In this document: positions 1 to 64,000 of the stretch, in pieces
Position numbering within the stretch: position 1 is the first letter of the stretch
How the letters are laid out: every line of letters starts with the position of its first letter
DNA from: Planctomycetota bacterium
GTDB taxonomy: Bacteria > Planctomycetota > Phycisphaerae > UBA1845
DNA length: 64,000 nucleotides
Direction: 5' to 3'
Assembly: GCA_024275565.1 (NCBI GenBank)
Contig: JAJRYY010000009.1
Coordinates: 6,756 to 70,755, forward strand
The notes under the pieces: model-generated
Told to the model about the DNA's origin: nothing
What the model saw: only the letters and a program-made list of their open reading frames with translations
Database searches by the model: none
Translations under genes and position numbers: made by a program

Positions 1-301
1 ACGTCGCCCCGAATCGTAACGTGGTGCATGATCGTGCATTCGTCACCGATGACCACATCGCCACCGACATAGGACGTCGGAGCGATGTAGGTGTTTTTAC
101 CGAGCTGTACCCGCCCTTCCATAACGTACCTTTCCGCTGAAATATGATGATACGCGATAAATCGCTCGACCGCGAATGTGCCCCTCCTGTTGCGAAGCAC
201 GCCCTGCGCGGTTAGCCTTCCAGCCGCAGCAAACGATTGAGAGTTCTCCTCGAGTCCATAGCATGGCGACGAACCAATAGCATGACGAATCGCTTCAACG
301 C

Positions 302-2116
302 ATGATAAATCGCTTCCCAAGAGGACGACGGCTTCGCGTGTTGATGCTGCGCATTCTGGCCCGTGGCGGGTTCAAGGAGGAGTACTTCCTCATCACGCTC
401 GCACTGCTCATCGGGGCAGCCACAGGGCTTGGGGCGCACCTCTTTTTCGAACTGATCGAGTATGCAACGCACCTTGCATACGGCGCGAGCGATGGACTGT
501 TCGCCGGGCGACCCTACATGATTGTCGTCATGCCGGTCGTGGCAGCCCTGGCGGTCGGTGCCATGACATACCGCTTCGCCCGTGAGGCCAAGGGGCACGG
601 TGTCCCCGAAGTGATGGACGCGATATATCGCCAGGGTGGCGTTATCCGTGCCCGCGTCGCGATCGTCAAAGCAGTGGCGAGCGCCCTGACCATCGGGTCT
701 GGCGGGTCGGCTGGGACCGAAGGACCGATCGTGCAGATTGGGGCGGCGGTTGGTAGCGGATTTGGACAATTTCTCAATGTCGAGCGCCGCCAGATGGGGA
801 TCCTGGTGGCATGCGGGGTGGCGGGCGGAATCGCAGCCATCTTCAACGCACCGATCGCCGGGGTTCTGTTCGCACTTGAAATATTCCTGAAAGATTTCTC
901 GCTCCGGGCCTTCGCACCGGTCGTATTCGCAAGCGTCATCAGTTGCTCCATCACGCACGCGCTTCGCTTCGGCGGCGGGGATGTCGCCATTTTCCAGGTA
1001 TATCAGGACGCTCAATACAATTTCAGCGGTCTGGAGCTTCCCTATTTCCTCCTCCTCGGCGTTCTCTGTGCGATCGTCGCAGCCGTGTTCATTAAATCAC
1101 TCTACGCTGCCGAGGATCTCGCGGACCGTCTCACAATCCCCGATTACCTGAAACCAGCGATCGGCGCCTTTGGACTTGGTATTCTCGGACTCATCTTTCT
1201 ACTGACAACTGAGCCTGGCAGCCATCAAATGCCTTCGTTTTTTGGGAACGGGTATACACTGATTGAGACAGCCATCTCCCCGAAAGTATTCAACGAGGGC
1301 GTGGGATTACTCCTGCTGCTGCTCGTACTCAAGATATTGGCCACCTGCCTCACGCTCGGCAGCGGCGGATCGGGTGGTATTTTCGCACCTTCGCTGTTCA
1401 TGGGTGCGGTAACTGGCGGAGCGTTCGGACTCATCCTCTACCAGGTCGGACTGATCCCGCAAGACAGCATCACAGCCTACGCACTGGTAGGGATGGCTGC
1501 CGTGCTGGCTGGCACCACGCACGCTCCACTCACCGCCATTGTGATGCTCTACGAAATAACACGCGAACCCAAGGTCATCCTTCCGATCATGTTCGCAGCC
1601 ATCGTGGCTACTACCGTCGCCCAGAATCTCTGCCGCGACAGCATCTACACGTTGAAATTGCGACGCCGAGGTGTTCGCGTCGGGACGCTGGCAGACCTGA
1701 CGATTCTCAAGGGCATCTCAGCCCACCAGGTCGCCACCTCCCCCGCAGTCCTTGTCCACCCCGAAGACCCCCTGCAGAAGCTCATCGACCTTGCGACCGA
1801 AAATGAAACGGGGGATTTTGTCGTGGTCGACCCGGACGGTGCGTTCCAAGGCCTGGTCATCGCAGAGGACATCCGCACCGCCCTGTTGCAACCGGAGGCG
1901 GTCCCGTTGCTGCTGGTGGGCGAGCTGCTCCGTCAGGGGATCCCGATTATCGACCCCGATGAAACTCTCGACAATGTGATGGACGCGTTTGCGAAATCCA
2001 ATGTCCAGTCGCTCCCGGTCGGTATGGACAACAACTCCGACCACGTGAAATGCCTCATCACGCGTCAGGCAGTCATGACCCGATACCACCAGGAATTTGA
2101 AGTGCATTCCGACTGA
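302..2116 (+). CDS. ClC-family voltage-gated chloride channel / Cl-/H+ antiporter with C-terminal CBS domain pair
   Basis: 604-aa ORF with multiple TM helices. Contains ClC selectivity-filter-like motifs GSGGSAGTEGP and GSGGSGGIFAP. The C-terminal ~150 aa look like tandem CBS domains. The stop codon is TGA. Confidence 0.85.
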   Translation: MINRFPRGRRLRVLMLRILARGGFKEEYFLITLALLIGAATGLGAHLFFELIEYATHLAYGASDGLFAGRPYMIVVMPVVAALAVGAMTYRFAREAKGHGVPEVMDAIYRQGGVIRARVAIVKAVASALTIGSGGSAGTEGPIVQIGAAVGSGFGQFLNVERRQMGILVACGVAGGIAAIFNAPIAGVLFALEIFLKDFSLRAFAPVVFASVISCSITHALRFGGGDVAIFQVYQDAQYNFSGLELPYFLLLGVLCAIVAAVFIKSLYAAEDLADRLTIPDYLKPAIGAFGLGILGLIFLLTTEPGSHQMPSFFGNGYTLIETAISPKVFNEGVGLLLLLLVLKILATCLTLGSGGSGGIFAPSLFMGAVTGGAFGLILYQVGLIPQDSITAYALVGMAAVLAGTTHAPLTAIVMLYEITREPKVILPIMFAAIVATTVAQNLCRDSIYTLKLRRRGVRVGTLADLTILKGISAHQVATSPAVLVHPEDPLQKLIDLATENETGDFVVVDPDGAFQGLVIAEDIRTALLQPEAVPLLLVGELLRQGIPIIDPDETLDNVMDAFAKSNVQSLPVGMDNNSDHVKCLITRQAVMTRYHQEFEVHSD

Positions 2117-2245
2117 GAAGTAAAATCCGACTGAGAAGTAAAATCCGACTGAGAAGTACAATCCGACTGTGAAGTGCATTCCGACCGAGAAGCACATTCC
2201 GACTGAAAGTACAATCCGACAGAAAAGTGCAATCTGACCGACTGG
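2093..2245. repeat. 18-bp tandem repeat array (~8 units, consensus CCGACTGAGAAGTAAAAT, progressively degenerate)
   Basis: Direct reading: ccgactgagaagtaaaat x2, then ccgactgagaagtacaat, ccgactgtgaagtgcatt, ccgaccgagaagcacatt and further units. The array begins inside the last codons and stop of the ClC gene. It fills the convergent gap to frr. Confidence 0.8.
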
Positions 2246-2316
2246 AACCCATCCGGCCCGGACGGAGCAAACCGGGATCCGGGCGGAGCAAACACGGGAG
2301 GATGACGCTTCTTCTG

Positions 2317-2880
2317 CTACCCTTCGGAGACATCCTTCGTCTTGGCAGCGATGAGACTATCGATCTCTTTCTCGCAGGAATTGATCACCTTCTGGACAAC
2401 TTCCTTGGCGGTGTCTGCCTCATCTTCGCTGAATGCTCCGCTTTTCTTGTCGGCGTCGATCTTCTTGTTCATATCGCGGCGGATATTGCGGATGGCGATC
2501 TTTTGCGTTTCGCCCATTTTCTTGACCTGAGAGGCGATCTGCTGACGACGTTCACCGGAGAGCGGCGGTATCGGCAGGCGAATAATCTTACCATCCGACA
2601 TCGGGGTGATCCCGACATCTGATGACTGGAGACCACGCTCGATGTCCTTCACAGTCGACGGATCGAAGGGCTTGACCATGATCGTCTGCGGATCGGGGAC
2701 ACTGATGGCTGCCAGTTCCAGCAGTTGCATGGTGCTTCCGTACGATTGCACTTCGATTCGGACATGCTCTACCAGCCCAGGCGTCGCCTGACCGGTGCGG
2801 ACACCCTTAAGCTCGTCCTTCAGATATTCAACCGACTTGGACATGGCAGAACGGCATTCTTTTTCAATGGCAGAGGACAT
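2317..2880 (-). CDS. frr: ribosome recycling factor
   Basis: The 187-aa ORF aligns along its full length with the RRF family (MSSAIEKECRSAMSKSVEYLKDELKGVRTGQATPGLVEHVRIE...). It is the last gene of the conserved rpsB-tsf-pyrH-frr order. Confidence 0.9.
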   Translation of the reverse strand: MSSAIEKECRSAMSKSVEYLKDELKGVRTGQATPGLVEHVRIEVQSYGSTMQLLELAAISVPDPQTIMVKPFDPSTVKDIERGLQSSDVGITPMSDGKIIRLPIPPLSGERRQQIASQVKKMGETQKIAIRNIRRDMNKKIDADKKSGAFSEDEADTAKEVVQKVINSCEKEIDSLIAAKTKDVSEG

Positions 2881-2972
2881 CTATCGCAACCTTTCTACAG
2901 ACCCGCGAAATCCATCATTCCGCGAACCGGACTCCGTATTGTTCCATTTACCGCTGCTGTTCAGGCGAGATG

Positions 2973-3695
2973 CTAACCAGCGTCGACCAGCGTCCCAACC
3001 TCTTCACCCTGTGCAACTGCTCGCATGTTACCCGATTTTTTCAGATTGAAAACGATCACCGGAATACGATTCTGCTGACACATGACCATGGCAGACAGAT
3101 CCATCACCTGCAATCGGGCGTCGATCACCTGATCGTATCCTATGTGCTTGTGCAGAACTGCCTCCGGATCGGTCTCAGGGTCAGCCGTGTACACGCCATC
3201 AACCTTCGTCGCTTTCAACAGCACGTCCGCACCGATTTCCGACGCACGAAGCGCTGCACAACTATCCGTCGTCACGAACGGGTTGCCCGTACCAGCCGCA
3301 AAAATCACCACGCGACCTTTTTCCAGATGGCGGATCGCACGTCGTCGCACGAAGGGTTCGCACACGCGATCGATCGCAATCGCAGACTGAACACGCGTGG
3401 GAATTCCAAGCGATTCCAGAATCTCCTGAAGCGCCATCGCATTGATGACAGTGGCCAACATGCCCATATAATGGGCAGCCACCTCCTCGATTGCGATCCG
3501 CTTCGCAAGATCTCCGCCGCGAATGATGTTACCCCCGCCTATCACCAGACAAAGCTCAACACCCAGGTCCACAACGCCGCGTATTTCCTCGCCAATGCGA
3601 CGAAGCTCGTCGGCATCAATGCCATCTCCACCCGTGGCACAAAGACCTTCACCGCTGATTTTCAACACAATCCGCTTGTATTTCAGCTCAGCCAT
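2973..3695 (-). CDS. pyrH: uridylate (UMP) kinase
   Basis: 240 aa starting MAELKYKRIVLKISGEGL. Carries the amino-acid kinase fold motifs GGGNIIRG and AAGTGNPFVTTDS. The operon position is conserved. Confidence 0.9.
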   Translation of the reverse strand: MAELKYKRIVLKISGEGLCATGGDGIDADELRRIGEEIRGVVDLGVELCLVIGGGNIIRGGDLAKRIAIEEVAAHYMGMLATVINAMALQEILESLGIPTRVQSAIAIDRVCEPFVRRRAIRHLEKGRVVIFAAGTGNPFVTTDSCAALRASEIGADVLLKATKVDGVYTADPETDPEAVLHKHIGYDQVIDARLQVMDLSAMVMCQQNRIPVIVFNLKKSGNMRAVAQGEEVGTLVDAG

Positions 3696-3734
3696 CGCTG
3701 CTCAACCAATCCGTGCAATAGATCCATTCAAATA

Positions 3735-3760
3735 GATAAAAAAAAGGAGCCTTTCGGCTC
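3735..3760 (-). terminator. Rho-independent terminator-like hairpin plus U-tract downstream of tsf
   Basis: The plus strand reads aaaaaaaaGGAGCCtttcGGCTCC. On the minus strand this is a GGAGCC/GGCTCC stem followed by a T8 run, just 3' of the tsf stop. Confidence 0.5.
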
Positions 3761-3778
3761 CCTCTGGTTTCGACTTTA

Positions 3779-4615
3779 TTATCCGATCTTGCAGTAGATC
3801 ATGTGGGTGACCGCATTGACGCCCCCAGCCTTGAGGACGTCTTTGACCTTGGTCTTGGGCACTTTCACATGCTCCTGCTCGATGAGCGCTTTTTCAGCGT
3901 AGAATGCGTTGACCTTGCCCTCAACGATCATCTCGACGATGTTCGGCGGCTTGCCATCACCCTCGGCAATCTCCTTGGACAAAGACCGAACCTTCTCAAC
4001 ATCCTCAGCCGGGATACCATCCGGTGCGATCGCCATCGGGTTCGAAAAGGTCACATGATGACAAAGGTCCGTCCCGATCGAATCATCCGTCGGTGCAGCA
4101 TCCAACCCGACAAGCACACCCGTCTTACAATCGTGATGCACATAAGAACACACATACCCGGTCGTGATCTTCGTACACGCTGTCAGCTTGATATTCTCAC
4201 GAAGCAAACCAAAAACCTCTTCGATCTCACCCTGAAGCGTACGACCAGGATTCGACACAGAGTCCATCGCAAGGACCTCATCCAGCGAAGGAGACGCAGC
4301 ATCACTCAGACAGACGGTCTTGGCGATCGCATCCGCCATCGCGACATACTGATCCGTTTTGGCAACCGGTGCAGTCTCGCATCGAACATCAATAATCGAA
4401 CCCGTCTTTTTATCGTCCGAAATGTGAACAGCCACGGCACCCTCACCCGTCTCATTGCCGGAACGCTTCTCCATCTTGCCCTTATACTTTTTCTGCAAAA
4501 GGACCTTGGCTTCTTCCGCGTCGCCATTGGTCTCGGACAAAGCAGCCTTGCATTCCATCATCGGCAGGCCTGTCTCATCTCGCAGTGCTTTAACTTGTGC
4601 GGCCTTAATCGCCAT
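3779..4615 (-). CDS. tsf: translation elongation factor Ts
   Basis: 278 aa. The N-terminal UBA-like region MAIKAAQVKALRDETGLPMMECKAALSETNGDAEEAKVLL is the typical EF-Ts start. Confidence 0.9.
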   Translation of the reverse strand: MAIKAAQVKALRDETGLPMMECKAALSETNGDAEEAKVLLQKKYKGKMEKRSGNETGEGAVAVHISDDKKTGSIIDVRCETAPVAKTDQYVAMADAIAKTVCLSDAASPSLDEVLAMDSVSNPGRTLQGEIEEVFGLLRENIKLTACTKITTGYVCSYVHHDCKTGVLVGLDAAPTDDSIGTDLCHHVTFSNPMAIAPDGIPAEDVEKVRSLSKEIAEGDGKPPNIVEMIVEGKVNAFYAEKALIEQEHVKVPKTKVKDVLKAGGVNAVTHMIYCKIG

Positions 4616-5039
4616 GTCTTCAAATCTCCGTCAATCAGCGGGTCGCGTGTTCTGCCGCACCCGCTACCCGCATCGATCGCGGGCGTATTATCAGTTCGTG
4701 AATCAGTATCTTGAATACACCGGAAAAATAACAACAATCAATCGCAAAAACCCTGGCAGGAGAGCAACTCGACAGCAACGCGTCAGGGCTCATTCCTCAT
4801 CAGACGACACCCCAGCCACCGCAGCCATGCAGCGCGGGGAGAAACCCCGAAACGCACAGGAGTACATATCACGCACAGGAGAACGGTACTCACAGGAGCA
4901 CAAAACGCACAGCGCCACGAAACTCAGATCGCCGACATGGGGCGAAACCGGAAACACAACGCACATATCGTCTCGATACCCACGCATCCGCAACCGCCTT
5001 CAATCATGCACACCAGCCACCGGCCGGCAGTCAGATCTT

Positions 5040-6005
5040 TCAGCCACCAGCTTCTGGTGTCGCAGTTGCATCCGCAGCAGCCACATCCGTCGCAGTCACA
5101 GTGGCTGTCCCGTCTGATGCACCGCCTGGAGGAGAAGCGTCGACATGGGGCTTACCGGCAGAACCGCCCCCAGCACCATCATCCACACGAGCAGAAGCCC
5201 GCTCAGAACGACGACCAGTCTCCTTCTCAGCAGCAGCTTTCTCTTCAGCAGCGGTGGTCCGAGCACGCATGCCCTCCCGAACCGAAGCAACCATATGCTC
5301 AAGTATGGTCTCAATGGACCGCATCGCATCGTCATTGCCCGGAATCGGAATATCCGCGAAATCAGGATCAGAATCCGTGTCGATCAGGCAAACCGTCGGA
5401 ATGCCCATCGTCCGCGCTTCACGCACGGCGAGGTGCTCGCGCTGCACATCGATCACAACCAGCGCGCCAGGCAACTTCGACATCTCACGGATACCGGAAA
5501 GGTTACGCGCAATCTTGCGACGCTCGCGAGTGTTCCGTGATGCCTGCTTCTTGCCAAACTCACTCGCGCGACCGTCAGCCTCCAACGCCTCAAGCTCTGC
5601 AAGACGAGTCAGACGAGACCGAATCGTGCGGAAATTTGTCAACGTCCCGCCAAGCCAACGCTCCGAAACATAAGGCATGCCAATGCTCGTCGCATGATGC
5701 ACGACCGAATCCCGAGCCTGACGCTTCGTACCCACAAAGAGCACGTCGTCACCACGGGCAACAATCTGAGATATAAATTTCTTCGCGCGCAGAAGACCCT
5801 TCACTGTCTCGCGAATATCAATGATATGAATCAGGTTCCGCTTGGCGAATATATACTGACCCATCTTCGGATTCCAACGGCTTGCACGGTGACCGTAATG
5901 AATCCCGGCGTCAATCAGGCTGCGTACTAAGGGTGATGCCAACCTCGAATCTCCTGTCCTGTCTTTGCCTGCCTGTCCAGACCCTACACATCCACCACGC
6001 GGCAC
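5040..6005 (-). CDS. rpsB: 30S ribosomal protein S2 with ~70-aa Ala/Thr/Gly-rich C-terminal extension
   Basis: The core IDAGIHYGHRASRWNPKMGQYIFAKRNLIHIIDIRETV...WLGGTLTNF matches the S2 family. The true start may lie about 20 codons inside the ORF-track start. The C-terminal tail (5040-5250) is low-complexity. Confidence 0.85.
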   Translation of the reverse strand: MPRGGCVGSGQAGKDRTGDSRLASPLVRSLIDAGIHYGHRASRWNPKMGQYIFAKRNLIHIIDIRETVKGLLRAKKFISQIVARGDDVLFVGTKRQARDSVVHHATSIGMPYVSERWLGGTLTNFRTIRSRLTRLAELEALEADGRASEFGKKQASRNTRERRKIARNLSGIREMSKLPGALVVIDVQREHLAVREARTMGIPTVCLIDTDSDPDFADIPIPGNDDAMRSIETILEHMVASVREGMRARTTAAEEKAAAEKETGRRSERASARVDDGAGGGSAGKPHVDASPPGGASDGTATVTATDVAAADATATPEAGG

Positions 6006-6223
6006 AACCCCTTGATGAATCCCAGGAAATCTCTATCCGCGCGTGAACCATTGTCAATCCAACTCAGTCTCCTGACCCATAAGTACAGCAGTCGGAGAAC
6101 ACGGGACCAATCAAAGTAACAGGAATAAACGCAAAATCAACCCACAACACGAAGAATTCCAACCCATTTTCTACATGCTCCTCCCTTGCCCACGCCCCAC
6201 TCAACCGATTACAACGTCGCACA

Positions 6224-7396
6224 ATGTCCATCCAACATCACCATCAAACTGTCCATTCACCCCGGATTTTCATCTCCGCAGCAGAACCCAGCGGAGACCT
6301 TCACGCCGCTGCACTCATGCGCGAAATCAAAAAACGACGCCCAGACGCGATATTCGTCGGTGTCGCAGGTCCGAAAATGCAGCAGGAAGGCTGCTACCCC
6401 ATCGCTGATTTCACAAAAAACGCCGCCATGCTCACTGGAGCGCTGGGGTCCGTAAAACGAGCAGCCAACCTCCTGGCGGATATCACACACGAATTCGCAC
6501 ACAACGAGTACCACGCAGCCATTCTCATCGATTCACCCATGCTCAACCTCCCCATCGCCCTTCGCGCCAAATCAAGGGCAATCCCAGTCCTGTACTATGT
6601 CGCCCCACAGCTATGGGCGTGGGGCAGATACCGGATCCACAAGGTTAAAGCACGAATTGATCGCCTAGCTGTAATCCTGCCTTTCGAGGAGGAATTCTTC
6701 GCAAGTTATGGATTCGACGTAACTTACGTCGGCCACCCACTCATCGACTCGCTCATCCAGCACCAGATCGACTCCGACAAGGTCGCGAAGCTCAGAGATG
6801 GCGGCAACCCCGTAATCGCCATCCTGCCCGGATCGAGAATGCACGTCGTCCGGCAGGTGTTGCCAGGTCAGCTTGAATTAGCAGCCGCAATCCGGAACAC
6901 ATACCCCAACGCCAGAATCCGGATCAGTGTCGCCAGAGAAGATCTCGAGCCTGTTGTACGAAGCATGGTCCGAAAACATCAAAATCTAAGTACCACTTTA
7001 CATCGGGACGAAAACGCAGAACTGCTCACCGCATCCGACCTCGCTCTGGTCGCCTCCGGGACCGCCACGCTCGAAGTCGCCTATTACAACACCCCGATGA
7101 TTACGATGTACAACGGAGGAAAGCTCTTCTACCACCTCTTCGCACGATGGATGCTCGCCATCAAGCACCTTTCCCTCGTCAATATCCTCGCCGGGCGCGA
7201 AATCATCCCCGAATTCATGCCCTATTACGACTCCACAGCCCCCATCATCCGGACAGCCCTGGACCTGCTCAGCAACGAATCCCGCCGCGCGAGCATGAGA
7301 AGCGAACTCGCAAAAATCATCACCACCATCGAAAAACCGGGGGCATCTGCCCGAACAGCAGAAATGCTCCTCGACATGGTAGATTCAAACCATTGA
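6224..7396 (+). CDS. lpxB: lipid-A-disaccharide synthase
   Basis: 390 aa containing ISAAEPSGDLHAAALMREIKKRRPDAIFVGVAGPKMQ and a GT-B C-terminal half, as expected for the LpxB family. It is divergent from rpsB. Confidence 0.8.
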   Translation: MSIQHHHQTVHSPRIFISAAEPSGDLHAAALMREIKKRRPDAIFVGVAGPKMQQEGCYPIADFTKNAAMLTGALGSVKRAANLLADITHEFAHNEYHAAILIDSPMLNLPIALRAKSRAIPVLYYVAPQLWAWGRYRIHKVKARIDRLAVILPFEEEFFASYGFDVTYVGHPLIDSLIQHQIDSDKVAKLRDGGNPVIAILPGSRMHVVRQVLPGQLELAAAIRNTYPNARIRISVAREDLEPVVRSMVRKHQNLSTTLHRDENAELLTASDLALVASGTATLEVAYYNTPMITMYNGGKLFYHLFARWMLAIKHLSLVNILAGREIIPEFMPYYDSTAPIIRTALDLLSNESRRASMRSELAKIITTIEKPGASARTAEMLLDMVDSNH

Positions 7397-7703
7397 CGTC
7401 AATCCGTTTGAACCTCGCAAGCCCCTCAGAGATCCCTTCAGTGTGCTTCCAGTGAACCGCCAAAATATGAAGCATCGCTGCAATTCTCTGTTGCGATAGC
7501 ATCCGGTAGCTTGATATTGTCGATGAAGAAAGCGGAGGCAAGCGATGATGGAATTAAATTGTCTCTTTACAAAATAGTGTCCTAAGCGTTGGAAACTGAA
7601 TGGCGTGGTCGTTATCATGGTTTCGACAGACCCGGCCAAAATGTGATTCGGCTGGGTCCAAGTACATTGGTCTTCTTACTTATATTGATATGGGGAAAAG
7701 AAC

Positions 7704-10244
7704 ATGACGTGCAGATCGATACCGTCCCTTCTTCTCGTAGTCACCCTGCTGGGTCTCTATTCTGTGCCCGAGACGGACGCCGCCCAGGTGGTGCTACGGC
7801 CGTCGAAGGACAACACATTGTATGACGGCAACGGTGGCACTCGAAGCAATGGGGCAGGGCAACACGTTTTTTCGGGGAACAATAACAACCCCGCATTGCT
7901 TCCCCGACGGGCGGTGTTCTTCTTCGATGTGGCTGGCAATGTTCCTTCTGGAGCGACCATCAACAGCGTGGTACTCGAACTGAATGTCACGCGTGCCGGA
8001 TCGGGAACTCCGGCGATGAGTCTCCATCGCCTGAATACTGACTGGGGCGAATCTACGTCGCTTCCCAGCGGTGGTGCTGGTGGTGGAGGTGGAGGTGGAC
8101 CGGCTGCTACCGGTGATACGACATGGTTGCATACATTTTTCAACTCGTCGTTCTGGGCATCCCCTGGTGGTGATTTCAGCGGAGTGGTCAGCGGGAGTGC
8201 ATCAGTCGGCGGTGTCGGTTCATACACCTGGGGATCGACCGCGCAGATGGTGGCTGATGTTCAGGACTGGGTAGACAATCCCGCCGGTGAATTTGGGTGG
8301 ATTCTGATTGGTAACGAAGCAGTGACACAGTCTGCCAGGCGGTTTGCATCTCGCCAGAACAGCAATTCGAGTTTGCGGCCTTTGCTGACGATCGATTACA
8401 CAACTTCGGGGATCTCCGGTGCGTGCTGTGCAGGCGATGGAACTTGCACGAACCTCACGCCGCTCGCCTGCAGCAATAGCGGGGGAATCTATCAGGGCGA
8501 CAATGCACCCTGCTTTCCGAATCCCTGTGTTCCTGCCATTGGTGCGTGTTGCGAGAACAGTGGGGTATGCACGGACACAACGGATGCGGATTGCACGCTT
8601 CTGGGCGGCGTTTTTCAAGGCGTGGGCAATCTATGCTCCCCCGGCCTCTGCCCGGTGATCCTGGAACCCTACGTCGATGCTCTGCCGATTCCCGGCGTGT
8701 TGCAACCTGTCACGGGCACGTCTGGCGGGGTGGCTCATTATGTCGTCAACATGCTTGAGTTCGATCAGCAGCTTCATCGCGACCTGCCACCGACCCGGTT
8801 GTGGGGATATGAAGGTTTGTACCCCGGTCCTACGATCGAGGCGACGAGTGGTCAGCAGGTTACGGTGGAGTGGGTCAACGACCTCCGCGATGAGTTTGGG
8901 GTGTTGAGAACCGATCATCTGCTTCCAGTGAATCTCTGTGCGCATGGTCCGAATACCGAAGGCGACAATCCACGCACAGTGGTCCATCTTCACGGCGCTC
9001 ATGTTCAGGAGGAATACGATGGTTATCCTGAAAGCACCTTCCTGCCCGGCGAGAGTGATACTTACATCTACGAGAACAACCAGCTTCCTGCCACGTTGTG
9101 GTACCACGATCACGCGATCGGTATTACGCGACTGAACGTGCAACTCGGTCTTGCTGCATTCTACATCATTCGTGACGCGTTCGAGTTGAGTCTGGGTCTT
9201 CCGGATGGCGAGTTCGAGATTCCCATCGCGATTCAGGATCGCACGTTCAACCCCGATGGATCTCTCGTGTATCCCTTCGACCTGGGCGATTTCTTCTTTG
9301 GCGATACAATGGTGGTCAATGGAAAAGCCTGGCCATTCCTGAACGTCAAGCAGGGCAAATATCGCCTGCGATTGCTGAACGGTTGCAATGCCCGGACGCT
9401 GACGCTTGCGATGTCGTCGGGCGATCCTTTCGTGCGGATCGGTACGGACGGTGGATTGCTGCCCACACCGGTGACGGTGAGTGAAATCACGTTGTCACCG
9501 GCTGAGCGTGCGGATGTCATCATTGATTTCGCCGGGTTCGCACCGGGAACCGAAATCATCCTGACCAACAGCGCTCCTGCACCCTACCCCGGACTGGCTG
9601 GCGTCGGTGTGATTCCCGAAGTCATGAAGTTCATCGTGACGGCGGACCCTGGTGATACCGACCCGATCCCGACGAAACTGCGTCCGATGGAGGTGCTTCA
9701 GGAAGCAGACTCGGTCGTCACGCGTGATTTCGAGTTAAGCAAGGTGGCTGAACCCTGTGCCGGTGCAATGTGGACGATCAACGGTCTGATGTGGAACGAC
9801 ATCACCGAGTTCCCGGTTCTTGATACCACCGAGACGTGGCGGTTCATCAACAAGTCCGGCATGATGCACCCGATGCACATGCACCTTGTGATGTTCCAGG
9901 TACTGGACAGTCAGCCATTCATGATGGTTGGTGACGAGATTGTCACGACGGGTCCTCCCGTAGCACCCCCTCTGCATGAGCAGGGGTGGAAGGACACCGT
10001 GCGGGTCGATCCGTTTGAAATCGTGCGTGTGATCGCCCGGTTCGAGAGCTACACAGGGAAATATGCCTACCATTGCCACATCCTCGAACACGAGGACCAC
10101 GAGATGATGCGGCAGTTCCAGGTCGTTGCACCAGGTGATATTCCGACGATGTCTGAGTGGGGTATGCTGAACCTGGCCATCTGCCTGATGATCGCGGGAC
10201 AACTGATCTTCGCTCGACGAAGGCACAGTTCGATCGCGCGTTAA
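7704..10244 (+). CDS. secreted three-domain multicopper oxidase (CotA/bilirubin-oxidase-like) with N-terminal extension, two Cys-rich repeats and an IPTL-CTERM-like C-terminal sorting tail
   Basis: The four MCO copper-ligand motifs are present: HLHGAHV, WYHDHA, HPMHMH and HCHILEHEDHEMM. A signal peptide is predicted. Residues 230-320 carry two CxxC-rich modules (CCAGDGTCTNLTPLACSNSGG... and CCENSGVCTDTTDADCTLLGG...). The last 30 aa (IPTMSEWGMLNLAICLMIAGQLIFARRR) resemble the IPTL-CTERM motif followed by a TM segment and an Arg cluster. Confidence 0.8.
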   Translation: MTCRSIPSLLLVVTLLGLYSVPETDAAQVVLRPSKDNTLYDGNGGTRSNGAGQHVFSGNNNNPALLPRRAVFFFDVAGNVPSGATINSVVLELNVTRAGSGTPAMSLHRLNTDWGESTSLPSGGAGGGGGGGPAATGDTTWLHTFFNSSFWASPGGDFSGVVSGSASVGGVGSYTWGSTAQMVADVQDWVDNPAGEFGWILIGNEAVTQSARRFASRQNSNSSLRPLLTIDYTTSGISGACCAGDGTCTNLTPLACSNSGGIYQGDNAPCFPNPCVPAIGACCENSGVCTDTTDADCTLLGGVFQGVGNLCSPGLCPVILEPYVDALPIPGVLQPVTGTSGGVAHYVVNMLEFDQQLHRDLPPTRLWGYEGLYPGPTIEATSGQQVTVEWVNDLRDEFGVLRTDHLLPVNLCAHGPNTEGDNPRTVVHLHGAHVQEEYDGYPESTFLPGESDTYIYENNQLPATLWYHDHAIGITRLNVQLGLAAFYIIRDAFELSLGLPDGEFEIPIAIQDRTFNPDGSLVYPFDLGDFFFGDTMVVNGKAWPFLNVKQGKYRLRLLNGCNARTLTLAMSSGDPFVRIGTDGGLLPTPVTVSEITLSPAERADVIIDFAGFAPGTEIILTNSAPAPYPGLAGVGVIPEVMKFIVTADPGDTDPIPTKLRPMEVLQEADSVVTRDFELSKVAEPCAGAMWTINGLMWNDITEFPVLDTTETWRFINKSGMMHPMHMHLVMFQVLDSQPFMMVGDEIVTTGPPVAPPLHEQGWKDTVRVDPFEIVRVIARFESYTGKYAYHCHILEHEDHEMMRQFQVVAPGDIPTMSEWGMLNLAICLMIAGQLIFARRRHSSIAR

Positions 10245-10259
10245 GCAATGCATACTGCA

Positions 10260-10293
10260 CAGCGTTCATCATCCTGACGGGTGATGAACGCTG
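10260..10293. terminator. bidirectional terminator-like inverted repeat between convergent genes, followed by a 15-bp x2 direct repeat (10296-10330)
   Basis: cagcgttcatcatc ctgacg ggtgatgaacgctg forms a perfect 14-bp stem. No U-tract is present. Confidence 0.35.
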
Positions 10294-10331
10294 TGACTGT
10301 CTAACCTGTTTCCAACCTATTTCTTTCCAAC

Positions 10332-11159
10332 CTATTTCCCGGTAAAGCTGATCTGGAACTGACCAAAGTCTGCAAAATCGATATCGACATCACCGTCGAA
10401 ATCGAATGCACAGGTACAGTCTTCTCCAGCAGGACCTGGCCCCGTCATGCAATCGAGAATGGCGGCTGCATCGAGGAGGTCTACATCACCGTCGCCGTCG
10501 AAATCACCCGATGGACCGGTGCATCCTTGCGCACCATTCAATACGACCCGGTCGAGACCGAAGACGCCAGCGGTCATGGTCGGAGGTCCGAGCAAAATGG
10601 GCGGTGTGTCGTGGCGGAAGAATACCGCATTCACGCCCTGAAGCACCTCATCAAATGTGGCAGACGGGGGATCTTCAAACCCGATGTACACGAAGTCGTC
10701 TGCCAGGAGGTCGACCGTGAATTCGGTCCAGTCCGTCCCGACGGGCAGGATGACCCCTTTGATGGCAGAATAGCGTGCGCCCTGACCGAACTGCCCATCT
10801 GCAAGCCCGAGATGGATTTCGAGATCGATGGCACCGAGGTTCTTCAACCAGAATGTCATCGAGGTTGCACCGACCGCAGGATAATCGCCGAGGAATGCGC
10901 TGTGGAGTTTTTTGTCCCGGGCGTGAATTCCGAGCGGGCCGGGGAGATCCGGCGTGCGAGACATCTGCAGAAAACCGTCACCATCGCCACCAACACCGCC
11001 GGTACCAGGGTTGGTTGAAGGTGTCTGGGCGAACCAGCCATTCGCGTCGCCACCGGAAAAATCCTCAACGACGCCCGTTTCGGCAGCCATCGCTCCCGCC
11101 GCCATGCCCATTGCCACCGTCATACACGCGAATACACCCGCGCTCATTTTCTTTCGCAT
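10332..11159 (-). CDS. secreted hypothetical protein with C-terminal double Ca-loop (dockerin/EF-hand-like) module
   Basis: An N-terminal signal peptide is present. The C-terminus reads DFDGDGDVDLLDAAAILDCMTG...CAFDFDGDVDIDFADFGQFQISFTGK. Confidence 0.5.
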   Translation of the reverse strand: MRKKMSAGVFACMTVAMGMAAGAMAAETGVVEDFSGGDANGWFAQTPSTNPGTGGVGGDGDGFLQMSRTPDLPGPLGIHARDKKLHSAFLGDYPAVGATSMTFWLKNLGAIDLEIHLGLADGQFGQGARYSAIKGVILPVGTDWTEFTVDLLADDFVYIGFEDPPSATFDEVLQGVNAVFFRHDTPPILLGPPTMTAGVFGLDRVVLNGAQGCTGPSGDFDGDGDVDLLDAAAILDCMTGPGPAGEDCTCAFDFDGDVDIDFADFGQFQISFTGK

Positions 11160-11282
11160 CCCAAGCTCCTATCCTCATCCATTCCCGGTTCGCTACGCGA
11201 TACCCCAAACTCAGCCATATGTTGTAACATAAGCCGGGTCGCGTTTCTCGCCAACAAAATCGGATTTTATGTCGGAAATGCA

Positions 11283-11330
11283 AAAAAAAAACCGGCATGC
11301 GACCTTCTCGCACGCCGGTTTGACCACGAT
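11283..11330 (-). terminator. Rho-independent terminator downstream of aceA
   Basis: The plus strand reads aaaaaaaaaaCCGGCATGCGAccttctcGCACGCCGGttt. On the minus strand this is a GC-rich hairpin followed by T10. Confidence 0.55.
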
Positions 11331-11398
11331 TCTATTCAATTCTGCACGCTGGAACACGATCGCAATTCCTGCGGCAACTTATTTATTCAACAGATTCG

Positions 11399-12751
11399 TC
11401 AGGATCGACCGTTTCGACCCAGTTTGACAGGGGTTGCCTCGAACTGCTCCTCCTCGGTTGATCCTGCCAGTGCGGTCGTTTCAGCCGCCCCGCCAGTGAC
11501 GAGAGTCTGGATTTTGTCGAAATATCCGGTTCCGACGAACCGCTGGTGCTTGGTGGCCTGGTATCCGAAATCTCGGTCGCTGTCGAATTCATGCTCCTGA
11601 AGTGAAGCGTAGGCGGTCATGCCCTCGTCGCGGTATTTTCTAGCCAGCTCGAACATGCCGAGATTAAGACAATGGAAGCCCGCCAGAGTGATGAACTGGA
11701 ATTTGTATCCCATCGCGCCCAGCTCTCGCTGGAACTTTGCGATCGTTGCGTCGTCGAGCTGGGCCTTCCAGTTGAAGGAGGGGGAACAGTTGTAGGCCAA
11801 CAGCTTTCCGGGATATTCGGCGTGGACTGCCTCGGCGAATCGCTTTGCCTCGCCCAGGTCGGGATGGGCAGTTTCGCACCAGATCATGTCGCAATGTGGG
11901 GCGTATGCGAGGCCTCGGGCGATGGCAGCGTCCATCCCGCCATTGAACCGGAAGAAACCCTCGCTTGTGCGCTCACCAGTGATGAATGGCCGGTCCCGCT
12001 CGTCTGTGTCGCAGGTGAGAAGCTTGCAACCATTGGTGTCGGTGCGTGCGACAAGGACAGTTGGAACGCCGCAGACATCGGCCGCCATCCGTGCCGCAAT
12101 AAGTTTCTGGATGAACTGGTCAGTGGGGACCGCCACTTTTCCGCCCATATGACCGCACTTTTTAGCGGACGATAACTGATCCTCAAAATGCACGCCGGCG
12201 GCGCCAGCTTCGATCATGAGTTTCATAAGCTCGTATGCGTTGAGGTTGCCACCGAACCCTGCTTCCGCGTCTGCGACGATCGGTGCGAACCAGTACTTAC
12301 CCGTCGGATCGTCGCTCATCTGATCCACCTGGTCGGCGCGCATGAGCGCTGCGTTGACCCTTTTAACAACATTTGGGACGCTATCGGAGGGGTAGAGACT
12401 CATGTCGGGATACATTTGACCCGCAAGGTTCGCGTCGGCGGCTACCTGCCAGCCGGACATATAGATTGCTTTCAGTCCGGCCTGGACCATCTGAACAGCC
12501 TGATTTCCGGTCAATGCTCCGAGTGCGTGGACATAATCCTCGGTATGCATGAGGCTCCAGAGGCGTTCTGATCCGAGTGTTGCGAGTGTGTGCTCGATTT
12601 TGACGCTGCCGCGAAGCTGGATGACATCCTCAGCCGTGTAGGGTCGTACAACGCCTGCCCAGCGCGGATCCTTCTTCCAATAATCCTGCATCTGCTGAAC
12701 AATGACGTCGCGGTTACCGTTGATAATCATATTTTTCTCCTCCGGGTTCAA
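11399..12751 (-). CDS. aceA: isocitrate lyase
   Basis: 450 aa containing the ICL signature KKCGHMGGK and the ICL/PEP-mutase fold. Confidence 0.9.
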
Positions 12752-12826
12752 TATCCCAGTCTTGGCTTCCTGTTGTTTAGCTTTCTATATTTGTAGTTTC
12801 CCAGTTTCAGCGTCCCAGTTTCAGAT

Positions 12827-14494
12827 TCACTTGTTTTGCAGCTTCCCCAATAGTTCGTATGCGGGGAGCGTTAGAAAATCGACGAGCGTTTCGTCGGTTG
12901 AAATGCGATCGAAGATGTCTGCGGCTTCGACGAAAGCACCCGCAGCGAAACGCTCTTCTCCGACCCCTTCTCTGATATGTTTCAGCTCATCGCGGAGCAT
13001 TGATTTGAAGAGTTCTTTCGTGATGACAACGCCATCTGTCTGCGCAACAGTTCCATCTGCCCGCTTGACATATCCATCAGACAGCTTTGCACGGTGGCGG
13101 ATCCATTGCCATATCTGTGTGCGTGAGATTTCAGCAGTGGCAGCGTCTTCCATAAGATGATAGAGCGGTACGCAGCCATTCCCGCGTAACCAGCTTTCCA
13201 GATATTGGACGCCGACACTGATATTGTGTCGAAGTCCTTTCTCCGTAATATTCCCACGCGGAACTTCGAGCAGATCGTTCGCCGTAACCATGACATCCCC
13301 GCGTGGCCGATCGATCTGATTCGGGCCTGGCATTTTTTCGTTGAATATATCCATTGCAGTCGATACCAGTCCGGGGTGCGCCACCCACGTCCCATCATGC
13401 CCTTCTTCAACTTCGCGTAATTTGTCTGCACGGACTTTGGCGATGGCTGCTTCGTTTGCCTTCGGATCAGATTTTATCGGAATCTGTGCAGCCATACCGC
13501 CCATGGCATGGGCACCTCGGCGGTGACATGTTTGAATGACATACCGTACATAGTTCCGCATCAATGGAACGGACATCGATATCTGGTCACGGTCCGGTAA
13601 TACAAATCTGGAATTATTTCGGAATGTTTTAACAAAACTGAAAATATAATCCCAACGTCCGCAATTCAGACCGGCTGAGTGGTCCCGAAGCTCGTACAGA
13701 ATTTCATCCGCTTCAAAGCTGGCCAGCACATGCTCAATGAGCACGGTTGCCTTGATCGATCCACGCGGGATGCCCAGTTCGTCCTGAGCGGTCTTGAAGA
13801 GGTCGTTCCAGAGTCGTGCTTCGAGGTGGTTCTGCAATTTCGGAAGATAATAATAGGGTCCAGAACCGTTATTGAGCAGCGTCCTGGCGTTGTGGAAGAA
13901 GTACAGCGCAAAATCGAAAATGCTACCGGAAACGGGTTGATTATCGACCCTGAGATGTTCCTCAACCAGATGCCAACCTCGCGGGCGGATCATGAGCGTC
14001 GCAGGATGATCGAAGAGTTTGTATTGCTTCCCTTCGGAGTTTGTGAATGCGATGGTGCGATTGACTGCATCACGCATGTTTATCTGCCCCTGGACCATGT
14101 TGTCCCAGGTTGGCGAATTGGAATCCTCAAAGTCTGCCATGAAACATTGCACGCCACTGTTGAGGGCATTGATGACCATTTTTCGATCGGTGGGTCCGGT
14201 AATCTCCACGCGTCGATCGCGCAGGTCATTCGGTATGGGCGCTATTTTCCATTTCGATTCCCGGATCCCCTCAGTCATTTCCAGAAAACCGGGCATATGC
14301 CCGGCGTCAATATCGCATTGGCGATCGATACGCTTGTTCAGGAGGTCGATGCGTGTTGCGTTATGGGACCGGTGGAGCGTCGCAATGAACGCGAGCGCCT
14401 CTGGTGTAAGGATTTCTGCGTATTCGGGCGTCACCAGCCCATTTATGGATATACCGTCCGTTACAACTGTCGCAATGCGCGCAACCATACTCAC
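12827..14494 (-). CDS. aceB: malate synthase A
   Basis: The 555-aa ORF has family-wide similarity, for example [29 protein letters not shown]. It lies immediately upstream of aceA on the same strand, giving the aceBA operon. Confidence 0.9.
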
Positions 14495-14655
14495 CCCTTT
14501 TTTCCAAAGGAAATATCGTTATCGGTGCATGTTCAATCGAGAAGTATGCCAGGAAACGACTCCATACATACTGCATTATGGGTCGTATTACTTTTCCCCT
14601 TTCCATCTCGTACGTATCATTCGTAGCGATTGAAGAATAATTAGGCAAACTAATA

Positions 14656-15642
14656 GTGCCAATGTATAGTATTGATAGAATCTATTATGGAAATTGGGGG
14701 CAGAACATCGTGGCGAAGCAGGTCCATCGCGCCTACTACAAGCAGAATCGATTGCAACAATTACGCGGATTCTGCTACGCAGCCAAGGCGCTCAGCATCT
14801 CGAAGGCAGCTCAGAAGATGTTTCTGAGTCAACCGTCCGTGTCTCTGCAGATCCAGGCGTTGGAGCGCGAGCTGGGGGTCGTGCTGTTTGAACGGTATGG
14901 ACCGAAAATATCGCTCACCCCCGATGGGGAAGCGTTGCTCGTCCTGGCGACCCCACTCGTGGAGGGGATGGACAACCTCCCTGCGTCCTTTGCAGCCCGT
15001 CGCGAGGAGATCGGCGAAGGCAGACTCGATGTCGCCGCTGGCGAATCGACCATCCTCTACATTCTCCCGGAACTTGTTCACGCTTTCAGCAAGCGTTACC
15101 CACGCATCGAACTGAAGCTCCACAATGTCACAGGTCAGACCGGGTTGAAAATGCTGCGGGCGGGTGAAGTTGATTTCGCTGTCGGGTCCATGATCGATAC
15201 GCATGATGACATCGTGTTTGCTGCGATCTGGACGTACGCACCAATGCTCATCACGCCGATGGACTGTCCGCTGGCGGATCGAAAGCGCGTGAGCATGAAA
15301 GACATCGCCGCAGAACCGCTTATTCTCCCGCCGCGACAGCTCACGACCTACCGACTGATCGAAGCAGCGATGGAGCAGCGAGGCCTAAACTACCATGTGC
15401 GGGTGGAGGCTGGAGGCTGGGAGGTGATTAAGAAGTATGTTCAGATCGGGCTGGGCGTGTCGATAGTCCCGAGCTTCTGCCTGACCGGCGATGAACCCGT
15501 CAGGTCGATTTCCGTCAAGGGACACTTCCCGGAACGGACCTACGGCGTGGTGCTTCGGAAAGGGAGATTTCTATCGCCACAGGCAAAGGAGTTCATTCGA
15601 AACCTCTCACCCTTGACGCATGACCTCGCGGAAATCGCGTAA
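14656..15642 (+). CDS. LysR-family transcriptional regulator, divergent from aceBA
   Basis: The N-terminal HTH (LRGFCYAAKALSISKAAQKMFLSQPSVSLQIQALERELGVVLFER) is followed by a LysR substrate-binding domain. The real start is probably downstream of the ORF-track start. Confidence 0.8.
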   Translation: MPMYSIDRIYYGNWGQNIVAKQVHRAYYKQNRLQQLRGFCYAAKALSISKAAQKMFLSQPSVSLQIQALERELGVVLFERYGPKISLTPDGEALLVLATPLVEGMDNLPASFAARREEIGEGRLDVAAGESTILYILPELVHAFSKRYPRIELKLHNVTGQTGLKMLRAGEVDFAVGSMIDTHDDIVFAAIWTYAPMLITPMDCPLADRKRVSMKDIAAEPLILPPRQLTTYRLIEAAMEQRGLNYHVRVEAGGWEVIKKYVQIGLGVSIVPSFCLTGDEPVRSISVKGHFPERTYGVVLRKGRFLSPQAKEFIRNLSPLTHDLAEIA

Positions 15643-15692
15643 AACAGCAGACAACCCACCCACGCAGCATCCTGTATATTCTTGTGGTGTTG

Positions 15693-17663
15693 TTAGTTGC
15701 GAAGCTGGGCCAGGCGATTCACAAGCGACTGAACGGCGGGCCAATCATCCCGGGTCTCGATCGCATTGGCATAATTCGCGATGGCCGTCGCCCGATGGGC
15801 AGGGTCTTCAAGGATGGCGAGCAGTTCGTGCGCCGCAGCGGCCTGCGCGGGGACCGTCCAACTCGTACCCAGTTCGCGGGCAGATCGCTCAAAATCAGAG
15901 GCAGCGGACCGTGCTTCTTCCATGGCAGACTCCCTTGCTTCGTCGCGACGCTCGGCAAAGACAGATGGGTCCGCCTCGGACAATTGAAATGCCTCCTTCG
16001 CAAAGACAACAAGACTGTAGTCTGCAGATGCGTGGAGAAACCGTTTTGTATGCATGACAGCAAGAGCGACGCGGGCCTGGGCGAGTTCGTTGTTAATCTG
16101 ACCGGTTCGCCACTTGTCCTTTGTGAGGTTTTTCAGAGGTGAGGCGTCCTGCTGTGCAGGGCTTGCGAGCGAGAGTCGATCCTGAGCGGCTCGGGAGACA
16201 TCACCCACCGCTCGAGCAGCTGTGCGATAGGCAGACACAGCCGAGGCGATTTTGCGTGCTGCGCTGTCCATGGATGCGTCGGCGTCTGTCACCCTCTGTT
16301 CGAATTCTGCGAAGGTTGAGGCTGCTTCCGATTGAAGCGACTGAGACTCTGATCTGGCGTCGCCTGCGCGGCGGGCATACTCCTCAGCCAGCAGCTCAAA
16401 ACCCTTCACCGCCGCTTCGAGATCACTCGCCTGCCGCTCCAGCCCTTCCAGATCGAATGCCAGTGTCTCGCGTTCGTCTCGATAGTCCTTGATCCCACGC
16501 TCACGACGAATCTCGACATCGTCGTCCACAGGGACATATTCCCCGGTCACAAAGTCGCCCGAATCATCAATACGGGCACCCGCCAGATGACCATGCTCAA
16601 GGCGATGGGCTTCAGCAAGGGCTGTCCGATACCGGACAGAGGCAGCCTCAAATGCATCCCGGAACGTTTCAAATCCGTCGGGGTCCAGCAAGTCGACGCC
16701 CTCCTCACTGAGTCGGTCCATCTCCCCGCGCGCGGCGTCAGCCCGGTTCTTCGCGTCCTTACTCTGCAGGGTCAATCCCGATATGGCTGCGTCGAGCACC
16801 CGCAGGCGGTCGGCTGCATCTGTGATGTTCTGTCGCACAACCTCCACATCCGCCCGGAGTGTCTCAATCTTTTCGTGGATCCCACTGTCCTGAACCAGAT
16901 CACGCTGCGGGTCCACTTCCGCAATTCTCGCAGCCAACCGTACAAGACGACGACGATGTCCGTCAGCCATCGAACGGTCGAGATCAGCCTGCCGCTCGGC
17001 GGCTGTCGCCATTGCTACCACGATCGCACCTTTGAGTCGGTTGGCTTCTGCAGAAATACCATGCGCCTTCTCGAGGGTATGATCGCGTAACCCCTGGTCG
17101 ATTTCACGCAATGCCTCAGCCAAAATGCCCTTGTTCTGCTGAAACAGGCGGTCGCGGACGCGGATACCCTCACGGGCTGCGTTCGCCATCGACCCCGCAT
17201 TGCCGCCCAGTTTCGTCGAAGGCGTCAACGGCTGGTCTGCCACACCACCTGCGGTTTTGAATCGCTCCTCAAGCTCACGACGCGCGATGGCAGTGCGCCC
17301 CGAAAAACGATCCTTGAGCACCTCCTCAGCCTGCTCGATGAACTCGCGATGCTCCTCAAAAATCTCCTGCGCGTCATCCCCTTCGAGATTGACATCAACG
17401 TCGTATGCTGCAAGCTGCGACAGAATGCCGGATATACGCTCCTCGTTTGCACCATACTGCACCAGAAGTCGGCGAGCACGCTCGACACTCGCTGAAAGCT
17501 GAGCGGCGGCGGCATCGTCGGCGGGCGCGAGCAGCGGCGCCGCAAAATAGACACCGCCGACGATCAGAGGGACCAGTGCAGACATCAAGATTATGGAACC
17601 TGTTTTATTCACGTTGTATATCCTTGCAGCAACGTCCTTGTTCAAGGCAGCGCACGACATCAT
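15693..17663 (-). CDS. hypothetical membrane-anchored Ala/Glu/Arg-rich coiled-coil protein
   Basis: 656 aa with one N-terminal TM helix and a long alpha-helical, low-complexity region. No recognisable catalytic motif. Confidence 0.5.
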   Translation of the reverse strand: MMSCAALNKDVAARIYNVNKTGSIILMSALVPLIVGGVYFAAPLLAPADDAAAAQLSASVERARRLLVQYGANEERISGILSQLAAYDVDVNLEGDDAQEIFEEHREFIEQAEEVLKDRFSGRTAIARRELEERFKTAGGVADQPLTPSTKLGGNAGSMANAAREGIRVRDRLFQQNKGILAEALREIDQGLRDHTLEKAHGISAEANRLKGAIVVAMATAAERQADLDRSMADGHRRRLVRLAARIAEVDPQRDLVQDSGIHEKIETLRADVEVVRQNITDAADRLRVLDAAISGLTLQSKDAKNRADAARGEMDRLSEEGVDLLDPDGFETFRDAFEAASVRYRTALAEAHRLEHGHLAGARIDDSGDFVTGEYVPVDDDVEIRRERGIKDYRDERETLAFDLEGLERQASDLEAAVKGFELLAEEYARRAGDARSESQSLQSEAASTFAEFEQRVTDADASMDSAARKIASAVSAYRTAARAVGDVSRAAQDRLSLASPAQQDASPLKNLTKDKWRTGQINNELAQARVALAVMHTKRFLHASADYSLVVFAKEAFQLSEADPSVFAERRDEARESAMEEARSAASDFERSARELGTSWTVPAQAAAAHELLAILEDPAHRATAIANYANAIETRDDWPAVQSLVNRLAQLRN

Positions 17664-17801
17664 CTCCGACCAGAACGCTCCAGTCCGTCCGAATACCAGT
17701 CGCGGATACTAATCGACGCGGCGGAGATTGAAAGGGGCGGGTGGACAACTGATGCTAGAATTGACGCTGAAAAACGACGATTCCAACCCAAAATCCGGCA
17801 T

Positions 17802-18902
17802 TCAGCGGGGTCCTGTGTAGGCAGCACCGAATGACGCGAAATCTGAAAGGGTCGTCGCACCATCCCCGTCCGCATCGAACGGACGACAGTCTACCGATAC
17901 ATCGCCCCCCATGCACAACTGAAATATCGCAAAATCGCCGAAATCAATATCCCCGTCGTCATTCGCATCGCCATAAAGCGAAACGTCAGCCTGTTCCGCA
18001 ACATAGCCAGCCACCGACCGCAGCAGATCCTTCAGCATGTCGAAGTCAATGTAATCCGGGGAGACATCGATCGCGTCGTTTTGCGTATGGTAAAACCCGT
18101 TGCACAGATAACATCGCTCGATGACAACAAAAGCCGGTATCCCGACCGACTCGAACGACCAGTGATCCGAAAATGAAAAATTACCGAAATTCAAAAACGC
18201 CGACAGACCGTTTCCATAAGTGTCGATCGCCGTTGCGATACCATTTGCAGCAGCAGCGGACGCATTCTTGCTGTAAATATCCATCCCATAAGCACCGCTG
18301 TTATGCCCCACCATGTCAGTCGTCACAGCCAGCACGATATTCGCATCGGCGTGATCCGCAACAAACGCAACACTGCCCCGCTTGCCCTGCTCCTCACGAT
18401 CGAAGCAGACGAATTTGATCGTGCGCGCACTCCGCATCCCGGAAAACAACCGGGCCGTCTCCATAACCACAGCCGACCCCGATCCATTATCATCTGCTCC
18501 AGGATTGTTGGCCGAATCAAAATGTGCACCCACGACAATGATCTCGTCGGGATGCTCGTAGCCCGTCAGCGTCGCAACAACGTTGTGGTAGGTCGTCCCG
18601 TTATATTGGAAGGGGTCAAGCTCCGCATCGAAACCATACAGCATGAAATCCGCCAGAATATTGTCGCGGGCGAGGTCGTGCTCAGGACCAAATCCACGGT
18701 TGTCACCAAGGCGCGTATACAGCAGATCCTCCATGCAGTGTCGGTAATGACCAATATCGACCCGATCGGCAATCACTCCGGGAGGAGCTCCGGCATTGGC
18801 AGAAGTTGTGATGACCGAAAGAACGCAATGGGATGACACGATAAGAACTGAAAGACCCTGTCGATTACGGCCCTGTCGATTAATGCTCTGTCGAAAATTC
18901 AT
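17802..18902 (-). CDS. M28-family zinc aminopeptidase with C-terminal double Ca-loop module
   Basis: The M28 metal-binding block AHFDSANNPGADDNGSGSAVVMETARLFSG is present. A signal peptide starts at the internal Met (MNFRQ...). The C-terminus reads DANDDGDIDFGDFAIFQLCMGG...CRPFDADGDGATTLSDFASFGAAYTG. Confidence 0.75.
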   Translation of the reverse strand: MNFRQSINRQGRNRQGLSVLIVSSHCVLSVITTSANAGAPPGVIADRVDIGHYRHCMEDLLYTRLGDNRGFGPEHDLARDNILADFMLYGFDAELDPFQYNGTTYHNVVATLTGYEHPDEIIVVGAHFDSANNPGADDNGSGSAVVMETARLFSGMRSARTIKFVCFDREEQGKRGSVAFVADHADANIVLAVTTDMVGHNSGAYGMDIYSKNASAAAANGIATAIDTYGNGLSAFLNFGNFSFSDHWSFESVGIPAFVVIERCYLCNGFYHTQNDAIDVSPDYIDFDMLKDLLRSVAGYVAEQADVSLYGDANDDGDIDFGDFAIFQLCMGGDVSVDCRPFDADGDGATTLSDFASFGAAYTGPR

Positions 18903-19198
18903 GATATTGCTCGCACAGATGTACCTCGACCCGGCAGTTTTAGACTGCACTTTCAGGCTGCACCGGATCATTGATCCACACGTCCATGATACCACGCCTC
19001 CAACACCTCCTTCAAGCACAATCGGCCCGAAAATACGCCTTCCCCTGACTTAATCCAGATCGCGCCGATCCATCGGAATTTCGGTCGTTCCGCCCTGATG
19101 CTGATTGGGTCCGATCTTGTCCCATCGCGCTCTGAGACTGAAGCGGATTGACATTCGTAACCGGATGACCCATCCTTGATCCATGTAGCCAAGCCGCA

Positions 19199-19360
19199 GG
19201 GTGCCACTGGCGGCTTGCCCGCCAGTGCTTACGCAGGGTGCCGGGCCGTGTGGCCCACCTCTTCAGAGGTGGGGGAGCCGAAGATCAACCGAACATCCCC
19301 CAAGACCGCGTAAATCAATAGCAAAGCGCCGCGTGCCACTGGCGGCTTGTTCACCAGTGC
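19199..19360. repeat. cluster of REP-like palindromic elements (two copies of GGTGCCACTGGCGG-CTTGY-CCGCCAGTGC plus a second hairpin motif)
   Basis: Copy 1 at 19199-19229 is an inverted repeat CACTGGCGG/CCGCCAGTG. A second hairpin CACCTCTTCAGAGGTG-GGGGAGCCGAAGA lies at 19251-19295. A degenerate copy of the first element is at 19333-19360. Related copies occur at 27424-27462, 40485-40675 and 63840-63869. Confidence 0.6.
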
Positions 19361-19386
19361 TTTTCCAACAGCGAAGCATAAACACA

Positions 19387-20229
19387 TCACCCCCCAAACA
19401 CCCCCTGAAACCCCGCAAAATCAACAAGATCAACATCGCCATCACCATCCATATCCGCCCACCGACACCCCGGCCCAGCGTCGATACTGATCCCGCTGTT
19501 CCTGCTGCACTCTTCAAAGTACCGCCAGTCCCGAAGCCCAACCCCATCCGCACTATCGAAATCCCCACTGCCGTCCACAGCAATATCCCCATAACGAATG
19601 CAATCCCACCGGTTGAAGGCAGGCATTTGCCAAGACTTACCACGCCAAGTAATTCGGGGACCGTTGGATGGAAATGCGCCTTCAGCTATACCATTCGTAA
19701 CCAACTCTCCATCAATGTACCACCAGAAAAGATTGATCGGCCCGTTAACCAGTTCAAGACGATGAACATGCGGGACACCGGCCTCAAAATCAGCGAACAC
19801 AATTGGAAGCAGGTTGTCACGATTCAACTTTGCTCGATCGCGGGCGACAAAAAAAGTGTACCTGATCCCAAACGAGTTTCCGACAGCCATTGCGGTCGGA
19901 GCACCAGCTACAATTTCGGATGCATCTCCGTTCGCTTCGACCTTCCACTCCAGGAAAAAGGAAGGCCCCCCAACGAAATCGTCAAGTGTACGGCGATAAG
20001 AATCGTGTCCCCCTTGTTCTTTGCCAGGGCATTCAACCATATCAAGCTGCTGGATGTACTGTCCATCCTCAACCCAGAGAATGGGTACGCAAAATTGTTG
20101 CAACAACCCCCAACCCCCCGCAACAGGAAAGGAATCACATTCCCAGGTGAACACCTCCCCGCGCGCAATCGCCGCCGAAATCAGCACACATCCTGCCATC
20201 ACTGCCTTGCTTACCATTGCTCTCAACAT
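19387..20229 (-). CDS. secreted hypothetical protein with C-terminal Ca-loop module
   Basis: 280 aa with a signal peptide. It ends ...CRWADMDGDGDVDLVDFAGFQGVFGG. Confidence 0.5.
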   Translation of the reverse strand: MLRAMVSKAVMAGCVLISAAIARGEVFTWECDSFPVAGGWGLLQQFCVPILWVEDGQYIQQLDMVECPGKEQGGHDSYRRTLDDFVGGPSFFLEWKVEANGDASEIVAGAPTAMAVGNSFGIRYTFFVARDRAKLNRDNLLPIVFADFEAGVPHVHRLELVNGPINLFWWYIDGELVTNGIAEGAFPSNGPRITWRGKSWQMPAFNRWDCIRYGDIAVDGSGDFDSADGVGLRDWRYFEECSRNSGISIDAGPGCRWADMDGDGDVDLVDFAGFQGVFGG

Positions 20230-20409
20230 ACCATCTCACACCTGCACATCGATTCACACCAACACACGTTCCAACCAGCACTATAGAAAATCCAGCACCG
20301 TAAAAGATACCCAATGACATCAGATTCCCACGATCAGCCGCCAACAAACACCGGCAACCACTGGCTAACAAAGAGCTTACGAATATCTTACTTTTTCCTA
20401 ACTTTTTAC

Positions 20410-20438
20410 TGGACAACTCCTGCTGCATGGTGTATACT
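20410..20438 (+). promoter_or_regulatory. sigma-70-like promoter (TGGACA-17 bp-TATACT) ~490 bp upstream of the FG-GAP gene
   Basis: Near-consensus -35 and -10 hexamers with exactly 17-bp spacing inside a 630-bp AT-richer intergenic region. Confidence 0.4.
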
Positions 20439-20779
20439 AAATAATGACGGAATGGGGGTGGGTAATAGCACATGGGGACAAGTACATGGGGACCAAAGAT
20501 AAAGGGGGGGCAACCAGATGAGGGGATACCTGAAAGCTGCAACACCACAAAACTGCAATATCATCGCCAGCTCTGGGATGTACACGCCCATAATTCCGCG
20601 ACACCCACCCGACACTGCGACACCCGTCCGACACAGGGAGGCTTGATTTCCACAATTGCGACACCTTCAACCACAGGAGCAGTACCCAACTACCATCAGG
20701 AGCAGCACCCATATGAAGCAGGAATTGACGGATTGCGGTGGCGAGCGAATAAGCAGCCCCGGGTAGTTTCGCACACGGC

Positions 20780-20870
20780 AAGTCATTATGATCGGTGACT
20801 ATGTTCGTATAAGTCATGTTCGCGCAAGTCATGTTCGCATAAGTCATATTCGTACAAGTCATGTTCGAAA
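20780..20870. repeat. 15-bp tandem direct repeats (AAGTCATGTTCGNNN x4 near-perfect, plus 2 degenerate copies) in the leader of the FG-GAP gene
   Basis: Read directly: aagtcatgttcgcgc / aagtcatgttcgcat / aagtcatattcgtac / aagtcatgttcgaaa. Confidence 0.7.
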
Positions 20871-20924
20871 AGTCAGGCACGGAGAAACCATGTCCGGGGA
20901 AGTCAATCCCCGGCAGACGGGCTT

Positions 20925-22670
20925 TTGAGTCAAAAAGTCAAGCGGCAAGGAGCGACGATGTCTTCAGTTTATCGGAATATGTACGTTTTTGTGTGTATGG
21001 TGTCGATGTTGAGCGGGGCGGGTTCCGCCATGGGGCAGCAGTTCGTTGAGAGTACGAATGCACGCCTGCCAGCCGCTTCCCCACTGGAATACTCCGAGCA
21101 GGTGGACATGGCCGACATCGATGGCGATGGCGATATGGACATGCTCTTCGCCAACGGCCGCGGGTTCAGCAGCCCACAACAGCAGCAGCGCAACCGCCTC
21201 TATATCAACGATGGCAACGGATTCTTCGTCGATGAAACGTCGCTGCGCTTACCGACCACCCTTCTGGGATACACGCGGGACGTCGAATTCGGCGATGTGG
21301 ACGGCGATGGCGATATGGACCTCCTCATCGTCAACACGTTCAACACGCAATCCTGGTTGTTGATCAACGACGGATCTGGCTTCTTCACCCACGACTCCGC
21401 CGCACTGCCGACCTCCAGTTTCAGCGGTTCAGACGGCGATTTCGGCGATGTGGACAACGATGGCGATCTGGACATCATCTTCACGAACTCCGGAACATCA
21501 GCCTTCGGAACCGGCATTGACAAGCTGTACATCAACGATGGAACGGGGTTGTTTTCGGACGAAACCGGTACGAGGCTTCCGGGCGTGGGCGTCGCGCAGA
21601 GCATTGATTGCGATTTTGCGGATATCGACGGCGACCTCGATCTGGACCTGATTATGGGACATCGCGACGGTCGATCTCAGCTTTGGCGAAACGACGGAGC
21701 CGGTTTCTATACCGACATCACCCTCAGCAACCTCCCCAACGATGGCAGCGGAACATATTCAGTGGACCCGGGCGATATCGATGGCGATGGCGATCTGGAC
21801 CTGATGGTCGTTCGCGGCAGTACGGATCGGGCATTCCGCAACGATGGTACGGGTGATTTTTTCAATGTGACTGCGGCTGTCCTGCCGAGCAACCCATTTC
21901 AGGATGACAACGACGGCGACTTTTTCGACCTCGATAACGATGGCGACCTCGACTACATCATCGCCCGCCTCGGCAGCGGTGGCGAGCGGGTGTATGTCAA
22001 CAACAACGGCGTCCTGCAACTGACCCCGGGCATGATTACAGTGATATCGGACTCAACGCTGGACGTGGAAATCGGCGACCTCAACAACGATGGTCGCCTG
22101 GATGTTGTGACCGCCCAGGGCGAATCCGGAAGCTTCAGAAACCGCATCTACATGAGCAGTGGCCCCATCGACACGCTCGCACCCGTGACAGCCCAACTGG
22201 ACGATCTAGCGGATACGGACGATTCGACTGGTCCCTATGTGGTGCGGGCAGCGATCCGCGACGGGATGACGGGCGATAACAATTTCCACGATCGCGGCAT
22301 CCAACTGCTTTACAGCGTTGGAAACGGATCGCCCCAGACCGTCCCGATGGTCTGGTCCGGCGGCGACCTCTATCGCGGCGAAATTCCAGGACTGGCCGCT
22401 GGTTCCATGGTCGCCTACTCCGTCATGGCCATGGACTGGGCTGGCAACCTTGGCATTTCCTCTGAGATGACATTCGCGGTCACGGGCGGAATCCTCGGCG
22501 ATGGCGACGGCGACGGCGATGTCGATTTGAGTGATCTGGGCAGCTATTTCGACTGCGTCGGCACCTCACTGGTGGGGGGCGACAGTTGTGCTTCGTTCGA
22601 TTTCGACGGCAACCAGAACGTGGATTTCGCCGATTTTGGATCCCTCCAGCAAGCCTTCACCGGCAGTTAG
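20925..22670 (+). CDS. secreted FG-GAP/VCBS-repeat beta-propeller protein with C-terminal Ca-loop module
   Basis: Seven repeats of the form DIDGDGDMDMLFAN / GDVDGDGDMDLLIVN / GDVDNDGDLDIIFTN and so on. The C-terminus reads GDGDGDGDVDLSDLGSYFDCVG...CASFDFDGNQNVDFADFGSLQQAFTGS. Confidence 0.75.
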   Translation: MSQKVKRQGATMSSVYRNMYVFVCMVSMLSGAGSAMGQQFVESTNARLPAASPLEYSEQVDMADIDGDGDMDMLFANGRGFSSPQQQQRNRLYINDGNGFFVDETSLRLPTTLLGYTRDVEFGDVDGDGDMDLLIVNTFNTQSWLLINDGSGFFTHDSAALPTSSFSGSDGDFGDVDNDGDLDIIFTNSGTSAFGTGIDKLYINDGTGLFSDETGTRLPGVGVAQSIDCDFADIDGDLDLDLIMGHRDGRSQLWRNDGAGFYTDITLSNLPNDGSGTYSVDPGDIDGDGDLDLMVVRGSTDRAFRNDGTGDFFNVTAAVLPSNPFQDDNDGDFFDLDNDGDLDYIIARLGSGGERVYVNNNGVLQLTPGMITVISDSTLDVEIGDLNNDGRLDVVTAQGESGSFRNRIYMSSGPIDTLAPVTAQLDDLADTDDSTGPYVVRAAIRDGMTGDNNFHDRGIQLLYSVGNGSPQTVPMVWSGGDLYRGEIPGLAAGSMVAYSVMAMDWAGNLGISSEMTFAVTGGILGDGDGDGDVDLSDLGSYFDCVGTSLVGGDSCASFDFDGNQNVDFADFGSLQQAFTGS

Positions 22671-22844
22671 TGGCGTGTTCGCCAGAATGCTCGAGCAGCA
22701 TGCGTACGGAATCATCAGCCACTGCATTGGTTTTCATCCCGGCGATCTCCTTGTACAAACAGTCCGCACCGATCATAGTAAGCGGCGGTCAAGCGCTACA
22801 ACATCAGACACCATTGCTACAACATCGGACACCATAACCAAACA

Positions 22845-24389
22845 ATGCACCTATACATCATCGCAGCCTACGCCCTACTCATCTGGTGGTCCCAGGAACG
22901 TCCGTTCCAACCCCCTGTTGACAATACCTCGTGGACCTTTGTCATCATCGCAGGCCAGGTCGCCGCGCTGTGGGTTCTCGCACGGATGCTGATGAAGCTC
23001 ACCCTTAGAAGGCTTGACTCCAGCCAACGGGACCCTGCCTGGGTACAACACGCCAACCACCGTCATATCCTGGTCCTCAGGGCGATCGTCCTGGCTGGTT
23101 TCGCTGTAGACCTCACGCTCACTAACTGGATCGACATCGTCACCAACATCCCCCTGCCCTTTTTTGTACCCGGACTCACCGGCCTGTTCACCATCACCCC
23201 GTTCCTGATCGGAACCATCCTCGTCCTGACCGCCTCTTACCCGGTAGACCGCGCCATTCGGCTTCGTGTGGCTGACACAGCTCCCTGGGAAACGCATGAC
23301 CCCGTCTGGAGCCTCAAAACATACCTCGAATTCCACATCCGCCACTCACTGCTCACCGTCGTCATCCCCACAACACTCATCCTAATCTGCTATGATCTCG
23401 CGACCCATTTTGAAAAAACGCTCGTCCAGTGGTTTCGCATCCCCTACGCCACCGACCTGCTCCTCGGCGCGTCTGCCTGCGGCGTTTTCCTCATCGCACC
23501 GTGGATCCTGAAGCACGTCTGGCCGACCGAACCCCTCCCCGATGGACCGCTTCGCCGGGAACTCGAACTCATGTGCAAACGGGTCAACCTGAACTGCCGC
23601 GACATCCTCGTCTGGAAGAGCGGCGGGATGACCGTCAATGCGGCGGTCATGGGATTGCTGCCACAAATCAGATATGTCATGCTATCGGACGGACTGCTTA
23701 GCTCCATGCCAGACAAACAGGTCGAAGCAGTGTTTGGCCACGAAGCAGGACACGTCAAACACCGACACATCCAGTTCTTCCTCTTATTCGCATTCGCCAG
23801 CATGTTGATCGCCGCCGGTTTCGTGGAGATTCTGTATCGTCACGCGCGACAACCGGATGCCTGGGTGCGCCTGTCCCTTGCAGAAATCCAGGCTATGGGT
23901 TTCGCATTCATCATGGCGATCTGGGCGGGAGCGTTCGGTTTTATCAGCCGGCGATTCGAGCGTCAGGCAGACCTCTTCGGAGCACGTTGCGTCACGCCGG
24001 TATCGAACAATGAGTGCAAAGTCCCGTGCGGAATCCACGCGGACGACGATGCAAACAACCATGAAATCAGTGCGGAAAAGGAAACATCCCGCCCTCAGTC
24101 TGATCCAATGGGGGGTCTCTGTGCTACCGGGGCGGGAATCTTCAACGATGCCCTCCACCGCGTCGCTCAACTCAATGGCATTCCACTCGATGAACCAAGC
24201 TGGCGGCATTCATCCCTCGCAAACCGCATCGATTCGCTCACCCGACTCGCATCCGACCCCAACAGCCTCACCAGATTTGAGAAGGTCATCCGACACATCA
24301 AGCAGGCGATCCTCATCGTCTGCGTTGTCGGAACCGCAATATCCCTCTACTATATCCGTATTGACTACCTGAACGCCGCGTCCAATTAG
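22845..24389 (+). CDS. integral-membrane M48-family (HtpX/Ste24-like) zinc metalloprotease
   Basis: An HExxH motif sits in FGHEAGHVKHRH, a second His/Glu region follows downstream, and there are 6 or more TM helices. Confidence 0.75.
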   Translation: MHLYIIAAYALLIWWSQERPFQPPVDNTSWTFVIIAGQVAALWVLARMLMKLTLRRLDSSQRDPAWVQHANHRHILVLRAIVLAGFAVDLTLTNWIDIVTNIPLPFFVPGLTGLFTITPFLIGTILVLTASYPVDRAIRLRVADTAPWETHDPVWSLKTYLEFHIRHSLLTVVIPTTLILICYDLATHFEKTLVQWFRIPYATDLLLGASACGVFLIAPWILKHVWPTEPLPDGPLRRELELMCKRVNLNCRDILVWKSGGMTVNAAVMGLLPQIRYVMLSDGLLSSMPDKQVEAVFGHEAGHVKHRHIQFFLLFAFASMLIAAGFVEILYRHARQPDAWVRLSLAEIQAMGFAFIMAIWAGAFGFISRRFERQADLFGARCVTPVSNNECKVPCGIHADDDANNHEISAEKETSRPQSDPMGGLCATGAGIFNDALHRVAQLNGIPLDEPSWRHSSLANRIDSLTRLASDPNSLTRFEKVIRHIKQAILIVCVVGTAISLYYIRIDYLNAASN

Positions 24390-24413
24390 GCGATAAACCG
24401 CGATAGACACATC

Positions 24414-25307
24414 ATGAAAGGAACGCCCTTGAGCGCGCGGAGTATTGACGGAATCGCAATCGCACGAAGCATCAAAGCACAGACCTCCCAGCGCGTACGC
24501 GAACTCGGAGAACAAGGTCACATCGTCCAGCTAGACGCCGTCATGGTCGGAGACCCATCAGCCGGAGCGATTTATGCCCGATCCCAGCAGTCTCAATGTG
24601 GCCAGGTTGGCATCAAATATCGACTCCACACCCTTGCTCCGGAAGCCACGCAGGAGGACCTCCGGGCGGAACTCCACCGACTCAATACCGACCCGACCGT
24701 CACCGGTATTCTGCTGAACCTCCCGCTGCCGAGCGGTATCGACACGCCAGTTGCCCAATACGAAATCGACCCGTACAAGGATGTCGAAGGCGTCAATCCG
24801 GCGAATATCGGTCTGCTTTTCTACGACAACCCGATCATCGCACCCTGCACCGCATTGGCTGTCATGGAAATCCTCCGCTCAGTGGACTGCTGCCCCAGAG
24901 GAATGAACGCCGTCGTGGTTGGGCAGGGCGCCATCGCCGGACGCCCGATCGCCCTGTTCCTGCAGCACGAACTCGCCACCGTCACCACCTGCCAGATCGA
25001 AACACGCGACATCGCCGAACACACGAGACAGGCAGACATCCTCATCGTCGCCGTCGGAAAGCCAGACCTGATCCGGGCGGAGCATGTCAAGGAAGGTGCG
25101 GTTGTCATCGATGTGGGCATCAACCGCGTCAAGGAAAACGGGACCACGAAAACCGTCGGCGACGTCCGCTACGAGGAGGTGTCTGAGGTCGCTTCTGCCA
25201 TCACACCCGTCCCCGGAGGCGTCGGACCCGTCACCGTCGCCATGCTCCTCCGCAGCGCCTCAGACGCTGCCTTCAACCAGCTGGGTCCAAGACGTATCAA
25301 TCCCTGA
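24414..25307 (+). CDS. folD: bifunctional methylenetetrahydrofolate dehydrogenase/cyclohydrolase
   Basis: 297 aa. The NAD(P) Rossmann motif GxGxxG (VVVGQGAIAGRP) and the conserved C-terminal PVPGGVGPVTVAMLL are present. Confidence 0.9.
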   Translation: MKGTPLSARSIDGIAIARSIKAQTSQRVRELGEQGHIVQLDAVMVGDPSAGAIYARSQQSQCGQVGIKYRLHTLAPEATQEDLRAELHRLNTDPTVTGILLNLPLPSGIDTPVAQYEIDPYKDVEGVNPANIGLLFYDNPIIAPCTALAVMEILRSVDCCPRGMNAVVVGQGAIAGRPIALFLQHELATVTTCQIETRDIAEHTRQADILIVAVGKPDLIRAEHVKEGAVVIDVGINRVKENGTTKTVGDVRYEEVSEVASAITPVPGGVGPVTVAMLLRSASDAAFNQLGPRRINP

Positions 25308-25342
25308 AGCCCCTCCGCCCCTACAACAGTACAAATTGGCTG

Positions 25343-25371
25343 TTGACATCACATCCTGTTTGCAATATATT
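25343..25371 (+). promoter_or_regulatory. sigma-70-like promoter (TTGACA-17 bp-TATATT) for the Fur-family gene
   Basis: Consensus -35, a 17-bp spacer, and an AT-rich -10 lying 40 bp upstream of the start codon. Confidence 0.4.
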
Positions 25372-25414
25372 ACCATTTAGCATGGATACGCAACACACCA
25401 ACCACCAGTAAGCC

Positions 25415-25921
25415 TTGCAACGGTTTGAAGAATTCTGCCGCGAGCAGGGGCTTCCTATGACCGTCCAGCGCCGGACCGTTCTCGAGGACGTGCTTGGACG
25501 CTGTGACCACCCCACCGCGGATCAGATATACGATGGGGTTCAGAATCGCATTCCAGGCGTCTCGCGGACGACGGTATACCGGGTACTCGACCTGCTGGTC
25601 CGTCTCAGTCTCATCACCAAGATCTGCCATCCCGGTGCGATTGCGCGGTTCGATGGGAATACGGACCATCACCATCATCTCATATGCCTGCACTGCGAAA
25701 AGGTCATCGATCTGGAGGACAAGCGACTCAGCACGCTCAAGCTTCCGGACGTCGATCATCTTGGCTTTGAGATCACCGACTTCCATGTGCAACTCCGTGG
25801 AGTCTGTCTCGATTGTCGCAAGGAGGAGCAGGTGACCACCACCTTAGAACCAGGCGCGGATGGAACGCATCTGGCGTCAGAATCCAGGAATCCGAACAGA
25901 AAAACCAAGGCATCAAAGTAA
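25415..25921 (+). CDS. Fur-family metalloregulator (Fur/PerR/Zur-like)
   Basis: An N-terminal winged helix (TVQRRTVLEDVLG...) is followed by an HHHH metal site and two CxxC pairs (CLHC...CLDC). Confidence 0.8.
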   Translation: MQRFEEFCREQGLPMTVQRRTVLEDVLGRCDHPTADQIYDGVQNRIPGVSRTTVYRVLDLLVRLSLITKICHPGAIARFDGNTDHHHHLICLHCEKVIDLEDKRLSTLKLPDVDHLGFEITDFHVQLRGVCLDCRKEEQVTTTLEPGADGTHLASESRNPNRKTKASK

Positions 25922-25935
25922 GGGAGACAAATCCG

Positions 25936-27348
25936 ATGAATCACGACCCTCAACGACATCGTTTGCACACGACCACCACCATTGCTGCGACATTGATAGC
26001 AATTGCGGCTGGTTTACCTCTATCGCCGGCTGTGGCTGCCCCACCCAACAGTTACGCACCCGTCGTCGCCAGGGAAGATTTCCAGACGACGATGACGCGC
26101 ATGAAAGCAGACAAAGCCAGAGTGATGAAAAAGCAGGCGAACCTGCTGGCTGAACGGTACGATCTGGACGACCATTCTGCAGGTAATCACAAAATGTCCA
26201 TGGGCAAAAAGATCCAATCGGGCGTACGGGTCAAGCTTCAGCCGGGTATGACCTGGACTAAGCTTGCAAACATGACACCCGCCGAAATTCGCAGCTCGGG
26301 ACTATTCCCAAAGGGTTTTCTGCCGCTGCCCCACCCCAATCACCCCGAAGGTGGCATGGTCTTCCCGCAATACCACATCGACGAAATCAAGAAGCAGGAA
26401 GCACGCGACTTAACGCGTTTCGACCTTGACTACGATCTGCCCACCCACTTCCTGCCCGATTACCCGCCTGCGATCTACCTCACGACCAGGCCGGACCTCG
26501 GCGACGTCTCCCAGGGCAAAGTCGTCACCATCGACAACTACTATGAACTCTTCAACGGCATCTTGAACCCCAAGCAGATTGAGGGCATGCGACTTCTGGT
26601 GACGCCCTTCCCGCAGCAGCAGTTCAACCAGACCAGCGACCGCCGCTCGGAACGACCCCACCGTGGCGTCACCTGCTTCGACTGCCATGTGAACGGTCAC
26701 ACCAACGCAGCCACACACCTCGTCGGCGACATCCGACCGCAGGAATTCCGACACGGTCTCGACACGCCGCCGCTCCGTGGCGTGTACATCCAACGACTCT
26801 TCGGTTCGCAGCGAGCATTGAAAACCGTAGAAGACTTCACCGAATTTGAGCAGCGGGCAGCCTATTTCGATGGCGACCATGTCATCGCTGCCAAGAAGGG
26901 TGTCAATGTCCTCGAGCGCGGCAGCCAGGTCCACTTCATGGCTGAGATGGAGTCGATTCTCGATTTCCCGCCAGCGCCAAAACTGGACATCTTCGGCAAG
27001 CTGATTCCGAGCTTGGCCACCGAATCCGAAATGAGAGGACAAGCCGTATTCTTTGGCAAGGGACGCTGCTCAGAATGCCATCCTGCACCGTTCTACACCG
27101 ACAACCTCATGCACAACCTTAAGACGGAGCGATTCTTCAAACCGCACATGATCCATGGCAGAATGGCGTCAGCCGACGGACCCATCAAGACCTTCCCACT
27201 CCGCGGCATCAAGGATTCACCGCCCTACCTGCACGATCGTCGCCTGCTCACGCTTGAGGACACGGTCGAGTTCTTCAATCTGGTGACGGGCGTGAATTTG
27301 AACACGCAGGAAAGATCAGACCTGGTAGCCTTCCTGCTAGCACTGTAG
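25936..27348 (+). CDS. di-haem cytochrome c peroxidase (CCP/MauG) family protein, secreted
   Basis: A signal peptide is present. Two CxxCH haem-binding motifs are found (CFDCH and CSECH). A good RBS (AAGGGAG) sits 8 bp upstream. The gene starts 14 bp after the Fur-family stop. Confidence 0.65.
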   Translation: MNHDPQRHRLHTTTTIAATLIAIAAGLPLSPAVAAPPNSYAPVVAREDFQTTMTRMKADKARVMKKQANLLAERYDLDDHSAGNHKMSMGKKIQSGVRVKLQPGMTWTKLANMTPAEIRSSGLFPKGFLPLPHPNHPEGGMVFPQYHIDEIKKQEARDLTRFDLDYDLPTHFLPDYPPAIYLTTRPDLGDVSQGKVVTIDNYYELFNGILNPKQIEGMRLLVTPFPQQQFNQTSDRRSERPHRGVTCFDCHVNGHTNAATHLVGDIRPQEFRHGLDTPPLRGVYIQRLFGSQRALKTVEDFTEFEQRAAYFDGDHVIAAKKGVNVLERGSQVHFMAEMESILDFPPAPKLDIFGKLIPSLATESEMRGQAVFFGKGRCSECHPAPFYTDNLMHNLKTERFFKPHMIHGRMASADGPIKTFPLRGIKDSPPYLHDRRLLTLEDTVEFFNLVTGVNLNTQERSDLVAFLLAL

Positions 27349-27385
27349 CACCCACACTGTAGCACTCGCACTGTAGCACCCGTTG
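27338..27385. repeat. short tandem repeat (GCACTGTAGCAC x3) beginning in the stop codon of the peroxidase gene
   Basis: Read directly: ctgctagcactgtagcacccacactgtagcactcgcactgtagcacc. Confidence 0.6.
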
Positions 27386-27423
27386 CATCAACGCGGCGAA
27401 GGACGCCAACTTCCAGTCAATCC

Positions 27424-27462
27424 GAGGGTGCCACTGACGAACTGTCCGCCGGTGGCACCCTT
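27424..27462. repeat. REP-family hairpin (GGGTGCCAC...GTGGCACCC), possible terminator for convergent genes
   Basis: A perfect 9-bp stem. It shares the GGGTGCCACTG core with the other REP copies. Confidence 0.4.
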
Positions 27463-27612
27463 TCTTTAGATACCATACAATGACACGGAACATGCAGCAG
27501 AAAAGGATCAGCGTCGTGAATGAACCATCACTCTACGACCGTCTCGGTGGCTGTGAGGGCAGAATATATCGATGGTGGTTCAGGGCGTGGGAATCGAGGG
27601 GACAAAGAGCGA

Positions 27613-29076
27613 TCAGGCAATCAATGAATACACTGTAATCGAGACAGCAGCGATCATAGCCGCCGCCGCAAGCCACGCGAGAATCCGACGAAAATCGTAT
27701 TCTACCCAGGTGAAAACCTGATCCAGTTTATCAAGTCCCGTAACGAGCGCCTCAGCCACCAGGAGCAATCCATTGCGGGCAGGCGACCAGATGCGATCGT
27801 AAAATGGAATACAGACACGTTCGCGAATCGGCAGCCAGGCATGCCTGAGGGCGATCGCACGCATTCTCGCCACATGGGTGCCAAACGAGATGGATGGATT
27901 GGATGACTTGGATGGATTGGATGACGAATCGCCTTTTGGCTTCCCGGGTGCTGTTTCAGTCTCTTTTGAAACGTCCGACGCCTCGGGGGGAGCGGGCGAA
28001 TCATCCGTAAAGTCCGGGATCGGATCAGTCTCTGAGACGAACCGTGCAGCCTCCAGATCTGTTAAATCAGGCTGCGGTGAATTCAAGGACTCCTTCGAGA
28101 TATCGCCCGTCTCTTCGACAAGATCGGACGGTCTCACTGCATTGTCAGGAACCACGGCCTCTGATTCAGCGACATCCGATTCAGCGACATCGAAGTCAGC
28201 AGACTCGGATTCAGCGACGTGAGATTCAGCAGCCTCGGATTCCGCAGCCTCGGATTCAGCAGCGTGGGCTTCAACGACATCATTGTCATTGAACGAACCC
28301 GGACGCGCCCCGCCATCAGAGATCACGTCATCGGTCGAGGCAGCGTTCTCTTCTGCGACCAGTGAACTTGCGGCGTCGATTTCCTCCGCAATCCCATAGT
28401 CAGTCTCATCTGTCATCTCAGCGATGAGGTCTTCGACGTGTACCAGTTCGGCTTCCAGTTGCTCGTGCGAGACGCGTTCAGGATGCTCGGAAGAGGGGAG
28501 ATCGGCGCTTCCAGATGCAGGCAGTTCGGAATATTCCCCGGTCGATCCGGGTGACAGGGGATCTGCCCCGTCGGATGCACCCGACGCCTCATCGTCGATC
28601 CCGGTTGCAGCCGGCTTGAGGATACCGACTTCCCGACCGAGTTCGTGGGACAGGTCGGTGGCTTCGTCCAGCACACGGTCAACCTCTGTTCCCACCAGCC
28701 CAGACGGGTCCAACCCGGTCGGATCAAACCCGGTCGGATCAAGCACAGACGGGTCAAGCCCAGTCGGATCAAGCCCGGTCGGATCAAACCCAGCCGAGTC
28801 CAGCCCAGCCGAGTCCAGCCCAGCCGAGTCCAGCCCGGTCGGGTCCAGTCCAGACGGGTCAAGCCCTGGCGGATTAGGGCTGACAGGATCAGGCGTCGGA
28901 AAATCAGGTGCAGACGAATCAGGCTCAGCCGGTTCATGCCCAGGCGTATTGGATCCAGCCGCTCCGGGTTCAGGCGGATCGGGTTCGGGTGGGCTGGGTT
29001 CGGTTTGTTCAGGGGGGTCGGGCATAGAAATCAGGTCTCGCGGTATCCGGAGTATCATCGGAGGATACTGCCGCAA
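27613..29076 (-). CDS. tail-anchored acidic repeat protein (hypothetical)
   Basis: 487 aa. About 13 tandem (P/S/T/A)GLD peptide repeats and AESE repeats are encoded by DNA-level tandem repeats (28680-28870). There is a single C-terminal TM helix and a conserved ~90-aa C-terminal region. Confidence 0.5.
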   Translation of the reverse strand: MRQYPPMILRIPRDLISMPDPPEQTEPSPPEPDPPEPGAAGSNTPGHEPAEPDSSAPDFPTPDPVSPNPPGLDPSGLDPTGLDSAGLDSAGLDSAGFDPTGLDPTGLDPSVLDPTGFDPTGLDPSGLVGTEVDRVLDEATDLSHELGREVGILKPAATGIDDEASGASDGADPLSPGSTGEYSELPASGSADLPSSEHPERVSHEQLEAELVHVEDLIAEMTDETDYGIAEEIDAASSLVAEENAASTDDVISDGGARPGSFNDNDVVEAHAAESEAAESEAAESHVAESESADFDVAESDVAESEAVVPDNAVRPSDLVEETGDISKESLNSPQPDLTDLEAARFVSETDPIPDFTDDSPAPPEASDVSKETETAPGKPKGDSSSNPSKSSNPSISFGTHVARMRAIALRHAWLPIRERVCIPFYDRIWSPARNGLLLVAEALVTGLDKLDQVFTWVEYDFRRILAWLAAAAMIAAVSITVYSLIA

Positions 29077-29143
29077 TCTCCAGAGCGACTGAGAATTGCC
29101 ATCCTGTATTGTGAATTACCGACCAGCAGCGATAATCCCAGCC

Positions 29144-29878
29144 ATGCGCATCCCACGGGTACACCATCCAGAATTGCAGATCGCCAGGAATGACCGTCTC
29201 CAGTTGTCGCTGGCTGAGGCGCAGCACGTCCGTGCAGTATTACGCTGCGGCGTTGGGGACGCGGTCCGTGTGTTTGACGGTGACGGCGGGGTGGCCGACG
29301 GGCAGATCGCCGAAATCAGCCGGCGGGACGTCTTCGTAGAAGTTGGCCGCATAACAAAATGGGCGTTTCCGAGCGAACTGAAGGTGACGCTGGCGGTGGC
29401 TGCTCCGAAAGGGCCTCGGCAGAGTGTACTGGTCGAAAAATGCACAGAACTGGGCGTCTGGGGCATATGGCCGGTGGTCTTCGAGCGCAGCGTCGTGAAA
29501 CCGGGGTCGGGTGTGATCGAGAAATGGCGGCGGACTGCCATCGAATCCTGCAAGCAGTGCGGGCGTGACTGGACGCCGAGGATCGCTGAAACAGTGGATT
29601 TCGAGTCGGCTGCGTCGAAATTCGGTGAATTCTCGCAAGTATTTGTTGCACATAAGGATACTGCATTTTCAATGCTTTCAGAACTTTCTGCATCAGAAGA
29701 TGGGGTCCACGGCAACATTCTGGTCTGGATTGGTCCGGAGGGTGGGATGACCGATAACGAACTGGGGATGTTGCAGGAGGCTGGTGGCGTTGGCGTTCGG
29801 CTTGGGGCGCATGTTTTGCGCATCGAGACCGCTGCCATCGCAACTGCTTCGATTTTGTGTTCCGGGCGAGTAAAGTGA
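29144..29878 (+). CDS. rsmE: 16S rRNA (uracil1498-N3)-methyltransferase
   Basis: MRIPRVHHPELQ...LSLAEAQHVRAVLR is the typical RsmE N-terminal PUA-like start. A SPOUT C-terminal domain follows. Confidence 0.8.
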   Translation: MRIPRVHHPELQIARNDRLQLSLAEAQHVRAVLRCGVGDAVRVFDGDGGVADGQIAEISRRDVFVEVGRITKWAFPSELKVTLAVAAPKGPRQSVLVEKCTELGVWGIWPVVFERSVVKPGSGVIEKWRRTAIESCKQCGRDWTPRIAETVDFESAASKFGEFSQVFVAHKDTAFSMLSELSASEDGVHGNILVWIGPEGGMTDNELGMLQEAGGVGVRLGAHVLRIETAAIATASILCSGRVK

Positions 29879-29990
29879 GAATTTAGTGGCGTACGCGTTC
29901 CATGGGGGTTTCGTCGGGCGATCGGCGCGGGTATGAGATGTGGCATAGTGTTGGTAATGCATGATCAGGTTGCAGACTTAGGGTGGAGCG

Positions 29991-30902
29991 ATGATGGCAT
30001 TTTTGCGGTTGATGCGTCCGGCGCAGTGGATCAAGAATCTGGCGGTGCTGGCTGGTCCTGCGTTTGCGATGCAGTTTGGCGAGGACGCGGTCTGGAACAC
30101 GCTGTTGATTTTTGTAGCGTTTTGTCTGATCTCGAGTGCAAGCTACGCGATCAATGATGTGATGGATCGTGAGGCTGACGCGTTGCATCCCAAGAAGAAG
30201 ACGCGTCCGATTGCGTGTGGGGATGTGTCGCCGGGGGCTGCGATCGTTCAGGCGATCCTGCTGGTGGTGGCTGGCGTGGGGTTGAGTGCGAAGATGCTGC
30301 CACTCGGATGTACGGTCATTCTGGTGGCGTATTTTGTGGTGATATTGTCTTACTCGCTGGCGTTGAAACGCCGGATGATTCTGGATGTGATTTTGATCGC
30401 GGTGGGGTTTGTGCTTCGGGCGACAGCCGGTGCGGAGGCGGTCGAGGTTGTGGTGTCGCCGTGGCTGATCGTTTGTACTTTTACGATTTGCTTGTTCATG
30501 GGGTTCGGTAAGCGGCGATGCGAGATTGCTCAGTTTGGGTCGCTGGAGGAAGCCAGCGAGCATCGGCTGACGTTGCTTCGGTATACGCCGGAGTTTTTGA
30601 ATCATCTGATCAGCGTGTCAGCCGGGATCGCGATCATGACGTTTTTGCTCTACACGATGGATCGCAACCCGGAGTATGCACCGCCGTTTCGGAAGGACCA
30701 TCTGCTGTACACGATGCCGCTGGTGGTCTATGGGGTGTTTCGGTTTGCCATGCTGGTGCAGAGCGGGAATCGCCAGGGGCCTATGGATATCATCGTGCGG
30801 GATAAGCCGTTTATCGGGACGATCGTGATCTGGGGCCTGCTGGCGGTTGCGATTATGACGGAGAAGTACTGGCTGGCAGCGGTCGGGTTCGGGGCTGGGT
30901 GA
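29991..30902 (+). CDS. UbiA-family prenyltransferase (decaprenyl-phosphate phosphoribosyltransferase-like)
   Basis: The NDVMDREAD aspartate-rich motif is present and the protein is multi-TM. The segment 30575-30690 is duplicated in degenerate form at 32767-32885. Confidence 0.7.
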   Translation: MMAFLRLMRPAQWIKNLAVLAGPAFAMQFGEDAVWNTLLIFVAFCLISSASYAINDVMDREADALHPKKKTRPIACGDVSPGAAIVQAILLVVAGVGLSAKMLPLGCTVILVAYFVVILSYSLALKRRMILDVILIAVGFVLRATAGAEAVEVVVSPWLIVCTFTICLFMGFGKRRCEIAQFGSLEEASEHRLTLLRYTPEFLNHLISVSAGIAIMTFLLYTMDRNPEYAPPFRKDHLLYTMPLVVYGVFRFAMLVQSGNRQGPMDIIVRDKPFIGTIVIWGLLAVAIMTEKYWLAAVGFGAG

Positions 30903-31042
30903 TTGTGGATAAAGTTAGGGGATTATTACATGGTTGAAGGAAAAAATAACTGCGTCCCCCGTTTCAAGTCACCCGTATTACACCCTACTCAATCCAATCG
31001 CCGCAGACGGATGAAGAGTTACATTAGATCCAACCTATGGAG

Positions 31043-31684
31043 TCAAATGAACTTATCGAGTTCATCGGGATTCTTCAGAAACGTCTTGATCAACTCACCG
31101 CGCTTTAGCAACCAATCTGAATGCCCGAGGTCTTTCCGCATCGCCCGTAGTAGGTCATCCATTGCAACCAGGATATTCAAATCACTATTTTCTGACGCTA
31201 CACGAAACTTGCCGTATGCCTGAATGACATCACGCGACCCCCATATGACAAGATCAGTGACGAATTCCTGGTAGAAAGACACCAGTTCCGTGTTTTCTGC
31301 GATAGCGTTGCCCGAGTTGTCATTCTTGTACTTAATCATCACGTCCATGACTTTCTTGATGAACCTGACGTAAAGCTGGATTTTCTGCGGACGATGCGAT
31401 TCCGAAATCTCGCGCGTTTTAGATCGCTGCTGGGAAATAATGACAGCACCGAATCCGACAATAGACGTTGCGGCGCCAGCGATAATCGCAGCAACGACTT
31501 CGGACTCCACCGATGACAACCATCTCAGAACGACAAGCCCGCCCATCCGTATCCCAACAAGAATGCCCATTACGATCGCGATTGCGGATAAGGTAGGAAG
31601 AGCCGCGTAAACTCGACTCATCCTATTATTCGAATTCGTTCCTATGTCGGCAAGCACTTCGTCGCCTGGGTTGAGCTTGATCAT
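31043..31684 (-). CDS. hypothetical 2-TM membrane protein encoded in a low-GC islet
   Basis: 213 aa. Local GC is roughly 45% against ~60% in the surroundings. No recognisable motif. Confidence 0.45.
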   Translation of the reverse strand: MIKLNPGDEVLADIGTNSNNRMSRVYAALPTLSAIAIVMGILVGIRMGGLVVLRWLSSVESEVVAAIIAGAATSIVGFGAVIISQQRSKTREISESHRPQKIQLYVRFIKKVMDVMIKYKNDNSGNAIAENTELVSFYQEFVTDLVIWGSRDVIQAYGKFRVASENSDLNILVAMDDLLRAMRKDLGHSDWLLKRGELIKTFLKNPDELDKFI

Positions 31685-32115
31685 CGGTTGAGCTCGCTAT
31701 TCAGTTTCATCGAGGCGCTGTTGAATCGCATCCGGGTATTGAAACGGGGACGTAGCTAGCTAAGACGCTCCCCATCATATGGGCATGTCCATTGCGACCG
31801 TATGCCAACGCGATGCTTGTTCTGGACATGCGTTGTTGCCTTCTGCCGTTGAATTGATGGCCCAGTATATATTGTTGCCTAACAGAAGTCAAATATGGGA
31901 TTGGCATGGCTGTGCGAGATGGTTGTGATGTTGAGGTCGGTTTTTTGCCTGTATATTGGAGATTTTGGTGGTTTGGGGGACGGGTGACGCGTTGGGTTTG
32001 TCGATGTCGGGCAATGCCCGACCTACCTTCCGGCGGGTGAAACCCGCCCTGCAGGGGTTTCATGAGCTATTTCCGGTCTTAACGTCCGAATAATGGAACA
32101 CGGTTTGACTAGAAC

Positions 32116-32138
32116 GACTTAGTCGTGTAGACTAAGTC
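32116..32138. promoter_or_regulatory. perfect 9-bp inverted repeat (GACTTAGTC-gtgta-GACTAAGTC) overlapping the antitoxin start; putative TA operator
   Basis: The palindrome lies 2 bp upstream of the ATG at 32140. Confidence 0.4.
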
Positions 32139-32139
32139 T

Positions 32140-32385
32140 ATGGGGATGGTAAACATCCACTGAAGCAGCAAGACGCACCTCTCGAAATTGCTGGAGCGGA
32201 TTGCGCGCGGTGAAGAGATTATCATCGCCAAGGCAGGCAAGCCCATTGCACGATTGATCCCCTATACTGATCGCCACGCACCGCGCGTTGGCGCTCAGTG
32301 GAAAGGTCTTGTCCGCATCCATGAAGATTTCGACGAACCCCTGCCTCCAGAGATGAATGCAGGATTCATGGGTGAAGGCCCGTGA
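32140..32385 (+). pseudogene. Phd/YefM-family antitoxin gene interrupted by an in-frame TGA at codon 8
   Basis: MGMVNIH*SSKTHLSKLLERIARGEEIIIAKAGKPIARLIPY...DFDEPLPPEMNAGFMGEG matches the Phd-type antitoxin family apart from the stop at 32161-32163. Confidence 0.6.
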
Positions 32386-32764
32386 GTGGTTACCTGCTGG
32401 ATACGCACGTCATTTTGTGGTGGCTGGATGAGATCCCACCCAATTGTCTTCTGAGGCTTGCGAGGCGATTTCAGACGCGGATAATGATGTGTTTGTGAGC
32501 GCTGCCGTCGCCTGGGAGATGGCGATCAAGAAATCCATCGGGCGCCTCGACATTCCCGGCAATCTACCAGACGTGCTCAGTTCTGACATCATTAAGGTGC
32601 TAGACATCAACATCCATCACGCCCTGGCTGTGGGTGATTTGCCGATCCTCCTCCAGGATCCCTTCGACCGCATTCAGATCGTTCAGGCCAATCTGGAAAA
32701 TCTGATCCTGATTACCCACGACAAAAGAGTTCAGCAATACGACGTGAAATGGTGGGCCACCTGA
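32382..32764 (+). pseudogene. VapC-like PIN-domain toxin gene with a frameshift near 32420-32445
   Basis: Frame 0 reads VSGYLLDTHVILWWLDEIPP..., which is the PIN N-terminus. The remainder (LSSEACEAISDADNDVFVSAAVAWEMAIKKSIGRLDI...) continues in another frame (32444-32764). Confidence 0.6.
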
Positions 32765-32766
32765 TC

Positions 32767-32885
32767 AGGTTACGGTATACGCCGGTGTTTTTGAATCATC
32801 TGATCAGCGTGTCAGCCGGGATCGCGCGATCATGACGTTTTTGCTCCACACGATGGATCGCAACCCTGAGTATGCCCCGCGACCT
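32767..32885 (+). repeat. degenerate ~115-bp duplicate of an internal 3' segment of the UbiA-family gene (30575-30690)
   Basis: cggtatacgccggtgtttttgaatcatctgatcagcgtgtcagccgggatcgcg...acgatggatcgcaaccctgagtatgcc matches the original with about 8 differences. Confidence 0.7.
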
Positions 32886-33099
32886 GCCCCCATTTTATGT
32901 ACTGAAAAACATCCTGATGATCTGCCAACCGGAGTTGGTGAATCACCTGTTTACACGGGGCGTAACGACCTCGAGCCGAGCAATGACGGGTCTTGAAATT
33001 CCACCGCCCAGCCCCAACGCCTACCTGTCGATTTGACGAATATCAGCCGTCCAGAGAGGCTGCCGCCGATTTCTTCTTTGCCAGGCTGGATATGCCCGG

Positions 33100-33139
33100 C
33101 GGCGTCCATCTCTGCAGAGCGGCGTCCATCTCTGCAGAG
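33100..33139. promoter_or_regulatory. perfect 20-bp tandem duplication, each unit containing the palindrome CTCTGCAGAG, ~250 bp upstream of the G8 protein gene
   Basis: cggcgtccatctctgcagag occurs twice, back to back. Confidence 0.35.
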
Positions 33140-33391
33140 ATGTGCGATGCCATCCAGCAACACTTCAAGCAGCCTTGAGTTACTCCAAACAGCCTTGAAT
33201 TCGTACCGGATTATGCTAAAGTAGTGCTTCAGATTTCATCTGATGGGGAAAACCTGCCCCAGAACGCACGTTGTCGCATTTCGAATTTGTCAACGCTCAG
33301 GTTTCGCGAGCGGCGGGGTGATTGTTCATCTCAGAAGCATTGGTCGCAGGTGAAAAGCAAAATTTACTCAGACAGGAAAGGAGTCCTACTT

Positions 33392-36300
33392 ATGCACAGG
33401 ACGCTCTGTGGAACCGTTGTAATGTTGGCTGCCATACTCACCGGTGACGTGCTACTCGCACAATTCCAGGCCGGTCCGGTTTTACCAATCCTCGGCCCCA
33501 TCAGGCAGGGAGGTTTTGAATGGCCTGATCAGGGTAACGATTTTGCGTACACGCCGGGAGGATCGTTTTGGGCATTCACTGGCGGAACCGGACTGGCCGG
33601 CAACGGCAGTGGGTTCACACGTTTCAATCCCCCCGCACCCCAGGGAGACCAGGTCTGCTTCATACAGAATGCTTCGAACAGCACAGTGAGTCAGAAATTC
33701 ATATACCCCGCTGGCCGATACAGATTCAGGGTCAAAGCTGCCCAGCGCCTGCGAGGCAACGGAAATCTTGACCAGCAAACTATCAGCTTGCGGATCGATG
33801 GCACGGAAATACTCAGCATCACCCCGCCCGATGAAAACTACACCCAGTACATCACCGATTATATTCTGCTGGACAGCTCGTCCCACGTGCTCACGTTTGT
33901 CGGCATGCAGAACGGTGGAAACTCCGCTTTTATCGACCAGGCGCAGGTTCAGTCCCTCAACGCAACCGCAGACAACTGGTCGGACCCAGGCACATGGCAG
34001 AATGGGGTCGTACCCGGTCCAACCGTGGATGCCACGATTCCCCTCGGCCAGACGGTTCTGCTGGATACTGACGCAAATGTCAAATCACTGACGGTCTTGG
34101 GATCGCTGTATTGCAAAGACGACGACGTATCCATCACAGCAAACTTCATCAATGTCTCAGGCTGGTTCGAATGTGGATCGGAAACAAGTCCACATCTTCA
34201 AAATATGACCATGACACTCAACGCGCCCCACAATCACCCTCCATGCACTCCGCCTGAAACTCCGAACTGTGAACAGACCACCTGCGATACCCGATGCGAT
34301 GGAACCTTTGAACCGTCGACGAAACACCTCATGGCCATACAAGGTGGAACCATCGAACTCCACGGCGAACCGCGTCTCAGCTGGACACAGATAAGCGCCA
34401 CAGCAGCCGTCGGTGACACATCGATTACCGTCATTGACCCGGTCGACTGGCGCATCGGTGATCAGATTGTCATTGCACCCACTTCAGAGAATACCAACGA
34501 AGGAGAAGAAGTCACCATTACCAACGTCAGCAACAACGGGCTGACCATAGATTTCACCCCAGGACTGCAATTCGAACATTACGGAGAACAGACCACATAC
34601 AACAACGGGGTGACTTCCTGGGTTCTCGATGAACGCGCGGAAGTGGGCCTGCTGACACGCAACATCGTGCTGAAGGCTGCCGAAGGAACAACTTCAGACG
34701 GTTACGGTGCACACATGATGACCATGAATGGTGCATTCTCCCGTGTCTCGGGCGTTGAGTTTTATCAGGTAGGCCAGGCAGGTCATCTCGCCCGATACCC
34801 CTTCCACTGGCACCTCGCAGGCGATGCCACCGGACAATACATCAGAAACTGCTCAATTCACAACAGTTACCACCGATGCGTCACCCTTCATGGAACCAAC
34901 AACGCGGACATATCGGACAACGTATGTTACGATATCCTGGGACATGCCTACTTCATCGAAAATGGCACTGAAGTCGACAACACATTCGATCACAACCTGG
35001 GAATCCTGACCAGAAAGGTACCGAAAGTAGATGCGGTACTCGAATCCGATTATCGCAATGGCTCTGCATCCAATGGTCCAGCCACCTTCTGGATTCGTCA
35101 CCCGGACAACATCTACACGAACAATGCAGCCGCCGGTTCTGAGGGTTCGGGCTACTGGTACGGCATGCTTCAGGGCGATGACTCACTATTTGCCCAGTTC
35201 GGGAAGTTTGAAAACAACCGTGTCCACTCATCTCGGCAGGGGTATACAGCCTGCAGCAACCCAAGCGGTCCACACGGAATGAATCCACCAACACCGGCGG
35301 TTCTCCAGGGACTCACCGTCTCCAACTGCAAACAGGGGGTTTGGCCATGTGCAGCCAGCCAGACAGCAGAAAAGTCGATCTTCAAGAACATGATCGTCGC
35401 AAACTGCGAGAATGGATTTCAGGCACCCAATCCGGTCGCTCTGGAAGACTCGCTGTTTGTCGGGTATTCGAACAATGCCCCGCAGGCAGCCGAACTCGGT
35501 AGCAACTCAAACTGGCGAGGCGTTCAGGTATACGATCAGGGGTTCCTTTTCACCAATATACACTTTGAAAACTACGATCGCCCGTTCATGACGGCCTTCT
35601 TCCCAGGCGGAGGGGCCCACAAACATGCAAATAACCGCGCCATAGGCCTGACATTCAACAATGCCCCCAATGTATTCCTTGACCCAAACAACTTCTGGAA
35701 GATCGGCAACGTCCCCGGATGGTGGGGAGACGTGATACACGATCTCGACGGAAGTCTGGTAGGCGATGACTGGGCCTTCGTGGCAGGCCATCCCGTCATG
35801 TTCGATCGAACATGCACTCAGCCAACCAACATGAACACCGACGGATACGCATGCCCCTATCGCTATGCCCATTTCCGAAGCGAACACTTCGCCTCCATCG
35901 ATCCGATCACCGTGATTCGGTCCGACGGCTATAGCAACACAAGTGGTCATATCAATGCCCGTTTCATCACGGAAATCATCATGGATGACTCTTACTTCTA
36001 CACATACCGCTACTCCACAGGGCTGAAGTTCAAAAAGCTTCAAGTCTCACTGCGGAACGCCTTCGGCGGCGACAACGCGGTGTACGAGTTCCTGGACGTC
36101 CCGTCGACCTTCAGCATTCCAACCAGCGGTTGGCAGCAGGCTTCTTCAGTGGACGATCTCATGACAGGCGCGGGACACCGATATGTCTGGCGAGACCATT
36201 CGCTGTTCCTTAAGATGCAAGCCAGCGGTGATGACTGGCATGCGACCGACATAGTCGACATTTGCCTGAGAGACGTCAATTGTGCACTAACGCATGAGGT

Positions 36301-37369
36301 AGGAACGCCACCTGTGGTAACGATCACCGCCCCACCGGACGGCGCTCGCTACCCCGTGGGTGCAGGCGTCATCGTACGAGCCAACATCACCGACCCATCT
36401 GGCAGCGCTCCCATTGTGTCTGCCCAGCTCTACCTGAACACCACCCTGATCGGTTCGGACATCGACTCACCCTACCTGTGGCGGCTGCTAAACATCCCGC
36501 AAGGCGACCACGTTCTCAAGGTCGTGGCGATCAATGCAAACGGCGACACATTTACACAGGTCCAGCAGATGTTCGGAGGCGATGTGCATCCACGCATCGA
36601 AATCACGTCCCACACGGACAACATGACCGTCAATGCAGACACGCCCATCACGATCGACTACGACCTCGCCAACTGGGGCGCCGCAGGTGAACATCTGCAC
36701 TGGTACATCAACAATGAATACCAGGGCGACTTCACGCCGGGAACGCAGCTGATGATTCCAGTAAATGGATTGTCGCAAGGCGTCCAGGAACTGAAAATTG
36801 CACTGGCAGCCGCCGACGAAACCGTACTCGCCATCAATGACACTGTTCGGCTTTACGCCATGAAAAACTACCTCATCGCCGACTATGAAACCGGCGTCGA
36901 TACGCGTACTTCTTTCACGGCTGACGATACGAACATAGGTCAGTTGTCAAAGATCAAGTTCGCATGGGGCACGCAGGAACCGGAGGCTAGTTATGCCGAT
37001 GGTCAGGACGACATCAACTACTTCGATGTCTACGACAATCAGGACGGCACGTTCGGGTTCGCAACATACCGACTCAATCTCGACCCGCAGCAGGACTGGT
37101 CGTCATTCATCAGCCTCGAGATAAGATCCAGCAGCAACCTCGATTTCGAGTGCTTCGTCGTGGATGCAACACAGGGTTCGACCAGCCTGGGTTTCCGAAC
37201 CACCGCCGGCTCCATCACAACGCTGGATCTGGAATTGCTTCCATCCACGCTCATCGACGAGGTTATCGCAATAGAGCTTCGTTTCGACGAGTCAACCATC
37301 GCCCCGGATACGTTCCATCGCCTGCATCTGGAGCATATTCGCCTGATAGAAGATCCAACTATCCCATAA
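33392..37369 (+). CDS. giant secreted G8-domain / right-handed beta-helix (PbH1) protein, putative glycan lyase/hydrolase
   Basis: A signal peptide follows a strong SD. A G8-like N-terminal domain is present (NWSDPGTWQNGVVPG...VLLDTDANVKSLTVLGSLYC). Pectate-lyase-like beta-helix repeats follow (NCSIHNSYHRCVTLHGTNNADISDNVCYDILGHAYFIENG). The C-terminal region is Ig-like. Confidence 0.7.
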   Translation: MHRTLCGTVVMLAAILTGDVLLAQFQAGPVLPILGPIRQGGFEWPDQGNDFAYTPGGSFWAFTGGTGLAGNGSGFTRFNPPAPQGDQVCFIQNASNSTVSQKFIYPAGRYRFRVKAAQRLRGNGNLDQQTISLRIDGTEILSITPPDENYTQYITDYILLDSSSHVLTFVGMQNGGNSAFIDQAQVQSLNATADNWSDPGTWQNGVVPGPTVDATIPLGQTVLLDTDANVKSLTVLGSLYCKDDDVSITANFINVSGWFECGSETSPHLQNMTMTLNAPHNHPPCTPPETPNCEQTTCDTRCDGTFEPSTKHLMAIQGGTIELHGEPRLSWTQISATAAVGDTSITVIDPVDWRIGDQIVIAPTSENTNEGEEVTITNVSNNGLTIDFTPGLQFEHYGEQTTYNNGVTSWVLDERAEVGLLTRNIVLKAAEGTTSDGYGAHMMTMNGAFSRVSGVEFYQVGQAGHLARYPFHWHLAGDATGQYIRNCSIHNSYHRCVTLHGTNNADISDNVCYDILGHAYFIENGTEVDNTFDHNLGILTRKVPKVDAVLESDYRNGSASNGPATFWIRHPDNIYTNNAAAGSEGSGYWYGMLQGDDSLFAQFGKFENNRVHSSRQGYTACSNPSGPHGMNPPTPAVLQGLTVSNCKQGVWPCAASQTAEKSIFKNMIVANCENGFQAPNPVALEDSLFVGYSNNAPQAAELGSNSNWRGVQVYDQGFLFTNIHFENYDRPFMTAFFPGGGAHKHANNRAIGLTFNNAPNVFLDPNNFWKIGNVPGWWGDVIHDLDGSLVGDDWAFVAGHPVMFDRTCTQPTNMNTDGYACPYRYAHFRSEHFASIDPITVIRSDGYSNTSGHINARFITEIIMDDSYFYTYRYSTGLKFKKLQVSLRNAFGGDNAVYEFLDVPSTFSIPTSGWQQASSVDDLMTGAGHRYVWRDHSLFLKMQASGDDWHATDIVDICLRDVNCALTHEVGTPPVVTITAPPDGARYPVGAGVIVRANITDPSGSAPIVSAQLYLNTTLIGSDIDSPYLWRLLNIPQGDHVLKVVAINANGDTFTQVQQMFGGDVHPRIEITSHTDNMTVNADTPITIDYDLANWGAAGEHLHWYINNEYQGDFTPGTQLMIPVNGLSQGVQELKIALAAADETVLAINDTVRLYAMKNYLIADYETGVDTRTSFTADDTNIGQLSKIKFAWGTQEPEASYADGQDDINYFDVYDNQDGTFGFATYRLNLDPQQDWSSFISLEIRSSSNLDFECFVVDATQGSTSLGFRTTAGSITTLDLELLPSTLIDEVIAIELRFDESTIAPDTFHRLHLEHIRLIEDPTIP

Positions 37370-37521
37370 GCACCAGGGGCAGTATTTCCAAAAAAAATGA
37401 GAAAGCCGGCTCGCGATCAAACATCGCGAGCCGGCTTCTTCTCTATAAAAAAACGTAACCGGACCCCACATCCCAGCGACAGGACATCCATCCAGATACG
37501 CAACGAGCGCCGAATCGATAA

Positions 37522-38679
37522 TCACGAATCATCGCCGCAGGCGCTACCAACCAGCCCGCGAATCTGCTCAGAAAGATCACCACCTCCAAACACAAACGTC
37601 GAGCGCGTCCCGGAAAGAATCTCACCAAGCTGCTCAAACTCCTTCATCCGCGCAAGCGTAGGATTCTCAGCAAGCAACTTCGCAGTATTCGCCTGACTCC
37701 GTGCAGCAGCCGTCTCCTCACGACGCCGGATAAGGTTCGCCTGAGCAGACTTCTCAGCCTCAATCACCTGGTTCAGAATCGTCTTCATCTCACCAGGCAG
37801 TATGATGTCCTTAAGCCCAACGCTCTTGATGGCAACACCAAATCCCTGAGCGCGAGATGCAAGCGCATTCCGAACCTCACCACTGACCGACTCCTTATCA
37901 GCAAGCAACGTATCCAGCGTCCGCGTACCAACAGCAGCCCGCAAAACAAGCTGTGCTTCACGGTACAACGCCTGACCATGGTCAGTCACAACGGTCACCG
38001 CCTTCACAGAATCAACAACCTGATACGCAACCAGAAGATTCACACGCAACGTAACCTTGTCCTTGGTCATGATCTCTTGGCCCGCAACATCCGCAACCTG
38101 CTCACGGCGATCAACAACGCTCCACCTCACACGTCCAACCGTGTTCCAGAAAACATGCCGGCCCTTACGAAGCGTCTCAACAATCGCACCATCCTTAAAC
38201 AACAACGCATCCTCATAATCGGAAACATCCACACTGATCAACCACTTGGACCCAACATCGAAAGCCATCACAGCATCCAGCTTCGCATGATCAAAACGCG
38301 GAACATCCGTATCGAACACCTCAACCTCAATCTTATAAGGCTCATTCCAGAACGCATGACGACCAGGCCCAACGATGTACGCAAGGCGACCATCCTTCCA
38401 GACCAGAGCACGCTCATGGTCAGCAAGCTCGACAATCTTCAGAGCATCACGCATCGCCGCATCCTGAAGCAACACGTCCAACAGCGGATGCTCGAACCGG
38501 GTCAACAGCGTACTCACAACGCCGATCCGATGACGCGTACGACTCCACAGAGAGCTCCACAGACGGTACTTACCCGGTTCCAGCAGCCGGACGAAATCGC
38601 CATACTCAAACAACAAACCCTTCTCATAAGACTTAATCCGCGTCAATCCAAACATACTCACGACACCTCCTTTCAACAT
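37522..38679 (-). CDS. SPFH/band-7 (stomatin/flotillin-like) domain protein with N-terminal repeated region
   Basis: The C-terminal ~170 aa match the SPFH family (LKDIILPGEMKTILNQVIEAEKSAQANLIRRREETAAARSQ). Confidence 0.8.
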   Translation of the reverse strand: MLKGGVVSMFGLTRIKSYEKGLLFEYGDFVRLLEPGKYRLWSSLWSRTRHRIGVVSTLLTRFEHPLLDVLLQDAAMRDALKIVELADHERALVWKDGRLAYIVGPGRHAFWNEPYKIEVEVFDTDVPRFDHAKLDAVMAFDVGSKWLISVDVSDYEDALLFKDGAIVETLRKGRHVFWNTVGRVRWSVVDRREQVADVAGQEIMTKDKVTLRVNLLVAYQVVDSVKAVTVVTDHGQALYREAQLVLRAAVGTRTLDTLLADKESVSGEVRNALASRAQGFGVAIKSVGLKDIILPGEMKTILNQVIEAEKSAQANLIRRREETAAARSQANTAKLLAENPTLARMKEFEQLGEILSGTRSTFVFGGGDLSEQIRGLVGSACGDDS

Positions 38680-39025
38680 ACATCCCGCACGAACTTCCGA
38701 CCTATATCAACCGTCCAACAATGAACGCAAAATCTAAAATCGCAGGTTGAAGGGTGACCCTCACGATCTGTCCCGAGTTCGCAACGGAGTCGAGTTTAAG
38801 ACGCACCAGCAACCACCTCGACCTTATACTTCCGGAAGGTGTCTCGATACCCGGTTACAGGGCGTCGATGGTGCTGGCACGTCGGTATCCACCCGACTTC
38901 AAAGATACTTACACGGCGCCAACGATGTACCATGCAATCGAAACCGCATGACGCACCACCGATGGCTGACAAAATCGCTAAATCACTCCCAAAACCTGCT
39001 TTTCAAAGCGACTTTTCAGCCGCTC

Positions 39026-39095
39026 AAGAGGGGCGGGATTCGAACCCGCTACCGCACGGTTAAACCGTGTGCTCTTACCAGATGAGCTACCCAGG
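39026..39095 (-). tRNA. tRNA-like gene (possible tRNA pseudogene) with canonical D- and T-arms but non-pairing acceptor stem
   Basis: The reverse complement reads ...TAGCTCATCTGGTAAGAGC-A-CACGGTTTAACCGTGCG-GTA-GCGGGTTCGAATCCCGC-CCCTCTTG. The T-loop is TTCGAAT. The anticodon region contains TTTAA, giving either a UUA or UAA anticodon depending on how the loop is drawn. Confidence 0.45.
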
Positions 39096-39178
39096 TGGTC
39101 TGGACAGGAATCGAACCTGCTTCACTGTAAGGTGACAGCCCTTAACAGGCTGCGCTCGACCATCGAGCATCCAGAACC
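39096..39178 (-). tRNA. class-II-like tRNA (15-nt variable arm), anticodon loop TGTTAAG, isotype unresolved
   Basis: The reverse complement reads GGTTCTGG-AT-GCTCGATGGTCGAGC-G-CAGCC-TGTTAAG-GGCTG-TCACCTTACAGTGAA-GCAGGTTCGATTCCTGT-CCAGACC-A. The acceptor stem pairs only with one bulge or mismatch. Confidence 0.55.
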
Positions 39179-39383
39179 GATATTGTTTCCGATGCCGTTC
39201 ACGGTACACGCCACAGATAAATCCAGCACACAAATCCACCGGACCCAAAACGCGCCGCCGGCACAACATCGGTTTGACCCAATCTATACACCTTCCACAT
39301 CTATACATCTTCCACGCAACCCGCACATCGCGGATGTCAATGGACCTGTAACCCGTCAGAGTCACACGATAGTCACACGATAA

Positions 39384-40400
39384 TTACGCGATAGATATAA
39401 CGATGGCGCGACTGTCCTCACGTTCCGTTTCGATCTCAACGTCAAGAAACTTACCAATCAGATCAACATGCGTTTCAGAATGACGAGACAATCCCGTAGA
39501 CCGAAACGTTCCAGACCCCGCGATCGCCATCGGCAGCAACAACTGATCCGTCAGATACTCTCCAACCGGAGCAGATGACCGAAGATAACGCTGACACTGC
39601 TGAACCGCATGGGAAGCGACAGCCTCAGCAGCTCGACCAACCTCACCGAAACCCGTAAAAACTTCCGTCACGTTCTCATACCCAAGCTCGATCGTCACAA
39701 TATTTCCAGGACCCACAGGGCGATCGATCTCAACAACTTCCGCTTCACCCTCATCCCAACCGAGACGCTTCCGCATGACGCGAACTTCCCGATCAGCGAT
39801 CTTCCGATCAAGACTCGATACAACCGCCCGCCCACATCGCCGCACCAGATCGCCACGCTCCACAATGCTGATCCCACCGAAAGATTCAGCAGGTGTCACA
39901 TCCACAACCATACGTCCCCCACCCGCCGGATAGAACCCATACCTCTCAAGGGTCACCGATACCTTCGGACCCATCCGATTCACAAGCGGAAGGTACGACC
40001 GCTCAAGAAAGTCAAACGGAGGTGCATACGGATTATGCGTCCCGCCCTCAAGCACGATCCGACTCGGCGCTTTCGCAAGTGCAAGCGGAAGCAAAATCGT
40101 CTGCAGCACAAGCGTCGTACTACCCGCCGTCCCAATACTGAACGTATAATCACCACCCACAGCCACACCCGGAACAAACACCAGCTCGGTCGAACCCATC
40201 TCATCGCCCTCGACCTTACACCGCCCAATCTCAGCAGCAGCACGGACAGCCGTAAGGTGTTGTCGCAGCAGTCCGGGCTTCCTCCGCTTCGCACGAATAT
40301 TCTCAATTCGAAACGCCCTACCCGTAACGATCGACAGCGCAAGGGACGATCGCAATATCTGCCCCCCGCCTTCACAAAATGAACCATCAACCGTCAACAT
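39384..40400 (-). CDS. rtcA: RNA 3'-terminal phosphate cyclase
   Basis: MLTVDGSFCEGGGQILRSSLALSIVTGRAFRIENIRAKRRKPGL is the RtcA N-terminal signature. Confidence 0.85.
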   Translation of the reverse strand: MLTVDGSFCEGGGQILRSSLALSIVTGRAFRIENIRAKRRKPGLLRQHLTAVRAAAEIGRCKVEGDEMGSTELVFVPGVAVGGDYTFSIGTAGSTTLVLQTILLPLALAKAPSRIVLEGGTHNPYAPPFDFLERSYLPLVNRMGPKVSVTLERYGFYPAGGGRMVVDVTPAESFGGISIVERGDLVRRCGRAVVSSLDRKIADREVRVMRKRLGWDEGEAEVVEIDRPVGPGNIVTIELGYENVTEVFTGFGEVGRAAEAVASHAVQQCQRYLRSSAPVGEYLTDQLLLPMAIAGSGTFRSTGLSRHSETHVDLIGKFLDVEIETEREDSRAIVISIA

Positions 40401-40484
40401 CACAACAACCTCCTGGAAAGAACAATTCATCGACAGGGCGACCATGTCTTCCTAACAACAGGGCGCCCATATCTTCTTCAACAG

Positions 40485-40675
40485 TGTGGCCCATGTCTTC
40501 AGACATGGGGGAGCCGAAGACCACCCGCACAGCAACCCAAACTCTAGCCAAGCCTCAGGGTCCACTGTACGGACCACCATCACAACATAAAACGGGTCCC
40601 ACCGGCGACTCGTCCGCCAGCGTGCTTCATCACAGCATAAAACGGGTGCCACTGGCGGCTTGTCCGCCAGTGTCT
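40485..40675. repeat. REP-like element cluster in the rtcB-rtcA intergenic spacer
   Basis: Contains a CATGTCTTCAGACATG-GGGGAGCCGAAGA hairpin, a GGTCCACTGTACGGACC palindrome, and two copies of GGGT(G/C)CCAC(T/C)GGCG...CCGCCAG(T/C)G. Confidence 0.6.
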
Positions 40676-40730
40676 ATAACAAACACAACCATCGCATCCC
40701 ACACAGCACCCCAGACACACCACAACCACC

Positions 40731-42242
40731 TCAATCATCCGCCGCAGAAGCATCCTTAATCACAAAACGCGCCTTCAACCGTGCAACCTCAGAAGCCAGC
40801 CCGGCAAGCTTCACAGAACGAAGCACCTCATCAAAATCCTTATAGACAGCCGGGGCTTCATCCATCGGATAATTCCGGCAATTCGTCATAATATCGCACG
40901 TCTCGAACGACGCATTGATCGACTTCTGATCCAGCGACCGGATCGCGGCTTTGCGACCCATCACGCGTCCGGCACCATGATTCACACTGTAACAACTAAT
41001 CTCCGCACCCTTATCCGCCACCATGACAGCCGACCCCCGCTGCGGATCACCCGGCAGCAAAATAGGATGCCCGCTCTTGGCAAACGGCGTATCCTTCAAC
41101 GCATAATGACCACCAGGAAACGCCCGGGTCGCACCCTTACGCATCACCCAGGAAGGTCGGTTATTCACAATCTCCTTCCGCGCAATATTATGACTGATGA
41201 GGTAAACCAGCTCACCAGACACACCCGGAATGACCTCCTGAAAAGCCTCCAGCACAAGCGCGTTAATCAGCAGATGATTCACAGTCGCAAAATTCGCTCC
41301 CATGGACATATCATCGATATAAGCATTCGCCTCAGGCGTCCCAAGCGGTGCATAACACAAATGCCTGTCATTCCCAGGATACTCTATACCCCACCGGTCA
41401 AACTTCCGCTGCAACGCCTGAAACTGTCCCATAGCAAGGTTGTGACCAAATCCACGCGATCCACAGTGCGAGAGAAACGCGACATGCTTATCCCGCAGCC
41501 CGAAGGTCTCAGCACAGTGCTTCGCCCGGCTGTCATCACCAACCTCCACCACCTCACACTCGCCAAAATGATTACCGCCACCATACGACCCAAGCTGCGT
41601 AACCTTCTCCCTGAACTTCGGAAACGCCCCGGAGTGCAGTAGCCAGTCGAGTCGAGCACCCAGCGCATCCCGGGTTTCATCGTGTCCCAGGTGGAAAGAG
41701 TCCTCACAACGCGTCGCCCACCGTGCAGGGACACCCATCGCCTCACAAACCCCCTGCGACGCACCTTCGATCGCAACGCGTCTCCCCAGCGGCTCGCCCA
41801 CATGCCTCGATTTTCGGACGCTGCGCTGGCCCCGCCCCGCTCCCGTAGGCGTCCGCTCACAAATCGCCTCAATCACCGCCCGCCGGGTACGACGATCCAG
41901 AACCTCATTTTCAGGCAAATCAAGCTGCAATAAGCTCATGGAACACTTGATATCCACGCCTACGGGACCGGGGTAGATGTGGGAGGCGGAGGCCATCACG
42001 CAGCCAATGGGGGCGCCATACCCGATATGGGCATCGGGGTTCAGTACCACTTCATCCACGCCGGGGGCGAGGCGGGCATTGACCACCTGCTGCAAAGTGG
42101 CGTCATCAAACGTATCAAGGATAGCCTCGGTCCCAATAACCGTTATTGGCTTCACCTTACCGTCAGCCACCGGCAAAATAGACGTTGCCGCACCCGTACT
42201 CACCAGTCTGTTCGTATGCTTCGCCATCAGAATACTCCTCAC
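40731..42242 (-). CDS. rtcB: RNA-splicing ligase RtcB
   Basis: 503 aa with the RtcB His/Cys metal-site motifs and the VNHGAGR block. Confidence 0.9.
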   Translation of the reverse strand: MRSILMAKHTNRLVSTGAATSILPVADGKVKPITVIGTEAILDTFDDATLQQVVNARLAPGVDEVVLNPDAHIGYGAPIGCVMASASHIYPGPVGVDIKCSMSLLQLDLPENEVLDRRTRRAVIEAICERTPTGAGRGQRSVRKSRHVGEPLGRRVAIEGASQGVCEAMGVPARWATRCEDSFHLGHDETRDALGARLDWLLHSGAFPKFREKVTQLGSYGGGNHFGECEVVEVGDDSRAKHCAETFGLRDKHVAFLSHCGSRGFGHNLAMGQFQALQRKFDRWGIEYPGNDRHLCYAPLGTPEANAYIDDMSMGANFATVNHLLINALVLEAFQEVIPGVSGELVYLISHNIARKEIVNNRPSWVMRKGATRAFPGGHYALKDTPFAKSGHPILLPGDPQRGSAVMVADKGAEISCYSVNHGAGRVMGRKAAIRSLDQKSINASFETCDIMTNCRNYPMDEAPAVYKDFDEVLRSVKLAGLASEVARLKARFVIKDASAADD

Positions 42243-42265
42243 GTTCCATGTGTACTGATAACCAT

Positions 42266-42282
42266 AAGCACCCTGCGTGCCA
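42266..42282 (-). promoter_or_regulatory. sigma-54 (-24/-12) promoter for rtcBA
   Basis: The minus strand reads TGGCACGcaggGTGCT, with a perfect -24 TGGCACG and correct spacing to a GC at -12. It lies 25-40 bp upstream of the rtcB start and next to the divergent rtcR. Confidence 0.5.
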
Positions 42283-42378
42283 GTTAGTCAAGTGTTGATT
42301 TATGGTGAAAAACGCCTGTGTGGTGCTGCGGATTTCCGAAAAGTTGATAAATCTGGATAGTTTTTTATAATCCTCGCT

Positions 42379-43986
42379 ATGTTGAACGTCGCAATCGGAA
42401 TGCTGGGCATGATGCGGGATCGCGGGGATGGACCGGATCGGTGGTCGCAATGGCGCCCTACTGTGTCTTTGTGTCAGCACGAGGATCTGTTGATCAGCCG
42501 TCTCGAACTGCTCGTCGAGACAGGATCGATGGATCTGGCGAATCGGGTGGCAGCCGACGTTCGCTCGGTATCCCCCGAGACCGAAGTTCGCCTCCATATG
42601 ATCGAATTTGGCGATCCATGGGACTTCGAGAATGTCTACAGCGTCCTGCACGGGTTTGCCCTGGATTACCAGTTTGACACCGATCAGGAGCGGTATCTGA
42701 TTCATGTGACCACGGGTACCCATGTCGCTCAAATCTGCACCTACCTGCTGACGGAATCCCGGCATCTTCCCGGGCGGTTGATTCAGACGGCGCCTCCGAA
42801 GCGGCGTAGTTCTGGGCAGGCTGGCCGGTATACGATTATTGATCTGGATTTGTCGAAATACGATCGAATCGCGCAGCGTTTTGAAAGCGAGCAGCGCGAA
42901 GGATCTGAATTCCTGAAGGCTGGGATTCAGACGCGTAATGTTGCTTTTAATCGCATGATTGACGAGATCGAATATGTGGCGATCCACTCGCGGGCGCCGA
43001 TCCTGCTGACGGGTCCGACGGGGGCGGGGAAGTCGAGTCTCGCCCGTCGTATCTTTGATCTGCGGAAGTTGCGGAACAACGTTGCGGGTCGTTTTGTGGA
43101 GGTCAACTGTGCGACCTTGCGTGGTGACGGAGCGATGTCTGCTCTTTTTGGTCATACGCGTGGATCGTTCACGGGGGCTGCTCAGGATCGGGCTGGATTG
43201 CTGAAGGAAGCCCACCTTGGGATTCTGTTTCTTGATGAGGTTGGCGAGCTGGGTCTGGATGAACAGGCGATGCTCTTGCGGGCTGTCGAAGAGCATCGTT
43301 TTCTTCCGCTTGGATCGGACAAGGAGGTCAGCAGTGATTTTCAGCTGATCTGCGGTACGAATCGCGACCTCGGGGCTGATGTCCGGTCGGGTCGATTTCG
43401 CAACGATCTGTTGTCCCGGATCAACCTCTGGGCATTTGAACTGCCGGGGTTGGCGCAGCGGCGTGAGGATATTGAACCGAACGTTCATTTTTCTCTTGAG
43501 CAGGTCACGGTTGCGACGGGCCATCGTTTTCGGTTCAACAAGGAGGCATTGGATATGTTTCTGCGGTTTGCGGAATGTCCGGATACCCCCTGGACCGGGA
43601 ATTTTCGAGACCTCGACGCTGCCATAGCCCGGATGGCGACCTTGGCGCCGTCCGGGAGGATTACGGAGGAGGCGGTGGATCGTGAGATTGATCGCCTCAA
43701 GCGGTCGTGGCGTGATTCTGGAACGTCTGCTTCGGTCGATGGTACGCATGTTCTGGAAGCCCTGCTGGGAGACAGGCTGGACGACCTTGACGAATTCGAC
43801 AGGGTTCAACTCGAGCGTGTGGTGCTGGTCTGTATGGAGTCGCGGTCCTTGTCGGTGGCTGGCCGTCGTTTGTTCGCTGCCTCAAGGCGTAAGCGGAAGG
43901 CGCCGAACGATGCGGATCGCCTTCGGAAGTATTTGTCGCGGTATCGACTGGACTGGTCCATGGTGAAAGACGCTCTTCCCGGGTGA
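42379..43986 (+). CDS. rtcR: sigma-54-dependent transcriptional activator RtcR (CARF-AAA+-HTH)
   Basis: Walker A LLTGPTGAGKSSLARRIF and the GAFTGA-like region are present. There is an N-terminal CARF-like domain and a C-terminal HTH. Confidence 0.85.
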   Translation: MLNVAIGMLGMMRDRGDGPDRWSQWRPTVSLCQHEDLLISRLELLVETGSMDLANRVAADVRSVSPETEVRLHMIEFGDPWDFENVYSVLHGFALDYQFDTDQERYLIHVTTGTHVAQICTYLLTESRHLPGRLIQTAPPKRRSSGQAGRYTIIDLDLSKYDRIAQRFESEQREGSEFLKAGIQTRNVAFNRMIDEIEYVAIHSRAPILLTGPTGAGKSSLARRIFDLRKLRNNVAGRFVEVNCATLRGDGAMSALFGHTRGSFTGAAQDRAGLLKEAHLGILFLDEVGELGLDEQAMLLRAVEEHRFLPLGSDKEVSSDFQLICGTNRDLGADVRSGRFRNDLLSRINLWAFELPGLAQRREDIEPNVHFSLEQVTVATGHRFRFNKEALDMFLRFAECPDTPWTGNFRDLDAAIARMATLAPSGRITEEAVDREIDRLKRSWRDSGTSASVDGTHVLEALLGDRLDDLDEFDRVQLERVVLVCMESRSLSVAGRRLFAASRRKRKAPNDADRLRKYLSRYRLDWSMVKDALPG

Positions 43987-43989
43987 GTT

Positions 43990-44175
43990 GAGAAATGGTC
44001 CGTACAGTGGGCCCTGCGTCGCGGGACAGGAGATGGTCCGCACAGCGGACCCTGCATCACGGTGGTCCATGTGTCGTGGGATTCGTAATGGTCTGTACAG
44101 TGGACCCTGCGTCACGGTGGACCCTGCGTCACTTTGGAACGGCCACAGTCGGGGGCGGCTGTGCTACATATGCCC
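43990..44175. repeat. three tandem ~55-bp repeats each containing the hairpin palindrome GGTCCGTACAGTGGACC
   Basis: atggtccgtacagtgggccctgcgtc..., atggtccgcacagcggaccctgcatc... and atggtctgtacagtggaccctgcgtc... The same palindrome occurs once at 40566-40590. Confidence 0.6.
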
Positions 44176-44201
44176 TCGCATTCACATCTTCGGCAAAGCT
44201 G

Positions 44202-45515
44202 TCAGGGGCAGCCTGCGCCCATTCCCGTGAAGACTGATTGAAATGCGCTGTAATCGTCGAGGTCGACATCGCTGTCGGCATCGGCGTCAAAACATGCACA
44301 CTCTGGGGGCAATGCAGCACCGGTCGTGTCAAAACAGGCCTGGAACAAGGCGAAATCGGAGATATCGACATCACAATCGGCATCGATATCCTGCGGTGGA
44401 TCGTTACAACCCGATTCGCAATCGTCGGCTATACCGTTGGAGTTGTCGTCTGCACAATCTGTTTCAAACCCGGCCCATGCGCTGTTGGGGATGATGCTGC
44501 AATCCGCATCGGTCAATATAAGACAGTTTCCATTGCTGAGGCAACACGCGCCTTGGGGTTGTGGGCAGATCACGTCATCACAGACACTGTCATTCCCCTG
44601 AAATACACCGCCCGCAGCTTCACATACATCCGGCGGAACCTCCTCCACACACTGACCTGCCGGCATGCAACACGCACCGGCTGCGAAGCACTCTATCGCA
44701 TCGCAGGTCGTCCCCACACCCTGTCGAAATCCTTTGGCGGCGATGCAGTTTTCCGCCGTCAGATCGAGACAACCACCGGAGAGAAAACAGCACGCCTCCA
44801 TGGGGTCCGGGCAGTCTATGATACCGCAATCTGTGTTGTTGCCCTGGTAGACCCCGCCAAGCCCGACACACAAACCGCTCGAAACACCATCCTGACACTC
44901 GCCGGTCGGAAGACAGCACCCCCCCATCGGAGCAGCACAATCGACCACCGCACGAATCGCTACATCGCCCTGAAGAAAAGTGCAAAAATTGATCCACCCC
45001 CCCTGAAACGGAGCGAACAACGCATTGCGCCCGCCTTGGCAACCATCTGTATCTCGCAGGATGCTGGGTGTTCCAGCCAGGATGTTCGTCGCATTCCCGA
45101 ACTCCAGCGACACAACAAACACTTCACCCTCACTGACGGAGATTGCAAATGGCGTCCCTGCCTTGTCGATGCTGCGGAACTCGTTGAGGCTTCCCGGTGT
45201 GAGGACCGGACCTTCGAGCTGCAACAGGACCGCTCCTGGGTCGGGAAATGCGCCCTGCGCATAGACCCACATGTTCTCCTCTAATGTGGGGATGGCTGCT
45301 GCGTCTGCTGAAAACCATAAAATCTGGAGTGCAACGATATCCCCATCACAGGGAGAGGTCAGCCAGGCAGCGACCTGCTCACTGGCATCGAAATCGCCGA
45401 CAAGCACCGCCTGCCCGAAATCCACGATCGAATCGTTCAGGACGACCTGCTCCTGTGCGTGGGCCAGTGCAGCAGACATCGCCAACACAAGAAACCCGTT
45501 GAATGTGTTTCTCAT
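44202..45515 (-). CDS. secreted Cys-rich repeat protein with C-terminal double Ca-loop module
   Basis: A signal peptide is present. There are four or more repeats of the form ACC(L/F)xxGxCxxxxxxxCxxxGGVYQGNxxxCxxxxCP, as also seen in the MCO N-terminus. The C-terminus reads DIDADCDVDISDFALFQACFD...CACFDADADSDVDLDDYSAFQSVFTG. Confidence 0.6.
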   Translation of the reverse strand: MRNTFNGFLVLAMSAALAHAQEQVVLNDSIVDFGQAVLVGDFDASEQVAAWLTSPCDGDIVALQILWFSADAAAIPTLEENMWVYAQGAFPDPGAVLLQLEGPVLTPGSLNEFRSIDKAGTPFAISVSEGEVFVVSLEFGNATNILAGTPSILRDTDGCQGGRNALFAPFQGGWINFCTFLQGDVAIRAVVDCAAPMGGCCLPTGECQDGVSSGLCVGLGGVYQGNNTDCGIIDCPDPMEACCFLSGGCLDLTAENCIAAKGFRQGVGTTCDAIECFAAGACCMPAGQCVEEVPPDVCEAAGGVFQGNDSVCDDVICPQPQGACCLSNGNCLILTDADCSIIPNSAWAGFETDCADDNSNGIADDCESGCNDPPQDIDADCDVDISDFALFQACFDTTGAALPPECACFDADADSDVDLDDYSAFQSVFTGMGAGCP

Positions 45516-45923
45516 GATATCAACTCGTTGAACCATAGATCGACTGCATAGCATCATCTTTTTATCGGACCTCGTTACAGCAAACTCACTTGATCGCACA
45601 CACATGCACCTGTCGCACGTTCATGCACCTGTCGCATGTCGCGGACAACGCGAGACGCACCAGGTTATTCTTGCAAAGCACATGACGATTTTCAATGCGA
45701 TAATGAGATAAAGGTGCGAACTCGCCAGTTTCGCACGCTGGAAGTGTCATCAATTGAAGAATTTGCACCCTTTGACGGTGCGAAATCCGCCTTTCATCGC
45801 CGGAAGCAATGTGCCGGCTGGGTCGTTTGCTTCAGTGGATGGTATCGCACGCTCTGGTGTAGCATCACGCTCTGGTGTGCATCTTGCTCTGGTGTGGGAT
45901 TTTGCTCTGGTGTGCATCTTGCT

Positions 45924-48900
45924 TTATGGAGCGGTATCGCCCCGGCGTACATCCTGCATCGCTCTTTGGATGAGAGGTCGATAATGTGTGCCGACACCTT
46001 CCTTGATGAGGTTTTCCGCTCCTTCCAGCAATGATTTTGCTTTGTCGAGGTCGCCTGAGCGTCGGTAGGCTTCTGCGAGGTGGTAAATGGCGGGGACGTA
46101 TTGCCGTTCCTTTTCGAGCAGCTTTGTGAGGAGTGCGATGGCTTCCGGATATTCTCCGAGCTTGACGTGCGTCCATGCGAGCGTGTCCTTGACGGTTGGA
46201 TGCCCATGGACCTGGGCTGCGCGCTGTGCGTAGGCGAGTGCGTCGCGCGGTCGATCCATTTTATCGCTCAGGAGGAATGCGAGGTTGTTGAGTCCTATAA
46301 TGTTGGTGTCGCTTATTTCCAGCAGGGCTTCATAGGTTTGCCTCGCGTTCTCGTAGTCTTCCTGCCGCTCATAGACGTTGCCAAGTCTGGCAAGGATGTA
46401 GATTTTCTCGGCATCGATGTTCGATGTTTCGATGATGCCCTGCATCAATGCTATTGCTTCTGAATCCTGCTCAAAATGTGCGCGGAGAATGGCGAGGATG
46501 TGGCGTTGTGCCCGCTCGAGCGTCGGGTCATCCAGTTTTTCGCTGAACAAGCCGACGGATTCTTCCTTGTCACACGAGCGAATGACGGCGACTCCGATTT
46601 CTTCCAGTGGACGTAATGTGCCGAACCCGGAATCTCGGAACGCCTTCAGGAACAATGGTACTGCCAATTCGAGCTGCCCGGTGTGTGCCAGCAGTTCGGC
46701 GTATCTTGCCTGAATGATCGTGTTAATTTTATCCTCAGGGACGACCTCCTTGTAGTATGTCAGCCCGCGATCGTATTGCTTCAGGGTGATGTATGCGCCA
46801 AGGAGGGATGCGACCTGGTCGGAATCGTATCCACTTAGTTTGGCTGCCTTCTCGTAGTCGACTATCGCGCTGGCTGCATCGCCGACCTTCATCTTCAACT
46901 CGCCGCGCTGGGTCACCCAGTAGGGATTGTCCTTGTAGCGATTTGCCATGGACGTCACTATGCGAATTGCGTCTGTATATCTGTCATGTACCTGATACAT
47001 GGCGACGAGATGTTTCGCCACCTTGATGGCTGACGGATCGTCGCGCAGAATTGATTCGAGCCCCTGGAACGCGAGTTCAAGATTGTGGACGAGTGCATAC
47101 CCATCCGCCAACAGCAGACGTGACTCGTAGTTCTGGAATTTCGGATCGACGCTTCTGATGCGTTCGAGCTCACGGATCGCGATAGGCCAACGCCCCTGTG
47201 AACCGTACAAGCGCGCTCGCTGCAAGGTTGCGTTGAGATCGTCTGGATGCCTGTCGAGATAGCGCGAGAGGTGTTCGATGGCGTCATCGACGCGGCCTGA
47301 GACGATTGAGACTGCGCTGTTGAGCAACATCACGTTCGGATCTTCCGGGTAACGCCGCTCAAAATCCTCGACGGCCTGCTGTGCGAGTTCCTTCTGGTGT
47401 GTTCGGAAAAACAGGTCGATTTTTCGACGCCGGAATTGAATGGCGATCTGTGTGGATTTCTGATCTGCGAGGTTGATTGCCCGATCGTACCATTCCAAAG
47501 CCGCTTCGAAGTCGCGTGCGTCAGTTTTAAAGGTGGCGAATGCAGCACACACTTCCAGGAATTCACCATGCGAGGCTGCGCGTTGCAGTGCGGCTTCTGC
47601 CCGTTTCATGTCGCCCTGCACATGCCAATGTTCTGCGAGAAGAAGCTCTGCTTTTGCTTTGGATTCCGGATCGGTCGCTTTTTTCGCATACCCCTGCAAG
47701 ACCTCGAGGGCGCGATCGGTCTCACCAATGGAGCGGAAGAATTTTGCGGCGATCAGGATCGTGTTGATGCGTGTGTCGGGTATTTTGAGGGCGTCATCGA
47801 AACATGCGACGGCATTTGGAATCTGCTTGGTGCGGATGTAGAGGTCCGCCAGCGCGATGAGATTTTCAACATTGGATGGCTGACTTGCCCGAATACGCTC
47901 TCGTCTCTGGATGCCCTCCACAGGCGTGGATTTTTCGCGAAGCGTCAGCAACTGAGACTGGACCCACGAATCGTTGGGGATCAGTTTGTCGCAATATTGA
48001 AGCCGCCGCACCAGCTCTTGCGGATTTCCCTGGACCGATGCGATGATCGCCAGCCCCTTTTGCGCCGCGCCGAGGTTTGGATTGGCTTCTACTGCCCTTG
48101 TAAAGTAGGTGCTTGCCTCGATGATGCGCGGCGGGGTGACAGACATTTGCGACTGCGCCATCAAGGTGAGCACATCGGCATTGGTGGGCTGCTTCTCCAA
48201 CGCCAGCTTGAACGATGAAATCGCCCCCTCATGGTCGCCCAGGACCTGGTACACACGGCCGCGATACGAGAGGCCGTCCGCCCCGTCGATGTTTTCCTTC
48301 ACGGCGGCTTGAACAATGGATTCCATCTCTTCTTCGTCGCGGGCTTCGGCGGCGGCGGCGAAACGTCGGTCCAGGATTTCGCGGAGGAATTTCTGCCGTA
48401 TCCCCTGATTTACGTTTGATTCGGGGGCGAGAAGTGCCGTTTGTGCAAGCTTGAGTGCAGCGACGTATGCGTCACGATTGCCATGCTGCAATTCAAGCTT
48501 GGCGATGCGGAAATTCCGTTCAAAATCGCTGGGAATCTCTTCGATCACCTTCATCTGGGCGTCATATCGCACCTCAGGAGCCATGTCTGGATCAGACACA
48601 GTCTCAAGCATCTTGAGGACCACGCTGTCTGGAGATTCTGCCATCCCACGGCGCACCAAAGTCAGCGCCTTGTCGTTCTGTTTCGCCTCATTGAGAATCT
48701 GCACCGCAAGCCGCAGGCAGGTGATGTTGGCTGGTTCATTTTGCAGCAGAGACTCGAGTATGGGCATTGCATCTGCCCCCTTGCCTGCGTCGTATAGCGC
48801 CTTGGCTTCCCGGTACAGATCGACCGGGGCTTCACGGAAGTAACTGTCGCGAATCGCGTTTGCAAGCTCCACCTGTCCGCGCCGCTGCAACGCCGTCATC

Positions 48901-50429
48901 TTCACGCGCAGTGCTTCTCGATTCTCCGGACTGCGTCGCAGGGCTTCGTCGACGGCTTGCAACGCCATCATGTCTTTGTTTGTCTCCAGCAAGATCTGTC
49001 CGTACAGCACCCAGCAGGAGGCGTCGGCTGTGTCATCGCCAATCGCATCGGCGATGGCTGACTCCGCGGCGCCTGGGCTTCCGCTTCGCAACAGGAGCTG
49101 TGCGAGCAAGCGACTGTTCTGCCAGTTTGGCTTTCCAAATTGCTTCCTCGCGTGCTCAAGAAGCGTGATCGCCTCGCGCTCGCGCCCCTGCCCGACTCGA
49201 ATCTTGCCCATCGTGTGCAGACCTGGACCCTGATCCGGAAATTCACCCGATGCCAGCACTGCAAAACCCTCAGCACGATCGAGAACCTCTGTGTACTCCT
49301 CCGAACCGGGATCGACTGTGGCTGCGTGTGCGAGACATTCTTCGGCGGCTTTTATCATGGTCAGATAAAGTGCGAACTTGCGCTGGAAGGTTTTGAATCC
49401 TTCGCGTCTGATGCCGAGATCGATGCGACTCTGACAGATTTTTACTGCTTCAAGATGATCGCCCTGGTATCCCGAAAGCTCGGCCAGGAGCATGTATGGC
49501 ATGAACCCCCTGTCGTAGATGGCGATGCTTTCTTCCAGCAGCTTCCTGGCGTTGTTGTAGTACTGCTCTGCTTCTTTCGCCAGGGCAGGGTCTCGTACAA
49601 CCTTGTACCAGCGAGCCACCCAGTACTGGGCAAACTGAGATTTGACATTGCCCGCGATTTCAGGATCGTCCCCGGAAAATTGCTCCGCTGCACGGAAATA
49701 TTTCAATGCGTCTTCGTGCTTGTTGTTGGCAGAAAGATACCGGGCAAACGTGTAACGCACACGCGCAGCCTCCTCGCCAGGCGTCTGGTGAACTTCGATC
49801 AGGCGTTTCAGTATGTTTTCTGCTTCCTCGGTGCGACCTTCAAGATGGATGATGCTCGCCATCGACAGCGCATACTTGACTACGTTTGGAGCAACCCGGA
49901 CCGCTCGGCGAATGTAGTCAATCCCCTCCCGACGATTTCCGCCGTCCTTCTCTGACAGACGCAACAATGCCGTCCCCAGACTGTAAAGCCCGAGCGGATT
50001 CTCCTGGTCGACTGCGAGCAATTCCTCGGATGCTTTTTTGACGCGTAACCAGCCTGCCGGCGTGCTGTGCATTTCCACCAGCTGGTTGGCTTTCTCGATG
50101 CCTTTTTCATGCGCCTCGACCAGGGAAGGGTCCTGATTGATCGCCTTCACCCAGAGCTCCCATGCCCCCTCGTCGTCGCCCTTCTCGTCGAGCATCTTTC
50201 CGGCTTCGACATAATACTTCGCGTCTCCGGAAACATTGGCTGCACGCATGTAAAAACTCTTGGCTTGCAACCAGTCGTTCTCGCTGGCACATTTCTTCGC
50301 CAGCTCAACATAGTGCGTTGGATCTGTCTGTCTCAGCGACAGAACCATGATCACGCCCACCGCTGTCATCACCACAAATCCTGCAAACGTCAGAGCACCG
50401 ACGAGTGGCTTGTTTATTTTCCTGGCCAT
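45924..50429 (-). CDS. membrane-anchored giant TPR-repeat protein (1501 aa)
   Basis: An N-terminal TM helix is followed by more than 30 TPR-like helical repeats. Confidence 0.75.
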   Translation of the reverse strand: MARKINKPLVGALTFAGFVVMTAVGVIMVLSLRQTDPTHYVELAKKCASENDWLQAKSFYMRAANVSGDAKYYVEAGKMLDEKGDDEGAWELWVKAINQDPSLVEAHEKGIEKANQLVEMHSTPAGWLRVKKASEELLAVDQENPLGLYSLGTALLRLSEKDGGNRREGIDYIRRAVRVAPNVVKYALSMASIIHLEGRTEEAENILKRLIEVHQTPGEEAARVRYTFARYLSANNKHEDALKYFRAAEQFSGDDPEIAGNVKSQFAQYWVARWYKVVRDPALAKEAEQYYNNARKLLEESIAIYDRGFMPYMLLAELSGYQGDHLEAVKICQSRIDLGIRREGFKTFQRKFALYLTMIKAAEECLAHAATVDPGSEEYTEVLDRAEGFAVLASGEFPDQGPGLHTMGKIRVGQGREREAITLLEHARKQFGKPNWQNSRLLAQLLLRSGSPGAAESAIADAIGDDTADASCWVLYGQILLETNKDMMALQAVDEALRRSPENREALRVKMTALQRRGQVELANAIRDSYFREAPVDLYREAKALYDAGKGADAMPILESLLQNEPANITCLRLAVQILNEAKQNDKALTLVRRGMAESPDSVVLKMLETVSDPDMAPEVRYDAQMKVIEEIPSDFERNFRIAKLELQHGNRDAYVAALKLAQTALLAPESNVNQGIRQKFLREILDRRFAAAAEARDEEEMESIVQAAVKENIDGADGLSYRGRVYQVLGDHEGAISSFKLALEKQPTNADVLTLMAQSQMSVTPPRIIEASTYFTRAVEANPNLGAAQKGLAIIASVQGNPQELVRRLQYCDKLIPNDSWVQSQLLTLREKSTPVEGIQRRERIRASQPSNVENLIALADLYIRTKQIPNAVACFDDALKIPDTRINTILIAAKFFRSIGETDRALEVLQGYAKKATDPESKAKAELLLAEHWHVQGDMKRAEAALQRAASHGEFLEVCAAFATFKTDARDFEAALEWYDRAINLADQKSTQIAIQFRRRKIDLFFRTHQKELAQQAVEDFERRYPEDPNVMLLNSAVSIVSGRVDDAIEHLSRYLDRHPDDLNATLQRARLYGSQGRWPIAIRELERIRSVDPKFQNYESRLLLADGYALVHNLELAFQGLESILRDDPSAIKVAKHLVAMYQVHDRYTDAIRIVTSMANRYKDNPYWVTQRGELKMKVGDAASAIVDYEKAAKLSGYDSDQVASLLGAYITLKQYDRGLTYYKEVVPEDKINTIIQARYAELLAHTGQLELAVPLFLKAFRDSGFGTLRPLEEIGVAVIRSCDKEESVGLFSEKLDDPTLERAQRHILAILRAHFEQDSEAIALMQGIIETSNIDAEKIYILARLGNVYERQEDYENARQTYEALLEISDTNIIGLNNLAFLLSDKMDRPRDALAYAQRAAQVHGHPTVKDTLAWTHVKLGEYPEAIALLTKLLEKERQYVPAIYHLAEAYRRSGDLDKAKSLLEGAENLIKEGVGTHYRPLIQRAMQDVRRGDTAP

Positions 50430-50555
50430 AATGCGAGATCACTCCGTACGGGTCATGCTTGCAGATCAAAAGTGCACACCAGTTAGACGCTTCCTACCAA
50501 AAAACGCACCAAGCTTCCTGCTCAGTCTTACTGCTCAGTCTTTCTGTCCATCTTC

Positions 50556-51350
50556 CTACAAAGCTTCCTGATCGTCTTCCAGTTCGGCTTCCTGTTCAGC
50601 TTCCAGTTCAGCTTCCTTGATCGCCTTCCAGTCAGGCCAATGTTCTTCAATCAGCAAGGGCAGGATGCGCGACAATATCTCGCGTGTCTCCTCGATCGCC
50701 TCTTCACGCGTTGGGAATGTCACCGTCCCGACGGTCACCTCAACCTTGCTATAGTATGCCTGACTGTCGTATGGGTTCGTAATCGCGCGAATGATCTCGC
50801 CTCGTCTGGCTGCAAATTTTCCATTCGCGTGGAACGTATAGATCACGGTCATGCTTGCGCTGTTGAAAATGCCCGTTTTCACGAACGTAAGAACGCGAAC
50901 CGTCACTTCCTTATCACCCTTCAGCGTGGGGATGGTCAGCGTGACGTAATCCTGCGAATCTGCCTCATAACCAGAAGCTGCCAGGCAAATATCGGGCGTG
51001 TGCAGATGCCGCTCGGTATTTCCGGGGTAGTAGGTCACCGACACCCGCGCGTAACGGCGCGGATCGTCGGGAGAATCGAGTTTCGTATTTTCCAGTACCC
51101 AGTTGATGTACTGATCCGTGCCAAGGGTCTCGACCACCGAAGATTCGAGCTGGTGAGATTTCACAAGATGGTATTTTCCAAGACGCCGCTCATCGAGTTG
51201 AGAGAGGGGTTTCCGAAGCTGAGCAGCCACCTTTTCCGTCGATACCCGGACGAGGCGTGCAAGGGGTTGCAATCCCAGGGCTGTAACACCCAGCAACATC
51301 GTGCAGATGAGAAACGGTTTGTTAAAAAAAGGAGGTGCCTGCTGACTCAT
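50556..51350 (-). CDS. hypothetical membrane-anchored protein with acidic C-terminal tail
   Basis: 264 aa with an N-terminal TM helix and a C-terminal tail EAELEAEQEAELEDDQEAL. It lies directly upstream of the TPR giant on the same strand. Confidence 0.45.
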   Translation of the reverse strand: MSQQAPPFFNKPFLICTMLLGVTALGLQPLARLVRVSTEKVAAQLRKPLSQLDERRLGKYHLVKSHQLESSVVETLGTDQYINWVLENTKLDSPDDPRRYARVSVTYYPGNTERHLHTPDICLAASGYEADSQDYVTLTIPTLKGDKEVTVRVLTFVKTGIFNSASMTVIYTFHANGKFAARRGEIIRAITNPYDSQAYYSKVEVTVGTVTFPTREEAIEETREILSRILPLLIEEHWPDWKAIKEAELEAEQEAELEDDQEAL

Positions 51351-51644
51351 TTCATCAATCGCTGTAAACTGTTTATCGACAATGCTTTAGAAGATTCGTA
51401 CGCATTCGAAGCACTTCCGGGGCATAGGATTATCGGGCCTTGCTTAAAGGTTACTCCGCCACCGAATACCGGTCAATTGTCCCGGGCATCGCTACCACCG
51501 GGAGACCGGATACTGGTCAATCGGAAGACCACCCTCGTCAATCCATGCTGGAGTCTCGTCAATCCGTGCTCGAGTATTGCGAATCCTGCCATGTCGGGCA
51601 GTGAGACGTCCGGGGCTGCACTCAACCGCTCCCCCATCTTCCAT

Positions 51645-51730
51645 GATTCCCCTGTGCTCCCCGCACTCCCTGTGCTCCCCGCACTCCCTGTACCCCCTGC
51701 ACTCGCTGTACTCCCTACCCTCCCTGTACG
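51645..51730. repeat. 18-bp tandem repeats (CCGCACTCCCTGTGCTCC x2 plus 2-3 degenerate units) upstream of the acetyltransferase gene
   Basis: Read directly from the sequence. Confidence 0.6.
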
Positions 51731-51814
51731 AATTGGCGACGATTGGTGTTCAGAGACGCTTTGCAATGTCCGATAAACCAAAATGACAATATCGCAGACT
51801 ATCGGGAGCGACTC

Positions 51815-52513
51815 ATGAAATCGATCATCGTAGGGTGCGGCGGGCATGGTCGTGTGGTACTGGATATCCTCCGGGCCGCCGAGATTCATGAGGTTGTGGG
51901 TTTCCTCGATTCCAATGCTGATATGAGTGGTCGGCGGATCGATGGGCTTGAGGTGCTTGGTGATTTGTCTGCCCTGGGGCGTGTTCGACATGACCTTGAG
52001 GTCGAGGGAGCAATCATCGCGATCGGCGACAACGGCGTTCGCCGCCATTATGCTGATATTTGCGAACGTACAGGCCTGAAGCTGGTCAACGCGATCCACC
52101 CGTCTGCGAATGTGGCTGCCAATGCTATTATCGGACGTAACGTCGTCATCGCAGCCGGCGCCCTCGTCTGCGCTCACTGCCAGATCGGCGATTCGGTCAT
52201 CCTCAACACCGGCAGCATCGTCGACCACGAAACCATGATCGGGACAGCCACGCATGTCTGCCCTGGCGCAAGACTTGCCGGTCGAGTCTCAGTCGAATCG
52301 GGTGCTTTTGTGGGCATCGGTGCGACGGTCATTCAAAGCGTGCGGATTGGTTGCGATGCGATTATCGGAGCTGGTGCCGTCGTGACTGACAACGTCGCAC
52401 CGCTGACGACCATGGTCGGCGTGCCAGCCCGCGAAATCAAACGGACCTGCGACGACGAATGGTCGACCTGGCTGGTGCCGGAATCTCTCCGCCGAACAGC
52501 ACCCGTTTCATAA
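51815..52513 (+). CDS. NeuD/PglD-family sugar N/O-acetyltransferase (left-handed beta-helix)
   Basis: MKSIIVGCGGHGRVVLDIL is the NeuD-type N-terminal Rossmann-like start. The C-terminal half carries hexapeptide repeats. Confidence 0.7.
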   Translation: MKSIIVGCGGHGRVVLDILRAAEIHEVVGFLDSNADMSGRRIDGLEVLGDLSALGRVRHDLEVEGAIIAIGDNGVRRHYADICERTGLKLVNAIHPSANVAANAIIGRNVVIAAGALVCAHCQIGDSVILNTGSIVDHETMIGTATHVCPGARLAGRVSVESGAFVGIGATVIQSVRIGCDAIIGAGAVVTDNVAPLTTMVGVPAREIKRTCDDEWSTWLVPESLRRTAPVS

Positions 52514-52527
52514 CCCCGCGATCGAAT

Positions 52528-52610
52528 CTGATCACGACCTGCAACGAGAAACTGATCACGGACTGCAACGAGTAACTGGTCACGGCCTGCAACGATAAAC
52601 TGGTCATCAC
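52528..52610. repeat. 24-bp tandem repeat x3.5 (CTGATCACGGACTGCAACGAGTAA) filling the convergent gap between the acetyltransferase and S8 protease genes
   Basis: Read directly from the sequence. Confidence 0.65.
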
Positions 52611-52612
52611 CC

Positions 52613-55435
52613 TTATGGGCGCGGTGACATGGATTGCCCGCTCCAGGACTGCGTTGCATTGCCGGTCCCGGAGAGTTCCTGACGGATGCGGAGCAGGTCG
52701 AGCGCCTGAATGACCCCGTTCCTGTCCATGTCGATGTAGTCAAGATCCTCGCCTTCTGGATTCTGGAATACCCCATTGAACATCTGACGGAAACGTAGCA
52801 GATCCAACGCCTGAACCACGCCGGACTGATCTATATCGCATGGCAGGAAACCAATGTCGATGCGATCCGGTTCATTCACGCCAGGCCCCTGATCGCCGCT
52901 GGAAGCAATCGGGTTGCCAGCAAGATCCTCGACGTCTGCTACGATGGTGGTCCAGAAACCTGCTGGAACCGGGCCAGACAATTCGACCTGTACCAGCGTA
53001 TTGTCTGCACTCAATATGCTGATCACCGATGGGTAGGATGGAGCGTCACCCATGAGTGTGAAGGCGCTGGTTGATAATGTTGCGTCTTCAGCCCCTGCGT
53101 CTCGTACCTGTTCTGAGAACAATATTGACAGTGTATCCACGCCCATATCGAACGCCTCACCATCGGAGCTTTCCATGCGAGAATCGACATATCCGCTATG
53201 CGGGAAGGTCGTGGTGCCGGCGTCGTGGACAATCTCCGGCGAGACAGTGTCCATGTCTTCACATACGAACACTTTCACGATGAAATCGTCGATGGCTGCT
53301 TCCGTCAGCGATACGGTCAGCACATCCGCCACCGAGAAACGAACCCGCATGCTGGCTGTCGGGGTCACAAAATCAGAGACATTGAACGACACGACTTCCC
53401 AGCCGCCATCACCGCCGGGTCCGACCGTTTCCAGATTGAACCAGTTCACGCCTCCGTCATTGGAAATTTCGACTTCGAGCGTATCGTTGTCGTTGTTGTT
53501 ATCGAACCATCGAGCGTACTCAATTGTCCCCTCCATGCCCTCCAGATCAAAAATCGGCGACGTCAGAATTACCGGCCCGCCATCGACATCGCAAGTGCCC
53601 GCCTGACCAGCACAATTCCCCGTCACGAAGCAGATCGTACCATCCTCAGAATAGTCGTCTTCCGGCTGAGCGGTGGTACCAATAGGATCCTCGCGAACCC
53701 ACTGCCCCGTCGTGTTCACCCCCTCGAAGGTTGATTCCCATCCGCCATCAAGCTCGAAATCATCTTCAAATCGAATCTCCAACGCGCCGACCTCCGCAAA
53801 GTATGTTTCGTCTGGCGCATTGAACGGACTGGTGACCACCGACTCCTCTGTCGAGGTCGCTGTAAAATAGAATTCCGGAACAGAATCACAGGTAGCCGCA
53901 GGCAGCGTTGCCTCATACTCATTGCCACCCAACGCCAGCATGGCAACCTGATCGAACGCTCCTCCGTCAAAACGATATACCAGCATGGGACTGCCAGGAT
54001 CAAGCTCTTCCGATCCCATGCTGATTTGCACGCGTATCGTGGTCGTTTCTCCGGGAACGATGGAACCCGGCAGTCCGTCGGGGAAGGCGTATCGCAGTGG
54101 TTGAATGGTCGCGAGTACAGCATCCAGTGTCGCTTTTGCATCGATGCGCCCTGCACCGAACATATTGTCAAAACCAGGATCGCCGAGATCCACAGCATTG
54201 TTTCTGAGGAACTGCCTGACCTCCTCCACCTGGATGTTCGGATTTAACGAGTACATCAATCCGACCAGCCCTGCGACGTGCGGCGTCGCCATCGATGTAC
54301 CGGTCTCATAGTTGTAATCTGCCGGCCCCCCGATCCATGTCGAAAAGACTGCTATCCCCGGGGCACAGACATCCATCCACGGACCTCGGTTTGAGGCTGT
54401 GTAATAAATGTCATTCTCGCCCGTGGCGGATACCGCGATGGTTTGAGGATAGGCGGCTGGAAAATAGGAGATGTTGCTACCATCGTTGCCAGCGGCTGCT
54501 ACGACCGTGACATCGTTGTCCCATGCATACTGAACGGCGGTCTGCAGGATACCCGCCCCACCACCACCGCCACCACTATAATTGACGATGTGTGCTCCAT
54601 TGTCCGTCGCGTAGGTAATCGCCTCTGCAATCGCTTCCCATGTCCCGGAAAGTCCGTTGAATACCTGCAGGGGCATGATCGTACAGTTGCTCATGCCCGC
54701 AATTCCTGCAGCATTGTTGATCTGGGCACCTGCAATGCCGGCCACATGCGTACCATGTCCGGAGGTCGGTGACGGATCGTTGTCCGAATTCATAAAATCC
54801 CAACCGATCGTGTCATCAATGAATCCGTTGCCGTCGTTGTCCAACCCGTCCGGCGGGTCGTCCACATTGACCCATAATCCACTCTGAAACTCTACATGGT
54901 CGAGTCGAAGCCCACTGTCTGCTATCGCAATGATAATCGCCGGATCACCCGTGGTGATGTCCCACGCTTCTTCAGCACGGATAATCATGGGTCCGTATTG
55001 CTCGGCCTCAAAAAAAGGATCGTTCGGTGTAAAGGCTGCACGGGTGATATAATTCGGGACGGCGTATGTGACGCCAGACAGCTTCGAGATTCGCTCAACC
55101 GCCTGCGCAACATCACTGCCGGGAGCGAGGTGAACCACCCGGACCATAGCCAGCGGATGGACCTGCTTGGGCTTGTTTTTCGCGTGCGGTGCGTGACGAA
55201 GCTCGTGCCAGCGCTCAGCGTCTGGTACGCACGCCTGAATACACTTCATCTCCCGTTCGCCGGGAACGTTCCGATAACCCACGATCAGCTGATCGGGTAC
55301 ATATGCCAGATCGATCTCTTTGACCGCAACAGGTTCTTTCGTCCTGGTAATGCCAAAGTCGTCGCCCACGCCCCATACAGCGTGATTATCCCCCGCCATT
55401 CCAATGAACAGGATCAAGCCAACAAGTCGCTTCAT
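52613..55435 (-). CDS. secreted subtilisin-like (S8) serine protease with C-terminal type-I dockerin
   Basis: The catalytic triad blocks are present: IADSG (Asp), GHGTHVAG (His) and GTSMATPHVAG (Ser). The C-terminal dockerin duplicate reads DIDQSGVVQALDLLRFRQ...DMDRNGVIQALDLLRIRQ. Confidence 0.85.
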   Translation of the reverse strand: MKRLVGLILFIGMAGDNHAVWGVGDDFGITRTKEPVAVKEIDLAYVPDQLIVGYRNVPGEREMKCIQACVPDAERWHELRHAPHAKNKPKQVHPLAMVRVVHLAPGSDVAQAVERISKLSGVTYAVPNYITRAAFTPNDPFFEAEQYGPMIIRAEEAWDITTGDPAIIIAIADSGLRLDHVEFQSGLWVNVDDPPDGLDNDGNGFIDDTIGWDFMNSDNDPSPTSGHGTHVAGIAGAQINNAAGIAGMSNCTIMPLQVFNGLSGTWEAIAEAITYATDNGAHIVNYSGGGGGGAGILQTAVQYAWDNDVTVVAAAGNDGSNISYFPAAYPQTIAVSATGENDIYYTASNRGPWMDVCAPGIAVFSTWIGGPADYNYETGTSMATPHVAGLVGLMYSLNPNIQVEEVRQFLRNNAVDLGDPGFDNMFGAGRIDAKATLDAVLATIQPLRYAFPDGLPGSIVPGETTTIRVQISMGSEELDPGSPMLVYRFDGGAFDQVAMLALGGNEYEATLPAATCDSVPEFYFTATSTEESVVTSPFNAPDETYFAEVGALEIRFEDDFELDGGWESTFEGVNTTGQWVREDPIGTTAQPEDDYSEDGTICFVTGNCAGQAGTCDVDGGPVILTSPIFDLEGMEGTIEYARWFDNNNDNDTLEVEISNDGGVNWFNLETVGPGGDGGWEVVSFNVSDFVTPTASMRVRFSVADVLTVSLTEAAIDDFIVKVFVCEDMDTVSPEIVHDAGTTTFPHSGYVDSRMESSDGEAFDMGVDTLSILFSEQVRDAGAEDATLSTSAFTLMGDAPSYPSVISILSADNTLVQVELSGPVPAGFWTTIVADVEDLAGNPIASSGDQGPGVNEPDRIDIGFLPCDIDQSGVVQALDLLRFRQMFNGVFQNPEGEDLDYIDMDRNGVIQALDLLRIRQELSGTGNATQSWSGQSMSPRP

Positions 55436-55712
55436 ATTCCGCTTCTCCGCCCTGCGCTATCAGTTCCCAACACGACACCCCGCGATTGTAACGCATTGTA
55501 GGCACGTTACGAAGCGTTGTGAGAATGGATTGGTGGAAACAGGACCAGCAGGGATTCCTGCATGACTTTATCGGTCCGGACTCACACTTGAATCTGTGGC
55601 GGAATGATATTGAAAATGCACTCCGGTCGGACCGATACGGAGCGTATAGAGTACGTCAATCGAGCGTACGACACACGGAAATTTCCACCGCCAACACCAT
55701 GGGGAGCACGGC

Positions 55713-56696
55713 ATGACCATGACAACACGTCCATCAGGAGACCCTGCGGTGATCGATAAAATACTGCGCGACGTCAAGCTGCCATCGCTTCCAGATGCCG
55801 CCATCCGTATGCTGGAACTTTGCCGCGACCCCGGCGTCAGTGCCCAGGAAATCGTACGCGTTATCGAGCTAGACCCATCGCTGTCCGCACGCCTGCTGAA
55901 GGTCGCAAACAGCTCCTTCTTCGGACAAAGTGGCAAAATCGAGACCCTGACGCGTGCAGCCATCCTCCTTGGCAACGACTATCTGAAAGCGGTGGGACTC
56001 GGGTTCTTTCTCACGCAGACCTGGAAAGATGTGCAGCCTGACGGGTTCGATTTCCGGGAATTCTGGCGGGACAGCATCCTCCGGGCATGCCTGGCACGTC
56101 AGATCGCATCTAAAATCGATTATCACCCCAGGGAACAGGTCTTCCTGGCTGGCATGCTCGCGGACATTGGTTCCCTGGTGATGGGGGTGACCTTCGAAGG
56201 TGACTATGCGACGACCATGGGGCGTTTCGTCGGGGCGGATAACGACCGCAAGGATTACGAGCAGAAGCACTTCGGCGTCAACCATGTCGATCTGGGAAAA
56301 GCGATCGCCCAGAAATGGTCATTCCCCGAATCGATCGTGTGTGCAATCGCACGCCACCAGGACACGCCCCCCATGCGTGCAGACCGCGATCGCACCATTG
56401 TGCTGTGGCAGATTACGCACTTCTGCCTGACGGTTCCATTTGCTCAGGATCGGCAGACCGCCCAGGTGTGTTCCCAGTTGCGACAGTTGGCCATCATCTC
56501 ACTCGGACTCTCTTTCGAATCTCTGAGCGAACTTTTCTCCGAAACCGTTGAGCAATTCAATGTACTTGCGTCCGTTTTCTCCAACCTGCTCCCAGCAGAT
56601 GTGAACGTGTCGGACATGATGAATACTGCGACCGAGATGCTGCGCGAGGTGGATCAGCAGGCGACACAGCAGCTTGCACAAATCGAGTCCGAATAA
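55713..56696 (+). CDS. HDOD-domain signalling protein
   Basis: The region LPSLPDAAIRMLELCRDPGVSAQEIVRVIELDPSLSARLLKVANSSFFG matches the HDOD family. Confidence 0.8.
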   Translation: MTMTTRPSGDPAVIDKILRDVKLPSLPDAAIRMLELCRDPGVSAQEIVRVIELDPSLSARLLKVANSSFFGQSGKIETLTRAAILLGNDYLKAVGLGFFLTQTWKDVQPDGFDFREFWRDSILRACLARQIASKIDYHPREQVFLAGMLADIGSLVMGVTFEGDYATTMGRFVGADNDRKDYEQKHFGVNHVDLGKAIAQKWSFPESIVCAIARHQDTPPMRADRDRTIVLWQITHFCLTVPFAQDRQTAQVCSQLRQLAIISLGLSFESLSELFSETVEQFNVLASVFSNLLPADVNVSDMMNTATEMLREVDQQATQQLAQIESE

Positions 56697-56996
56697 TTAA
56701 GAGCAGAATCAGACGATGCGAACAGCATGTCAACGGCGAGGTGCAGCCCGACGTATTTTCATCGTAACCTTACCGCGACCCTTCCGCGCTGCTCGGACGT
56801 CCGAGAACCCTTTGAGGCTACAGACGTCCGAGAACACGCTGAGGCTACATTTGCAGCAAAAACACCGTTATCGGGTGCAGATTCCACTTGACTTCACCTC
56901 CTTTCGGTCACAACAATCCGATGCCTCCGGGAGTGGGCAATGGGGTGGCGATGGGTCACGATCTTCTCGTGCAGGAGATGAGTCGGCTCGTGAGGG

Positions 56997-58112
56997 ATGT
57001 CTGGGCGCGTATCGTGGGGGAGCAAAAAGGTGAGGGAACCGGAACTAACAGCAGTTGTGCTGGCGGGCGTACATGACTGGGGTGCGTGTGCGTTGAATCA
57101 GGCGGTGATTCGTCCGCTTGCACCCATCGCGAATATGCCGGTCGTTGGCTATGTGTTGCGTGCACTGGTGACAGCCCGGGTGCGTCGAGCGATACTGTGT
57201 ACCAACGGTCATGGTGATGCTTTCCGTGAGGCGATCGGGGATGGGAGCGCATTTGGCCTCGAACTCAGCATACGCGACGATGACATGCCAAGAGGACCAG
57301 CGGGTTGTTTGAAAGACGCTTATGCTGACCTTGAGGGCGACTGCCTCGTCATGGAATCAAGCCTCATACCACACTTCGACATACAGCAGCTTGTCGCAGA
57401 CCATCGCTCTACGGGGGCAGCTGTCACGATCGCCTCTCAAAAAACTCAAAAAGCGGGCATGGACCATTATTCACCTGTCGGTGTCTACGTCTTTTCGCCT
57501 GAAGTGGTCGAAGAAATCTCATCCACAGGATTCGTTGATATCAAGGAAAACGTGCTTCCCAGGCTTCACCATGAAGGCAAGCGCGTGGATGTTCATGTCG
57601 TCGATGGGCCAACGCCACATCTTCAAGGTATTGCAAGTTATTTTTCGTTGAATGAATGGGCAGTGAAAATGGCAGCCCGGGGTGCTTTCGATCTGGATGA
57701 ACACTATCTGGACGGGGAAACACTGGTGCATATTCACGCCGAAGTCGATCCAACCGCTCGGATGATGGGTCCGGTTGTCATCGGACCAGGAGCCCGCATA
57801 CGGGCTGGAGCAATCATCGTCGGTCCGACCTCGGTCGGTCAGGATAGCATCGTCGGGCAGAACTGCGTCATATCACGGTCTGCATTATGGGACAACACGA
57901 CCATCGGAAATGACGCCCAGGTTGACAGATGCGTCGTCGGGAAAACTGCACGCGTGGAGGAAAGTGTGCAGATGTTCAACAGTGTCTGCGTTCCATTACA
58001 GCCAAAAAGAAGCAGGTTTCTACCGAAAACACGCATCTCACATCCGAAAAACGATCCGTCACCGACACAGGGTGAAACCGAGGATGCAGTACGCAGGCAA
58101 CTGATGACGTAG
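56997..58112 (+). CDS. sugar-phosphate nucleotidyltransferase-like protein with C-terminal left-handed beta-helix
   Basis: An N-terminal NTP-transferase fold (AVVLAGVHDWGACALNQAVIRPLAPIANMPVVGYVL) is followed by hexapeptide repeats. Confidence 0.7.
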   Translation: MSGRVSWGSKKVREPELTAVVLAGVHDWGACALNQAVIRPLAPIANMPVVGYVLRALVTARVRRAILCTNGHGDAFREAIGDGSAFGLELSIRDDDMPRGPAGCLKDAYADLEGDCLVMESSLIPHFDIQQLVADHRSTGAAVTIASQKTQKAGMDHYSPVGVYVFSPEVVEEISSTGFVDIKENVLPRLHHEGKRVDVHVVDGPTPHLQGIASYFSLNEWAVKMAARGAFDLDEHYLDGETLVHIHAEVDPTARMMGPVVIGPGARIRAGAIIVGPTSVGQDSIVGQNCVISRSALWDNTTIGNDAQVDRCVVGKTARVEESVQMFNSVCVPLQPKRSRFLPKTRISHPKNDPSPTQGETEDAVRRQLMT

Positions 58113-58322
58113 AAACCGTCACATCGAAAAAGATCGTGCCAGTCGGGTCGGAAACGCACGATCGGGCGAGAACCAGGCCAATGCGTCTGGAACATTGCTG
58201 ATCTGAACGCTTTGGGAGAGGCGGTTCGGATGTCTTGCAACAGAGTGATTCATTCGCGTATCTGATGGAATGGCTGGTAAACGCCATGGTGTTCCTTCAA
58301 ATACGCAGGGAGAGAGAAGCTG

Positions 58323-59042
58323 ATGTCAAACGTACCGAAACAACATAAAACAGGTCTTCTGGCTGCCATCCTCTGCGTCGCAACTGTGACCGGACTGGCC
58401 AGCCCGACGATGGGCGAAACACTCACATATTCGCAATCCTTCAAACCTCGGAAGCCAGGCTGGTCTTCGACGTTTAGAGCACCACAATTCGACCCCACAT
58501 TGGGAACGCTCGAATCGGTGGTGATTTCACTGACGGGTCGTACGGAGGGCGTAGCTGCCTTTGAAAATCTGGGAGAGAGTCCGGCGGATGTCCAGATTCG
58601 CTACACCGCCGAGTTCCAGCTCGTCCAGGATTCATCACCCATCCTTGTCGCATCTCCGACCCTGGAACTGTCCGATGTGGTGTCAGCTTTCGACGGTGTT
58701 CTAAACTACACAGGTGATTCCGGACGTACTTATAAGGACATCGCCGCTGATGCAACATCCGATACAACCTTCATCCTCGGACGCGACGATCTTACCAGTT
58801 ATATAGGAACCGGACTGCTGTCCATACGCCTGCTGACAGGAGGGTTTATCGGCCAACCCCAGTCCAGCGGTGCTCTGAACGCATCAGACGACCTTGAATT
58901 GTACATTAACCAGAGGTTGTCGGCGACGGTGGATCTGACCTATGAGTACACAGCCGTACCAGAACCTGGTCTGGCGACACTGGTAGGTCTTGGCGGAGGC
59001 GTGTTGCTACGCAGACGTCGCCGGGCGATGAAAGCCTCATGA
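58323..59042 (+). CDS. PEP-CTERM-anchored secreted protein
   Basis: A signal peptide is present. The C-terminus reads TAVPEPGLATLVGLGGGVLLRRRRRA, which is PEP followed by a TM helix and an Arg cluster. Confidence 0.75.
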   Translation: MSNVPKQHKTGLLAAILCVATVTGLASPTMGETLTYSQSFKPRKPGWSSTFRAPQFDPTLGTLESVVISLTGRTEGVAAFENLGESPADVQIRYTAEFQLVQDSSPILVASPTLELSDVVSAFDGVLNYTGDSGRTYKDIAADATSDTTFILGRDDLTSYIGTGLLSIRLLTGGFIGQPQSSGALNASDDLELYINQRLSATVDLTYEYTAVPEPGLATLVGLGGGVLLRRRRRAMKAS

Positions 59043-59105
59043 CGCGACCGGCAACCCTGTCAAGACGGAAGCAATGCACCAACACGCGTACAGCAGGGGG
59101 ATCTG

Positions 59106-60860
59106 ATGGCGACTCAGGGGATCATTTGCGACTTCCGGATACGGCGATCGGAGACTGGTAGTCCCCACTCGCTTCTGACCATGCCACTGGGCATCGATCA
59201 CATGATCGACACTGTATTATCAGCACTGACCAACTGCGGATGCGACCATGTCCTGATCGTACCCGCTTTCAAACCCTGTCACGAATACCTCTCAAGGATC
59301 GCAGAACTGGCGGACCACACCCCGGTGACCGTCGTAGACCCTGACGAACGCACCGGGATCCTCACAGACGGCGAATCGTCCGACAGCCTGGTCTTTCTCG
59401 ACCCACGTTATTGGCCTGCAGGTGGATTCGAGCTCAACCCAATCCTGAAAATGCATCGCGAATATTTCGGACCCGTGTTCGGAGTACATCTCAGCCCGGA
59501 GGCTGGTGACCAGTCAGAGCGGGTCCTCATGGACGCCTCAGGGAACGTCCGAAAAATCCAGCGCGCATTCGACAAAACTCTCTGGTCGAACGCAGATGCA
59601 ACCACCGTACCATTCTGCGTCATCCCGCACGGACTGATTATGCATGGCCCGACCTTCCCACTGAGCAAAATGCGACAACAACTTGCACAGCATGGGGCAC
59701 CGATCCGCGACATCCCCATGAATTCACGAACACGCGACCTCAGCAGACAATCCGATTTAATCGCATTCTGCAGCGACCGGGCAGCCAACCCGACCGAGCG
59801 GGACCTCGCAATCGCACCTCCAGGACCGGACCAGCCCCACGCCCTCGTCGCCAGAGAAGCAACCGTCGCAGACACTGCCCGACTCATCGGCCATGTGATG
59901 GTGCTTCCAGATGCCCTTGTGGGCGAAAATGCGATCATTATTGGACCGACTGTCATCGGACAGGGTGCTACAATTGGTTCTGATGTCACCGTGTCGCAAT
60001 CGGTCGTACTGGATCGAACCGTTGTACCTTGTGGCGTCCAGATTCACCATCAGATATTCGCAGGCGACATCGATACAGACAACGCCCATGATACGATCGA
60101 AGACGCACCACGACTTGCCCAACCGGTAGAGGGTGAGTTTGAAGTTGTCGGGTCGGATCCGGGACACGTTGCGAGTGGGCAGAAACGACTGCAAAGATCT
60201 CTCGTCGTCAAGCGGATCATGGATATCACCGTCTCACTGACTGGGTTGATCGTTCTAACACCACTGATGCTGCTGACAGTCATCCTGATAAAACTGACTT
60301 CCACCGGACCGGTATTTTTCATTCACCGTCGTGAAGGCCGCGACGGTCGGGAGTTCGGCTGCGCCAAATTTCGTACCATGCGTACAGACGCACACGCCAT
60401 GCAGCGCGAACTGGCACAGCAAAACGAAGCAGATGGTCCTCAATTCGTCATTAAGAAAGACCCACGGGTCACGCCACTCGGCAGAATTCTGAGAAAGAGC
60501 AACATCGACGAATTACCCCAGCTATTCAACGTACTCATGGGCGATATGAGCCTCGTCGGACCCCGACCGTCGCCCTTCCGAGAGAACCAGGTCTGCCTGC
60601 CATGGCGTAAAGCAAGACTGTCTGTACCACCGGGCATCACCGGACTCTGGCAAGTCTGCCGCCACAGTCGCGAGGAAGGCGATTTCCACCAGTGGATCTA
60701 TTTCGATACAGCTTACGTCCGACACATGTCTGCCTGGCTGGATGTGAAAATCATCTTCTACACCTTCGTGACCCTGGGAGGGAGAAGACCGGTCGCAATG
60801 GAACGCATCGTCGGTCAGGATGCAGAAATCAGACAGGCATCGATGGCAGCGGGCACCTGA
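59106..60860 (+). CDS. fusion protein: divergent nucleotidyltransferase-like/hexapeptide N-terminal module plus C-terminal polyprenyl-phosphate sugar phosphotransferase (WbaP/EpsB-type priming transferase)
   Basis: The C-terminal 200 aa carry the bacterial sugar-transferase signature ([10 protein letters not shown]...PGITGLWQV) behind one TM helix. The N-terminal 350 aa are paralogous to the ORF at 56997-58112. Confidence 0.75.
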
Positions 60861-60950
60861 GGCCTGAAGGTAAGAATAAGCACGCTGACGAAGGGTGCAA
60901 AACCAGGTCAACGCAAAACCAGGTCAACACGCTCAGGGCAGAATACATTC

Positions 60951-61307
60951 TCAATCGTCAAAGAGAAACTTCGCGCCAACCTTAAATGAACCAACGCTCT
61001 GCGTGCTGTGTTGTATGCGGATCGGTATCCACAGATCCTCTTCATCATCAATACAGCGGATCTCCACGATGCTTCGCGGCGGAATCTCCAGCTTGCAGAC
61101 AAACCCCACACCACTGCTGGACACATTGGTACCTCGGGCGACGACGACCCGCCCGTCGCATTTCAGCTCCAACGCCGCCGACCAGGGATAGAACCGTGGC
61201 TCGTCCCTTTTGCCCAGATATGGGGTGGTCTCAGCATCCAGAAAATCGCCCAGCCACTCAATGACCTTCTCTCTCGTCTGACTCTCTGTTGCTAGCATCG
61301 CCCGCAT
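60951..61307 (-). CDS. stand-alone PilZ-domain (c-di-GMP-binding) protein
   Basis: An R..PR motif and N-V-S-S-S-G-V-G motif are spaced about 30 aa apart. Confidence 0.6.
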   Translation of the reverse strand: MRAMLATESQTREKVIEWLGDFLDAETTPYLGKRDEPRFYPWSAALELKCDGRVVVARGTNVSSSGVGFVCKLEIPPRSIVEIRCIDDEEDLWIPIRIQHSTQSVGSFKVGAKFLFDD

Positions 61308-61325
61308 ATCTCCATCAAAATCTGA

Positions 61326-62513
61326 TTATGGCTTTCTACCGAACAACTTCCCGAGCAACCCGCTACCCGCCACCCCAATGCCGGCTTTTAACATGGCGTA
61401 TTCGGGAGCAATTTTCAATGCCATCTCCTGAATGGCCGTTCGCGCCTTGCTCGTGGGAGCATCAGCACCAATCGGATGACCAAGATCGAGTGATGCAGAA
61501 ACATACTGGTAATCGTTGGGTATCACTGCGAACACAGGCCGACGGAAGTGCTGCTCGACATCCTTGATTGAGATGCGATCAAATTCGGCATTCCAGCGAT
61601 TCAACACAATATGCACACGGTCGTCATCAGCGCCCATGCTGATAAGCGAATGATAGATACGCGAAGCATTCCGAATGAACGGGACACCAAGCTGAGTTAC
61701 GATGAGGATATGATCGGCCCGACCAATGCAGACCGCACTCAGGAAATTAAAGGAGCGCGGGAGATCCACGACGATATTGTTATAATGTCGCCCGAGCAAT
61801 CCAAACATCTGCTCAACGCCGTCCAGCGACACGTCACGGGCATCTTCAACATTATCAGGACGCGCCACAATAGAAACACCACACGGCAGACGTTCCAGAA
61901 CAGCTGACACAGAAGTTTCGTCCAGTTCAATACCTTCATGACAGATATCTGCAATCGAGTATCTGGGATTCACATCGAAGGAGCAGGCAACATCCCCAAA
62001 CTCAAGGTTCATATCAACCAGCGCAACGTCTTCGCCCGACAGACACTGCAACTCCATCGCGAGGTTGCAGGCCAGCATCGTCGCTCCAGCACCACCCGAA
62101 GAACCGACAACGCAGATCGTCCGCGAACCGACCAATGGCTTGGCCACTATCGGCTTCATCCGATAAATGGCATTGTTGAGATCCTCAGCCTCAACAGGCC
62201 AACACACATACTGACTGCACCCGGAACGCATGGCTCCGATAATGAACAGAGATTCGGTCCTGCTGCTGACCCCCAGCACGCCACATTCCGGAATCAGGCG
62301 AGCACACTTTTCTACCACCTTCATCCCGCCGGGGCAGTCCAGATTCACCGCGATGACGTCGACTGTCCCTTCAGCAAGACATAGCTGAAGCGCGTCCCAC
62401 CCATCGAAGACCCGCTCAACGGTAACCTGCTCACAAGCATCGAACGGTTCACGGAACGCAGACTCTCTCGATACAGTGTCGTCATATAAGGCTATGCGCA
62501 ATTTGCTATTCAT
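61326..62513 (-). CDS. CpaE/TadZ-like protein: N-terminal pseudo-receiver plus MinD/ParA-type ATPase
   Basis: A deviant Walker A (VVGSSGGAGATMLACNLA) is present. The N-terminal domain is REC-like (LRIALYDD...VDVIAVNLD). The gene forms an operon with the downstream PilZ gene. Confidence 0.7.
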   Translation of the reverse strand: MNSKLRIALYDDTVSRESAFREPFDACEQVTVERVFDGWDALQLCLAEGTVDVIAVNLDCPGGMKVVEKCARLIPECGVLGVSSRTESLFIIGAMRSGCSQYVCWPVEAEDLNNAIYRMKPIVAKPLVGSRTICVVGSSGGAGATMLACNLAMELQCLSGEDVALVDMNLEFGDVACSFDVNPRYSIADICHEGIELDETSVSAVLERLPCGVSIVARPDNVEDARDVSLDGVEQMFGLLGRHYNNIVVDLPRSFNFLSAVCIGRADHILIVTQLGVPFIRNASRIYHSLISMGADDDRVHIVLNRWNAEFDRISIKDVEQHFRRPVFAVIPNDYQYVSASLDLGHPIGADAPTSKARTAIQEMALKIAPEYAMLKAGIGVAGSGLLGKLFGRKP

Positions 62514-62876
62514 ATAAGTCCCCGCCCTTGCGGTACACACAGAAAATGCCCGCTCGACCCGTAAGTCCTCACATCTCAACCCATAAGCATCGTCCATTCA
62601 GAGTCCGTTGTTTGGACGGAACTCGACTTGGGGTACTTATTCTGAATGGCGCATACCCTATCGGACCTGCTGGCAGGGTTATCGGTCACGACGGACATAA
62701 TGTGAACCATCAGACGACGTCAACCGATGGACTGACTAGCATCTTGGACACAATCGTTGAATGTCAAATCGACGATCAGCCACGTCGTTTTGCCCAACGC
62801 CGGATTCCTCGCTATACTGACACGACAAAGCGTCGCAAAGGGCGACGCATTCCTACCCAGGGAGCGTGTCACAATC

Positions 62877-63683
62877 ATGAACGTCTTACAAGGCAGCATG
62901 AACGTCTTACAAGGCAGGCAGGCCATGGTCTGCGGAAGCACGCAGGGTATCGGGCGAGCGTGCGCGATGGAAATCGCAAAACTCGGAGCATCCGTCACCC
63001 TCGTCGCCAGAAACGAAGCGACACTCCAGCAGGTCTGCGACGAACTACCCTCCGAGGAAGGACAGAATCACGCCATCCTATGTGCAGATTTCTCCGACAT
63101 CTCAAGCCTGACCGACAGTCTGCACGCCATGGTCACAGAACGCGGAACCTACCATGTACTCGTCAACAACACTGGCGGACCGACCAGCGGCCCCATCATT
63201 GAGGCTGACCTCGAAGCGTTCGCACAGGGGTTTTCTAACCACGTCCTCTGCAACCACACCCTGCTGAAAGCACTCCTGCCGGGCATGAAGGAAGAAGCCT
63301 TCGGACGCATCGTCAACATCATCTCAACCTCAGTCCTCATGCCGATCAAAGGGCTCGGCGTCTCCAACACGATCAGGGCTGCCGTGGCGAACTGGGCGAA
63401 GACAGTCGCAAGCGAGGTCGCATCCTTCGGAATCACCGTCAACAACGTACTCCCCGGATTCACCGATACCGCACGATTGACGCACCTCTTTGAAGCCAAG
63501 GCGAATCGTACCGGCCAGACCGTCGAACAGATCCGTGAGGCAGCCATCGCGATGATACCCGCCGGTCGATTGGCGCACCCTTCCGAAATAGCAGCCGTCG
63601 TAGGCTTCCTCACCTCCCCCGCCGCAAGCTACATCAGCGGCGTAAACATCCCGGTAGACGGAGCAAGAATGGCCGCCCAGTAA
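62877..63683 (+). CDS. short-chain dehydrogenase/reductase (SDR)
   Basis: The TGxxxGIG cofactor motif (CGSTQGIGRA) is present, along with the catalytic Tyr-Lys region. The start carries a 21-bp in-frame tandem duplication. Confidence 0.8.
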   Translation: MNVLQGSMNVLQGRQAMVCGSTQGIGRACAMEIAKLGASVTLVARNEATLQQVCDELPSEEGQNHAILCADFSDISSLTDSLHAMVTERGTYHVLVNNTGGPTSGPIIEADLEAFAQGFSNHVLCNHTLLKALLPGMKEEAFGRIVNIISTSVLMPIKGLGVSNTIRAAVANWAKTVASEVASFGITVNNVLPGFTDTARLTHLFEAKANRTGQTVEQIREAAIAMIPAGRLAHPSEIAAVVGFLTSPAASYISGVNIPVDGARMAAQ

Positions 63684-63839
63684 CACGCAGCCAGCCGCCC
63701 CAAAAATGTAGCCCAGCCGCCCCCGGCTGGGGAAGCATAGCGAGACACCAAACGTAGGGCAGGTCGTTCTTTCGTCTCAAGACGAAAGGTTGACCTGCCT
63801 CCACCATGTGCATCCGCCCGGTAACAAAGCCACAACACC

Positions 63840-63869
63840 GGGTGCCACTGGCGGCTTGCCCGCCAGTGC
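63840..63869. repeat. REP-family palindromic element copy
   Basis: ggtgccactggcggcttgcccgccagtgcc is identical to the copy at 19199-19229. Confidence 0.5.
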
Positions 63870-64000
63870 CATATGACTGCACAGGGATATGAAATGACAG
63901 GGGGAATGGACATGCCAACACCACAGGTTTACGCAGGGTCCGCTGTGAGTTTGGGAATTTTTTATCCGACTTCCTCCAAACCGTGTGGTCCACCTCTTCA

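Follow-up and report, generated by a model that had tools for sequence, protein, structure and literature searches.

The Phycisphaerae are abundant polymer degraders with few cultured members, and little is known about how their enzymes stay on the cell surface. In its planctosome passages, one study (Andrei et al. 2019, PMC6461901) proposed a cohesin/dockerin 'planctosome' with peptidases for freshwater Phycisphaerae; as presented there, the model is built on cohesin and dockerin domains that Pfam recognises within a single family, the Nemodlikiaceae. Intramolecular clasps stabilise dockerins and their binding to cohesins (PMC3821032). A Cys-flanked form is modelled in NCBIfam as NF041540 ('GC-type dockerin domain-anchored protein'), and a literature text search returned no paper under the name 'GC-type dockerin'. 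The PEP-CTERM, IPTL-CTERM and T9SS domains are recognised by processing enzymes or secretion machines; they take the form of a transmembrane helix plus basic tail or of a beta-sandwich C-terminal domain.

The window analyzed here is a stretch of 64,000 nucleotides from a planctomycete of the class Phycisphaerae (assembly GCA_024275565.1, contig JAJRYY010000009.1, positions 6,756 to 70,755). A profile HMM derived from five C-terminal tails was compared with the six-frame, stop-to-stop segments of this window. It identified a common module of ~57 aa at the C-termini of exactly five ORFs (Table 1), with scores of 72-89 bits and E-values of 1.6e-21 to 1.1e-26; the best non-member segment of the window reached an E-value of 2.7. 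The same HMM gave at most 9.8 bits for the seven FG-GAP Ca loops of ORF 20925-22670 and, in the window scan, no match to the dockerin of the S8 protease (ORF 52613-55435). This clean separation from the Asp-rich FG-GAP loops and from the S8 tail indicates that the module is real and specific rather than a by-product of composition. The five ORFs that a first-pass annotation had named as sharing a tail are real, all end in the module, and are exactly those returned by the HMM. The interval 10332-10520 that it had singled out covers the module of ORF 10332-11159 (10335-10508) plus its stop codon.

Table 1. Coordinates of the five C-terminal modules and of the comparator dockerin in the window.
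Feature	Length	Position	Strand	Location	Module HMM (bits)
Predicted Cys-dockerin module	58 aa	10335..10508	-	C-terminus of ORF 10332-11159	77.9
Predicted Cys-dockerin module	56 aa	17805..17972	-	C-terminus of M28 peptidase ORF 17802-18902	74.9
Predicted Cys-dockerin module	59 aa	19390..19566	-	C-terminus of ORF 19387-20229	86.6
Predicted Cys-dockerin module	57 aa	22497..22667	+	C-terminus of FG-GAP/VCBS propeller ORF 20925-22670	
Predicted Cys-dockerin module	63 aa including GAGCP end	44205..44393	-	C-terminus of Cys-rich-repeat ORF 44202-45515	89.1
Canonical Cys-less dockerin type I (comparator, not of the subfamily)		52673..52837	-	Near C-terminus of S8 protease ORF 52613-55435	

The module is carried by mutually unrelated passengers, namely an M28 peptidase, an FG-GAP propeller, a Cys-rich repeat protein and two proteins without a Pfam domain. 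All five carriers have Sec-type hydrophobic, signal-peptide-like N-termini, as read by eye. ORF 10332-11159 (275 aa) has a signal peptide and a 'choice-of-anchor'-like N-domain. ORF 19387-20229 (280 aa) has no known domain, and its homologue P0014 has an identical architecture. The peptidase assignment of ORF 17802-18902, the longest version of which extends to 19019, is based on a Pfam match of the whole protein (Peptidase_M28, 1.7e-34), and the enzyme is 52-58% identical to proteins named Phycisphaerae or Planctomycetota. This identity and the taxonomic range of the module point to Planctomycetota, probably Phycisphaerae, as the lineage of the window; in a blastn comparison of the window with retrieved genomic loci, the only match was a UbiA gene of 67% identity in a Phycisphaerae metagenome-assembled genome. 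An alternative longer start of ORF 44202-45515 lies at 45605.

Several other genes of the window are mentioned for orientation. A glyoxylate-shunt pair lies between the first and second carriers (11399-15642 region); by reading of the translations only, it comprises an isocitrate-lyase-like ORF (11399-12751) and a malate-synthase-like ORF (12827-14494), accompanied by a divergent LysR-like ORF (14656-15642). An RNA-repair operon with the RtcR sigma-54 activator (42379-43986, plus strand) and the RNA 3'-phosphate cyclase RtcA (39384-40445, minus strand) is unrelated to the module. The longest opposite-strand ORFs at 42163-43809 and 19201-20286 are shadow ORFs. A secreted protein of 1,381 aa (33224-37369, plus strand) combines G8, CEMIP beta-helix and Big_7 domains and has no recognisable C-terminal tag.

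The module consists of two F-hand repeats, in each of which Asp occupies loop positions 1, 3, 5, 9 and 12 (D1-x-D3-x-D5-G-D-V-D9-L-x-D12) and a helix F-A-x-F-Q follows the loop. Across 338 modules, the loop Asp residues occur at frequencies of 0.80-1.00 in both repeats. The duplicated F-hand and helix are seen in all five window tails, with a degenerate first repeat in ORF 19387-20229 (GDFDSADGVGLRDWRYFEEC) and a first repeat without FxxFQ in ORF 10332-11159. Apart from these two deviations in repeat 1, the consensus initially proposed is correct (D-x-D-G-D-G-D-V-D-L-x-D-F-A-x-F-Q-x-C...C-x-x-F-D-x-D-x-D-x-D-V-D-L-x-D-F-x-x-F-Q-x-x-F-T-G).

Current models recognise the module partly or miss it entirely. 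The gathering threshold of Pfam Dockerin_1 (PF00404), 22.9 bits, is passed by two of the five isolated tails (ORF 10332-11159, 26.7 bits; M28 peptidase, 23.0 bits) and failed by the other three, one of which scores 9.9 bits and two of which give no match; the whole M28 protein scores 19.0 bits. ORF 19387-20229 has no Dockerin_1 match in Pfam scans of either the whole protein or the isolated tail, and ORF 44202-45515, scanned in the same two forms, has no Pfam or NCBIfam match. The S8 protease reaches 32.7 bits as a whole protein and 37.7 bits as an isolated tail, in agreement with the first-pass annotation, which had set it apart as carrying a different, canonical dockerin.

Profile and structure comparisons also point to dockerins. 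A family profile of 108 tails matches the double dockerin 8x39 in the PDB (E 3.8e-10) as well as the dockerins 5nrm, 5lxv and 2vn5 (3e-5 to 2e-4). An AlphaFold2 model of the ORF 20925-22670 tail, based on the alignment of 108 sequences, has a pLDDT of 89.8 and a pTM of 0.77, with helices at residues 16-25 and 49-57. In Foldseek searches with this model, dockerins gave TM scores of 0.6-0.71 versus 0.23-0.34 for calmodulins. As firmly as a prediction allows, the module has the dockerin fold. The initial description of a dockerin- or EF-hand-type duplicate is thus borne out by the two F-hands, the PDB matches and the modelled structure. It was also right to separate the module from the standard Dockerin_1 domain: the tails match that model clearly worse than the S8 tail does, and positions specific to the family exist.

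Three other kinds of repeat or signal were considered and rejected. For a calmodulin-like EF-hand pair, the isolated tails fall far below the thresholds of PF13499 and related Pfam models, and the Foldseek scores for calmodulins are low. Thrombospondin type 3 repeats are discounted because helices come after the loops and the fold matches are dockerins. An RTX/T1SS signal is discounted because the carriers have Sec signal peptides and the GGxGxD nonapeptide is absent.

A pair of Cys residues brackets the linker between the two repeats, one after helix 1 (F-Q-x-C) and one four residues before loop 2, usually with 11-12 residues between them. Each Cys is present in 97% of 338 near-complete modules, an overestimate, as Cys is rewarded by the search HMM. 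Both Cys are found in 324 of these modules, neither in 6 and a single one in 8 (Fisher p 2e-8). Since this set had been retrieved with a Cys-containing profile, the count was repeated on tails of M28 homologues retrieved by their catalytic domain; here both Cys are present in 46, neither in 5 and a single one in none. Such joint presence and joint loss suggest a disulfide, and the pair most likely forms one that staples the inter-repeat linker. The Cys pair and the DFAxFQ helix are the family-specific positions of the module.

Even at E<=10, the five tails have no match to an NCBIfam model. NF041540 (cut-off 29 bits) was found neither in the tails at E<=10 nor in the whole carriers at E<=0.1, and P0292 likewise has no match to it. 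The model does match sister tails on M28 homologues, with 32.5 (P0364), 28.3 (P0362), 24.2 and 15.9 bits. An hhalign comparison of the module family with these GC/WGPC-type tails gave a probability of 97.3% (E 1.8e-11), which indicates that the two are homologous; comparison with the S8 dockerin kept the register and was weak (10%, E 0.0032). On sequence grounds, we assign the module to a previously unmodelled, putatively Cys-stapled 'FQ-type' dockerin branch that is sister to the GC type and abundant in Phycisphaerae. The novelty initially attached to the module was overstated. The Cys subtype is indeed distinct, but Dockerin_1 is found in 69 of the 101 best-scoring family members (E<=1e-3), some members already appear in GenBank and JGI as 'dockerin type I repeat-containing protein [Phycisphaerae bacterium]' or 'Dockerin type I domain', NF041540 describes a sister type, and a planctosome had been proposed. 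The M28 homologues P0290-P0314 have a sub-variant whose second loop and helix contain an additional Cys (FDRDxDGDVDCADWPAFRxAY) and in which ~55 more residues follow the module; this suggests further diversification within the family.

The module is common among secreted proteins of one lineage. When 1.84 billion representative proteins were searched exhaustively with the profile, 13,827 matched at E<=1e-3, of which 1,353 reached E<=1e-10. In addition, a degenerate pattern for D-V-D-L-x-D-F-x-x-F-Q-x-C was scanned against the DNA of one genome per GTDB species, with at least 119 matching loci. Among the matches listed, all are from Phycisphaerae, Phycisphaerales, Planctomycetota or unnamed 'bacterium' metagenome-assembled genomes, and several loci per genome are common; the subfamily is thus found only in Phycisphaerae/Planctomycetota genomes among these matches. 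The module lies within 20 aa of the stop codon in 116 of the 122 module ORFs listed (95%), so the C-terminal position observed in the window extends to other genomes. Among the listed matches, 115 passenger regions are 80 aa or longer, and these form 45 similarity clusters.

Exceptions to the single C-terminal copy are found among the best-scoring 150 family proteins, a set biased toward multi-copy arrays, some members of which have 2-6 modules, odd repeat numbers or N-terminal arrays. This tandem and N-terminal occurrence indicates that the module is a portable folded domain and no obligate terminal signal. Arrays of two or three modules stand at the N-termini of P0017, P0021, P0051 and P0055; in P0017 an FGE-sulfatase domain follows the array, and other N-terminal arrays precede sequence resembling an RHS repeat-associated core (…PPSGTFxLHGRPVDVLSDGH…RYYDP…). 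The odd F-hand number of several proteins reflects one module plus a single extra repeat.

Homologous passengers carry different C-terminal domains in the same place. Among 120 M28 homologues, 52 have the module. The catalytic domain also occurs with a PEP-CTERM tail (TIGR02595, 23.3 bits versus a cut-off of 16), with a GC-type dockerin (the NF041540 match above its cut-off), with IPTL-CTERM on record (precomputed PF18203; TIGR04174 16.6 bits, below the cut-off of 20.5), or without a tail. Likewise, homologues of the N-domain of ORF 10332-11159 end in a T9SS sorting domain (TIGR04183, 23.2 versus 23), a PEP-CTERM-like tail or a TWGRIKxLYR end. The last of these is conserved as TWGRIK[SR]LYR at the extreme C-terminus of P0005 and P0007 and may be another C-terminal tag.

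A similar pattern exists within the window. The Cys-rich repeat of ~37 aa, present in four copies in ORF 44202-45515, recurs in two copies in a multicopper oxidase (ORF 7704-10244; BLASTP 1e-9) that ends in the IPTL-CTERM sequence DIPTMSEWGMLNLAICLMIAGQLIFARRR (TIGR04174, 21.1 bits versus 20.5). This oxidase, encoded on the plus strand, has 846 aa and an N-terminal DNRLRE domain. A choice-of-anchor E domain protein at 58323-59042 (plus strand; NF033208, 92.9 bits) has the PEP-CTERM-like tail VPEPGLATLVGLGGGVLLRRRRR, with the terminus VPEP...RRRRR. Judged by the tails of the window, C-terminal tags of at least four kinds are thus in use in this genome, namely PEP-CTERM, IPTL-CTERM, the canonical dockerin and the Cys-dockerin. 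From this 'choice-of-anchor' pattern on homologous passengers we argue that the module serves retention at the cell surface. The first-pass annotation had proposed a shared anchoring or sorting partner for the common tag. The anchoring role is plausible, because known anchoring signals occupy this position on homologous passengers, but a sortase- or exosortase-like partner finds no support.

We consider it probable, at roughly 0.7, that the module is a dockerin-fold Ca2+ domain that holds Sec-exported proteins non-covalently on a common cell-surface partner. Unrelated passengers fused to the C-terminal module would be exported via Sec, the disulfide would stabilise the module outside the cell, and the module would then dock its carrier onto the common surface partner in a Ca2+-dependent, non-covalent manner. 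It would accordingly act as a docking or retention domain and not as a cleaved sorting signal. Such docking is the most likely mechanism given the predicted dockerin fold. The observations made here concern the module itself, its homology, its predicted fold, its bias toward the C-terminus, the lineages in which it occurs and the way it alternates with known anchors. From them we infer that it binds Ca2+, forms the disulfide and docks, and that a partner exists, which may be cohesin-like or of another kind.

The most serious rival, although an unlikely one, is a dockerin-fold Ca2+ domain without a dedicated protein receptor, which may act as a Ca2+-dependent cap for folding or stability, bind acidic surface or extracellular polysaccharide through Ca2+ bridges, or self-associate. 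It remains serious because no partner was found. Pfam scans of 37 window ORFs revealed no cohesin or other candidate receptor, as the first-pass annotation had stated for the window, and eight further ORFs, scanned against NCBIfam only, contained no receptor either. Neighbourhoods of two other carriers (P0251 and P0008) likewise contain no cohesin or receptor, and Cohesin is absent from the 25 most frequent Pfam families in the 101 best-scoring carriers. Many non-cellulosomal dockerins reportedly lack recognisable cohesins, and a locus of exopolysaccharide and PEP-CTERM type (PrsT-like TPR protein, EpsI-like protein, priming glycosyl-phosphate transferase) is present in the window. The N-terminal arrays and odd repeat numbers described above are unusual for classical dockerins and also count against docking, as do the three tails below the Dockerin_1 threshold and the lack of any NF041540 match in the five; the tandem and N-terminal arrays speak for the rival. 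On the other hand, all structurally related solved domains are dockerins that bind cohesins, and conservation is symmetrical between the two helices, a feature of dockerins that can bind in either orientation. The module also replaces bona fide anchoring signals in orthologues, which argues for a role in localization rather than mere stability.

A reading in which a sortase- or exosortase-like enzyme recognises and cleaves the tail as a new type of C-terminal sorting signal is very improbable. The strong C-terminal bias is what such a signal would show, homologues have PEP-CTERM, IPTL-CTERM and T9SS signals in the same position, and exosortase-associated genes (EpsI-like, PrsT-like) are present in the window. 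However, the module is acidic and is confidently predicted to be a globular dockerin, with neither a hydrophobic transmembrane segment nor a basic tail. The five tails have no match to TIGR02595, TIGR04174 or TIGR04183, no hydrophobic stretch and no Arg/Lys end. These properties exclude a signal of this type in practice. Occurrence in 2-6 tandem copies and at N-termini also conflicts with a cleaved signal, the genuine signals of the window (IPTL-CTERM of ORF 7704-10244, PEP-CTERM of ORF 58323-59042) are entirely different, and the window showed no gene for a sortase or exosortase. The suggestion of a novel sortase- or exosortase-like system was therefore abandoned.

The neighbourhood at 45924-52513 and 56997-60860 is of the exopolysaccharide/PEP-CTERM type. 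It encodes a PrsT-like TPR protein of 1,501 aa (TIGR02917, 263.6 bits, below the cut-off of 312) and an EpsI-like protein (50556-51350) with a match to the C-terminal portion of XrtD. A NeuD-type acetyltransferase, a sugar-1-phosphate nucleotidyltransferase and an exopolysaccharide priming glycosyl-phosphate transferase are also encoded there. The EpsI-like and PrsT-like genes (45.9-51.4 kb) belong to the PEP-CTERM/IPTL-CTERM-type system and not to that of the module.

A chance or low-complexity resemblance of Asp-rich tails, for example to FG-GAP or EF-hand loops, is refuted and of negligible probability: the tails are indeed rich in Asp and Gly and in isolation give weak Pfam EF-hand and FG-GAP_3 matches, but their E-values (1e-21 to 1e-26) are cleanly separated from the next match, the seven FG-GAP loops of ORF 20925-22670 score far lower, the family numbers 1,353 representative proteins at E<=1e-10, and conservation extends beyond the loops to Cys, Phe and Gln positions.

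The module marks many secreted proteins: its matches at E<=1e-10 amount to 1,353 representative clusters, carriers make up about a tenth of the ~48 window ORFs, and other metagenome-assembled genomes have several copies each. A dedicated HMM would improve annotation and provide a list of probable surface proteins. The conserved tag would also offer a handle for the receptor and a means to test whether non-cellulosomal dockerins need cohesins. This is an incremental advance and not a new principle. More speculatively, and in our view improbably, the FQ-type stapled dockerin might form a Phycisphaerae-wide surface display without a classical cohesin, with either a protein of novel fold or exopolysaccharide made by the cell itself as its receptor. 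If true, thousands of secreted proteins would be docked through this tag, and planctomycetes would have a third general way of surface retention beside exosortase and T9SS-type sorting.

Compared with dockerin type I (PF00404), known from clostridial cellulosomal enzymes and from non-cellulosomal dockerins, the module shares two F-hands of ~22 residues, with Asp or Asn at positions 1, 3, 5, 9 and 12 and a helix after each. Both are C-terminal on signal-peptide-bearing enzymes, peptidases included. Canonical dockerins have no Cys pair bracketing the inter-repeat linker, and in profile alignments the PDB dockerins have other residues at the Cys columns of the module. Its helices read F-A-x-F-Q in place of the canonical L/I-x-x-L/M-K/R, its loop ligands are all Asp, and its arrays may be tandem, odd-numbered or N-terminal, with no cohesin partner found. 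In common with the planctosome as described in the passages cited above (PMC6461901), dockerin-tagged peptidases (here M28 and S8) occur in the same class, and a Ca2+-dependent surface assembly is proposed. Unlike in that model, no cohesin is seen here and most carriers are not peptidases; a Cys-stapled subtype is not described in the planctosome passages (PMC6461901).

The GC-type dockerin and the module are both Cys-flanked double F-hands at the C-termini of secreted proteins of the Planctomycetota type, and both take the same position on M28 peptidase homologues. The GC-type helix reads L-L-x-L-L-x-x-W-G-x-C (W-G-P-C) or F-L-x-F-Q-N-x-F-x-x-G-C, with a terminal Cys, whereas the window module has F-A-x-F-Q-x-C...F-Q-x-x-F-T-G and a last repeat without a terminal Cys. 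With the PEP-CTERM, IPTL-CTERM and T9SS domains, finally, the module shares the extreme C-terminal place and is interchangeable on homologous passengers; unlike these signals, it is predicted to be a soluble, acidic, Ca2+-binding alpha-helical domain.

Follow-up and report, generated by a model that had tools for sequence, protein, structure and literature searches.

The short palindromes scattered through this planctomycete DNA very probably belong to a REP family that is the non-autonomous partner of a single clade of REP-associated tyrosine transposases (RAYT/TnpAREP), enzymes of the HUH-Y1 type that act on single-stranded DNA. Of the copies in the window, by which we mean the whole 64-kb stretch that was analysed, three are intact, two are decaying and one is a collapsed doublet; they are distributed over four intergenic regions. 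These are given below with their scores under a covariance model, R1, that was built only from metagenomic copies flanking RAYT genes, of mixed stem types and unrelated to the window.

19199..19229, plus strand: intact REP; head GGGTGC, stem CACTGGCGG/CCGCCAGTG, loop CTTGC; 54.0 bits, E 2e-10
19331..19361, plus strand: partly decayed REP in direct orientation, starting 132 nt past the first copy; repeat family D5; 30.5 bits, E 5e-5
27426..27460, no strand assigned: compact double-foot palindrome of 35 nt with two inverted GGGTGCCACYGRCGR arms; about 11 bits on either strand, E about 1
40594..40626, plus strand: badly decayed REP relic, GGGTCCCACCGGCGACTCGTCCGCCAGCG, in the rtcB-rtcA spacer; about 11 bits (11.2), E about 1
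40644..40674, plus strand: intact REP; loop CTTGT, antisense to rtcB and rtcA, in their 285-nt spacer; 51.9 bits
63840..63870, plus strand: intact REP; sense, 157 nt downstream of a short-chain dehydrogenase gene (62757-63683, plus strand); 52.4 bits

The first-pass annotation had reported REP-like palindromes with a 9-bp stem and a 5-nt loop, together with a variant sharing one arm at 27424-27462. All of these copies are present, and the variant was recovered as the 35-nt palindrome at 27426-27460. Every copy is intergenic, as had been stated, under our own codon-usage gene calls, by which 14% of the window is intergenic. Perfect 9-bp stems with the consensus GGGTGCCACTGGCGG-CTTGY-CCGCCAGTG occur at 19199, 40644 and 63840, each with the sequence GGGTGCCACTGGCGGCTTGYCCGCCAGTG. 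Over 30 nt the 19199 copy is matched exactly by the one at 63840, and the copy at 40644 departs from it only at the loop Y position. A search of the window for GGTGCCACTGGCGG with up to two mismatches returned seven matches versus 0.59 expected, a count that none of 100 shuffles reached. The 14-mer match at 29383 was rejected as chance because it lies inside a gene and lacks a hairpin. Under R1 the three intact copies all reach E about 1e-10, and neither R1 nor the pattern search detected further copies in the 64 kb. Folding energies are -17 to -20 kcal/mol for the intact copies and -26 to -27 kcal/mol (z about -5) for the 27426 palindrome.

The remaining copies document several states of decay. 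At 19331-19361 the head and 5′ arm are intact, and the 3′ arm reads TTCACCAGTG, with two mismatches that break two pairs; this copy and the first share an interval whose flanking genes, both on the minus strand, encode an M28 peptidase (17802-19019, Pfam) and a hypothetical protein (19387-20229). The relic at 40594-40626 is one unit of a 50-nt tandem duplication (40578-40623 and 40628-40673, 87% identical; family D16), and it is counted as a REP through this duplication rather than through its R1 score. At 27426-27460, inverted heads and arms (GGGTGCCACTGACGA ... CCGCCGGTGGCACCC) make up one long hairpin between convergent genes. Palindromes of the same architecture, with perfect arms, were found at three loci in other genomes (L028, L082 and L093). 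Flanks of the three intact copies contain no target duplication. No clean empty site was found, and there is no direct sign of REP movement.

The REP unit is 31 nt long and comprises an unpaired 5′ head, (GG)GTGC, a 9-bp stem starting with CAC, and a CTTGY loop. Its structure was tested on 112 distinct 31-mers near RAYT genes, picked by the exact GTGCCAC head alone, junk included. Pairing was observed in 86.5% of cells versus 76.2% in shuffled sets (0 of 500 shuffles reached this value), and 103 cells had changed on both sides versus 45 expected (0 of 500). Slid-partner controls paired in 28-42% of cells, mostly about 30%. The element is a conserved hairpin rather than a chance palindrome. The GTGC foot, invariant in this sample because the sequences were picked by it, is preceded by GG in about 83% of copies. 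In the RAYT-flanking copies the GTGCCAC head and the CTTGY loop are constant, and the stem varies via compensatory pairs. A conserved unpaired GTGC occupies the canonical foot position, yet it is not GT[AG]G; because the foot is GTGC, the family falls outside the classical definition by a GT[AG]G foot, which covers most described REP families (PMC6006769 and the text of PMC3733652). A reading of the repeat as a sigma-54 promoter (TGGCAC-N5-TTGC) was rejected by eye since the spacing does not fit.

The repeat extends far beyond the genome in which it was noticed. One genome per species (GTDB representatives) was scanned for the pattern GCCACTGGCGG-N5-CCGCCAGTG, with the loop and the 5′ flank left unspecified, and at least 118 stretches matched in at least 61 species-level assemblies, nearly all of them Planctomycetota and from both classes of the phylum. 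The family can thus no longer be called species-specific, as the first-pass annotation had it: these assemblies share the same 25-nt core, and the loop and head are alike although neither was specified, with nearly the same 29 bases throughout. Nearly all listed copies have CTTGY or CTCGY in the loop and GGGT, or something close to it, in the flank. Labels among the matches listed are nearly all Phycisphaerae/Phycisphaerales or Planctomycetaceae/Planctomycetales/Pirellulales, and cultured isolates are represented among them by strain ZRK34 and Maioricimonas sp. JC845. Individual assemblies contain up to eight separate stretches among the matches listed.

A few listed records carry labels from other phyla (Anaerolineales, Fimbriimonadaceae and Acidimicrobiia). 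One of them was tested, an ‘uncultured Anaerolineales’ MAG (L056; CAYVAM010000004.1, 2971-4905). Its Dxs gene ends 17 nt ahead of the repeat, and the encoded protein is 80% identical to Phycisphaerae and 56% to Anaerolineaceae homologues. The contig looks like Phycisphaerae, and either the bin or the label is probably wrong. Because the Anaerolineales label is doubtful, spread across phyla was dropped and only phylum-wide spread is claimed. As a by-product, the 29-mer offers a practical means of recognising planctomycete contigs in metagenome bins.

The link to a transposase came from a rough tblastn search with approximate Y1 transposase queries, which led to one locus (L098). There, a minus-strand gene at 3978-4613 matches the NCBIfam model ‘REP-associated tyrosine transposase’ with 84 bits (cut-off 80) as well as Pfam Y1_Tnp. 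A REP doublet lies upstream of this gene, and downstream lies a tandem array of 116-nt REPIN units, each combining a CACTGGCGG hairpin in forward orientation with an inverted one of type CACTGGCTG. Relatives of the protein number 3199 at E up to 1e-10, some of them already annotated as REP-associated tyrosine transposases (Symmachiella dynata, Thermoguttaceae). Across an alignment of 22 homologues, the HUH motif (PEHVHLL) and the catalytic tyrosine (YIHxNPV) are invariant. In the PDB, the sole sequence match of the RAYT profile is E. coli TnpAREP (4ER8, E 1e-8). The motif set EHVH, WQ and YIHxNP, in a protein of about 195 aa, has no exact row in Table 1 of PMC6006769.

The flanks of this gene were then surveyed at 80 metagenomic loci encoding the RAYT clade. 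The counts were as follows.

Head plus hairpin up to 400 nt upstream, same strand as the gene: 66 of 73 loci
Head plus hairpin up to 400 nt downstream, strand opposite to the gene: 66 of 74 loci
Head plus hairpin on both sides: 58 of 67 loci
Identical stem on both sides: 58 of 65 loci
Wrong orientation: 9 loci upstream, 7 downstream
Density of head plus hairpin: 3.26 per kb near the RAYT gene, 0.15 per kb beyond 600 nt
Upstream stem CACTGCTGG: 39 of 66
Upstream stem CACTGGCGG, the type found in the window: 14 of 66
Upstream stems CACTGGCTG and CACTGGCAG: 3 of 66 each
Upstream stem CACTGGTGG: 2 of 66
Upstream stems CACGGGCGG and CACGGGCTG: 1 of 66 each

Each of the upstream stem variants has its matching 3′ arm. 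Sharing a stem type goes with somewhat greater similarity of the RAYTs (62% identity versus 57% for the others; 0 of 1000 permutations), and the nearest-neighbour RAYT shares the stem type in 47 of 68 cases. The association is also seen in individual genomes. For example, Phycisphaera sp. RI_382 encodes a RAYT (L204) with the repeat just upstream and again 20 nt downstream, and it carries a dispersed doublet (L069) on a different contig. Copies also accompany a marine RAYT (L202, L203) with the same sequence as the Symmachiella dynata protein, at 22 nt on its upstream side and at 10 nt on its downstream side. These results support the earlier designation of the repeats as a REP-like family and tie that family to one RAYT clade.

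By tblastn, the 64-kb window contains no RAYT gene. The matches that did appear there are the REP itself in translation (..CHWRLARQC..), which resembles the mis-called N-termini of two RAYT proteins (P0050 and P0112); a repeat that is translated in such N-termini must lie very close to those genes. Because the window encodes no RAYT, we infer that its copies would be mobilised by a RAYT acting in trans.

Placement relative to genes was assessed on copies from other genomes. No protein family recurs beside the repeat across the 118 listed loci, the best family being found at nine. The repeat is therefore a dispersed one, not a signal attached to one gene, and the idea of a cis-regulatory element of one gene family was rejected. 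Outside called genes lie 111 of 150 copies (74%), versus 17.7% of bases that are non-coding (P about 2e-51); the gene caller was a crude pooled one, and the other 39 copies, about a quarter, overlap its ORFs. With genes on both sides of 74 copies, 25 and 22 are co-directional in the two orientations, 20 lie between convergent and 7 between divergent genes. The excess of convergent over divergent contexts and the near-equality of 25 and 22 indicate that the repeat favours the 3′ sides of genes without strand preference. Co-oriented copies lie a median of 40 nt from the stop codon.

Such placement is what would be expected if the repeats were RNA elements selected by the host, terminators or 3′ stabilisers of mRNA that are kept for their function and to which a transposase is irrelevant. 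The stems are stable, copies accumulate downstream of genes and close to stop codons, convergent contexts outnumber divergent ones, and the plus strand beyond the 27426 palindrome reads TTTCTTT. For the standard copies the earlier ‘terminator’ suggestion is not supported, and only the 27426 palindrome is followed by such a T-rich stretch. The 3′ flanks of the intact copies read CTTACG, TCTATA and CCATAT, none of them a T-run, and a terminator scan called no REP copy, the effective loop of the 27426 palindrome being too long for that scan. Lacking T-tracts, the standard copies are not classical terminators. Moreover, the two orientations to the upstream gene are about equally frequent, and with an asymmetric head and loop the two strands would not serve one RNA function. 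Rfam has no match to the element: across the window a tRNA is the sole result at gathering thresholds, and even at E up to 10 nothing overlaps the repeat. Identical 30-mers at unrelated loci and the tight association with RAYT genes would also be left unexplained, and we regard a host-selected RNA element as improbable.

Miniature derivatives of IS200/IS605 elements, resembling PATEs or MITEs and moved by a classical IS200 TnpA instead of a RAYT, are a very improbable source of the repeats. The ends of IS200/IS605 elements too have subterminal hairpins (PMC6006769), and one locus (L019) encodes an IS200-type TnpA at 2958-3515 on the minus strand (NCBIfam transpos_IS200, 62.6 bits; Pfam Y1_Tnp, 81 bits) whose stop codon lies 316 nt from a REP copy at 2618-2642. 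This is, however, one locus among the 118 listed. Systematic, oriented flanking belongs to the RAYT clade, whose class-2 Y---NP motif differs from the Y---Q of IS200 (PMC6006769). No tnpB-like partner recurs beside the repeat, and the repeat, one 31-nt unit, has no separate left and right ends. The earlier label ‘MITE-like’ holds loosely, in that the element is non-autonomous; it fails in that terminal inverted repeats and target duplications are lacking and the associated enzyme is of the Y1 HUH type. If the repeats were sites bound by a conserved protein such as a regulator or a nucleoid protein, acting on DNA or RNA and with transposition irrelevant, a head and loop conserved in distant genomes would be accounted for, as expected of a protein-recognition site. 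This reading is hardly credible given that no particular gene family is associated, that copies sit at gene 3′ ends and not in promoter regions, that decay and local tandem arrays, both seen here, typify selfish repeats, and that the only systematically adjacent protein is the RAYT.

The arrangement of neighbouring copies fits the REP/RAYT reading. Among 72 close pairs at the 118 listed loci, 57 are inverted with heads outward, 8 are inverted with heads inward and 7 are tandem. The head-outward pairs have spacers of mostly 20-50 nt, and their two stems are often different variants; this is the REPIN or BIME arrangement. Copies in the window are singletons or direct pairs without a spaced head-outward doublet, and only the 27426 palindrome is of the doublet type. 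Regular arrays were seen in one Phycisphaeraceae MAG. At one of its loci (L048, 7583-7870) REPs follow each other head to tail with a 36-nt period and a TCCCCCCCCGT spacer, and at the other (L098, 3364-3953) the REPIN array with a 116-nt period adjoins the RAYT gene. Both arrays are broken by runs of N, which indicates that assemblies collapse there. CRISPR-like arrays were considered and rejected, as the spacing is irregular in general and the regular arrays have constant spacers.

The likely mechanism can be modelled on the E. coli and Pseudomonas systems, in which the folded single strand is bound by the RAYT, which recognises the unpaired head at the foot of the hairpin, and cuts and rejoins nearby (PMC6006769; PMC3116915). 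When the DNA becomes single-stranded, the planctomycete repeat would form its hairpin, and a RAYT encoded elsewhere in the genome would recognise the hairpin together with the head. Cutting and rejoining alongside would then copy or move single REPs and head-outward inverted doublets (REPINs), which would come to rest in intergenic DNA, mostly downstream of genes. Biochemical evidence that a RAYT cleaves and rejoins its single-stranded repeat exists for E. coli TnpAREP only (cited in PMC6006769). The same activity may be attributed to the planctomycete clade on the grounds of homology, the invariant HUH motif and tyrosine, and the match to 4ER8. Transcribed copies, such as the one between rtcB and rtcA, may incidentally be stable RNA hairpins, although this is speculation.

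The closest precedent is the E. coli REP/BIME system with its transposase TnpAREP (YafM; 4ER8), the ‘REPtron’. Both families consist of short imperfect palindromes with an unpaired 5′ foot motif, both are dispersed between genes and also occur inside operons, both mix stem variants in paired copies (Y and Z in E. coli), and in both a Y1 HUH gene is flanked by inverted copies (PMC6006769). They differ in the foot, which is GTGC (in full GGGTGC) in planctomycetes and GTAG in E. coli, and in the hairpin, which has a clean 9-bp stem and a fixed 5-nt CTTGY loop here in contrast to the long bulged stem of E. coli. The enzymes are distantly related (E 1e-8), with EHVH in the planctomycete proteins and DHLH in E. 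coli, and the host phylum here is Planctomycetota. The REPIN-RAYT system of Pseudomonas fluorescens (Bertels and Rainey 2011, PMC3116915) is likewise similar: inverted doublets with short spacers are the commonest form, as they are here, singletons and decayed copies coexist with them, and the RAYT gene is flanked by its own repeat. Unlike that system, the window has no spaced doublet, only a collapsed one.

A third comparison is offered by the GTAG-tagged REP super-family (Di Nocera et al. 2013, PMC3733652), the following being drawn from its text. Both groups combine a tag with a stem (6-13 bp in the super-family) and a short loop, both comprise sub-families related by compensatory stem changes and favour head-outward dimers, and both prefer co-directional and convergent gene pairs. 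The super-family includes families in Rhodopirellula baltica. Its tag variants in that text are GYAG, GYRG, GTRG, GTMG and GTGG, a set from which GTGC is absent. Neither ‘GTGCC’ nor ‘GGCAC’ occurs in the text, and its Figure 1, which possibly holds a related R. baltica family, lay outside the comparison. A GTGCCAC-type head is likewise absent from the text of PMC6006769. As far as the text of PMC3733652 goes, the published surveys give GTAG variants and a few atypical classes (PMC3733652; PMC6006769).

Double-foot REPs have been described for TnpAY1 subclass 2.4 (Quentin et al. 2018, PMC6006769). The 27426-27460 palindrome and its three counterparts in other genomes similarly carry the head and its reverse complement at opposite ends. 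In contrast to subclass 2.4, this is a minority form here, in a family whose members mostly have a single foot. Such a form would result if an inverted dimer lost its central part.

The conservation of the repeat poses a puzzle. Its sequence is essentially identical across Phycisphaerae and Planctomycetia, and RAYTs flanked by the CACTGGCGG type average 57% mutual identity (range 48-100%). We tentatively raise the possibility, to which we give somewhat less than even weight, that the REP has stayed near-unchanged in both classes (29 of 29 positions bar two loop pyrimidines) while its RAYTs have drifted to about 57% identity, 48% at the extreme. If so, either unusually strong recognition constraints hold the repeat population over very long times, or RAYT-REP systems move horizontally among distant planctomycetes, far beyond the ‘vertically inherited’ picture from Pseudomonas and enterobacteria. 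REPIN-RAYT systems are reported to pass mostly vertically within lineages (10.1101/2022.05.22.493013, abstract); here, by comparison, one sequence is common to both classes of a phylum. A repeat far better conserved than its RAYT bears on the choice between vertical inheritance and transfer. GTGC together with the CTTGY loop would, in addition, be a new recognition code for this enzyme family.

For the annotation of the window itself these results have little consequence, as the copies would be selfish or domesticated repeats and not regulators of their neighbour genes. For the REP/RAYT field, they add a clean and large family that appears undescribed in the searched literature, where the repeat sequence itself was matched by nothing but unrelated primers and oligonucleotides; NCBI models already give the RAYT genes that name. 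With its non-canonical foot, fixed loop and natural compensatory stems, the family is a data set for asking what a RAYT reads in a hairpin.

One pair of copies lies in a setting of its own. Pfam matches identify RtcA at 39384-40445 (minus strand), RtcB at 40731-42242 (minus strand) and RtcR at 42379-43986. The copies at 40594 and 40644 had been placed at an operon boundary; they sit between rtcB and rtcA, and thus inside a likely operon rather than at its edge. The closest named relatives of the RtcB are Phycisphaerae, which makes a member of that class the probable source of the window. In three related rtc loci (L199, L200 and L201; RtcB 80-83% identical), an extra ORF of 264-431 aa, in one case a DUF5677 protein, stands between rtcB and rtcA. 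The window lacks this gene and has the repeat-filled spacer instead. No REP was found in 26.6 kb around the three relatives' rtc loci; because they carry the extra gene, the lack of a REP there is only weak evidence for a gain in the window. A tRNA gene (39030-39092, minus strand; Rfam 40.6 bits) lies just downstream of rtcA.

Several other repeats were observed in the window. A second hairpin repeat, GTGTGGCCCA[CC/TG]TCTTCAGA[GG/CA]TGGGGGAGCCGAAGA, occupies REP-bearing intergenic regions at 19246-19285, 40482-40520 and 63981-64000, the last of which runs off the end of the window. Compensatory stem changes distinguish the two full copies, and on the minus strand both resemble the first hairpin of Rfam Acido-Lenti-1, at about 20 bits versus a gathering threshold of 37. 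The full motif is absent from about 200 loci in other genomes, where its 14-nt core has two matches. A third repeat, (T)ACGCAGGGTCC-ACTGTAC-GGACC, is found at 40556-40576 (plus strand) and at 43996-44016, 44089-44109 and neighbouring positions (minus strand), with four or five consecutive copies between rtcR and the gene that follows. The prefix of this repeat, ACGCAGGGT, is found again ahead of the hairpins next to REPs at 19229 and 63929. Among the loci from other genomes, the full 20 nt is absent and the shorter prefix motif has one match. Finally, a ATGTAGCCCAGCCGCCCCCGGCTGGGG hairpin with a canonical GTAG foot lies at 63706-63732 (plus strand) and 44143-44169 (minus strand), so the genome may also carry a classical GTAG-type REP family.

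Tandem repeats and a duplicated segment complete these observations. A non-coding array at 2093-2241 repeats an 18-nt unit, GAAGTRCAATCCGACTGA, about eight times just after a gene ending at 2116, and another at 20801-20904 repeats a 15-nt unit, ATGTTCGCRCAAGTC, about six times upstream of a gene starting at 20925. Inside the gene at 27613-29076 (minus strand), a 487-aa ORF without a Pfam match, runs of a 15-nt repeat at 28144-28293 and 28650-28936 imply repeated pentapeptides. The segment 30579-30684, in the 3′ part of the gene at 29991-30902, recurs 2.2 kb downstream at 32773-32880 (110 nt, 95-98% identity), in what looks like a partial gene duplicate.

What the first reader, a model, noticed from the sequence alone, without database searches (positions are those of the whole stretch)
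19251..19300. Second repeat motif shows compensatory stem changes between copies (structured RNA signature)
At 19251-19295 the sequence is GTGGCCCA-CCTCTTCAGAGGTG-GGGGAGCCGAAGA-TCAACCG. At 40485-40530 it is GTGGCCCA-TGTCTTCAGACATG-GGGGAGCCGAAGA-CCACCCG. The flanks and the TTCAG loop are conserved. The stem changes from CACCTCT/AGAGGTG to CATGTCT/AGACATG while keeping perfect pairing. Covariation that preserves a helix points to selection on structure, as in a small RNA, a protein-binding hairpin or a riboregulator, rather than simple repeat decay.
Basis: seen in the sequence. Interest (0 to 1): 0.6.

Follow-up and report, generated by a model that had tools for sequence, protein, structure and literature searches.

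The report
REP-type extragenic palindromic repeat family
The two look-alike hairpins are copies of a short palindromic repeat family (a REP-like element) scattered between genes in this planctomycete lineage; the matching stem changes are real but typical of such repeats, so the finding is ordinary.

Summary
A 35-nt core, GTGG-CCCAnnTC-TTCA-GAnnTGGG-GGAGCCGAAGA, occurs exactly twice in the window (19250-19284 and 40486-40520, + strand). The only four differences are two compensatory base pairs in an 8-bp stem. It is not a discrete sRNA gene or riboregulator. A metagenome scan found 35 more copies on 17 contigs of another Phycisphaerae population. They lie between unrelated housekeeping genes, in both orientations. 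They occur as singletons, tandem arrays, tags-outward inverted heterodimers, and hybrid dimers with a canonical GTAG-tagged palindrome. Across 34 distinct copies, 98.9% of stem cells pair. There are eight fully paired stem haplotypes, a recurrent G·T pair, and a conserved unpaired GTGG just 5' of the stem. These are the published hallmarks of GTAG-superfamily REP elements and BIME-like mosaics. The GGGGAGCCGAAGA box is the conserved dimer spacer. Window copy 2 carries a decayed partner palindrome. No RAYT transposase gene was found in the ~180 kb available, so mobilisation is inferred, not shown. RNA-level effects are plausible but untested; copy 2 sits in the rtcB-rtcA intercistronic region. 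Verdict: a new member of a known kind, of low interest.

The parts
19250..19285 (+). REP-A copy 1. Unpaired tag GTGG 19250-19253; 5' arm CCCACCTC 19254-19261; loop TTCA 19262-19265; 3' arm GAGGTGGG 19266-19273; conserved spacer GGAGCCGAAGAT 19274-19285.
   Evidence: Covariance model R1 scores it 61.0 bits, E = 4e-13. This stem subfamily (CCTC/GAGG) is shared with 11 metagenome copies.
19286..19310 (+). Right flank of copy 1 (CAACCGAACATCCCCCAAGACCGCG). Possibly a decayed dimer partner, either B-type or an inverted A-type (TCCCCCA...). Ambiguous.
   Evidence: Aligns at about 46% identity to the B module that follows the spacer in metagenome dimers. Inference only.
40486..40521 (+). REP-A copy 2. 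Tag GTGG 40486-40489; 5' arm CCCATGTC 40490-40497; loop TTCA 40498-40501; 3' arm GACATGGG 40502-40509; spacer GGAGCCGAAGAC 40510-40521.
   Evidence: R1 scores it 51.3 bits, E = 1e-10. The TGTC/GACA stem haplotype was seen only here.
40522..40545 (+). Decayed B-type palindrome, the former head-to-head dimer partner of copy 2. CACCCGCACAGCAACCCAAACTC versus consensus GGTCCGCACAGCGGACCCTACGC. Its stem no longer pairs.
   Evidence: Alignment A4 shows a 9-nt exact run, CCGCACAGC, at the same offset after the spacer as in 8-9 metagenome A-B dimers.
40433..40500 (+). 25-nt tandem array, 2.8 copies, consensus ACAGGGCGCCCATGTCTTCTAACA. It is made of the tag plus 5' arm of copy 2 without the 3' arm, and runs into the rtcA start region.
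   Evidence: TRF score 76, 80% matches; sequence read.
19200..19227 (+). T1 palindromic repeat (GGTGCCACTGGCGG-CTTGC-CCGCCAGTG), 22 nt upstream of copy 1.
   Evidence: The family has 6 copies in the window and copies on L045, L051, L053 and L061.
19332..19359 (+). T1 palindromic repeat (degenerate), 58 nt downstream of the copy 1 hairpin (46 nt after the spacer) and 27 nt past the stop of the 280-aa ORF on the minus strand.
40555..40575 (+). B-type palindrome, degenerate (TCAGGGTCCACTGTACGGACC).
40595..40672 (+). Two T1 palindromic repeats (40595-40622 degenerate; 40645-40672 intact), 58 nt past the rtcB stop.
17802..19019 (-). M28-family peptidase gene. Copy 1 lies about 230 nt upstream of its longest-ORF start.
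   Evidence: Pfam PF04389, E = 1.7e-34.
19387..20229 (-). 280-aa ORF with no Pfam hit and a DGDGDVD-type C-terminus. The repeat cluster containing copy 1 begins 27 nt after its stop.
39384..40445 (-). rtcA (RNA 3'-phosphate cyclase). The database protein P0001 starts at 40430.
   Evidence: Pfam PF01137, E = 1e-75; P0001 is 100% identical over 348 aa.
40731..42242 (-). rtcB (RNA ligase). Its stop lies 285 nt upstream of rtcA, and the whole gap is filled by the repeat cluster containing copy 2.
   Evidence: Pfam PF01139, E = 4e-99. The divergent rtcR at 42379-43986 (+) is shown.

Best explanation
The two sequences are members of a family of repetitive extragenic palindromic (REP-type) elements, here called REP-A, of the GTAG-tagged superfamily. 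Each unit has an unpaired GTGG tetranucleotide, an 8-bp G+C-rich stem, a TTYA loop, and an 11-12 nt conserved spacer (GGAGCCGAAGAt). That spacer normally links the unit head-to-head to a second palindrome. REP-A combines with at least two other palindromic families (T1 and B) into BIME-like mosaic clusters just downstream of genes. What is conserved is the ability of the tagged strand to fold into the hairpin, not the stem sequence. Inferred mechanism, by analogy with characterised REPs: the folded single-stranded DNA hairpin plus the 5' GTRG tag is the substrate of a REP-associated tyrosine (HUH/Y1) transposase, which spreads and maintains the family. Secondarily, transcribed copies form stable RNA hairpins that can buffer 3'-5' mRNA decay or modulate read-through. 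This would apply to copy 2 inside the rtcB-rtcA intercistronic region. Shown here: family membership, dispersion, architecture and hairpin conservation. Inferred: the transposase link and any RNA effect.
For: 1) Multi-copy dispersed family. There are 35 further copies on 17 contigs of metagenome Ga0326597. Its GrpE has its named best hits in Phycisphaerae/Planctomycetota. The window itself is a Phycisphaerae-like MAG.
2) Hairpin conservation. 98.9% of cells pair; pairs 12-25, 14-23 and 15-22 carry double changes (17 cells); 0/500 shuffles reach the score; slid controls pair 41-69%. There are 8 fully paired stem haplotypes, against only 3 single-mismatch singletons.
3) Conserved unpaired tag. 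The T is invariant and the two flanking G are at least 90% conserved (GTGG, or GTGC in a minority), immediately 5' of the stem. This fits the degenerate GTRG/GTGG tags reported for GTAG REP families (PMC3733652).
4) G·T at one stem pair in 20/34 copies, a common REP trait.
5) Architecture. There are 8-9 A(+)-12 nt-B(-) tags-outward hybrid dimers, where B = GTAGGGTCCGCTGTGCGGACC is a canonical GTAG REP. There are 5 tags-outward A-A' heterodimers with 29-47 nt spacers, plus tandem arrays (L048, 79-nt period). This matches the published heterodimers, conserved spacers and hybrid dimers.
6) Location. Several copies lie 8-30 nt after stop codons of unrelated housekeeping genes. Both window copies lie between co-directional genes, as described for REPs.
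7) The window holds all three families: A x2, T1 x6, B x4. Copy 2 retains a decayed B partner.
8) Lineage-specific presence. REP-A is absent from about 90 kb of four relatives with 72-74% identical RtcA, including syntenic rtcB-rtcA regions. The B family is present in one of them.
Against: No RAYT/Y1-transposase homolog was found in the window or the fetched loci. This used phmmer with E. coli RayT against all ORFs of at least 60 aa (best E = 0.23), plus Pfam scans of ORFs next to repeat clusters. That is expected for a gene with one or a few copies per genome, but it leaves the mobilisation step untested. Copy number in the window's own genome is unknown: only 2 copies in 64 kb, and the rest of the MAG could not be read. 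A scan of 185,579 species-representative genomes, with the loop fixed as TTCA and the spacer exact, found no true copy, so the family is narrow. The copies were seeded with a pattern that fixed the tag, outer stem and spacer, so the invariance of those parts is partly by construction. The many identical TCGC-type copies are probably one inherited haplotype, not independent events.
Confidence: 0.8

Rival explanations
1. It is a structured RNA in its own right: a small RNA gene, a riboregulator, or a protein-binding RNA hairpin selected at the RNA level.
For: The helix is preserved by compensatory changes. G·T (G·U) pairs are tolerated on the tagged strand only (20 cells, against 1 C·A cell). 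Most copies lie in regions likely to be transcribed, just downstream of genes. Both window copies give weak hits to the hairpin half of Rfam Acido-Lenti-1 (20.6 and 19.8 bits).
Against: No Rfam family reaches its gathering score; the Acido-Lenti-1 threshold is 37 bits and only the generic 8-bp hairpin aligns. Neighbouring genes are functionally unrelated. The tagged strand is antisense to the adjacent gene about as often as sense: 13 versus 8 for the G·T variants and 6 versus 6 for the others, using crude gene calls. Both window copies are antisense to their flanking genes. No promoter-like or terminator-like site accompanies either window copy. Tandem and inverted multimers and hybrid dimers with other repeat families are repeat-element behaviour, not gene behaviour. 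The 61-nt contexts do not fold unusually well.
Confidence: 0.07
2. The perfect pairing is kept without selection. Palindrome-templated repair (intra-strand template switching or quasipalindrome correction during replication) or gene conversion between repeat copies copies a change in one arm onto the other. On this view, covariation says nothing about function.
For: The two differing pairs in the window copies are adjacent, so one template-switch event could produce all four differences. Template-switch correction of quasipalindromes is an established mutational mechanism (my own knowledge). Many copies are identical, which is consistent with copying rather than independent evolution.
Against: A non-Watson-Crick G·T pair persists at one stem position in 20/34 copies and across three stem haplotypes (TCGC, TTGC, TGGC). 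Templated correction would erase it. In the window, the adjacent B palindrome has lost its pairing while the REP-A stem 12 nt away is perfect in both copies. This argues that something specific maintains REP-A. This rival also does not conflict with REP identity; it concerns only how the stems stay paired.
Confidence: 0.08
3. It is a double-stranded DNA operator: an inverted-repeat binding site for a dimeric transcription factor that controls the downstream genes.
For: It is a palindrome upstream of genes on the minus strand: about 230 nt before the M28 peptidase ORF and about 40-55 nt before rtcA.
Against: A dimeric factor reads each half-site's sequence, so symmetric changes to different bases would not be selected. 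Here the half-site sequence varies freely while complementarity is kept. rtcBA is already served by the divergent sigma-54 activator RtcR. The element occurs after stop codons of many unrelated genes and in multimers.
Confidence: 0.02
4. It is an intrinsic transcription terminator or attenuator hairpin.
For: It is a G+C-rich 8-bp stem-loop placed downstream of genes.
Against: There is no T/U tract after the stem on either strand, and the terminator scan finds 0 sites at both loci. Copy 2 lies inside the rtcB-rtcA operon gap, where full termination would silence rtcA.
Confidence: 0.03

Closest known systems
GTAG-tagged REP superfamily (Di Nocera, De Gregorio & Rocco 2013, PMC3733652), including families with GTRG/GTGG tags such as Opitutus terrae GTAG-20, and the Rhodopirellula baltica REP families
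   Same: It has a 20-40 nt palindromic unit, a 6-9 bp stem and a short loop. An unpaired conserved tetranucleotide sits at one foot of the stem. Subfamilies carry alternative complementary stem residues, and G·T pairs are frequent. There are singletons, HH/TT/HT dimers, hybrid dimers between families, and conserved spacers in tags-outward dimers. Copies lie close to the 3' ends of upstream ORFs. Several families coexist in one genome, and the superfamily occurs in the PVC superphylum.
   Different: The stem, loop and spacer sequences differ from the family peptides listed for R. baltica GTAG-20/21, and none of the three window motifs was found in that paper's supplementary text; its Figure 1 consensus sequences could not be read. 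The host class, Phycisphaerae, is not mentioned there. The tag is GTGG rather than GTAG. No associated RAYT has been identified.
E. coli REP/BIME (bacterial interspersed mosaic elements) and the RayT (TnpA-REP) system
   Same: Both are mosaics of different palindromic unit types in alternating orientation, separated by short conserved linkers. Both lie in extragenic or intercistronic positions; copy 2 lies between rtcB and rtcA, as REPs lie between malE and malF (my own knowledge). In both, hairpin plus 5' tag is the recognisable unit. TnpA-REP processes folded single-stranded REP and needs the structure and the preceding motif (PMC8266576 abstract).
   Different: There is no sequence similarity. 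The REP-A stem is a near-perfect palindrome without the bulge of E. coli REP. No RayT homolog was found in the sequence available. Binding of IHF, gyrase or Pol I is untested.
REPINs (REP doublets forming hairpins; Bertels & Rainey 2011, cited in PMC3733652)
   Same: Inverted REP-A pairs with a short spacer (29-30 nt) whose ends are largely complementary (GGGGGAGCCGAA... / ...TTCGAGTCCCCC) could fold into one long hairpin. Singletons such as the window copies look like remnants of dimers.
   Different: All inverted pairs here are heterodimers (a CCTC-type stem with a TSGC-type stem). The commonest dimer partner belongs to a different family (B), which cannot pair with REP-A. Replication as a doublet unit has not been shown.
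Rfam RF01687 Acido-Lenti-1 RNA (candidate sRNA, Weinberg et al. 2010, PMC2864571)
   Same: On the strand opposite the tag, both window copies resemble its first hairpin: 8-bp stem, UGAn loop, CCnAnCnC...GnGnUnGGC.
   Different: Scores are 19.8-20.6 bits against a gathering score of 37. The 3' two-thirds of the model is skipped. The dominant metagenome variant does not hit at all. It is not a member.

Membership tests
REP (repetitive extragenic palindromic) elements, GTAG-tagged superfamily | Short (20-40 nt) unit able to fold into a G+C-rich stem-loop, stem 6-9 bp, short loop | tested here: met
   The unit is a 4-nt tag plus 8-bp stem plus 4-nt loop, 24 nt in all. 98.9% of stem cells pair across 34 distinct copies.
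REP (repetitive extragenic palindromic) elements, GTAG-tagged superfamily | Conserved unpaired tetranucleotide (GTAG, or degenerate GTRG/GTGG) at one end of the stem | tested here: met
   In alignment A2, columns 5-8 read G(>=90%) T(invariant) G(>=90%) G/C, directly 5' of the stem. GTGG tags are documented for O. terrae GTAG-20. Caveat: GTGG was fixed in the seeding pattern. However, copies found afterwards by proximity, with a looser pattern that fixed only the last G of the tag, also carry GTGG or GTGC.
REP (repetitive extragenic palindromic) elements, GTAG-tagged superfamily | High copy number, dispersed through the chromosome | tested here: inconclusive
   The window has 2 copies in 64 kb. 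One metagenome population has 35 copies on 17 separate contigs next to different housekeeping genes. Per-genome copy number cannot be counted, because neither genome is available in full.
REP (repetitive extragenic palindromic) elements, GTAG-tagged superfamily | Extragenic location, mostly close to 3' ends of ORFs between unidirectional or convergent genes | tested here: met
   Both window copies lie between co-directional minus-strand genes. At least 23/35 metagenome copies lie outside GC3-supported open frames even when frames are extended stop-to-stop. The other copies fall in 5' extensions (PanD domain starts at residue 75) or, for those tested, in ORFs with no Pfam support. Several lie 8-30 nt after a stop codon. 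Gene calls are crude.
REP (repetitive extragenic palindromic) elements, GTAG-tagged superfamily | Subfamilies with alternative complementary stem residues; G·T pairs | tested here: met
   There are eight fully paired stem haplotypes, and U·G at pair 13-24 in 20/34 copies.
BIME-like mosaics / REP dimers | Units of the same or different types associated in inverted or tandem arrangements with short, partly conserved spacers | tested here: met
   There are 8-9 A-B tags-outward hybrid dimers with the 12-nt spacer GGAGCCGAAGAT. There are 5 A-A' inverted heterodimers (29-47 nt spacers) and tandem arrays. The window clusters contain A+T1 (locus 1) and A+B+T1 (locus 2), and copy 2 has a decayed B partner.
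REPtron / REPIN-RAYT system | A cognate RAYT (Y1 HUH transposase, PF01797-like) gene in the genome, typically flanked by the REPs | not testable with these tools
   Nothing was found in the about 180 kb held: phmmer with E. coli RayT gave best E = 0.23, and Pfam scans of ORFs beside clusters found nothing. The rest of the two genomes could not be fetched, so absence here is uninformative.
Rfam RF01687 Acido-Lenti-1 | Score at or above the curated gathering threshold (37 bits) with the whole model aligned | tested here: not met
   Scores are 20.6 and 19.8 bits, and only the first hairpin aligns. The metagenome majority variant gives no hit.
Intrinsic terminator | G+C-rich hairpin followed by a U tract | tested here: not met
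   The scan finds 0 terminator-like sites at either locus, and there is no T run after the stem on either strand.
CRISPR array / MITE | CRISPR: regularly spaced repeats with unique spacers. MITE: terminal inverted repeats with target-site duplications, 100-400 nt | tested here: not met
   The spacers in arrays are themselves repeated (L048 has a 79-nt A-B unit three times). The copies are otherwise dispersed singly or as dimers, and the unit is only 24-36 nt.

The most novel reading that the evidence does not exclude
REP-A plus its invariant 11-12 nt spacer (GGAGCCGAAGAt) might be more than a selfish repeat. It is conserved between two Phycisphaerae lineages that differ by 10 points of G+C. 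In the window its stem stays perfect while the neighbouring B palindrome decays. The G·T pair is tolerated on one strand only. It could therefore be a domesticated strand-specific functional module. One possibility is a recognition site for a host nucleic-acid-binding protein or nuclease. Another is an RNA-processing or stability signal, which would be apt for its position inside the rtcB-rtcA RNA-repair operon. It might share ancestry with the unexplained Rfam 'Acido-Lenti-1' motif, which would then itself be a REP-like element.
Probability: 0.1. Interest if true: 0.45.

Novelty: new member of a known kind. Interest (0 to 1): 0.2.

Why it matters
It mainly matters as a caution. Compensatory stem changes between two copies of a short intergenic motif are not, on their own, evidence for a regulatory RNA. 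REP-type repeats generate exactly this signature, and they should be masked or modelled before RNA-motif discovery in Planctomycetota genomes. On the positive side, the work defines three co-occurring palindromic repeat families in Phycisphaerae (REP-A, T1 and B), a class for which REPs do not seem to have been catalogued. It shows they build BIME-like mosaics. It also flags one mosaic inside the rtcB-rtcA operon, where it could set the relative expression of the two RNA-repair genes. If the cognate transposase is found, the GTGG-tagged, near-perfect palindrome would add a PVC example to the 'perfect palindrome' group of REP/TnpA-REP pairs.

Tried and rejected
1) A genome-contig scan left the stem free (TGG-N8-TTCA-N8-GGAGCCGAAGA). 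All 42 hits had 0-5 of 8 positions complementary and came from unrelated phyla, mostly inside coding sequence, so they are chance matches. In hindsight, fixing the loop as TTCA excluded the commoner TTTA variant.
2) Exact-protein look-ups for the window's own contig failed, so the rest of the MAG could not be read.
3) Rfam at gathering thresholds finds only a tRNA in the window. Permissive searches gave only the sub-threshold Acido-Lenti-1 hairpin and an Antizyme_FSE match at E = 0.88. Both were rejected.
4) Longer-range pairing was considered: GUGUGG with CCACCCGCAC in copy 2, and GGGGA with UCCCC in copy 1. Neither is shared between the two copies, so both were rejected.
5) A Shine-Dalgarno or start-codon role for GGGGGAG or for the minus-strand GAAGACATGG units was considered. 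No start codon lies at a suitable distance on the + strand, and the minus-strand ATGs are out of frame with rtcA (reading). Rejected.
6) RAYT hunt: phmmer with E. coli RayT, plus Pfam scans of 20 ORFs near repeat clusters. Nothing was found.
7) Orientation bias of G·T-bearing copies relative to transcription was tested as evidence for an RNA-level constraint. None was seen (8 sense versus 13 antisense).
8) Orthologous rtcB-rtcA gaps in relatives (L043, L064, L066) contain either extra genes or unrelated sequence, and no REP-A.

Full report
**Observation**

GTGGCCCACCTCTTCAGAGGTGGGGGAGCCGAAGA lies at 19250-19284. GTGGCCCATGTCTTCAGACATGGGGGAGCCGAAGA lies at 40486-40520. Both are on the + strand.

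The 35-nt pattern with the four variable positions masked matches twice, against 0.00 expected from shuffles. GGGGAGCCGAAGA has exactly two perfect matches.

The full stem is 8 bp (CCCAnnTC / GAnnTGGG) with a TTCA loop. The only differences in the core are two adjacent pairs, C-G/C-G versus U-A/G-C. A covariance model run without filters finds no third copy in the window.

**Context in the window**

RtcA of the window is 100% identical to a protein from a 70.7-kb NCBI contig. Its named relatives are Phycisphaerae/Planctomycetota MAGs, and the next-closest protein is 78% identical.

Both copies lie between two genes on the minus strand:
- **Copy 1** sits between the stop of a 280-aa ORF (19387-20229) and an M28 peptidase gene (17802-19019).
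- **Copy 2** sits in the 285-nt gap between rtcB (40731-42242) and rtcA (39384-40445). The sigma-54 activator gene rtcR is divergent at 42379-43986.

In both places the motif is embedded in a cluster of other small palindromes:
- **T1**: GGTGCCACTGGCGG-CTTGY-CCGCCAGTG.
- **B**: G[TC]AGGGTCCGCTGTGCGGACC, with four copies in the window.

Neither locus has a terminator-like site or a promoter-like site at the motif.

**More copies elsewhere**

A scan of 185,579 species-representative genomes used a free stem but a fixed TTCA loop and spacer. It returned only chance matches.

A scan of JGI metagenomes with GTGGCCCA-N(8-20)-TGGGGGAGCCGAAGA returned 18 contigs. Seventeen come from one metagenome, Ga0326597. 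The eighteenth, L052, has no hairpin and is a chance match.

A looser pattern and a covariance model then raised the count to 35 copies on those 17 contigs. The contigs have 58-66% G+C, against 55% for the window. The named relatives of a GrpE encoded next to one copy are again Phycisphaerae/Planctomycetota. The family is therefore shared by two clearly different Phycisphaerae lineages.

**Anatomy of the family**

The consensus is nCGG-GTGG-CCCATCGC-TTTA-GCGGTGGG-GGAGCCGAAGAT. Counting pairs on 34 distinct sequences gave these results:
- 98.9% of the 272 stem cells form standard pairs.
- Three pairs carry changes on both sides (17 cells).
- The covariation score is 0.254, against 0.106 ± 0.013 in shuffles (0/500 reach it).
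- Sliding the 3' arm by 1-3 columns drops pairing to 41-69%.

The search patterns left the inner four stem positions free, so their covariation is not an ascertainment artefact. The invariance of the outer CCCA/TGGG and of the tag is partly by construction.

Eight fully paired stem haplotypes exist: TCGC/GCGG, CCTC/GAGG, TGTC/GACA, CCGC/GCGG, TTGC/GCAG, TGGC/GCCG, CCAC/GTGG, and GCCTC/GAGGC with an outer A-T to G-C change. Only three singletons carry a mismatch.

One position is U·G in 20 of 34 copies. That would be a C·A mismatch on the other strand, so the strand carrying the 5' GTGG is the one whose fold is preserved. An unpaired tetranucleotide, GTGG (GTGC in a minority), directly precedes the stem in at least 90% of copies.

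**Architecture and location**

The arrangements seen were:
- **A-B hybrid dimers.** In 8-9 cases the spacer joins REP-A to an oppositely oriented B unit whose tag is a canonical GTAG. Both tags face outward.
- **A-A' inverted pairs.** In five cases two REP-A units face each other, tags outward, across 29-47 nt. Each pair combines a CCTC-type stem with a T[C/T/G]GC-type stem, so they are heterodimers.
- **Tandem arrays.** These also occur, for example three 79-nt A-B units on L048.

Aligned with such dimers, the window's copy 2 continues after the spacer with CCACCCGCACAGCAACCCAAAC. This is a decayed B unit that keeps a 9-nt exact run but no longer pairs. Copy 1's flank is more weakly similar.

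Copies sit next to unrelated housekeeping genes (grpE, rpiB, panD, purE, flagellins). Several lie only 8-30 nt past a stop codon. With crude gene calls, the tagged strand is sense or antisense to the adjacent gene about equally often.

REP-A is absent from about 90 kb of four relatives with 72-74% identical RtcA, including their rtcB-rtcA regions. The B family is present with an exact match in one of them.

**Interpretation**

Every feature listed above is a described property of REP elements of the GTAG-tagged superfamily and of their BIME-like mosaics. The published properties are (PMC3733652):
- 20-40 nt units with 6-9 bp stems.
- An unpaired terminal GTAG, degenerate to GTRG in some families and GTGG in Opitutus terrae.
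- HH/TT/HT dimers, preferential heterodimers, hybrid dimers between families, and conserved spacers.
- Location next to the 3' ends of ORFs between unidirectional or convergent genes.
- Coexistence of several families per genome, including in the planctomycete Rhodopirellula baltica.

E. coli TnpA-REP processes folded single-stranded REP DNA. It requires the structure and the preceding conserved motif (PMC8266576 abstract).

The best explanation, at about 0.8, is that the finding is a REP-type element. The 'covariation' reflects conservation of a hairpin on the tagged strand across subfamilies. The two window copies belong to different subfamilies; the CCTC stem of copy 1 is also common in the other population.

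Mobilisation by a RAYT-type transposase is inferred only. No homolog was found in the about 180 kb available, which is uninformative for a low-copy gene. An RNA-level side effect is plausible, for example a decay barrier or a modulator of read-through between rtcB and rtcA. It is untested.

**Rivals**

- **A bona fide sRNA or riboregulator (about 0.07).** This is disfavoured by the unrelated neighbours, mixed orientation, multimeric arrangements, lack of promoter or terminator signals, unremarkable folding of the context, and absence of any Rfam match at threshold. The only recurrent hit, Acido-Lenti-1, scores 20 bits against 37 and covers only the generic hairpin.
- **Selection-free maintenance of pairing by palindrome-templated correction (about 0.08).** This cannot be excluded for individual changes. 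It does not explain the persistent G·T pair, nor the contrast between the intact REP-A stem and the decayed B stem 12 nt away.
- **A double-stranded operator (0.02) or an intrinsic terminator (0.03).** Both fail on the pattern of variation and on the missing U tract.

**Novelty and score**

REPs are long known, including in the PVC superphylum. This particular family (tag, stem, loop, spacer) was not found in the text or supplements of the main survey, and Phycisphaerae are not mentioned there. It is therefore a new member of a known kind.

Interest is low (0.2). The main value is as a warning for RNA-motif discovery and as a small addition to the REP catalogue.

The most novel reading not excluded (about 0.1) is that REP-A with its invariant spacer is a domesticated, strand-specific functional module, possibly related to the unexplained Acido-Lenti-1 motif.

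Noticed in passing
window 19200-19227, 19332-19359, 27427-27454, 40595-40622, 40645-40672, 63841-63868: A second palindromic repeat family, T1 (GGTGCCACTGGCGG-CTTGY-CCGCCAGTG; 9-10 bp stem with a one-base bulge). All six window copies, and both REP-A copies, have their 'head' on the + strand. The + strand is the C-rich strand throughout the window (negative GC skew). T1 also occurs on metagenome contigs L045, L051, L053 and L061. The 8/8 co-orientation may reflect replication or transcription direction.
   Followed up: partly
window 43997-44017, 44035-44055, 44090-44110 (all on the - strand); also 40555-40575 (+): A cluster of three B-type palindromes (GCAGGGTCCGCTGTGCGGACC and degenerate copies) lies immediately after the rtcR stop. 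In the window the tag is GCAG/TCAG rather than the GTAG seen in the metagenome population and in relative L064.
   Followed up: partly
window 40433-40500: A 25-nt tandem array (2.8 units) is built from the tag plus 5' arm of REP-A copy 2 without the 3' arm. On the minus strand each unit contains GAAGA(C/T)ATGG. The array overlaps the two candidate ATG starts of rtcA (40445 and 40430). How a half-palindrome was amplified is unexplained.
   Followed up: partly
window 39384-43986; loci L043, L064, L066: The rtcR | rtcB - rtcA - Band_7 synteny is conserved in Phycisphaerae relatives, but the rtcB-rtcA gap is variable. It holds a DUF5677 gene in L043, two unannotated ORFs in L064, 190 nt of unrelated sequence in L066, and a 285-nt palindromic-repeat mosaic in the window.
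   Followed up: partly
window 39030-39092 (-): A tRNA gene (Rfam RF00005, 40.6 bits) lies between rtcA and the Band_7/SPFH gene (37522-38679).
   Followed up: no
window 20801-20904: A 15-nt tandem repeat (ATGTTCGCGCAAGTC-like, about 5-6 units) lies just upstream of the FG-GAP-repeat protein gene that starts near 20925. It is non-coding by position, and its function is unknown.
   Followed up: no
window 28144-28293 and 28650-28936: Long 15-nt-period tandem repeats (5-aa periodicity), probably a low-complexity acidic or Ser/Asp-rich repeat region of a large protein.
   Followed up: no
window 30579-30684 versus 32773-32880: Two 54-56-nt segments are 95-98% identical, about 2.2 kb apart. This suggests recently duplicated or converting paralogous genes.
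   Followed up: no
window 2093-2241; 51632-51730; 52528-52606: Further short-period tandem repeats (18-nt, 9-nt and 24-nt units). They were not examined.
   Followed up: no
L064 9895-10000: Relative GCA_029260015.1 carries yet another GTAG-tagged long palindrome (CGTAGGTCAGGGCATCGACCCGACAGG...GTCGGGTCGATGACCCGACCTACAG) directly upstream of rtcA. This indicates that REP-type elements are generally abundant in this clade.
   Followed up: no

What the first reader, a model, noticed from the sequence alone, without database searches (positions are those of the whole stretch)
30903..32885. Low-GC ~2 kb islet inserted after the UbiA-family gene, bounded by a decayed duplicate of that gene's 3' region
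The composition drops from ~60% GC to roughly 45% immediately after the UbiA-family gene stop at 30902. The low-GC segment carries an orphan 2-TM gene, a ~400-bp structured non-coding stretch and a Phd-VapC toxin-antitoxin pair. It ends with a ~115-bp degenerate copy (32767-32885) of an internal 3' segment of the UbiA-family gene (30575-30690), with about 8 substitutions or indels. A gene-fragment duplication flanking foreign-composition DNA is the classic scar of site-specific integration into the 3' end of a gene. No integrase remains, so this looks like an old, eroded integrative element.
Basis: seen in the sequence. Interest (0 to 1): 0.7.

Follow-up and report, generated by a model that had tools for sequence, protein, structure and literature searches.

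The report
Small accessory islet with duplicated gene fragment
Downstream of a cell-envelope prenyltransferase gene in a Phycisphaerae genome lies a 2.5-kb patch holding one intact unknown membrane-protein gene, a dead toxin-antitoxin pair and a 109-bp decaying copy of part of the neighbouring gene; the copy is real, but the evidence does not show it is the scar of an integrating mobile element, so the locus is fairly ordinary.

Summary
The core observation holds. Window 30579-30685, inside the UbiA-family gene, is repeated at 32773-32881 with 4 substitutions and one 2-nt insertion. It is the strongest dispersed repeat in the 64 kb (E 7e-41).

Several details were overstated:
- GC falls from 56.8% to 50.5%, not from 60% to 45%.
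- GC3 and tetranucleotide usage of the islet genes are host-like.
- The "structured" non-coding stretch folds no better than shuffles.
- The "orphan" gene belongs to a family with over 3,000 cluster representatives.
- Both toxin-antitoxin genes are pseudogenes.

The integration-scar reading fails most of its own tests:
- The repeat is internal and ends 217 nt before the stop codon.
- No displaced 3' end follows the second copy.
- Native-looking coding sequence separates copy A from the islet.
- No integrase lies in the islet ORFs or the ORFs scanned to about 10 kb on each side.
- None of 55 related loci shows a second block.
- None of 21 related toxin-antitoxin loci carries a ubiA fragment.

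In 42 relatives ubiA is followed directly by a DUF362 gene that is absent here, so the islet sits at a synteny breakpoint. My best reading is a mosaic accessory segment in which a local illegitimate rearrangement left the fragment (0.5). An eroded integrative element remains possible (0.27). Interest is low.

The parts
29991..30902 (+). UbiA-family gene (decaprenyl-phosphate phosphoribosyltransferase type), intact, 303 codons
   Evidence: NF008977 at 239.7 bits (cutoff 234); PF01040 at 5.6e-26. Homologues align over residues 1-301.
30579..30685 (+). Copy A of the repeat. It encodes the most conserved block of the C-terminal half (RYTPEFLNHLISVSAGIAIMTFLLYTMDRNPEYAP).
   Evidence: Conservation in 60 homologues is shown.
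30903..31042 (.). AT-rich spacer (43.6% GC) between the convergent ubiA and orf213 genes
30947..30978 (.). Left arm of an imperfect inverted repeat of about 30 nt that flanks orf213
   Evidence: 26 of 32 columns match the reverse complement of 31730-31758; 0 of 500 shuffles reach the score.
31043..31684 (-). orf213: an intact gene for a two-TM-helix hairpin plus helical-bundle protein. By alignment with homologues the true start is probably Met22, at 31621.
   Evidence: 19 homologues at 32-61% identity. Profile search: 3015 cluster representatives at E <= 1e-3. AlphaFold2 pLDDT 82. No Pfam, PADLOC or PHROG family.
31730..31758 (.). Right arm of the inverted repeat that flanks orf213
31685..32103 (.). 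Non-coding region upstream of orf213, carrying a promoter-like site on the minus strand (31892-31864, 10 of 12 matches). It is not a structured RNA.
32104..32140 (+). Promoter/operator of the toxin-antitoxin cassette (TTGACT-17-TAGACT overlapping a palindrome). Homology to other cassettes starts here.
32141..32385 (+). phd/yefM-type antitoxin pseudogene. A net +3 nt change creates an in-frame TGA at 32162-32164 (codon 8).
   Evidence: TIGR01552 at 29.2 bits (cutoff 20.8); PF02604 at 29.6 bits, just under its 29.8 cutoff. The lesion was mapped against L066.
32382..32764 (+). vapC (PIN) toxin pseudogene. A +2 nt insertion at about 32430-32431 shifts the frame.
   Evidence: PF01850 at 9.7e-15 after repair. 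Intact relatives are all 126 aa; the best is 87% identical. Lesion mapped.
32773..32881 (+). Copy B: a decaying pseudogene fragment of ubiA that starts 8 nt after the vapC stop codon
   Evidence: 94.5% identical to copy A, against 72-82% to ubiA of other genomes. Its two non-synonymous changes hit residues conserved in 57 of 60 and 60 of 60 homologues, and it carries a frame-breaking CG insertion.
32882..33391 (.). Non-coding leader of the G8 gene, with two 20-nt tandem duplications (33099-33138 perfect; 33162-33201 at 85%). No UbiA remnant.
33392..37369 (+). Secreted G8 / CEMIP beta-helix / Big_7 protein gene; host-like composition

Best explanation
The 2.5 kb between the ubiA-family gene and the G8 gene is a mosaic accessory segment at a lineage-specific synteny breakpoint. 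It is not a recognisable single mobile element.

It contains:
(i) orf213, an intact gene for a small membrane protein. Its large uncharacterised family turns up sporadically, sometimes inside defence islands. Here it is bracketed by an inverted repeat of about 30 nt.
(ii) A self-contained Phd/YefM-VapC cassette (promoter plus two genes, 32104-32764). It is dead: a premature stop in the antitoxin and a frameshift in the toxin.
(iii) A 109-nt pseudogene fragment copied from this genome's own ubiA.

Inferred mechanism for (iii): an illegitimate, non-site-specific rearrangement. The simplest version is a tandem duplication of about 2.2 kb with its junction at 32772|32773, most of whose second copy was later removed by a deletion ending at 32881|32882. 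A templated patch laid down during break repair would give the same picture. After that the fragment drifted neutrally while copy A stayed under selection.

Shown: the anatomy, the direction of decay, the pseudogene state, the lack of integrase and of a displaced 3' end, and the synteny break. Inferred: the order of events and the rearrangement mechanism.
For: Repeat geometry:
- The repeat is real, direct, sharply bounded at both ends, and unique in the window.
- Copy B is closest to the resident ubiA (94.5%, against 82% or less to any other genome), so it arose within this lineage.
- Copy B is the decaying copy: E201V and Y221H hit conserved residues, and it has a frame-breaking CG insertion.

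ubiA 3' part looks native:
- The profile search finds only copy B in 30903-33400 and nothing matching UbiA residues 233-303.
- The 3' part has GC3 of 0.79, like the rest of the gene.
- Identity to homologues tracks the 5' part (Spearman rho 0.43, p = 7e-4).
- Nucleotide similarity to relatives runs uninterrupted across position 30685.

No recombinase:
- No recombinase domain in the islet ORFs, or in the ORFs of 180 aa or more that I scanned out to about 10 kb on each side.

Synteny:
- In 42 of the 55 related loci (about 50 have enough downstream sequence to judge) ubiA is followed 24-424 nt downstream (1499 nt in one locus) by a DUF362 gene that is absent from the whole window. No window ORF other than ubiA matches any relative's flanks.

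The toxin-antitoxin cassette is a separate module:
- Its homology to 21 other loci is confined to 32103-32752, and none of those loci has a ubiA fragment.

Composition:
- Codon-position composition of the islet genes is host-like.
Against: - No close relative exists, so neither the empty site nor an intermediate with a full tandem duplication can be observed.
- The model needs two or three separate events.
- No microhomology is visible at the junctions.
- It does not explain why copy B starts only 8 nt after the vapC stop codon.
- A direct repeat of a conserved gene block bracketing accessory genes is also what an att duplication looks like.
- The repeated block is the most conserved part of the gene's C-terminal half, the kind of target integrases favour.
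Confidence: 0.5

Rival explanations
1. Eroded site-specific integrative element of the e14/icd type. An element carrying a copy of the ubiA 3' region from position 30579 onward recombined with the chromosomal gene. Copy A then lies within attL, and copy B is what remains of attR with the displaced host 3' end. Later deletions removed the integrase and the last 217 nt or more of the displaced fragment.
For: - A 107/109-nt direct repeat brackets accessory genes.
- The repeated block is the most conserved stretch of the C-terminal half of UbiA, a typical choice of attachment site.
- A toxin-antitoxin cassette sits right at the putative attR end.
- orf213 relatives occur in defence islands.
- The islet has the lowest or second-lowest GC in the window.
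Against: - The repeat stops 217 nt before the stop codon, and no trace of the displaced 3' end follows copy B. With only about 4% divergence in copy B, neutral decay cannot have erased it, so a separate deletion abutting copy B is required.
- No integrase or remnant was found.
- The sequence just after copy A is native-looking ubiA, and the composition changes only at the stop codon.
- No second block in any of the 55 related loci, and no integrase among the first downstream ORFs of the 9 loci where the DUF362 gene is absent or displaced.
- No ubiA block in IMG/VR contigs.
- No ubiA fragment next to 21 related toxin-antitoxin cassettes.
Confidence: 0.27
2. One-step capture of DNA from a closely related strain. 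A fragment carrying orf213, the toxin-antitoxin cassette and a piece of that strain's ubiA was inserted downstream of ubiA. This could have been homology-facilitated or end-joining insertion after transformation or transduction. Copy B would then be donor DNA rather than a local duplicate.
For: - Copy B differs from copy A by about 5%, compatible with a sister-strain allele.
- The best VapC relative (87%) is much closer than the best UbiA relative (70%), which hints that the cassette moves between Phycisphaerae.
- Host-like GC3 fits a donor of similar composition.
Against: - It requires the donor to have had a ubiA fragment abutting vapC, which only moves the problem to another genome.
- Both non-synonymous differences in copy B hit conserved residues and its frame is broken, so it was not a working allele.
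- Homology-anchored insertion replaces the anchor rather than duplicating it (established knowledge, not tested here).
Confidence: 0.1
3. Assembly artefact. The window comes from a metagenome-assembled contig, and copy B could be a chimeric join involving a strain variant of ubiA.
For: - The source is a single NCBI contig of 70,755 bp with no second copy in any database.
- A 5% difference is in the range of strain variants.
Against: - Copy B is embedded between unique sequence on both sides. It shares nothing with either flank that could seed a false join.
- It carries a frame-breaking indel and two damaging substitutions, as a true pseudogene fragment would.
Confidence: 0.05

Closest known systems
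e14 / phage 21 integration in the E. coli icd gene (icd plus the icdC C-terminal pseudogene)
   Same: A direct duplication of part of a housekeeping gene brackets accessory DNA. The gene stays intact, and the second copy is a pseudogene fragment on the far side (PMC13626634).
   Different: - In e14 the duplicated part is the C-terminal end of the gene, and icd itself extends into the prophage.
- An integrase and an SOS-inducible excision system are present there.
- Here the block is internal, the last 72 codons are not duplicated, nothing recombinase-like remains, and the segment is only about 2 kb.
Small variable segments / microdiversity generated by illegitimate recombination (Touzain et al. 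2010, PMC2884548)
   Same: Short strain- or lineage-specific segments between conserved genes. They have no mobile-element signature, and a minority are flanked by direct repeats.
   Different: That work describes mostly 20-500 bp segments, and most flanking repeats were under 30 bp, within well-sampled species. Here the segment is about 2.5 kb and the repeat 107 nt. No conspecific genomes exist to show presence/absence polymorphism.
Chromosomal type II Phd/YefM-VapC(PIN) toxin-antitoxin cassettes
   Same: Antitoxin then toxin with overlapping stop and start (GTGA). A sigma-70-like promoter carries a palindromic operator. The same 650-bp unit occurs in many different contexts in other genomes.
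   Different: Both genes are inactivated here, so the module cannot work as an addiction or defence system.
Mobile insertion cassettes / MITE-like units (terminal inverted repeats around a passenger gene, no transposase)
   Same: orf213 is bracketed by an imperfect inverted repeat of about 30 nt, unlikely by chance (0 of 500 shuffles).
   Different: - No target-site duplication.
- No second copy of the repeat in 64 kb.
- Among five homologous loci only L056 shows a weaker flanking repeat (8 of 500 shuffles); the other four do not.
- The arms could equally pair the 5' and 3' untranslated regions of the mRNA.

Membership tests
Integrative-element scar in the 3' end of a protein-coding gene (e14/icd type) | Direct repeat (attL/attR) flanking the inserted DNA | tested here: met
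   30579-30685 against 32773-32881, 94.5% identical, E = 7e-41.
Integrative-element scar in the 3' end of a protein-coding gene (e14/icd type) | The repeat covers the gene's 3' terminus, and the displaced 3' fragment sits at the far end | tested here: not met
   The repeat ends 217 nt before the stop codon. The UbiA profile finds nothing for residues 233-303 in 30903-33400.
Integrative-element scar in the 3' end of a protein-coding gene (e14/icd type) | Integrase or recombinase gene (or a remnant) inside the element | tested here: not met
   No Pfam hit in the islet ORF fragments. The ORFs of 180 aa or more that I scanned out to about 10 kb on each side are not recombinases.
Integrative-element scar in the 3' end of a protein-coding gene (e14/icd type) | Foreign DNA begins at the inner edge of attL | tested here: not met
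   30686-30902 has GC3 of 0.79 like the rest of ubiA and is as similar to relatives as the 5' part. The GC drop starts at the stop codon.
Integrative-element scar in the 3' end of a protein-coding gene (e14/icd type) | Empty site in relatives, or recurrent use of the same site | tested here: inconclusive
   No relative is closer than 70% aa identity. In 55 related loci there is no second block, and no integrase among the first downstream ORFs of the 9 loci where the DUF362 gene is absent or displaced. No hits in viral contigs.
Type II toxin-antitoxin system, Phd/YefM antitoxin with VapC (PIN) toxin | Phd/YefM-family antitoxin directly upstream of a PIN-domain toxin | tested here: met
   TIGR01552 at 29.2 bits (cutoff 20.8). 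PF01850 at 9.7e-15 on the repaired frame. 79% aa identity for each protein to the L066 pair.
Type II toxin-antitoxin system, Phd/YefM antitoxin with VapC (PIN) toxin | Both reading frames intact | tested here: not met
   In-frame TGA at 32162-32164 in phd. A +2 nt frameshift at about 32430 in vapC, where intact relatives are 126 aa.
UbiA superfamily, decaprenyl-phosphate phosphoribosyltransferase type | Full-length match above the curated cutoff | tested here: met
   NF008977 at 239.7 bits against a cutoff of 234, over residues 2-292.
Remnant of a local tandem duplication or templated repair patch | Same orientation, nearby, derived from the resident gene, sharp ends | tested here: met
   Direct repeat 2194 nt apart. 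94.5% identical to the resident copy against 82% or less to other genomes. Identity falls to random at both ends.
Remnant of a local tandem duplication or templated repair patch | An intermediate (full duplication) or junction microhomology is observable | not testable with these tools
   No close relatives or reads are available. No microhomology is seen at 32772|32773 or 32881|32882 by inspection.
Mobile insertion cassette / MITE-like unit around orf213 | Terminal inverted repeats | tested here: met
   30947-30978 against 31730-31758: 26 of 32 columns match, 0 of 500 shuffles reach the score.
Mobile insertion cassette / MITE-like unit around orf213 | Target-site duplication and multiple genomic copies | tested here: not met
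   No matching flanks by inspection. A search with the right-arm sequence found only that arm in the window at up to 2 mismatches.

The most novel reading that the evidence does not exclude
The conserved RYTPE(L/F)LNHLISVSAGIAIMTFLLYTMD-coding block of the Phycisphaerae decaprenyl-phosphate phosphoribosyltransferase gene is the attachment site of an undescribed family of small integrative elements. On this reading these elements insert inside an essential envelope gene and supply a replacement 3' end. The islet (orf213, the toxin-antitoxin cassette and copy B) would be the last remnant of one such element, with orf213 as its defence cargo.
Probability: 0.12. Interest if true: 0.45.

Novelty: new member of a known kind. 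Interest (0 to 1): 0.22.

Why it matters
This is mainly a cautionary case. A gene-fragment direct repeat next to accessory genes looks like an att scar. Here the geometry does not fit one: the block is internal, there is no displaced 3' end, and there is no recombinase. The apparent "foreign composition" largely disappears once codon position and non-coding content are accounted for.

Two modest leads follow from the work:
- orf213 belongs to a sizeable family (more than 3,000 cluster representatives) of roughly 190-aa two-TM proteins with no Pfam model. In two independent genomes it sits inside defence islands.
- In Phycisphaerae the DPPRT gene is almost always paired with a highly conserved DUF362 gene, which suggests a functional link.

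Tried and rejected
Tests that could not be completed or found nothing:
- Empty-site and synteny test. I fetched 55 related genome loci, but the closest is only 67-69% identical in UbiA and no flanking gene is shared.
- Exact-protein look-ups of UbiA, orf213 and the 87% VapC relative found no contig.
- Prophage or viral carriers of the ubiA block. Three protein or profile scans and one degenerate DNA pattern in IMG/VR gave only chance matches.
- ubiA fragment travelling with the toxin-antitoxin cassette. 21 loci with related cassettes show no ubiA block, and homology is confined to the cassette.

Ideas rejected on the evidence:
- A third, older ubiA fragment at 32929-32949 (PELVNHL). The profile score is 0.5 bits, so I rejected it as chance.
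- Chimeric ubiA with a foreign 3' end. There is no phylogenetic or compositional discordance between the 5' and 3' parts.
- Structured RNA in 31685-32140. Folding z-scores are 0.05 and -1.34, and Rfam reports no match there.
- Integron cassette or attC. I checked only by eye for R'/R''-type sites after vapC and orf213 and saw nothing convincing. No attC model was run.

orf213 function:
- Plasmids gave one weak hit and phages none.
Full report
**1. What is at the coordinates**

The gene at 29991-30902 is a UbiA-family prenyltransferase of the decaprenyl-phosphate phosphoribosyltransferase type (NF008977, 239.7 bits against a cutoff of 234; PF01040). It is preceded by rsmE at 29096-29878 (TIGR00046, 1.7e-42). 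Related sequences place the window in a Phycisphaerae genome, and the source is one NCBI contig of 70,755 bp.

Window 30579-30685 matches 32773-32881 with four substitutions and one 2-nt insertion, and identity falls to background at both ends. In a self-comparison of the whole window it is by far the strongest dispersed repeat (E = 7e-41; the next best is 8e-15, a local tandem).

**2. Which copy is decaying, and where it came from**

- Copy A encodes residues 197-232, the most conserved block of the C-terminal half of the protein.
- The two non-synonymous differences in copy B change E201, which is E in 57 of 60 homologues, and Y221, which is Y in 60 of 60.
- The 2-nt insertion, a CG added at the centre of the palindrome GATCGCGATC, breaks the frame.
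- Copy B is therefore a pseudogene fragment, while copy A is under selection.
- Copy B is 94.5% identical to the resident ubiA but only 72-82% identical to ubiA of any other genome. It was therefore copied within this lineage, or from a very close relative, fairly recently.

**3. Composition**

- The window averages 55.4% GC. ubiA is 56.8% and 30903-32772 is 50.5%.
- That is 2.7 sd below the mean of same-size windows, and only 0.4% of windows are as low. A patch over the malate synthase gene at about 12.3-14.5 kb is equally low.
- Tetranucleotide distance from the window average is unremarkable (z < 1).
- GC3 is 0.57 for orf213 and 0.64-0.66 for the toxin-antitoxin genes. Thirty long ORFs of the window give a mean of 0.62 and a range of 0.53-0.72.
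- The GC dip therefore comes from non-coding DNA and from first and second codon positions of orf213. There is no foreign codon signature.
- The drop begins at the ubiA stop codon. The 217 nt of ubiA after copy A have GC3 of 0.79, like the rest of the gene.

**4. Contents of the islet**

(a) orf213 (31043-31684, minus strand)
- It is intact. Alignment with homologues suggests the real start is Met22.
- A word-indexed search found 19 relatives at 32-61% identity.
- A profile search of 1.84 billion cluster representatives found 3015 at E <= 1e-3 and 262 at E <= 1e-30, nearly all 185-215 aa long. It is not an orphan.
- No Pfam, PADLOC or PHROG family matches it.
- Homologue contexts are mixed. 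One sits between a HEPN_Swt1-SNF2 helicase/SACS/NOV_C cluster and HigBA. One sits in a Fluviicola island with DarT-Macro, RadC, WYL and an AAA_15/21 ATPase. Others lie among ordinary genes.
- In the window the gene is bracketed by an imperfect inverted repeat of about 30 nt (30947-30978 and 31730-31758), and 0 of 500 shuffles reach its score.

(b) Non-coding stretch 31685-32140
- It folds no better than shuffled sequence (z = 0.05 and -1.34), and Rfam reports no match there.
- It carries promoter-like sites facing each gene.

(c) The toxin-antitoxin cassette
- Nucleotide homology to a Phycisphaerae locus (L066, 75% over 650 nt) and to more distant loci is confined to 32103-32752. That span is promoter/operator plus both genes.
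- Against L066, phd has a net +3 nt change creating TGA at codon 8 (32162-32164). vapC has a +2 nt insertion near 32430 that shifts the frame.
- Intact relatives are uniformly 126 aa, and the best is 87% identical. Both genes are pseudogenes.

(d) Copy B begins 8 nt after the vapC stop codon.

(e) Leader 32882-33391 is non-coding, contains two 20-nt tandem duplications, and leads to the G8/CEMIP-type gene.

**5. Tests of the integration-scar reading**

In the textbook case, e14 in E. coli icd, the gene extends into the prophage and a C-terminal pseudogene (icdC) lies at the far end (PMC13626634). Four expectations fail here:
- The repeat is internal and stops 217 nt before the stop codon.
- A UbiA profile searched against all six frames of 30903-33400 hits only copy B. 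Nothing corresponds to residues 233-303. Copy B has diverged by only about 4%, so a displaced 3' end could not have decayed out of sight. It would have to have been deleted flush with copy B.
- The sequence just after copy A looks native. Nucleotide similarity to relatives runs through position 30685 to about 30876. Identity of the 3' part to 59 homologues correlates with that of the 5' part (rho 0.43, p = 7e-4).
- The islet's ORF fragments have no Pfam hit, and the ORFs I scanned over roughly 10 kb on each side are not recombinases.

Comparative searches add nothing in its favour:
- None of the 55 related loci has a second ubiA block within 8 kb.
- None of the first downstream ORFs in the 9 loci where the DUF362 gene is absent or displaced is an integrase.
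- IMG/VR contigs contain no ubiA block.
- None of 21 loci with related toxin-antitoxin cassettes has a ubiA fragment.

**6. Synteny**

- In 42 of the 55 related loci (about 50 have enough downstream sequence to judge), ubiA is followed by a gene with a DUF362 domain that is 70-80% identical across the clade. It starts 24-424 nt downstream in 41 of them and 1499 nt in L026. It is better conserved than ubiA itself.
- The two closest relatives have an NAD-dependent epimerase there instead.
- Neither gene, nor any other flanking gene of the seven closest relatives (L001-L007), has a homologue anywhere in the 64-kb window.
- The DNA after ubiA is therefore a lineage-specific synteny breakpoint.
- No protein closer than 70% to this UbiA exists among 5.8 billion, so an empty-site comparison is not possible.

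**7. Interpretation**

The islet is best described as a mosaic accessory segment at a rearrangement-prone junction. It holds one live accessory gene, one dead toxin-antitoxin module and one gene-fragment duplicate.

The geometry of the fragment is what a partly deleted tandem duplication, or a templated repair patch, would leave. It is in direct orientation, 2.2 kb away, derived from the resident gene, sharply bounded and internal to the gene. That is my preferred mechanism (0.5). It rests on inference, because no intermediate can be observed.

The eroded-integrative-element model is not excluded (0.27). The block is highly conserved, it brackets accessory genes, and a toxin-antitoxin cassette sits at the putative attR end. 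It needs at least two extra deletions, one of them flush with copy B. Capture of sister-strain DNA (0.1) and an assembly artefact (0.05) are less likely.

**8. Verdict**

This is a new instance of a known kind of small variable segment (compare PMC2884548) and is of low general interest.

Noticed in passing
window 39030-39178 (minus strand): Two tandem tRNA-like elements lie directly downstream of rtcA/rtcB, with rtcR divergent. ARAGORN calls 39094-39177 a 'tRNA-Stop' with anticodon TTA. Rfam gives tRNA at 39030-39092 (40.6 bits, above gathering), a sub-threshold tRNA-Sec-like match at 39097-39178, and a weak YrlA (Y RNA-like) match. This looks like a tRNA-like or Y-RNA-like RNA attached to an RNA-repair operon, and no Ro/Rsr gene is evident (the next scanned ORF is a Band_7/SPFH gene).
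   Followed up: partly
window 30947-30978 and 31730-31758: An imperfect inverted repeat of about 30 nt brackets orf213, and 0 of 500 shuffles reach its score. It could be terminal repeats of a passenger cassette or pairing between the 5' and 3' untranslated regions. There is no target-site duplication and no other copy in the window. Of five homologous loci only L056 shows a weaker flanking repeat (8 of 500 shuffles).
   Followed up: partly
L001, L003, L005-L011 and others (42 of 55 related loci), immediately downstream of ubiA: In Phycisphaerae the DPPRT-type ubiA gene is almost always followed on the same strand by a DUF362 gene of about 395 aa. That gene is 70-80% identical across the clade and better conserved than ubiA itself, which suggests a functional pair. 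It is absent from this 64-kb window.
   Followed up: partly
window 33099-33138 and 33162-33201: Two adjacent 20-nt tandem duplications lie in the leader of the G8/CEMIP-type gene. One is perfect (GCGGCGTCCATCTCTGCAGA, twice) and one is 85% identical. The first overlaps a palindrome.
   Followed up: no
window 27613-29076 (minus strand), especially 28144-28293 and 28650-28936: A 487-aa ORF with no Pfam match contains long runs of 15-nt (5-aa) repeats, for example PTGLD/SAGLD and AESE units.
   Followed up: no
window about 12300-14500: A second low-GC patch (50.1% in 1870-nt windows) lies on an ordinary malate synthase gene. Low GC alone does not mark foreign DNA in this genome.
   Followed up: yes
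L026:5714-6844; L072, L079, L080: In one relative (L026) a single DUF5677 gene is inserted between ubiA and its DUF362 partner. Several metagenome loci carry the same Phd-VapC cassette as tandem duplicates.
   Followed up: no
L058-L061 (about 1-7200) and L068 (about 280-9400): orf213 homologues sit in defence-island-like neighbourhoods. One has a HEPN_Swt1-SNF2 helicase, SACS, NOV_C and HigBA. The other has DarT-Macro, RadC, WYL, DUF1883 and an AAA_15/21 ATPase. The family has more than 3,000 cluster representatives and no Pfam model.
   Followed up: partly
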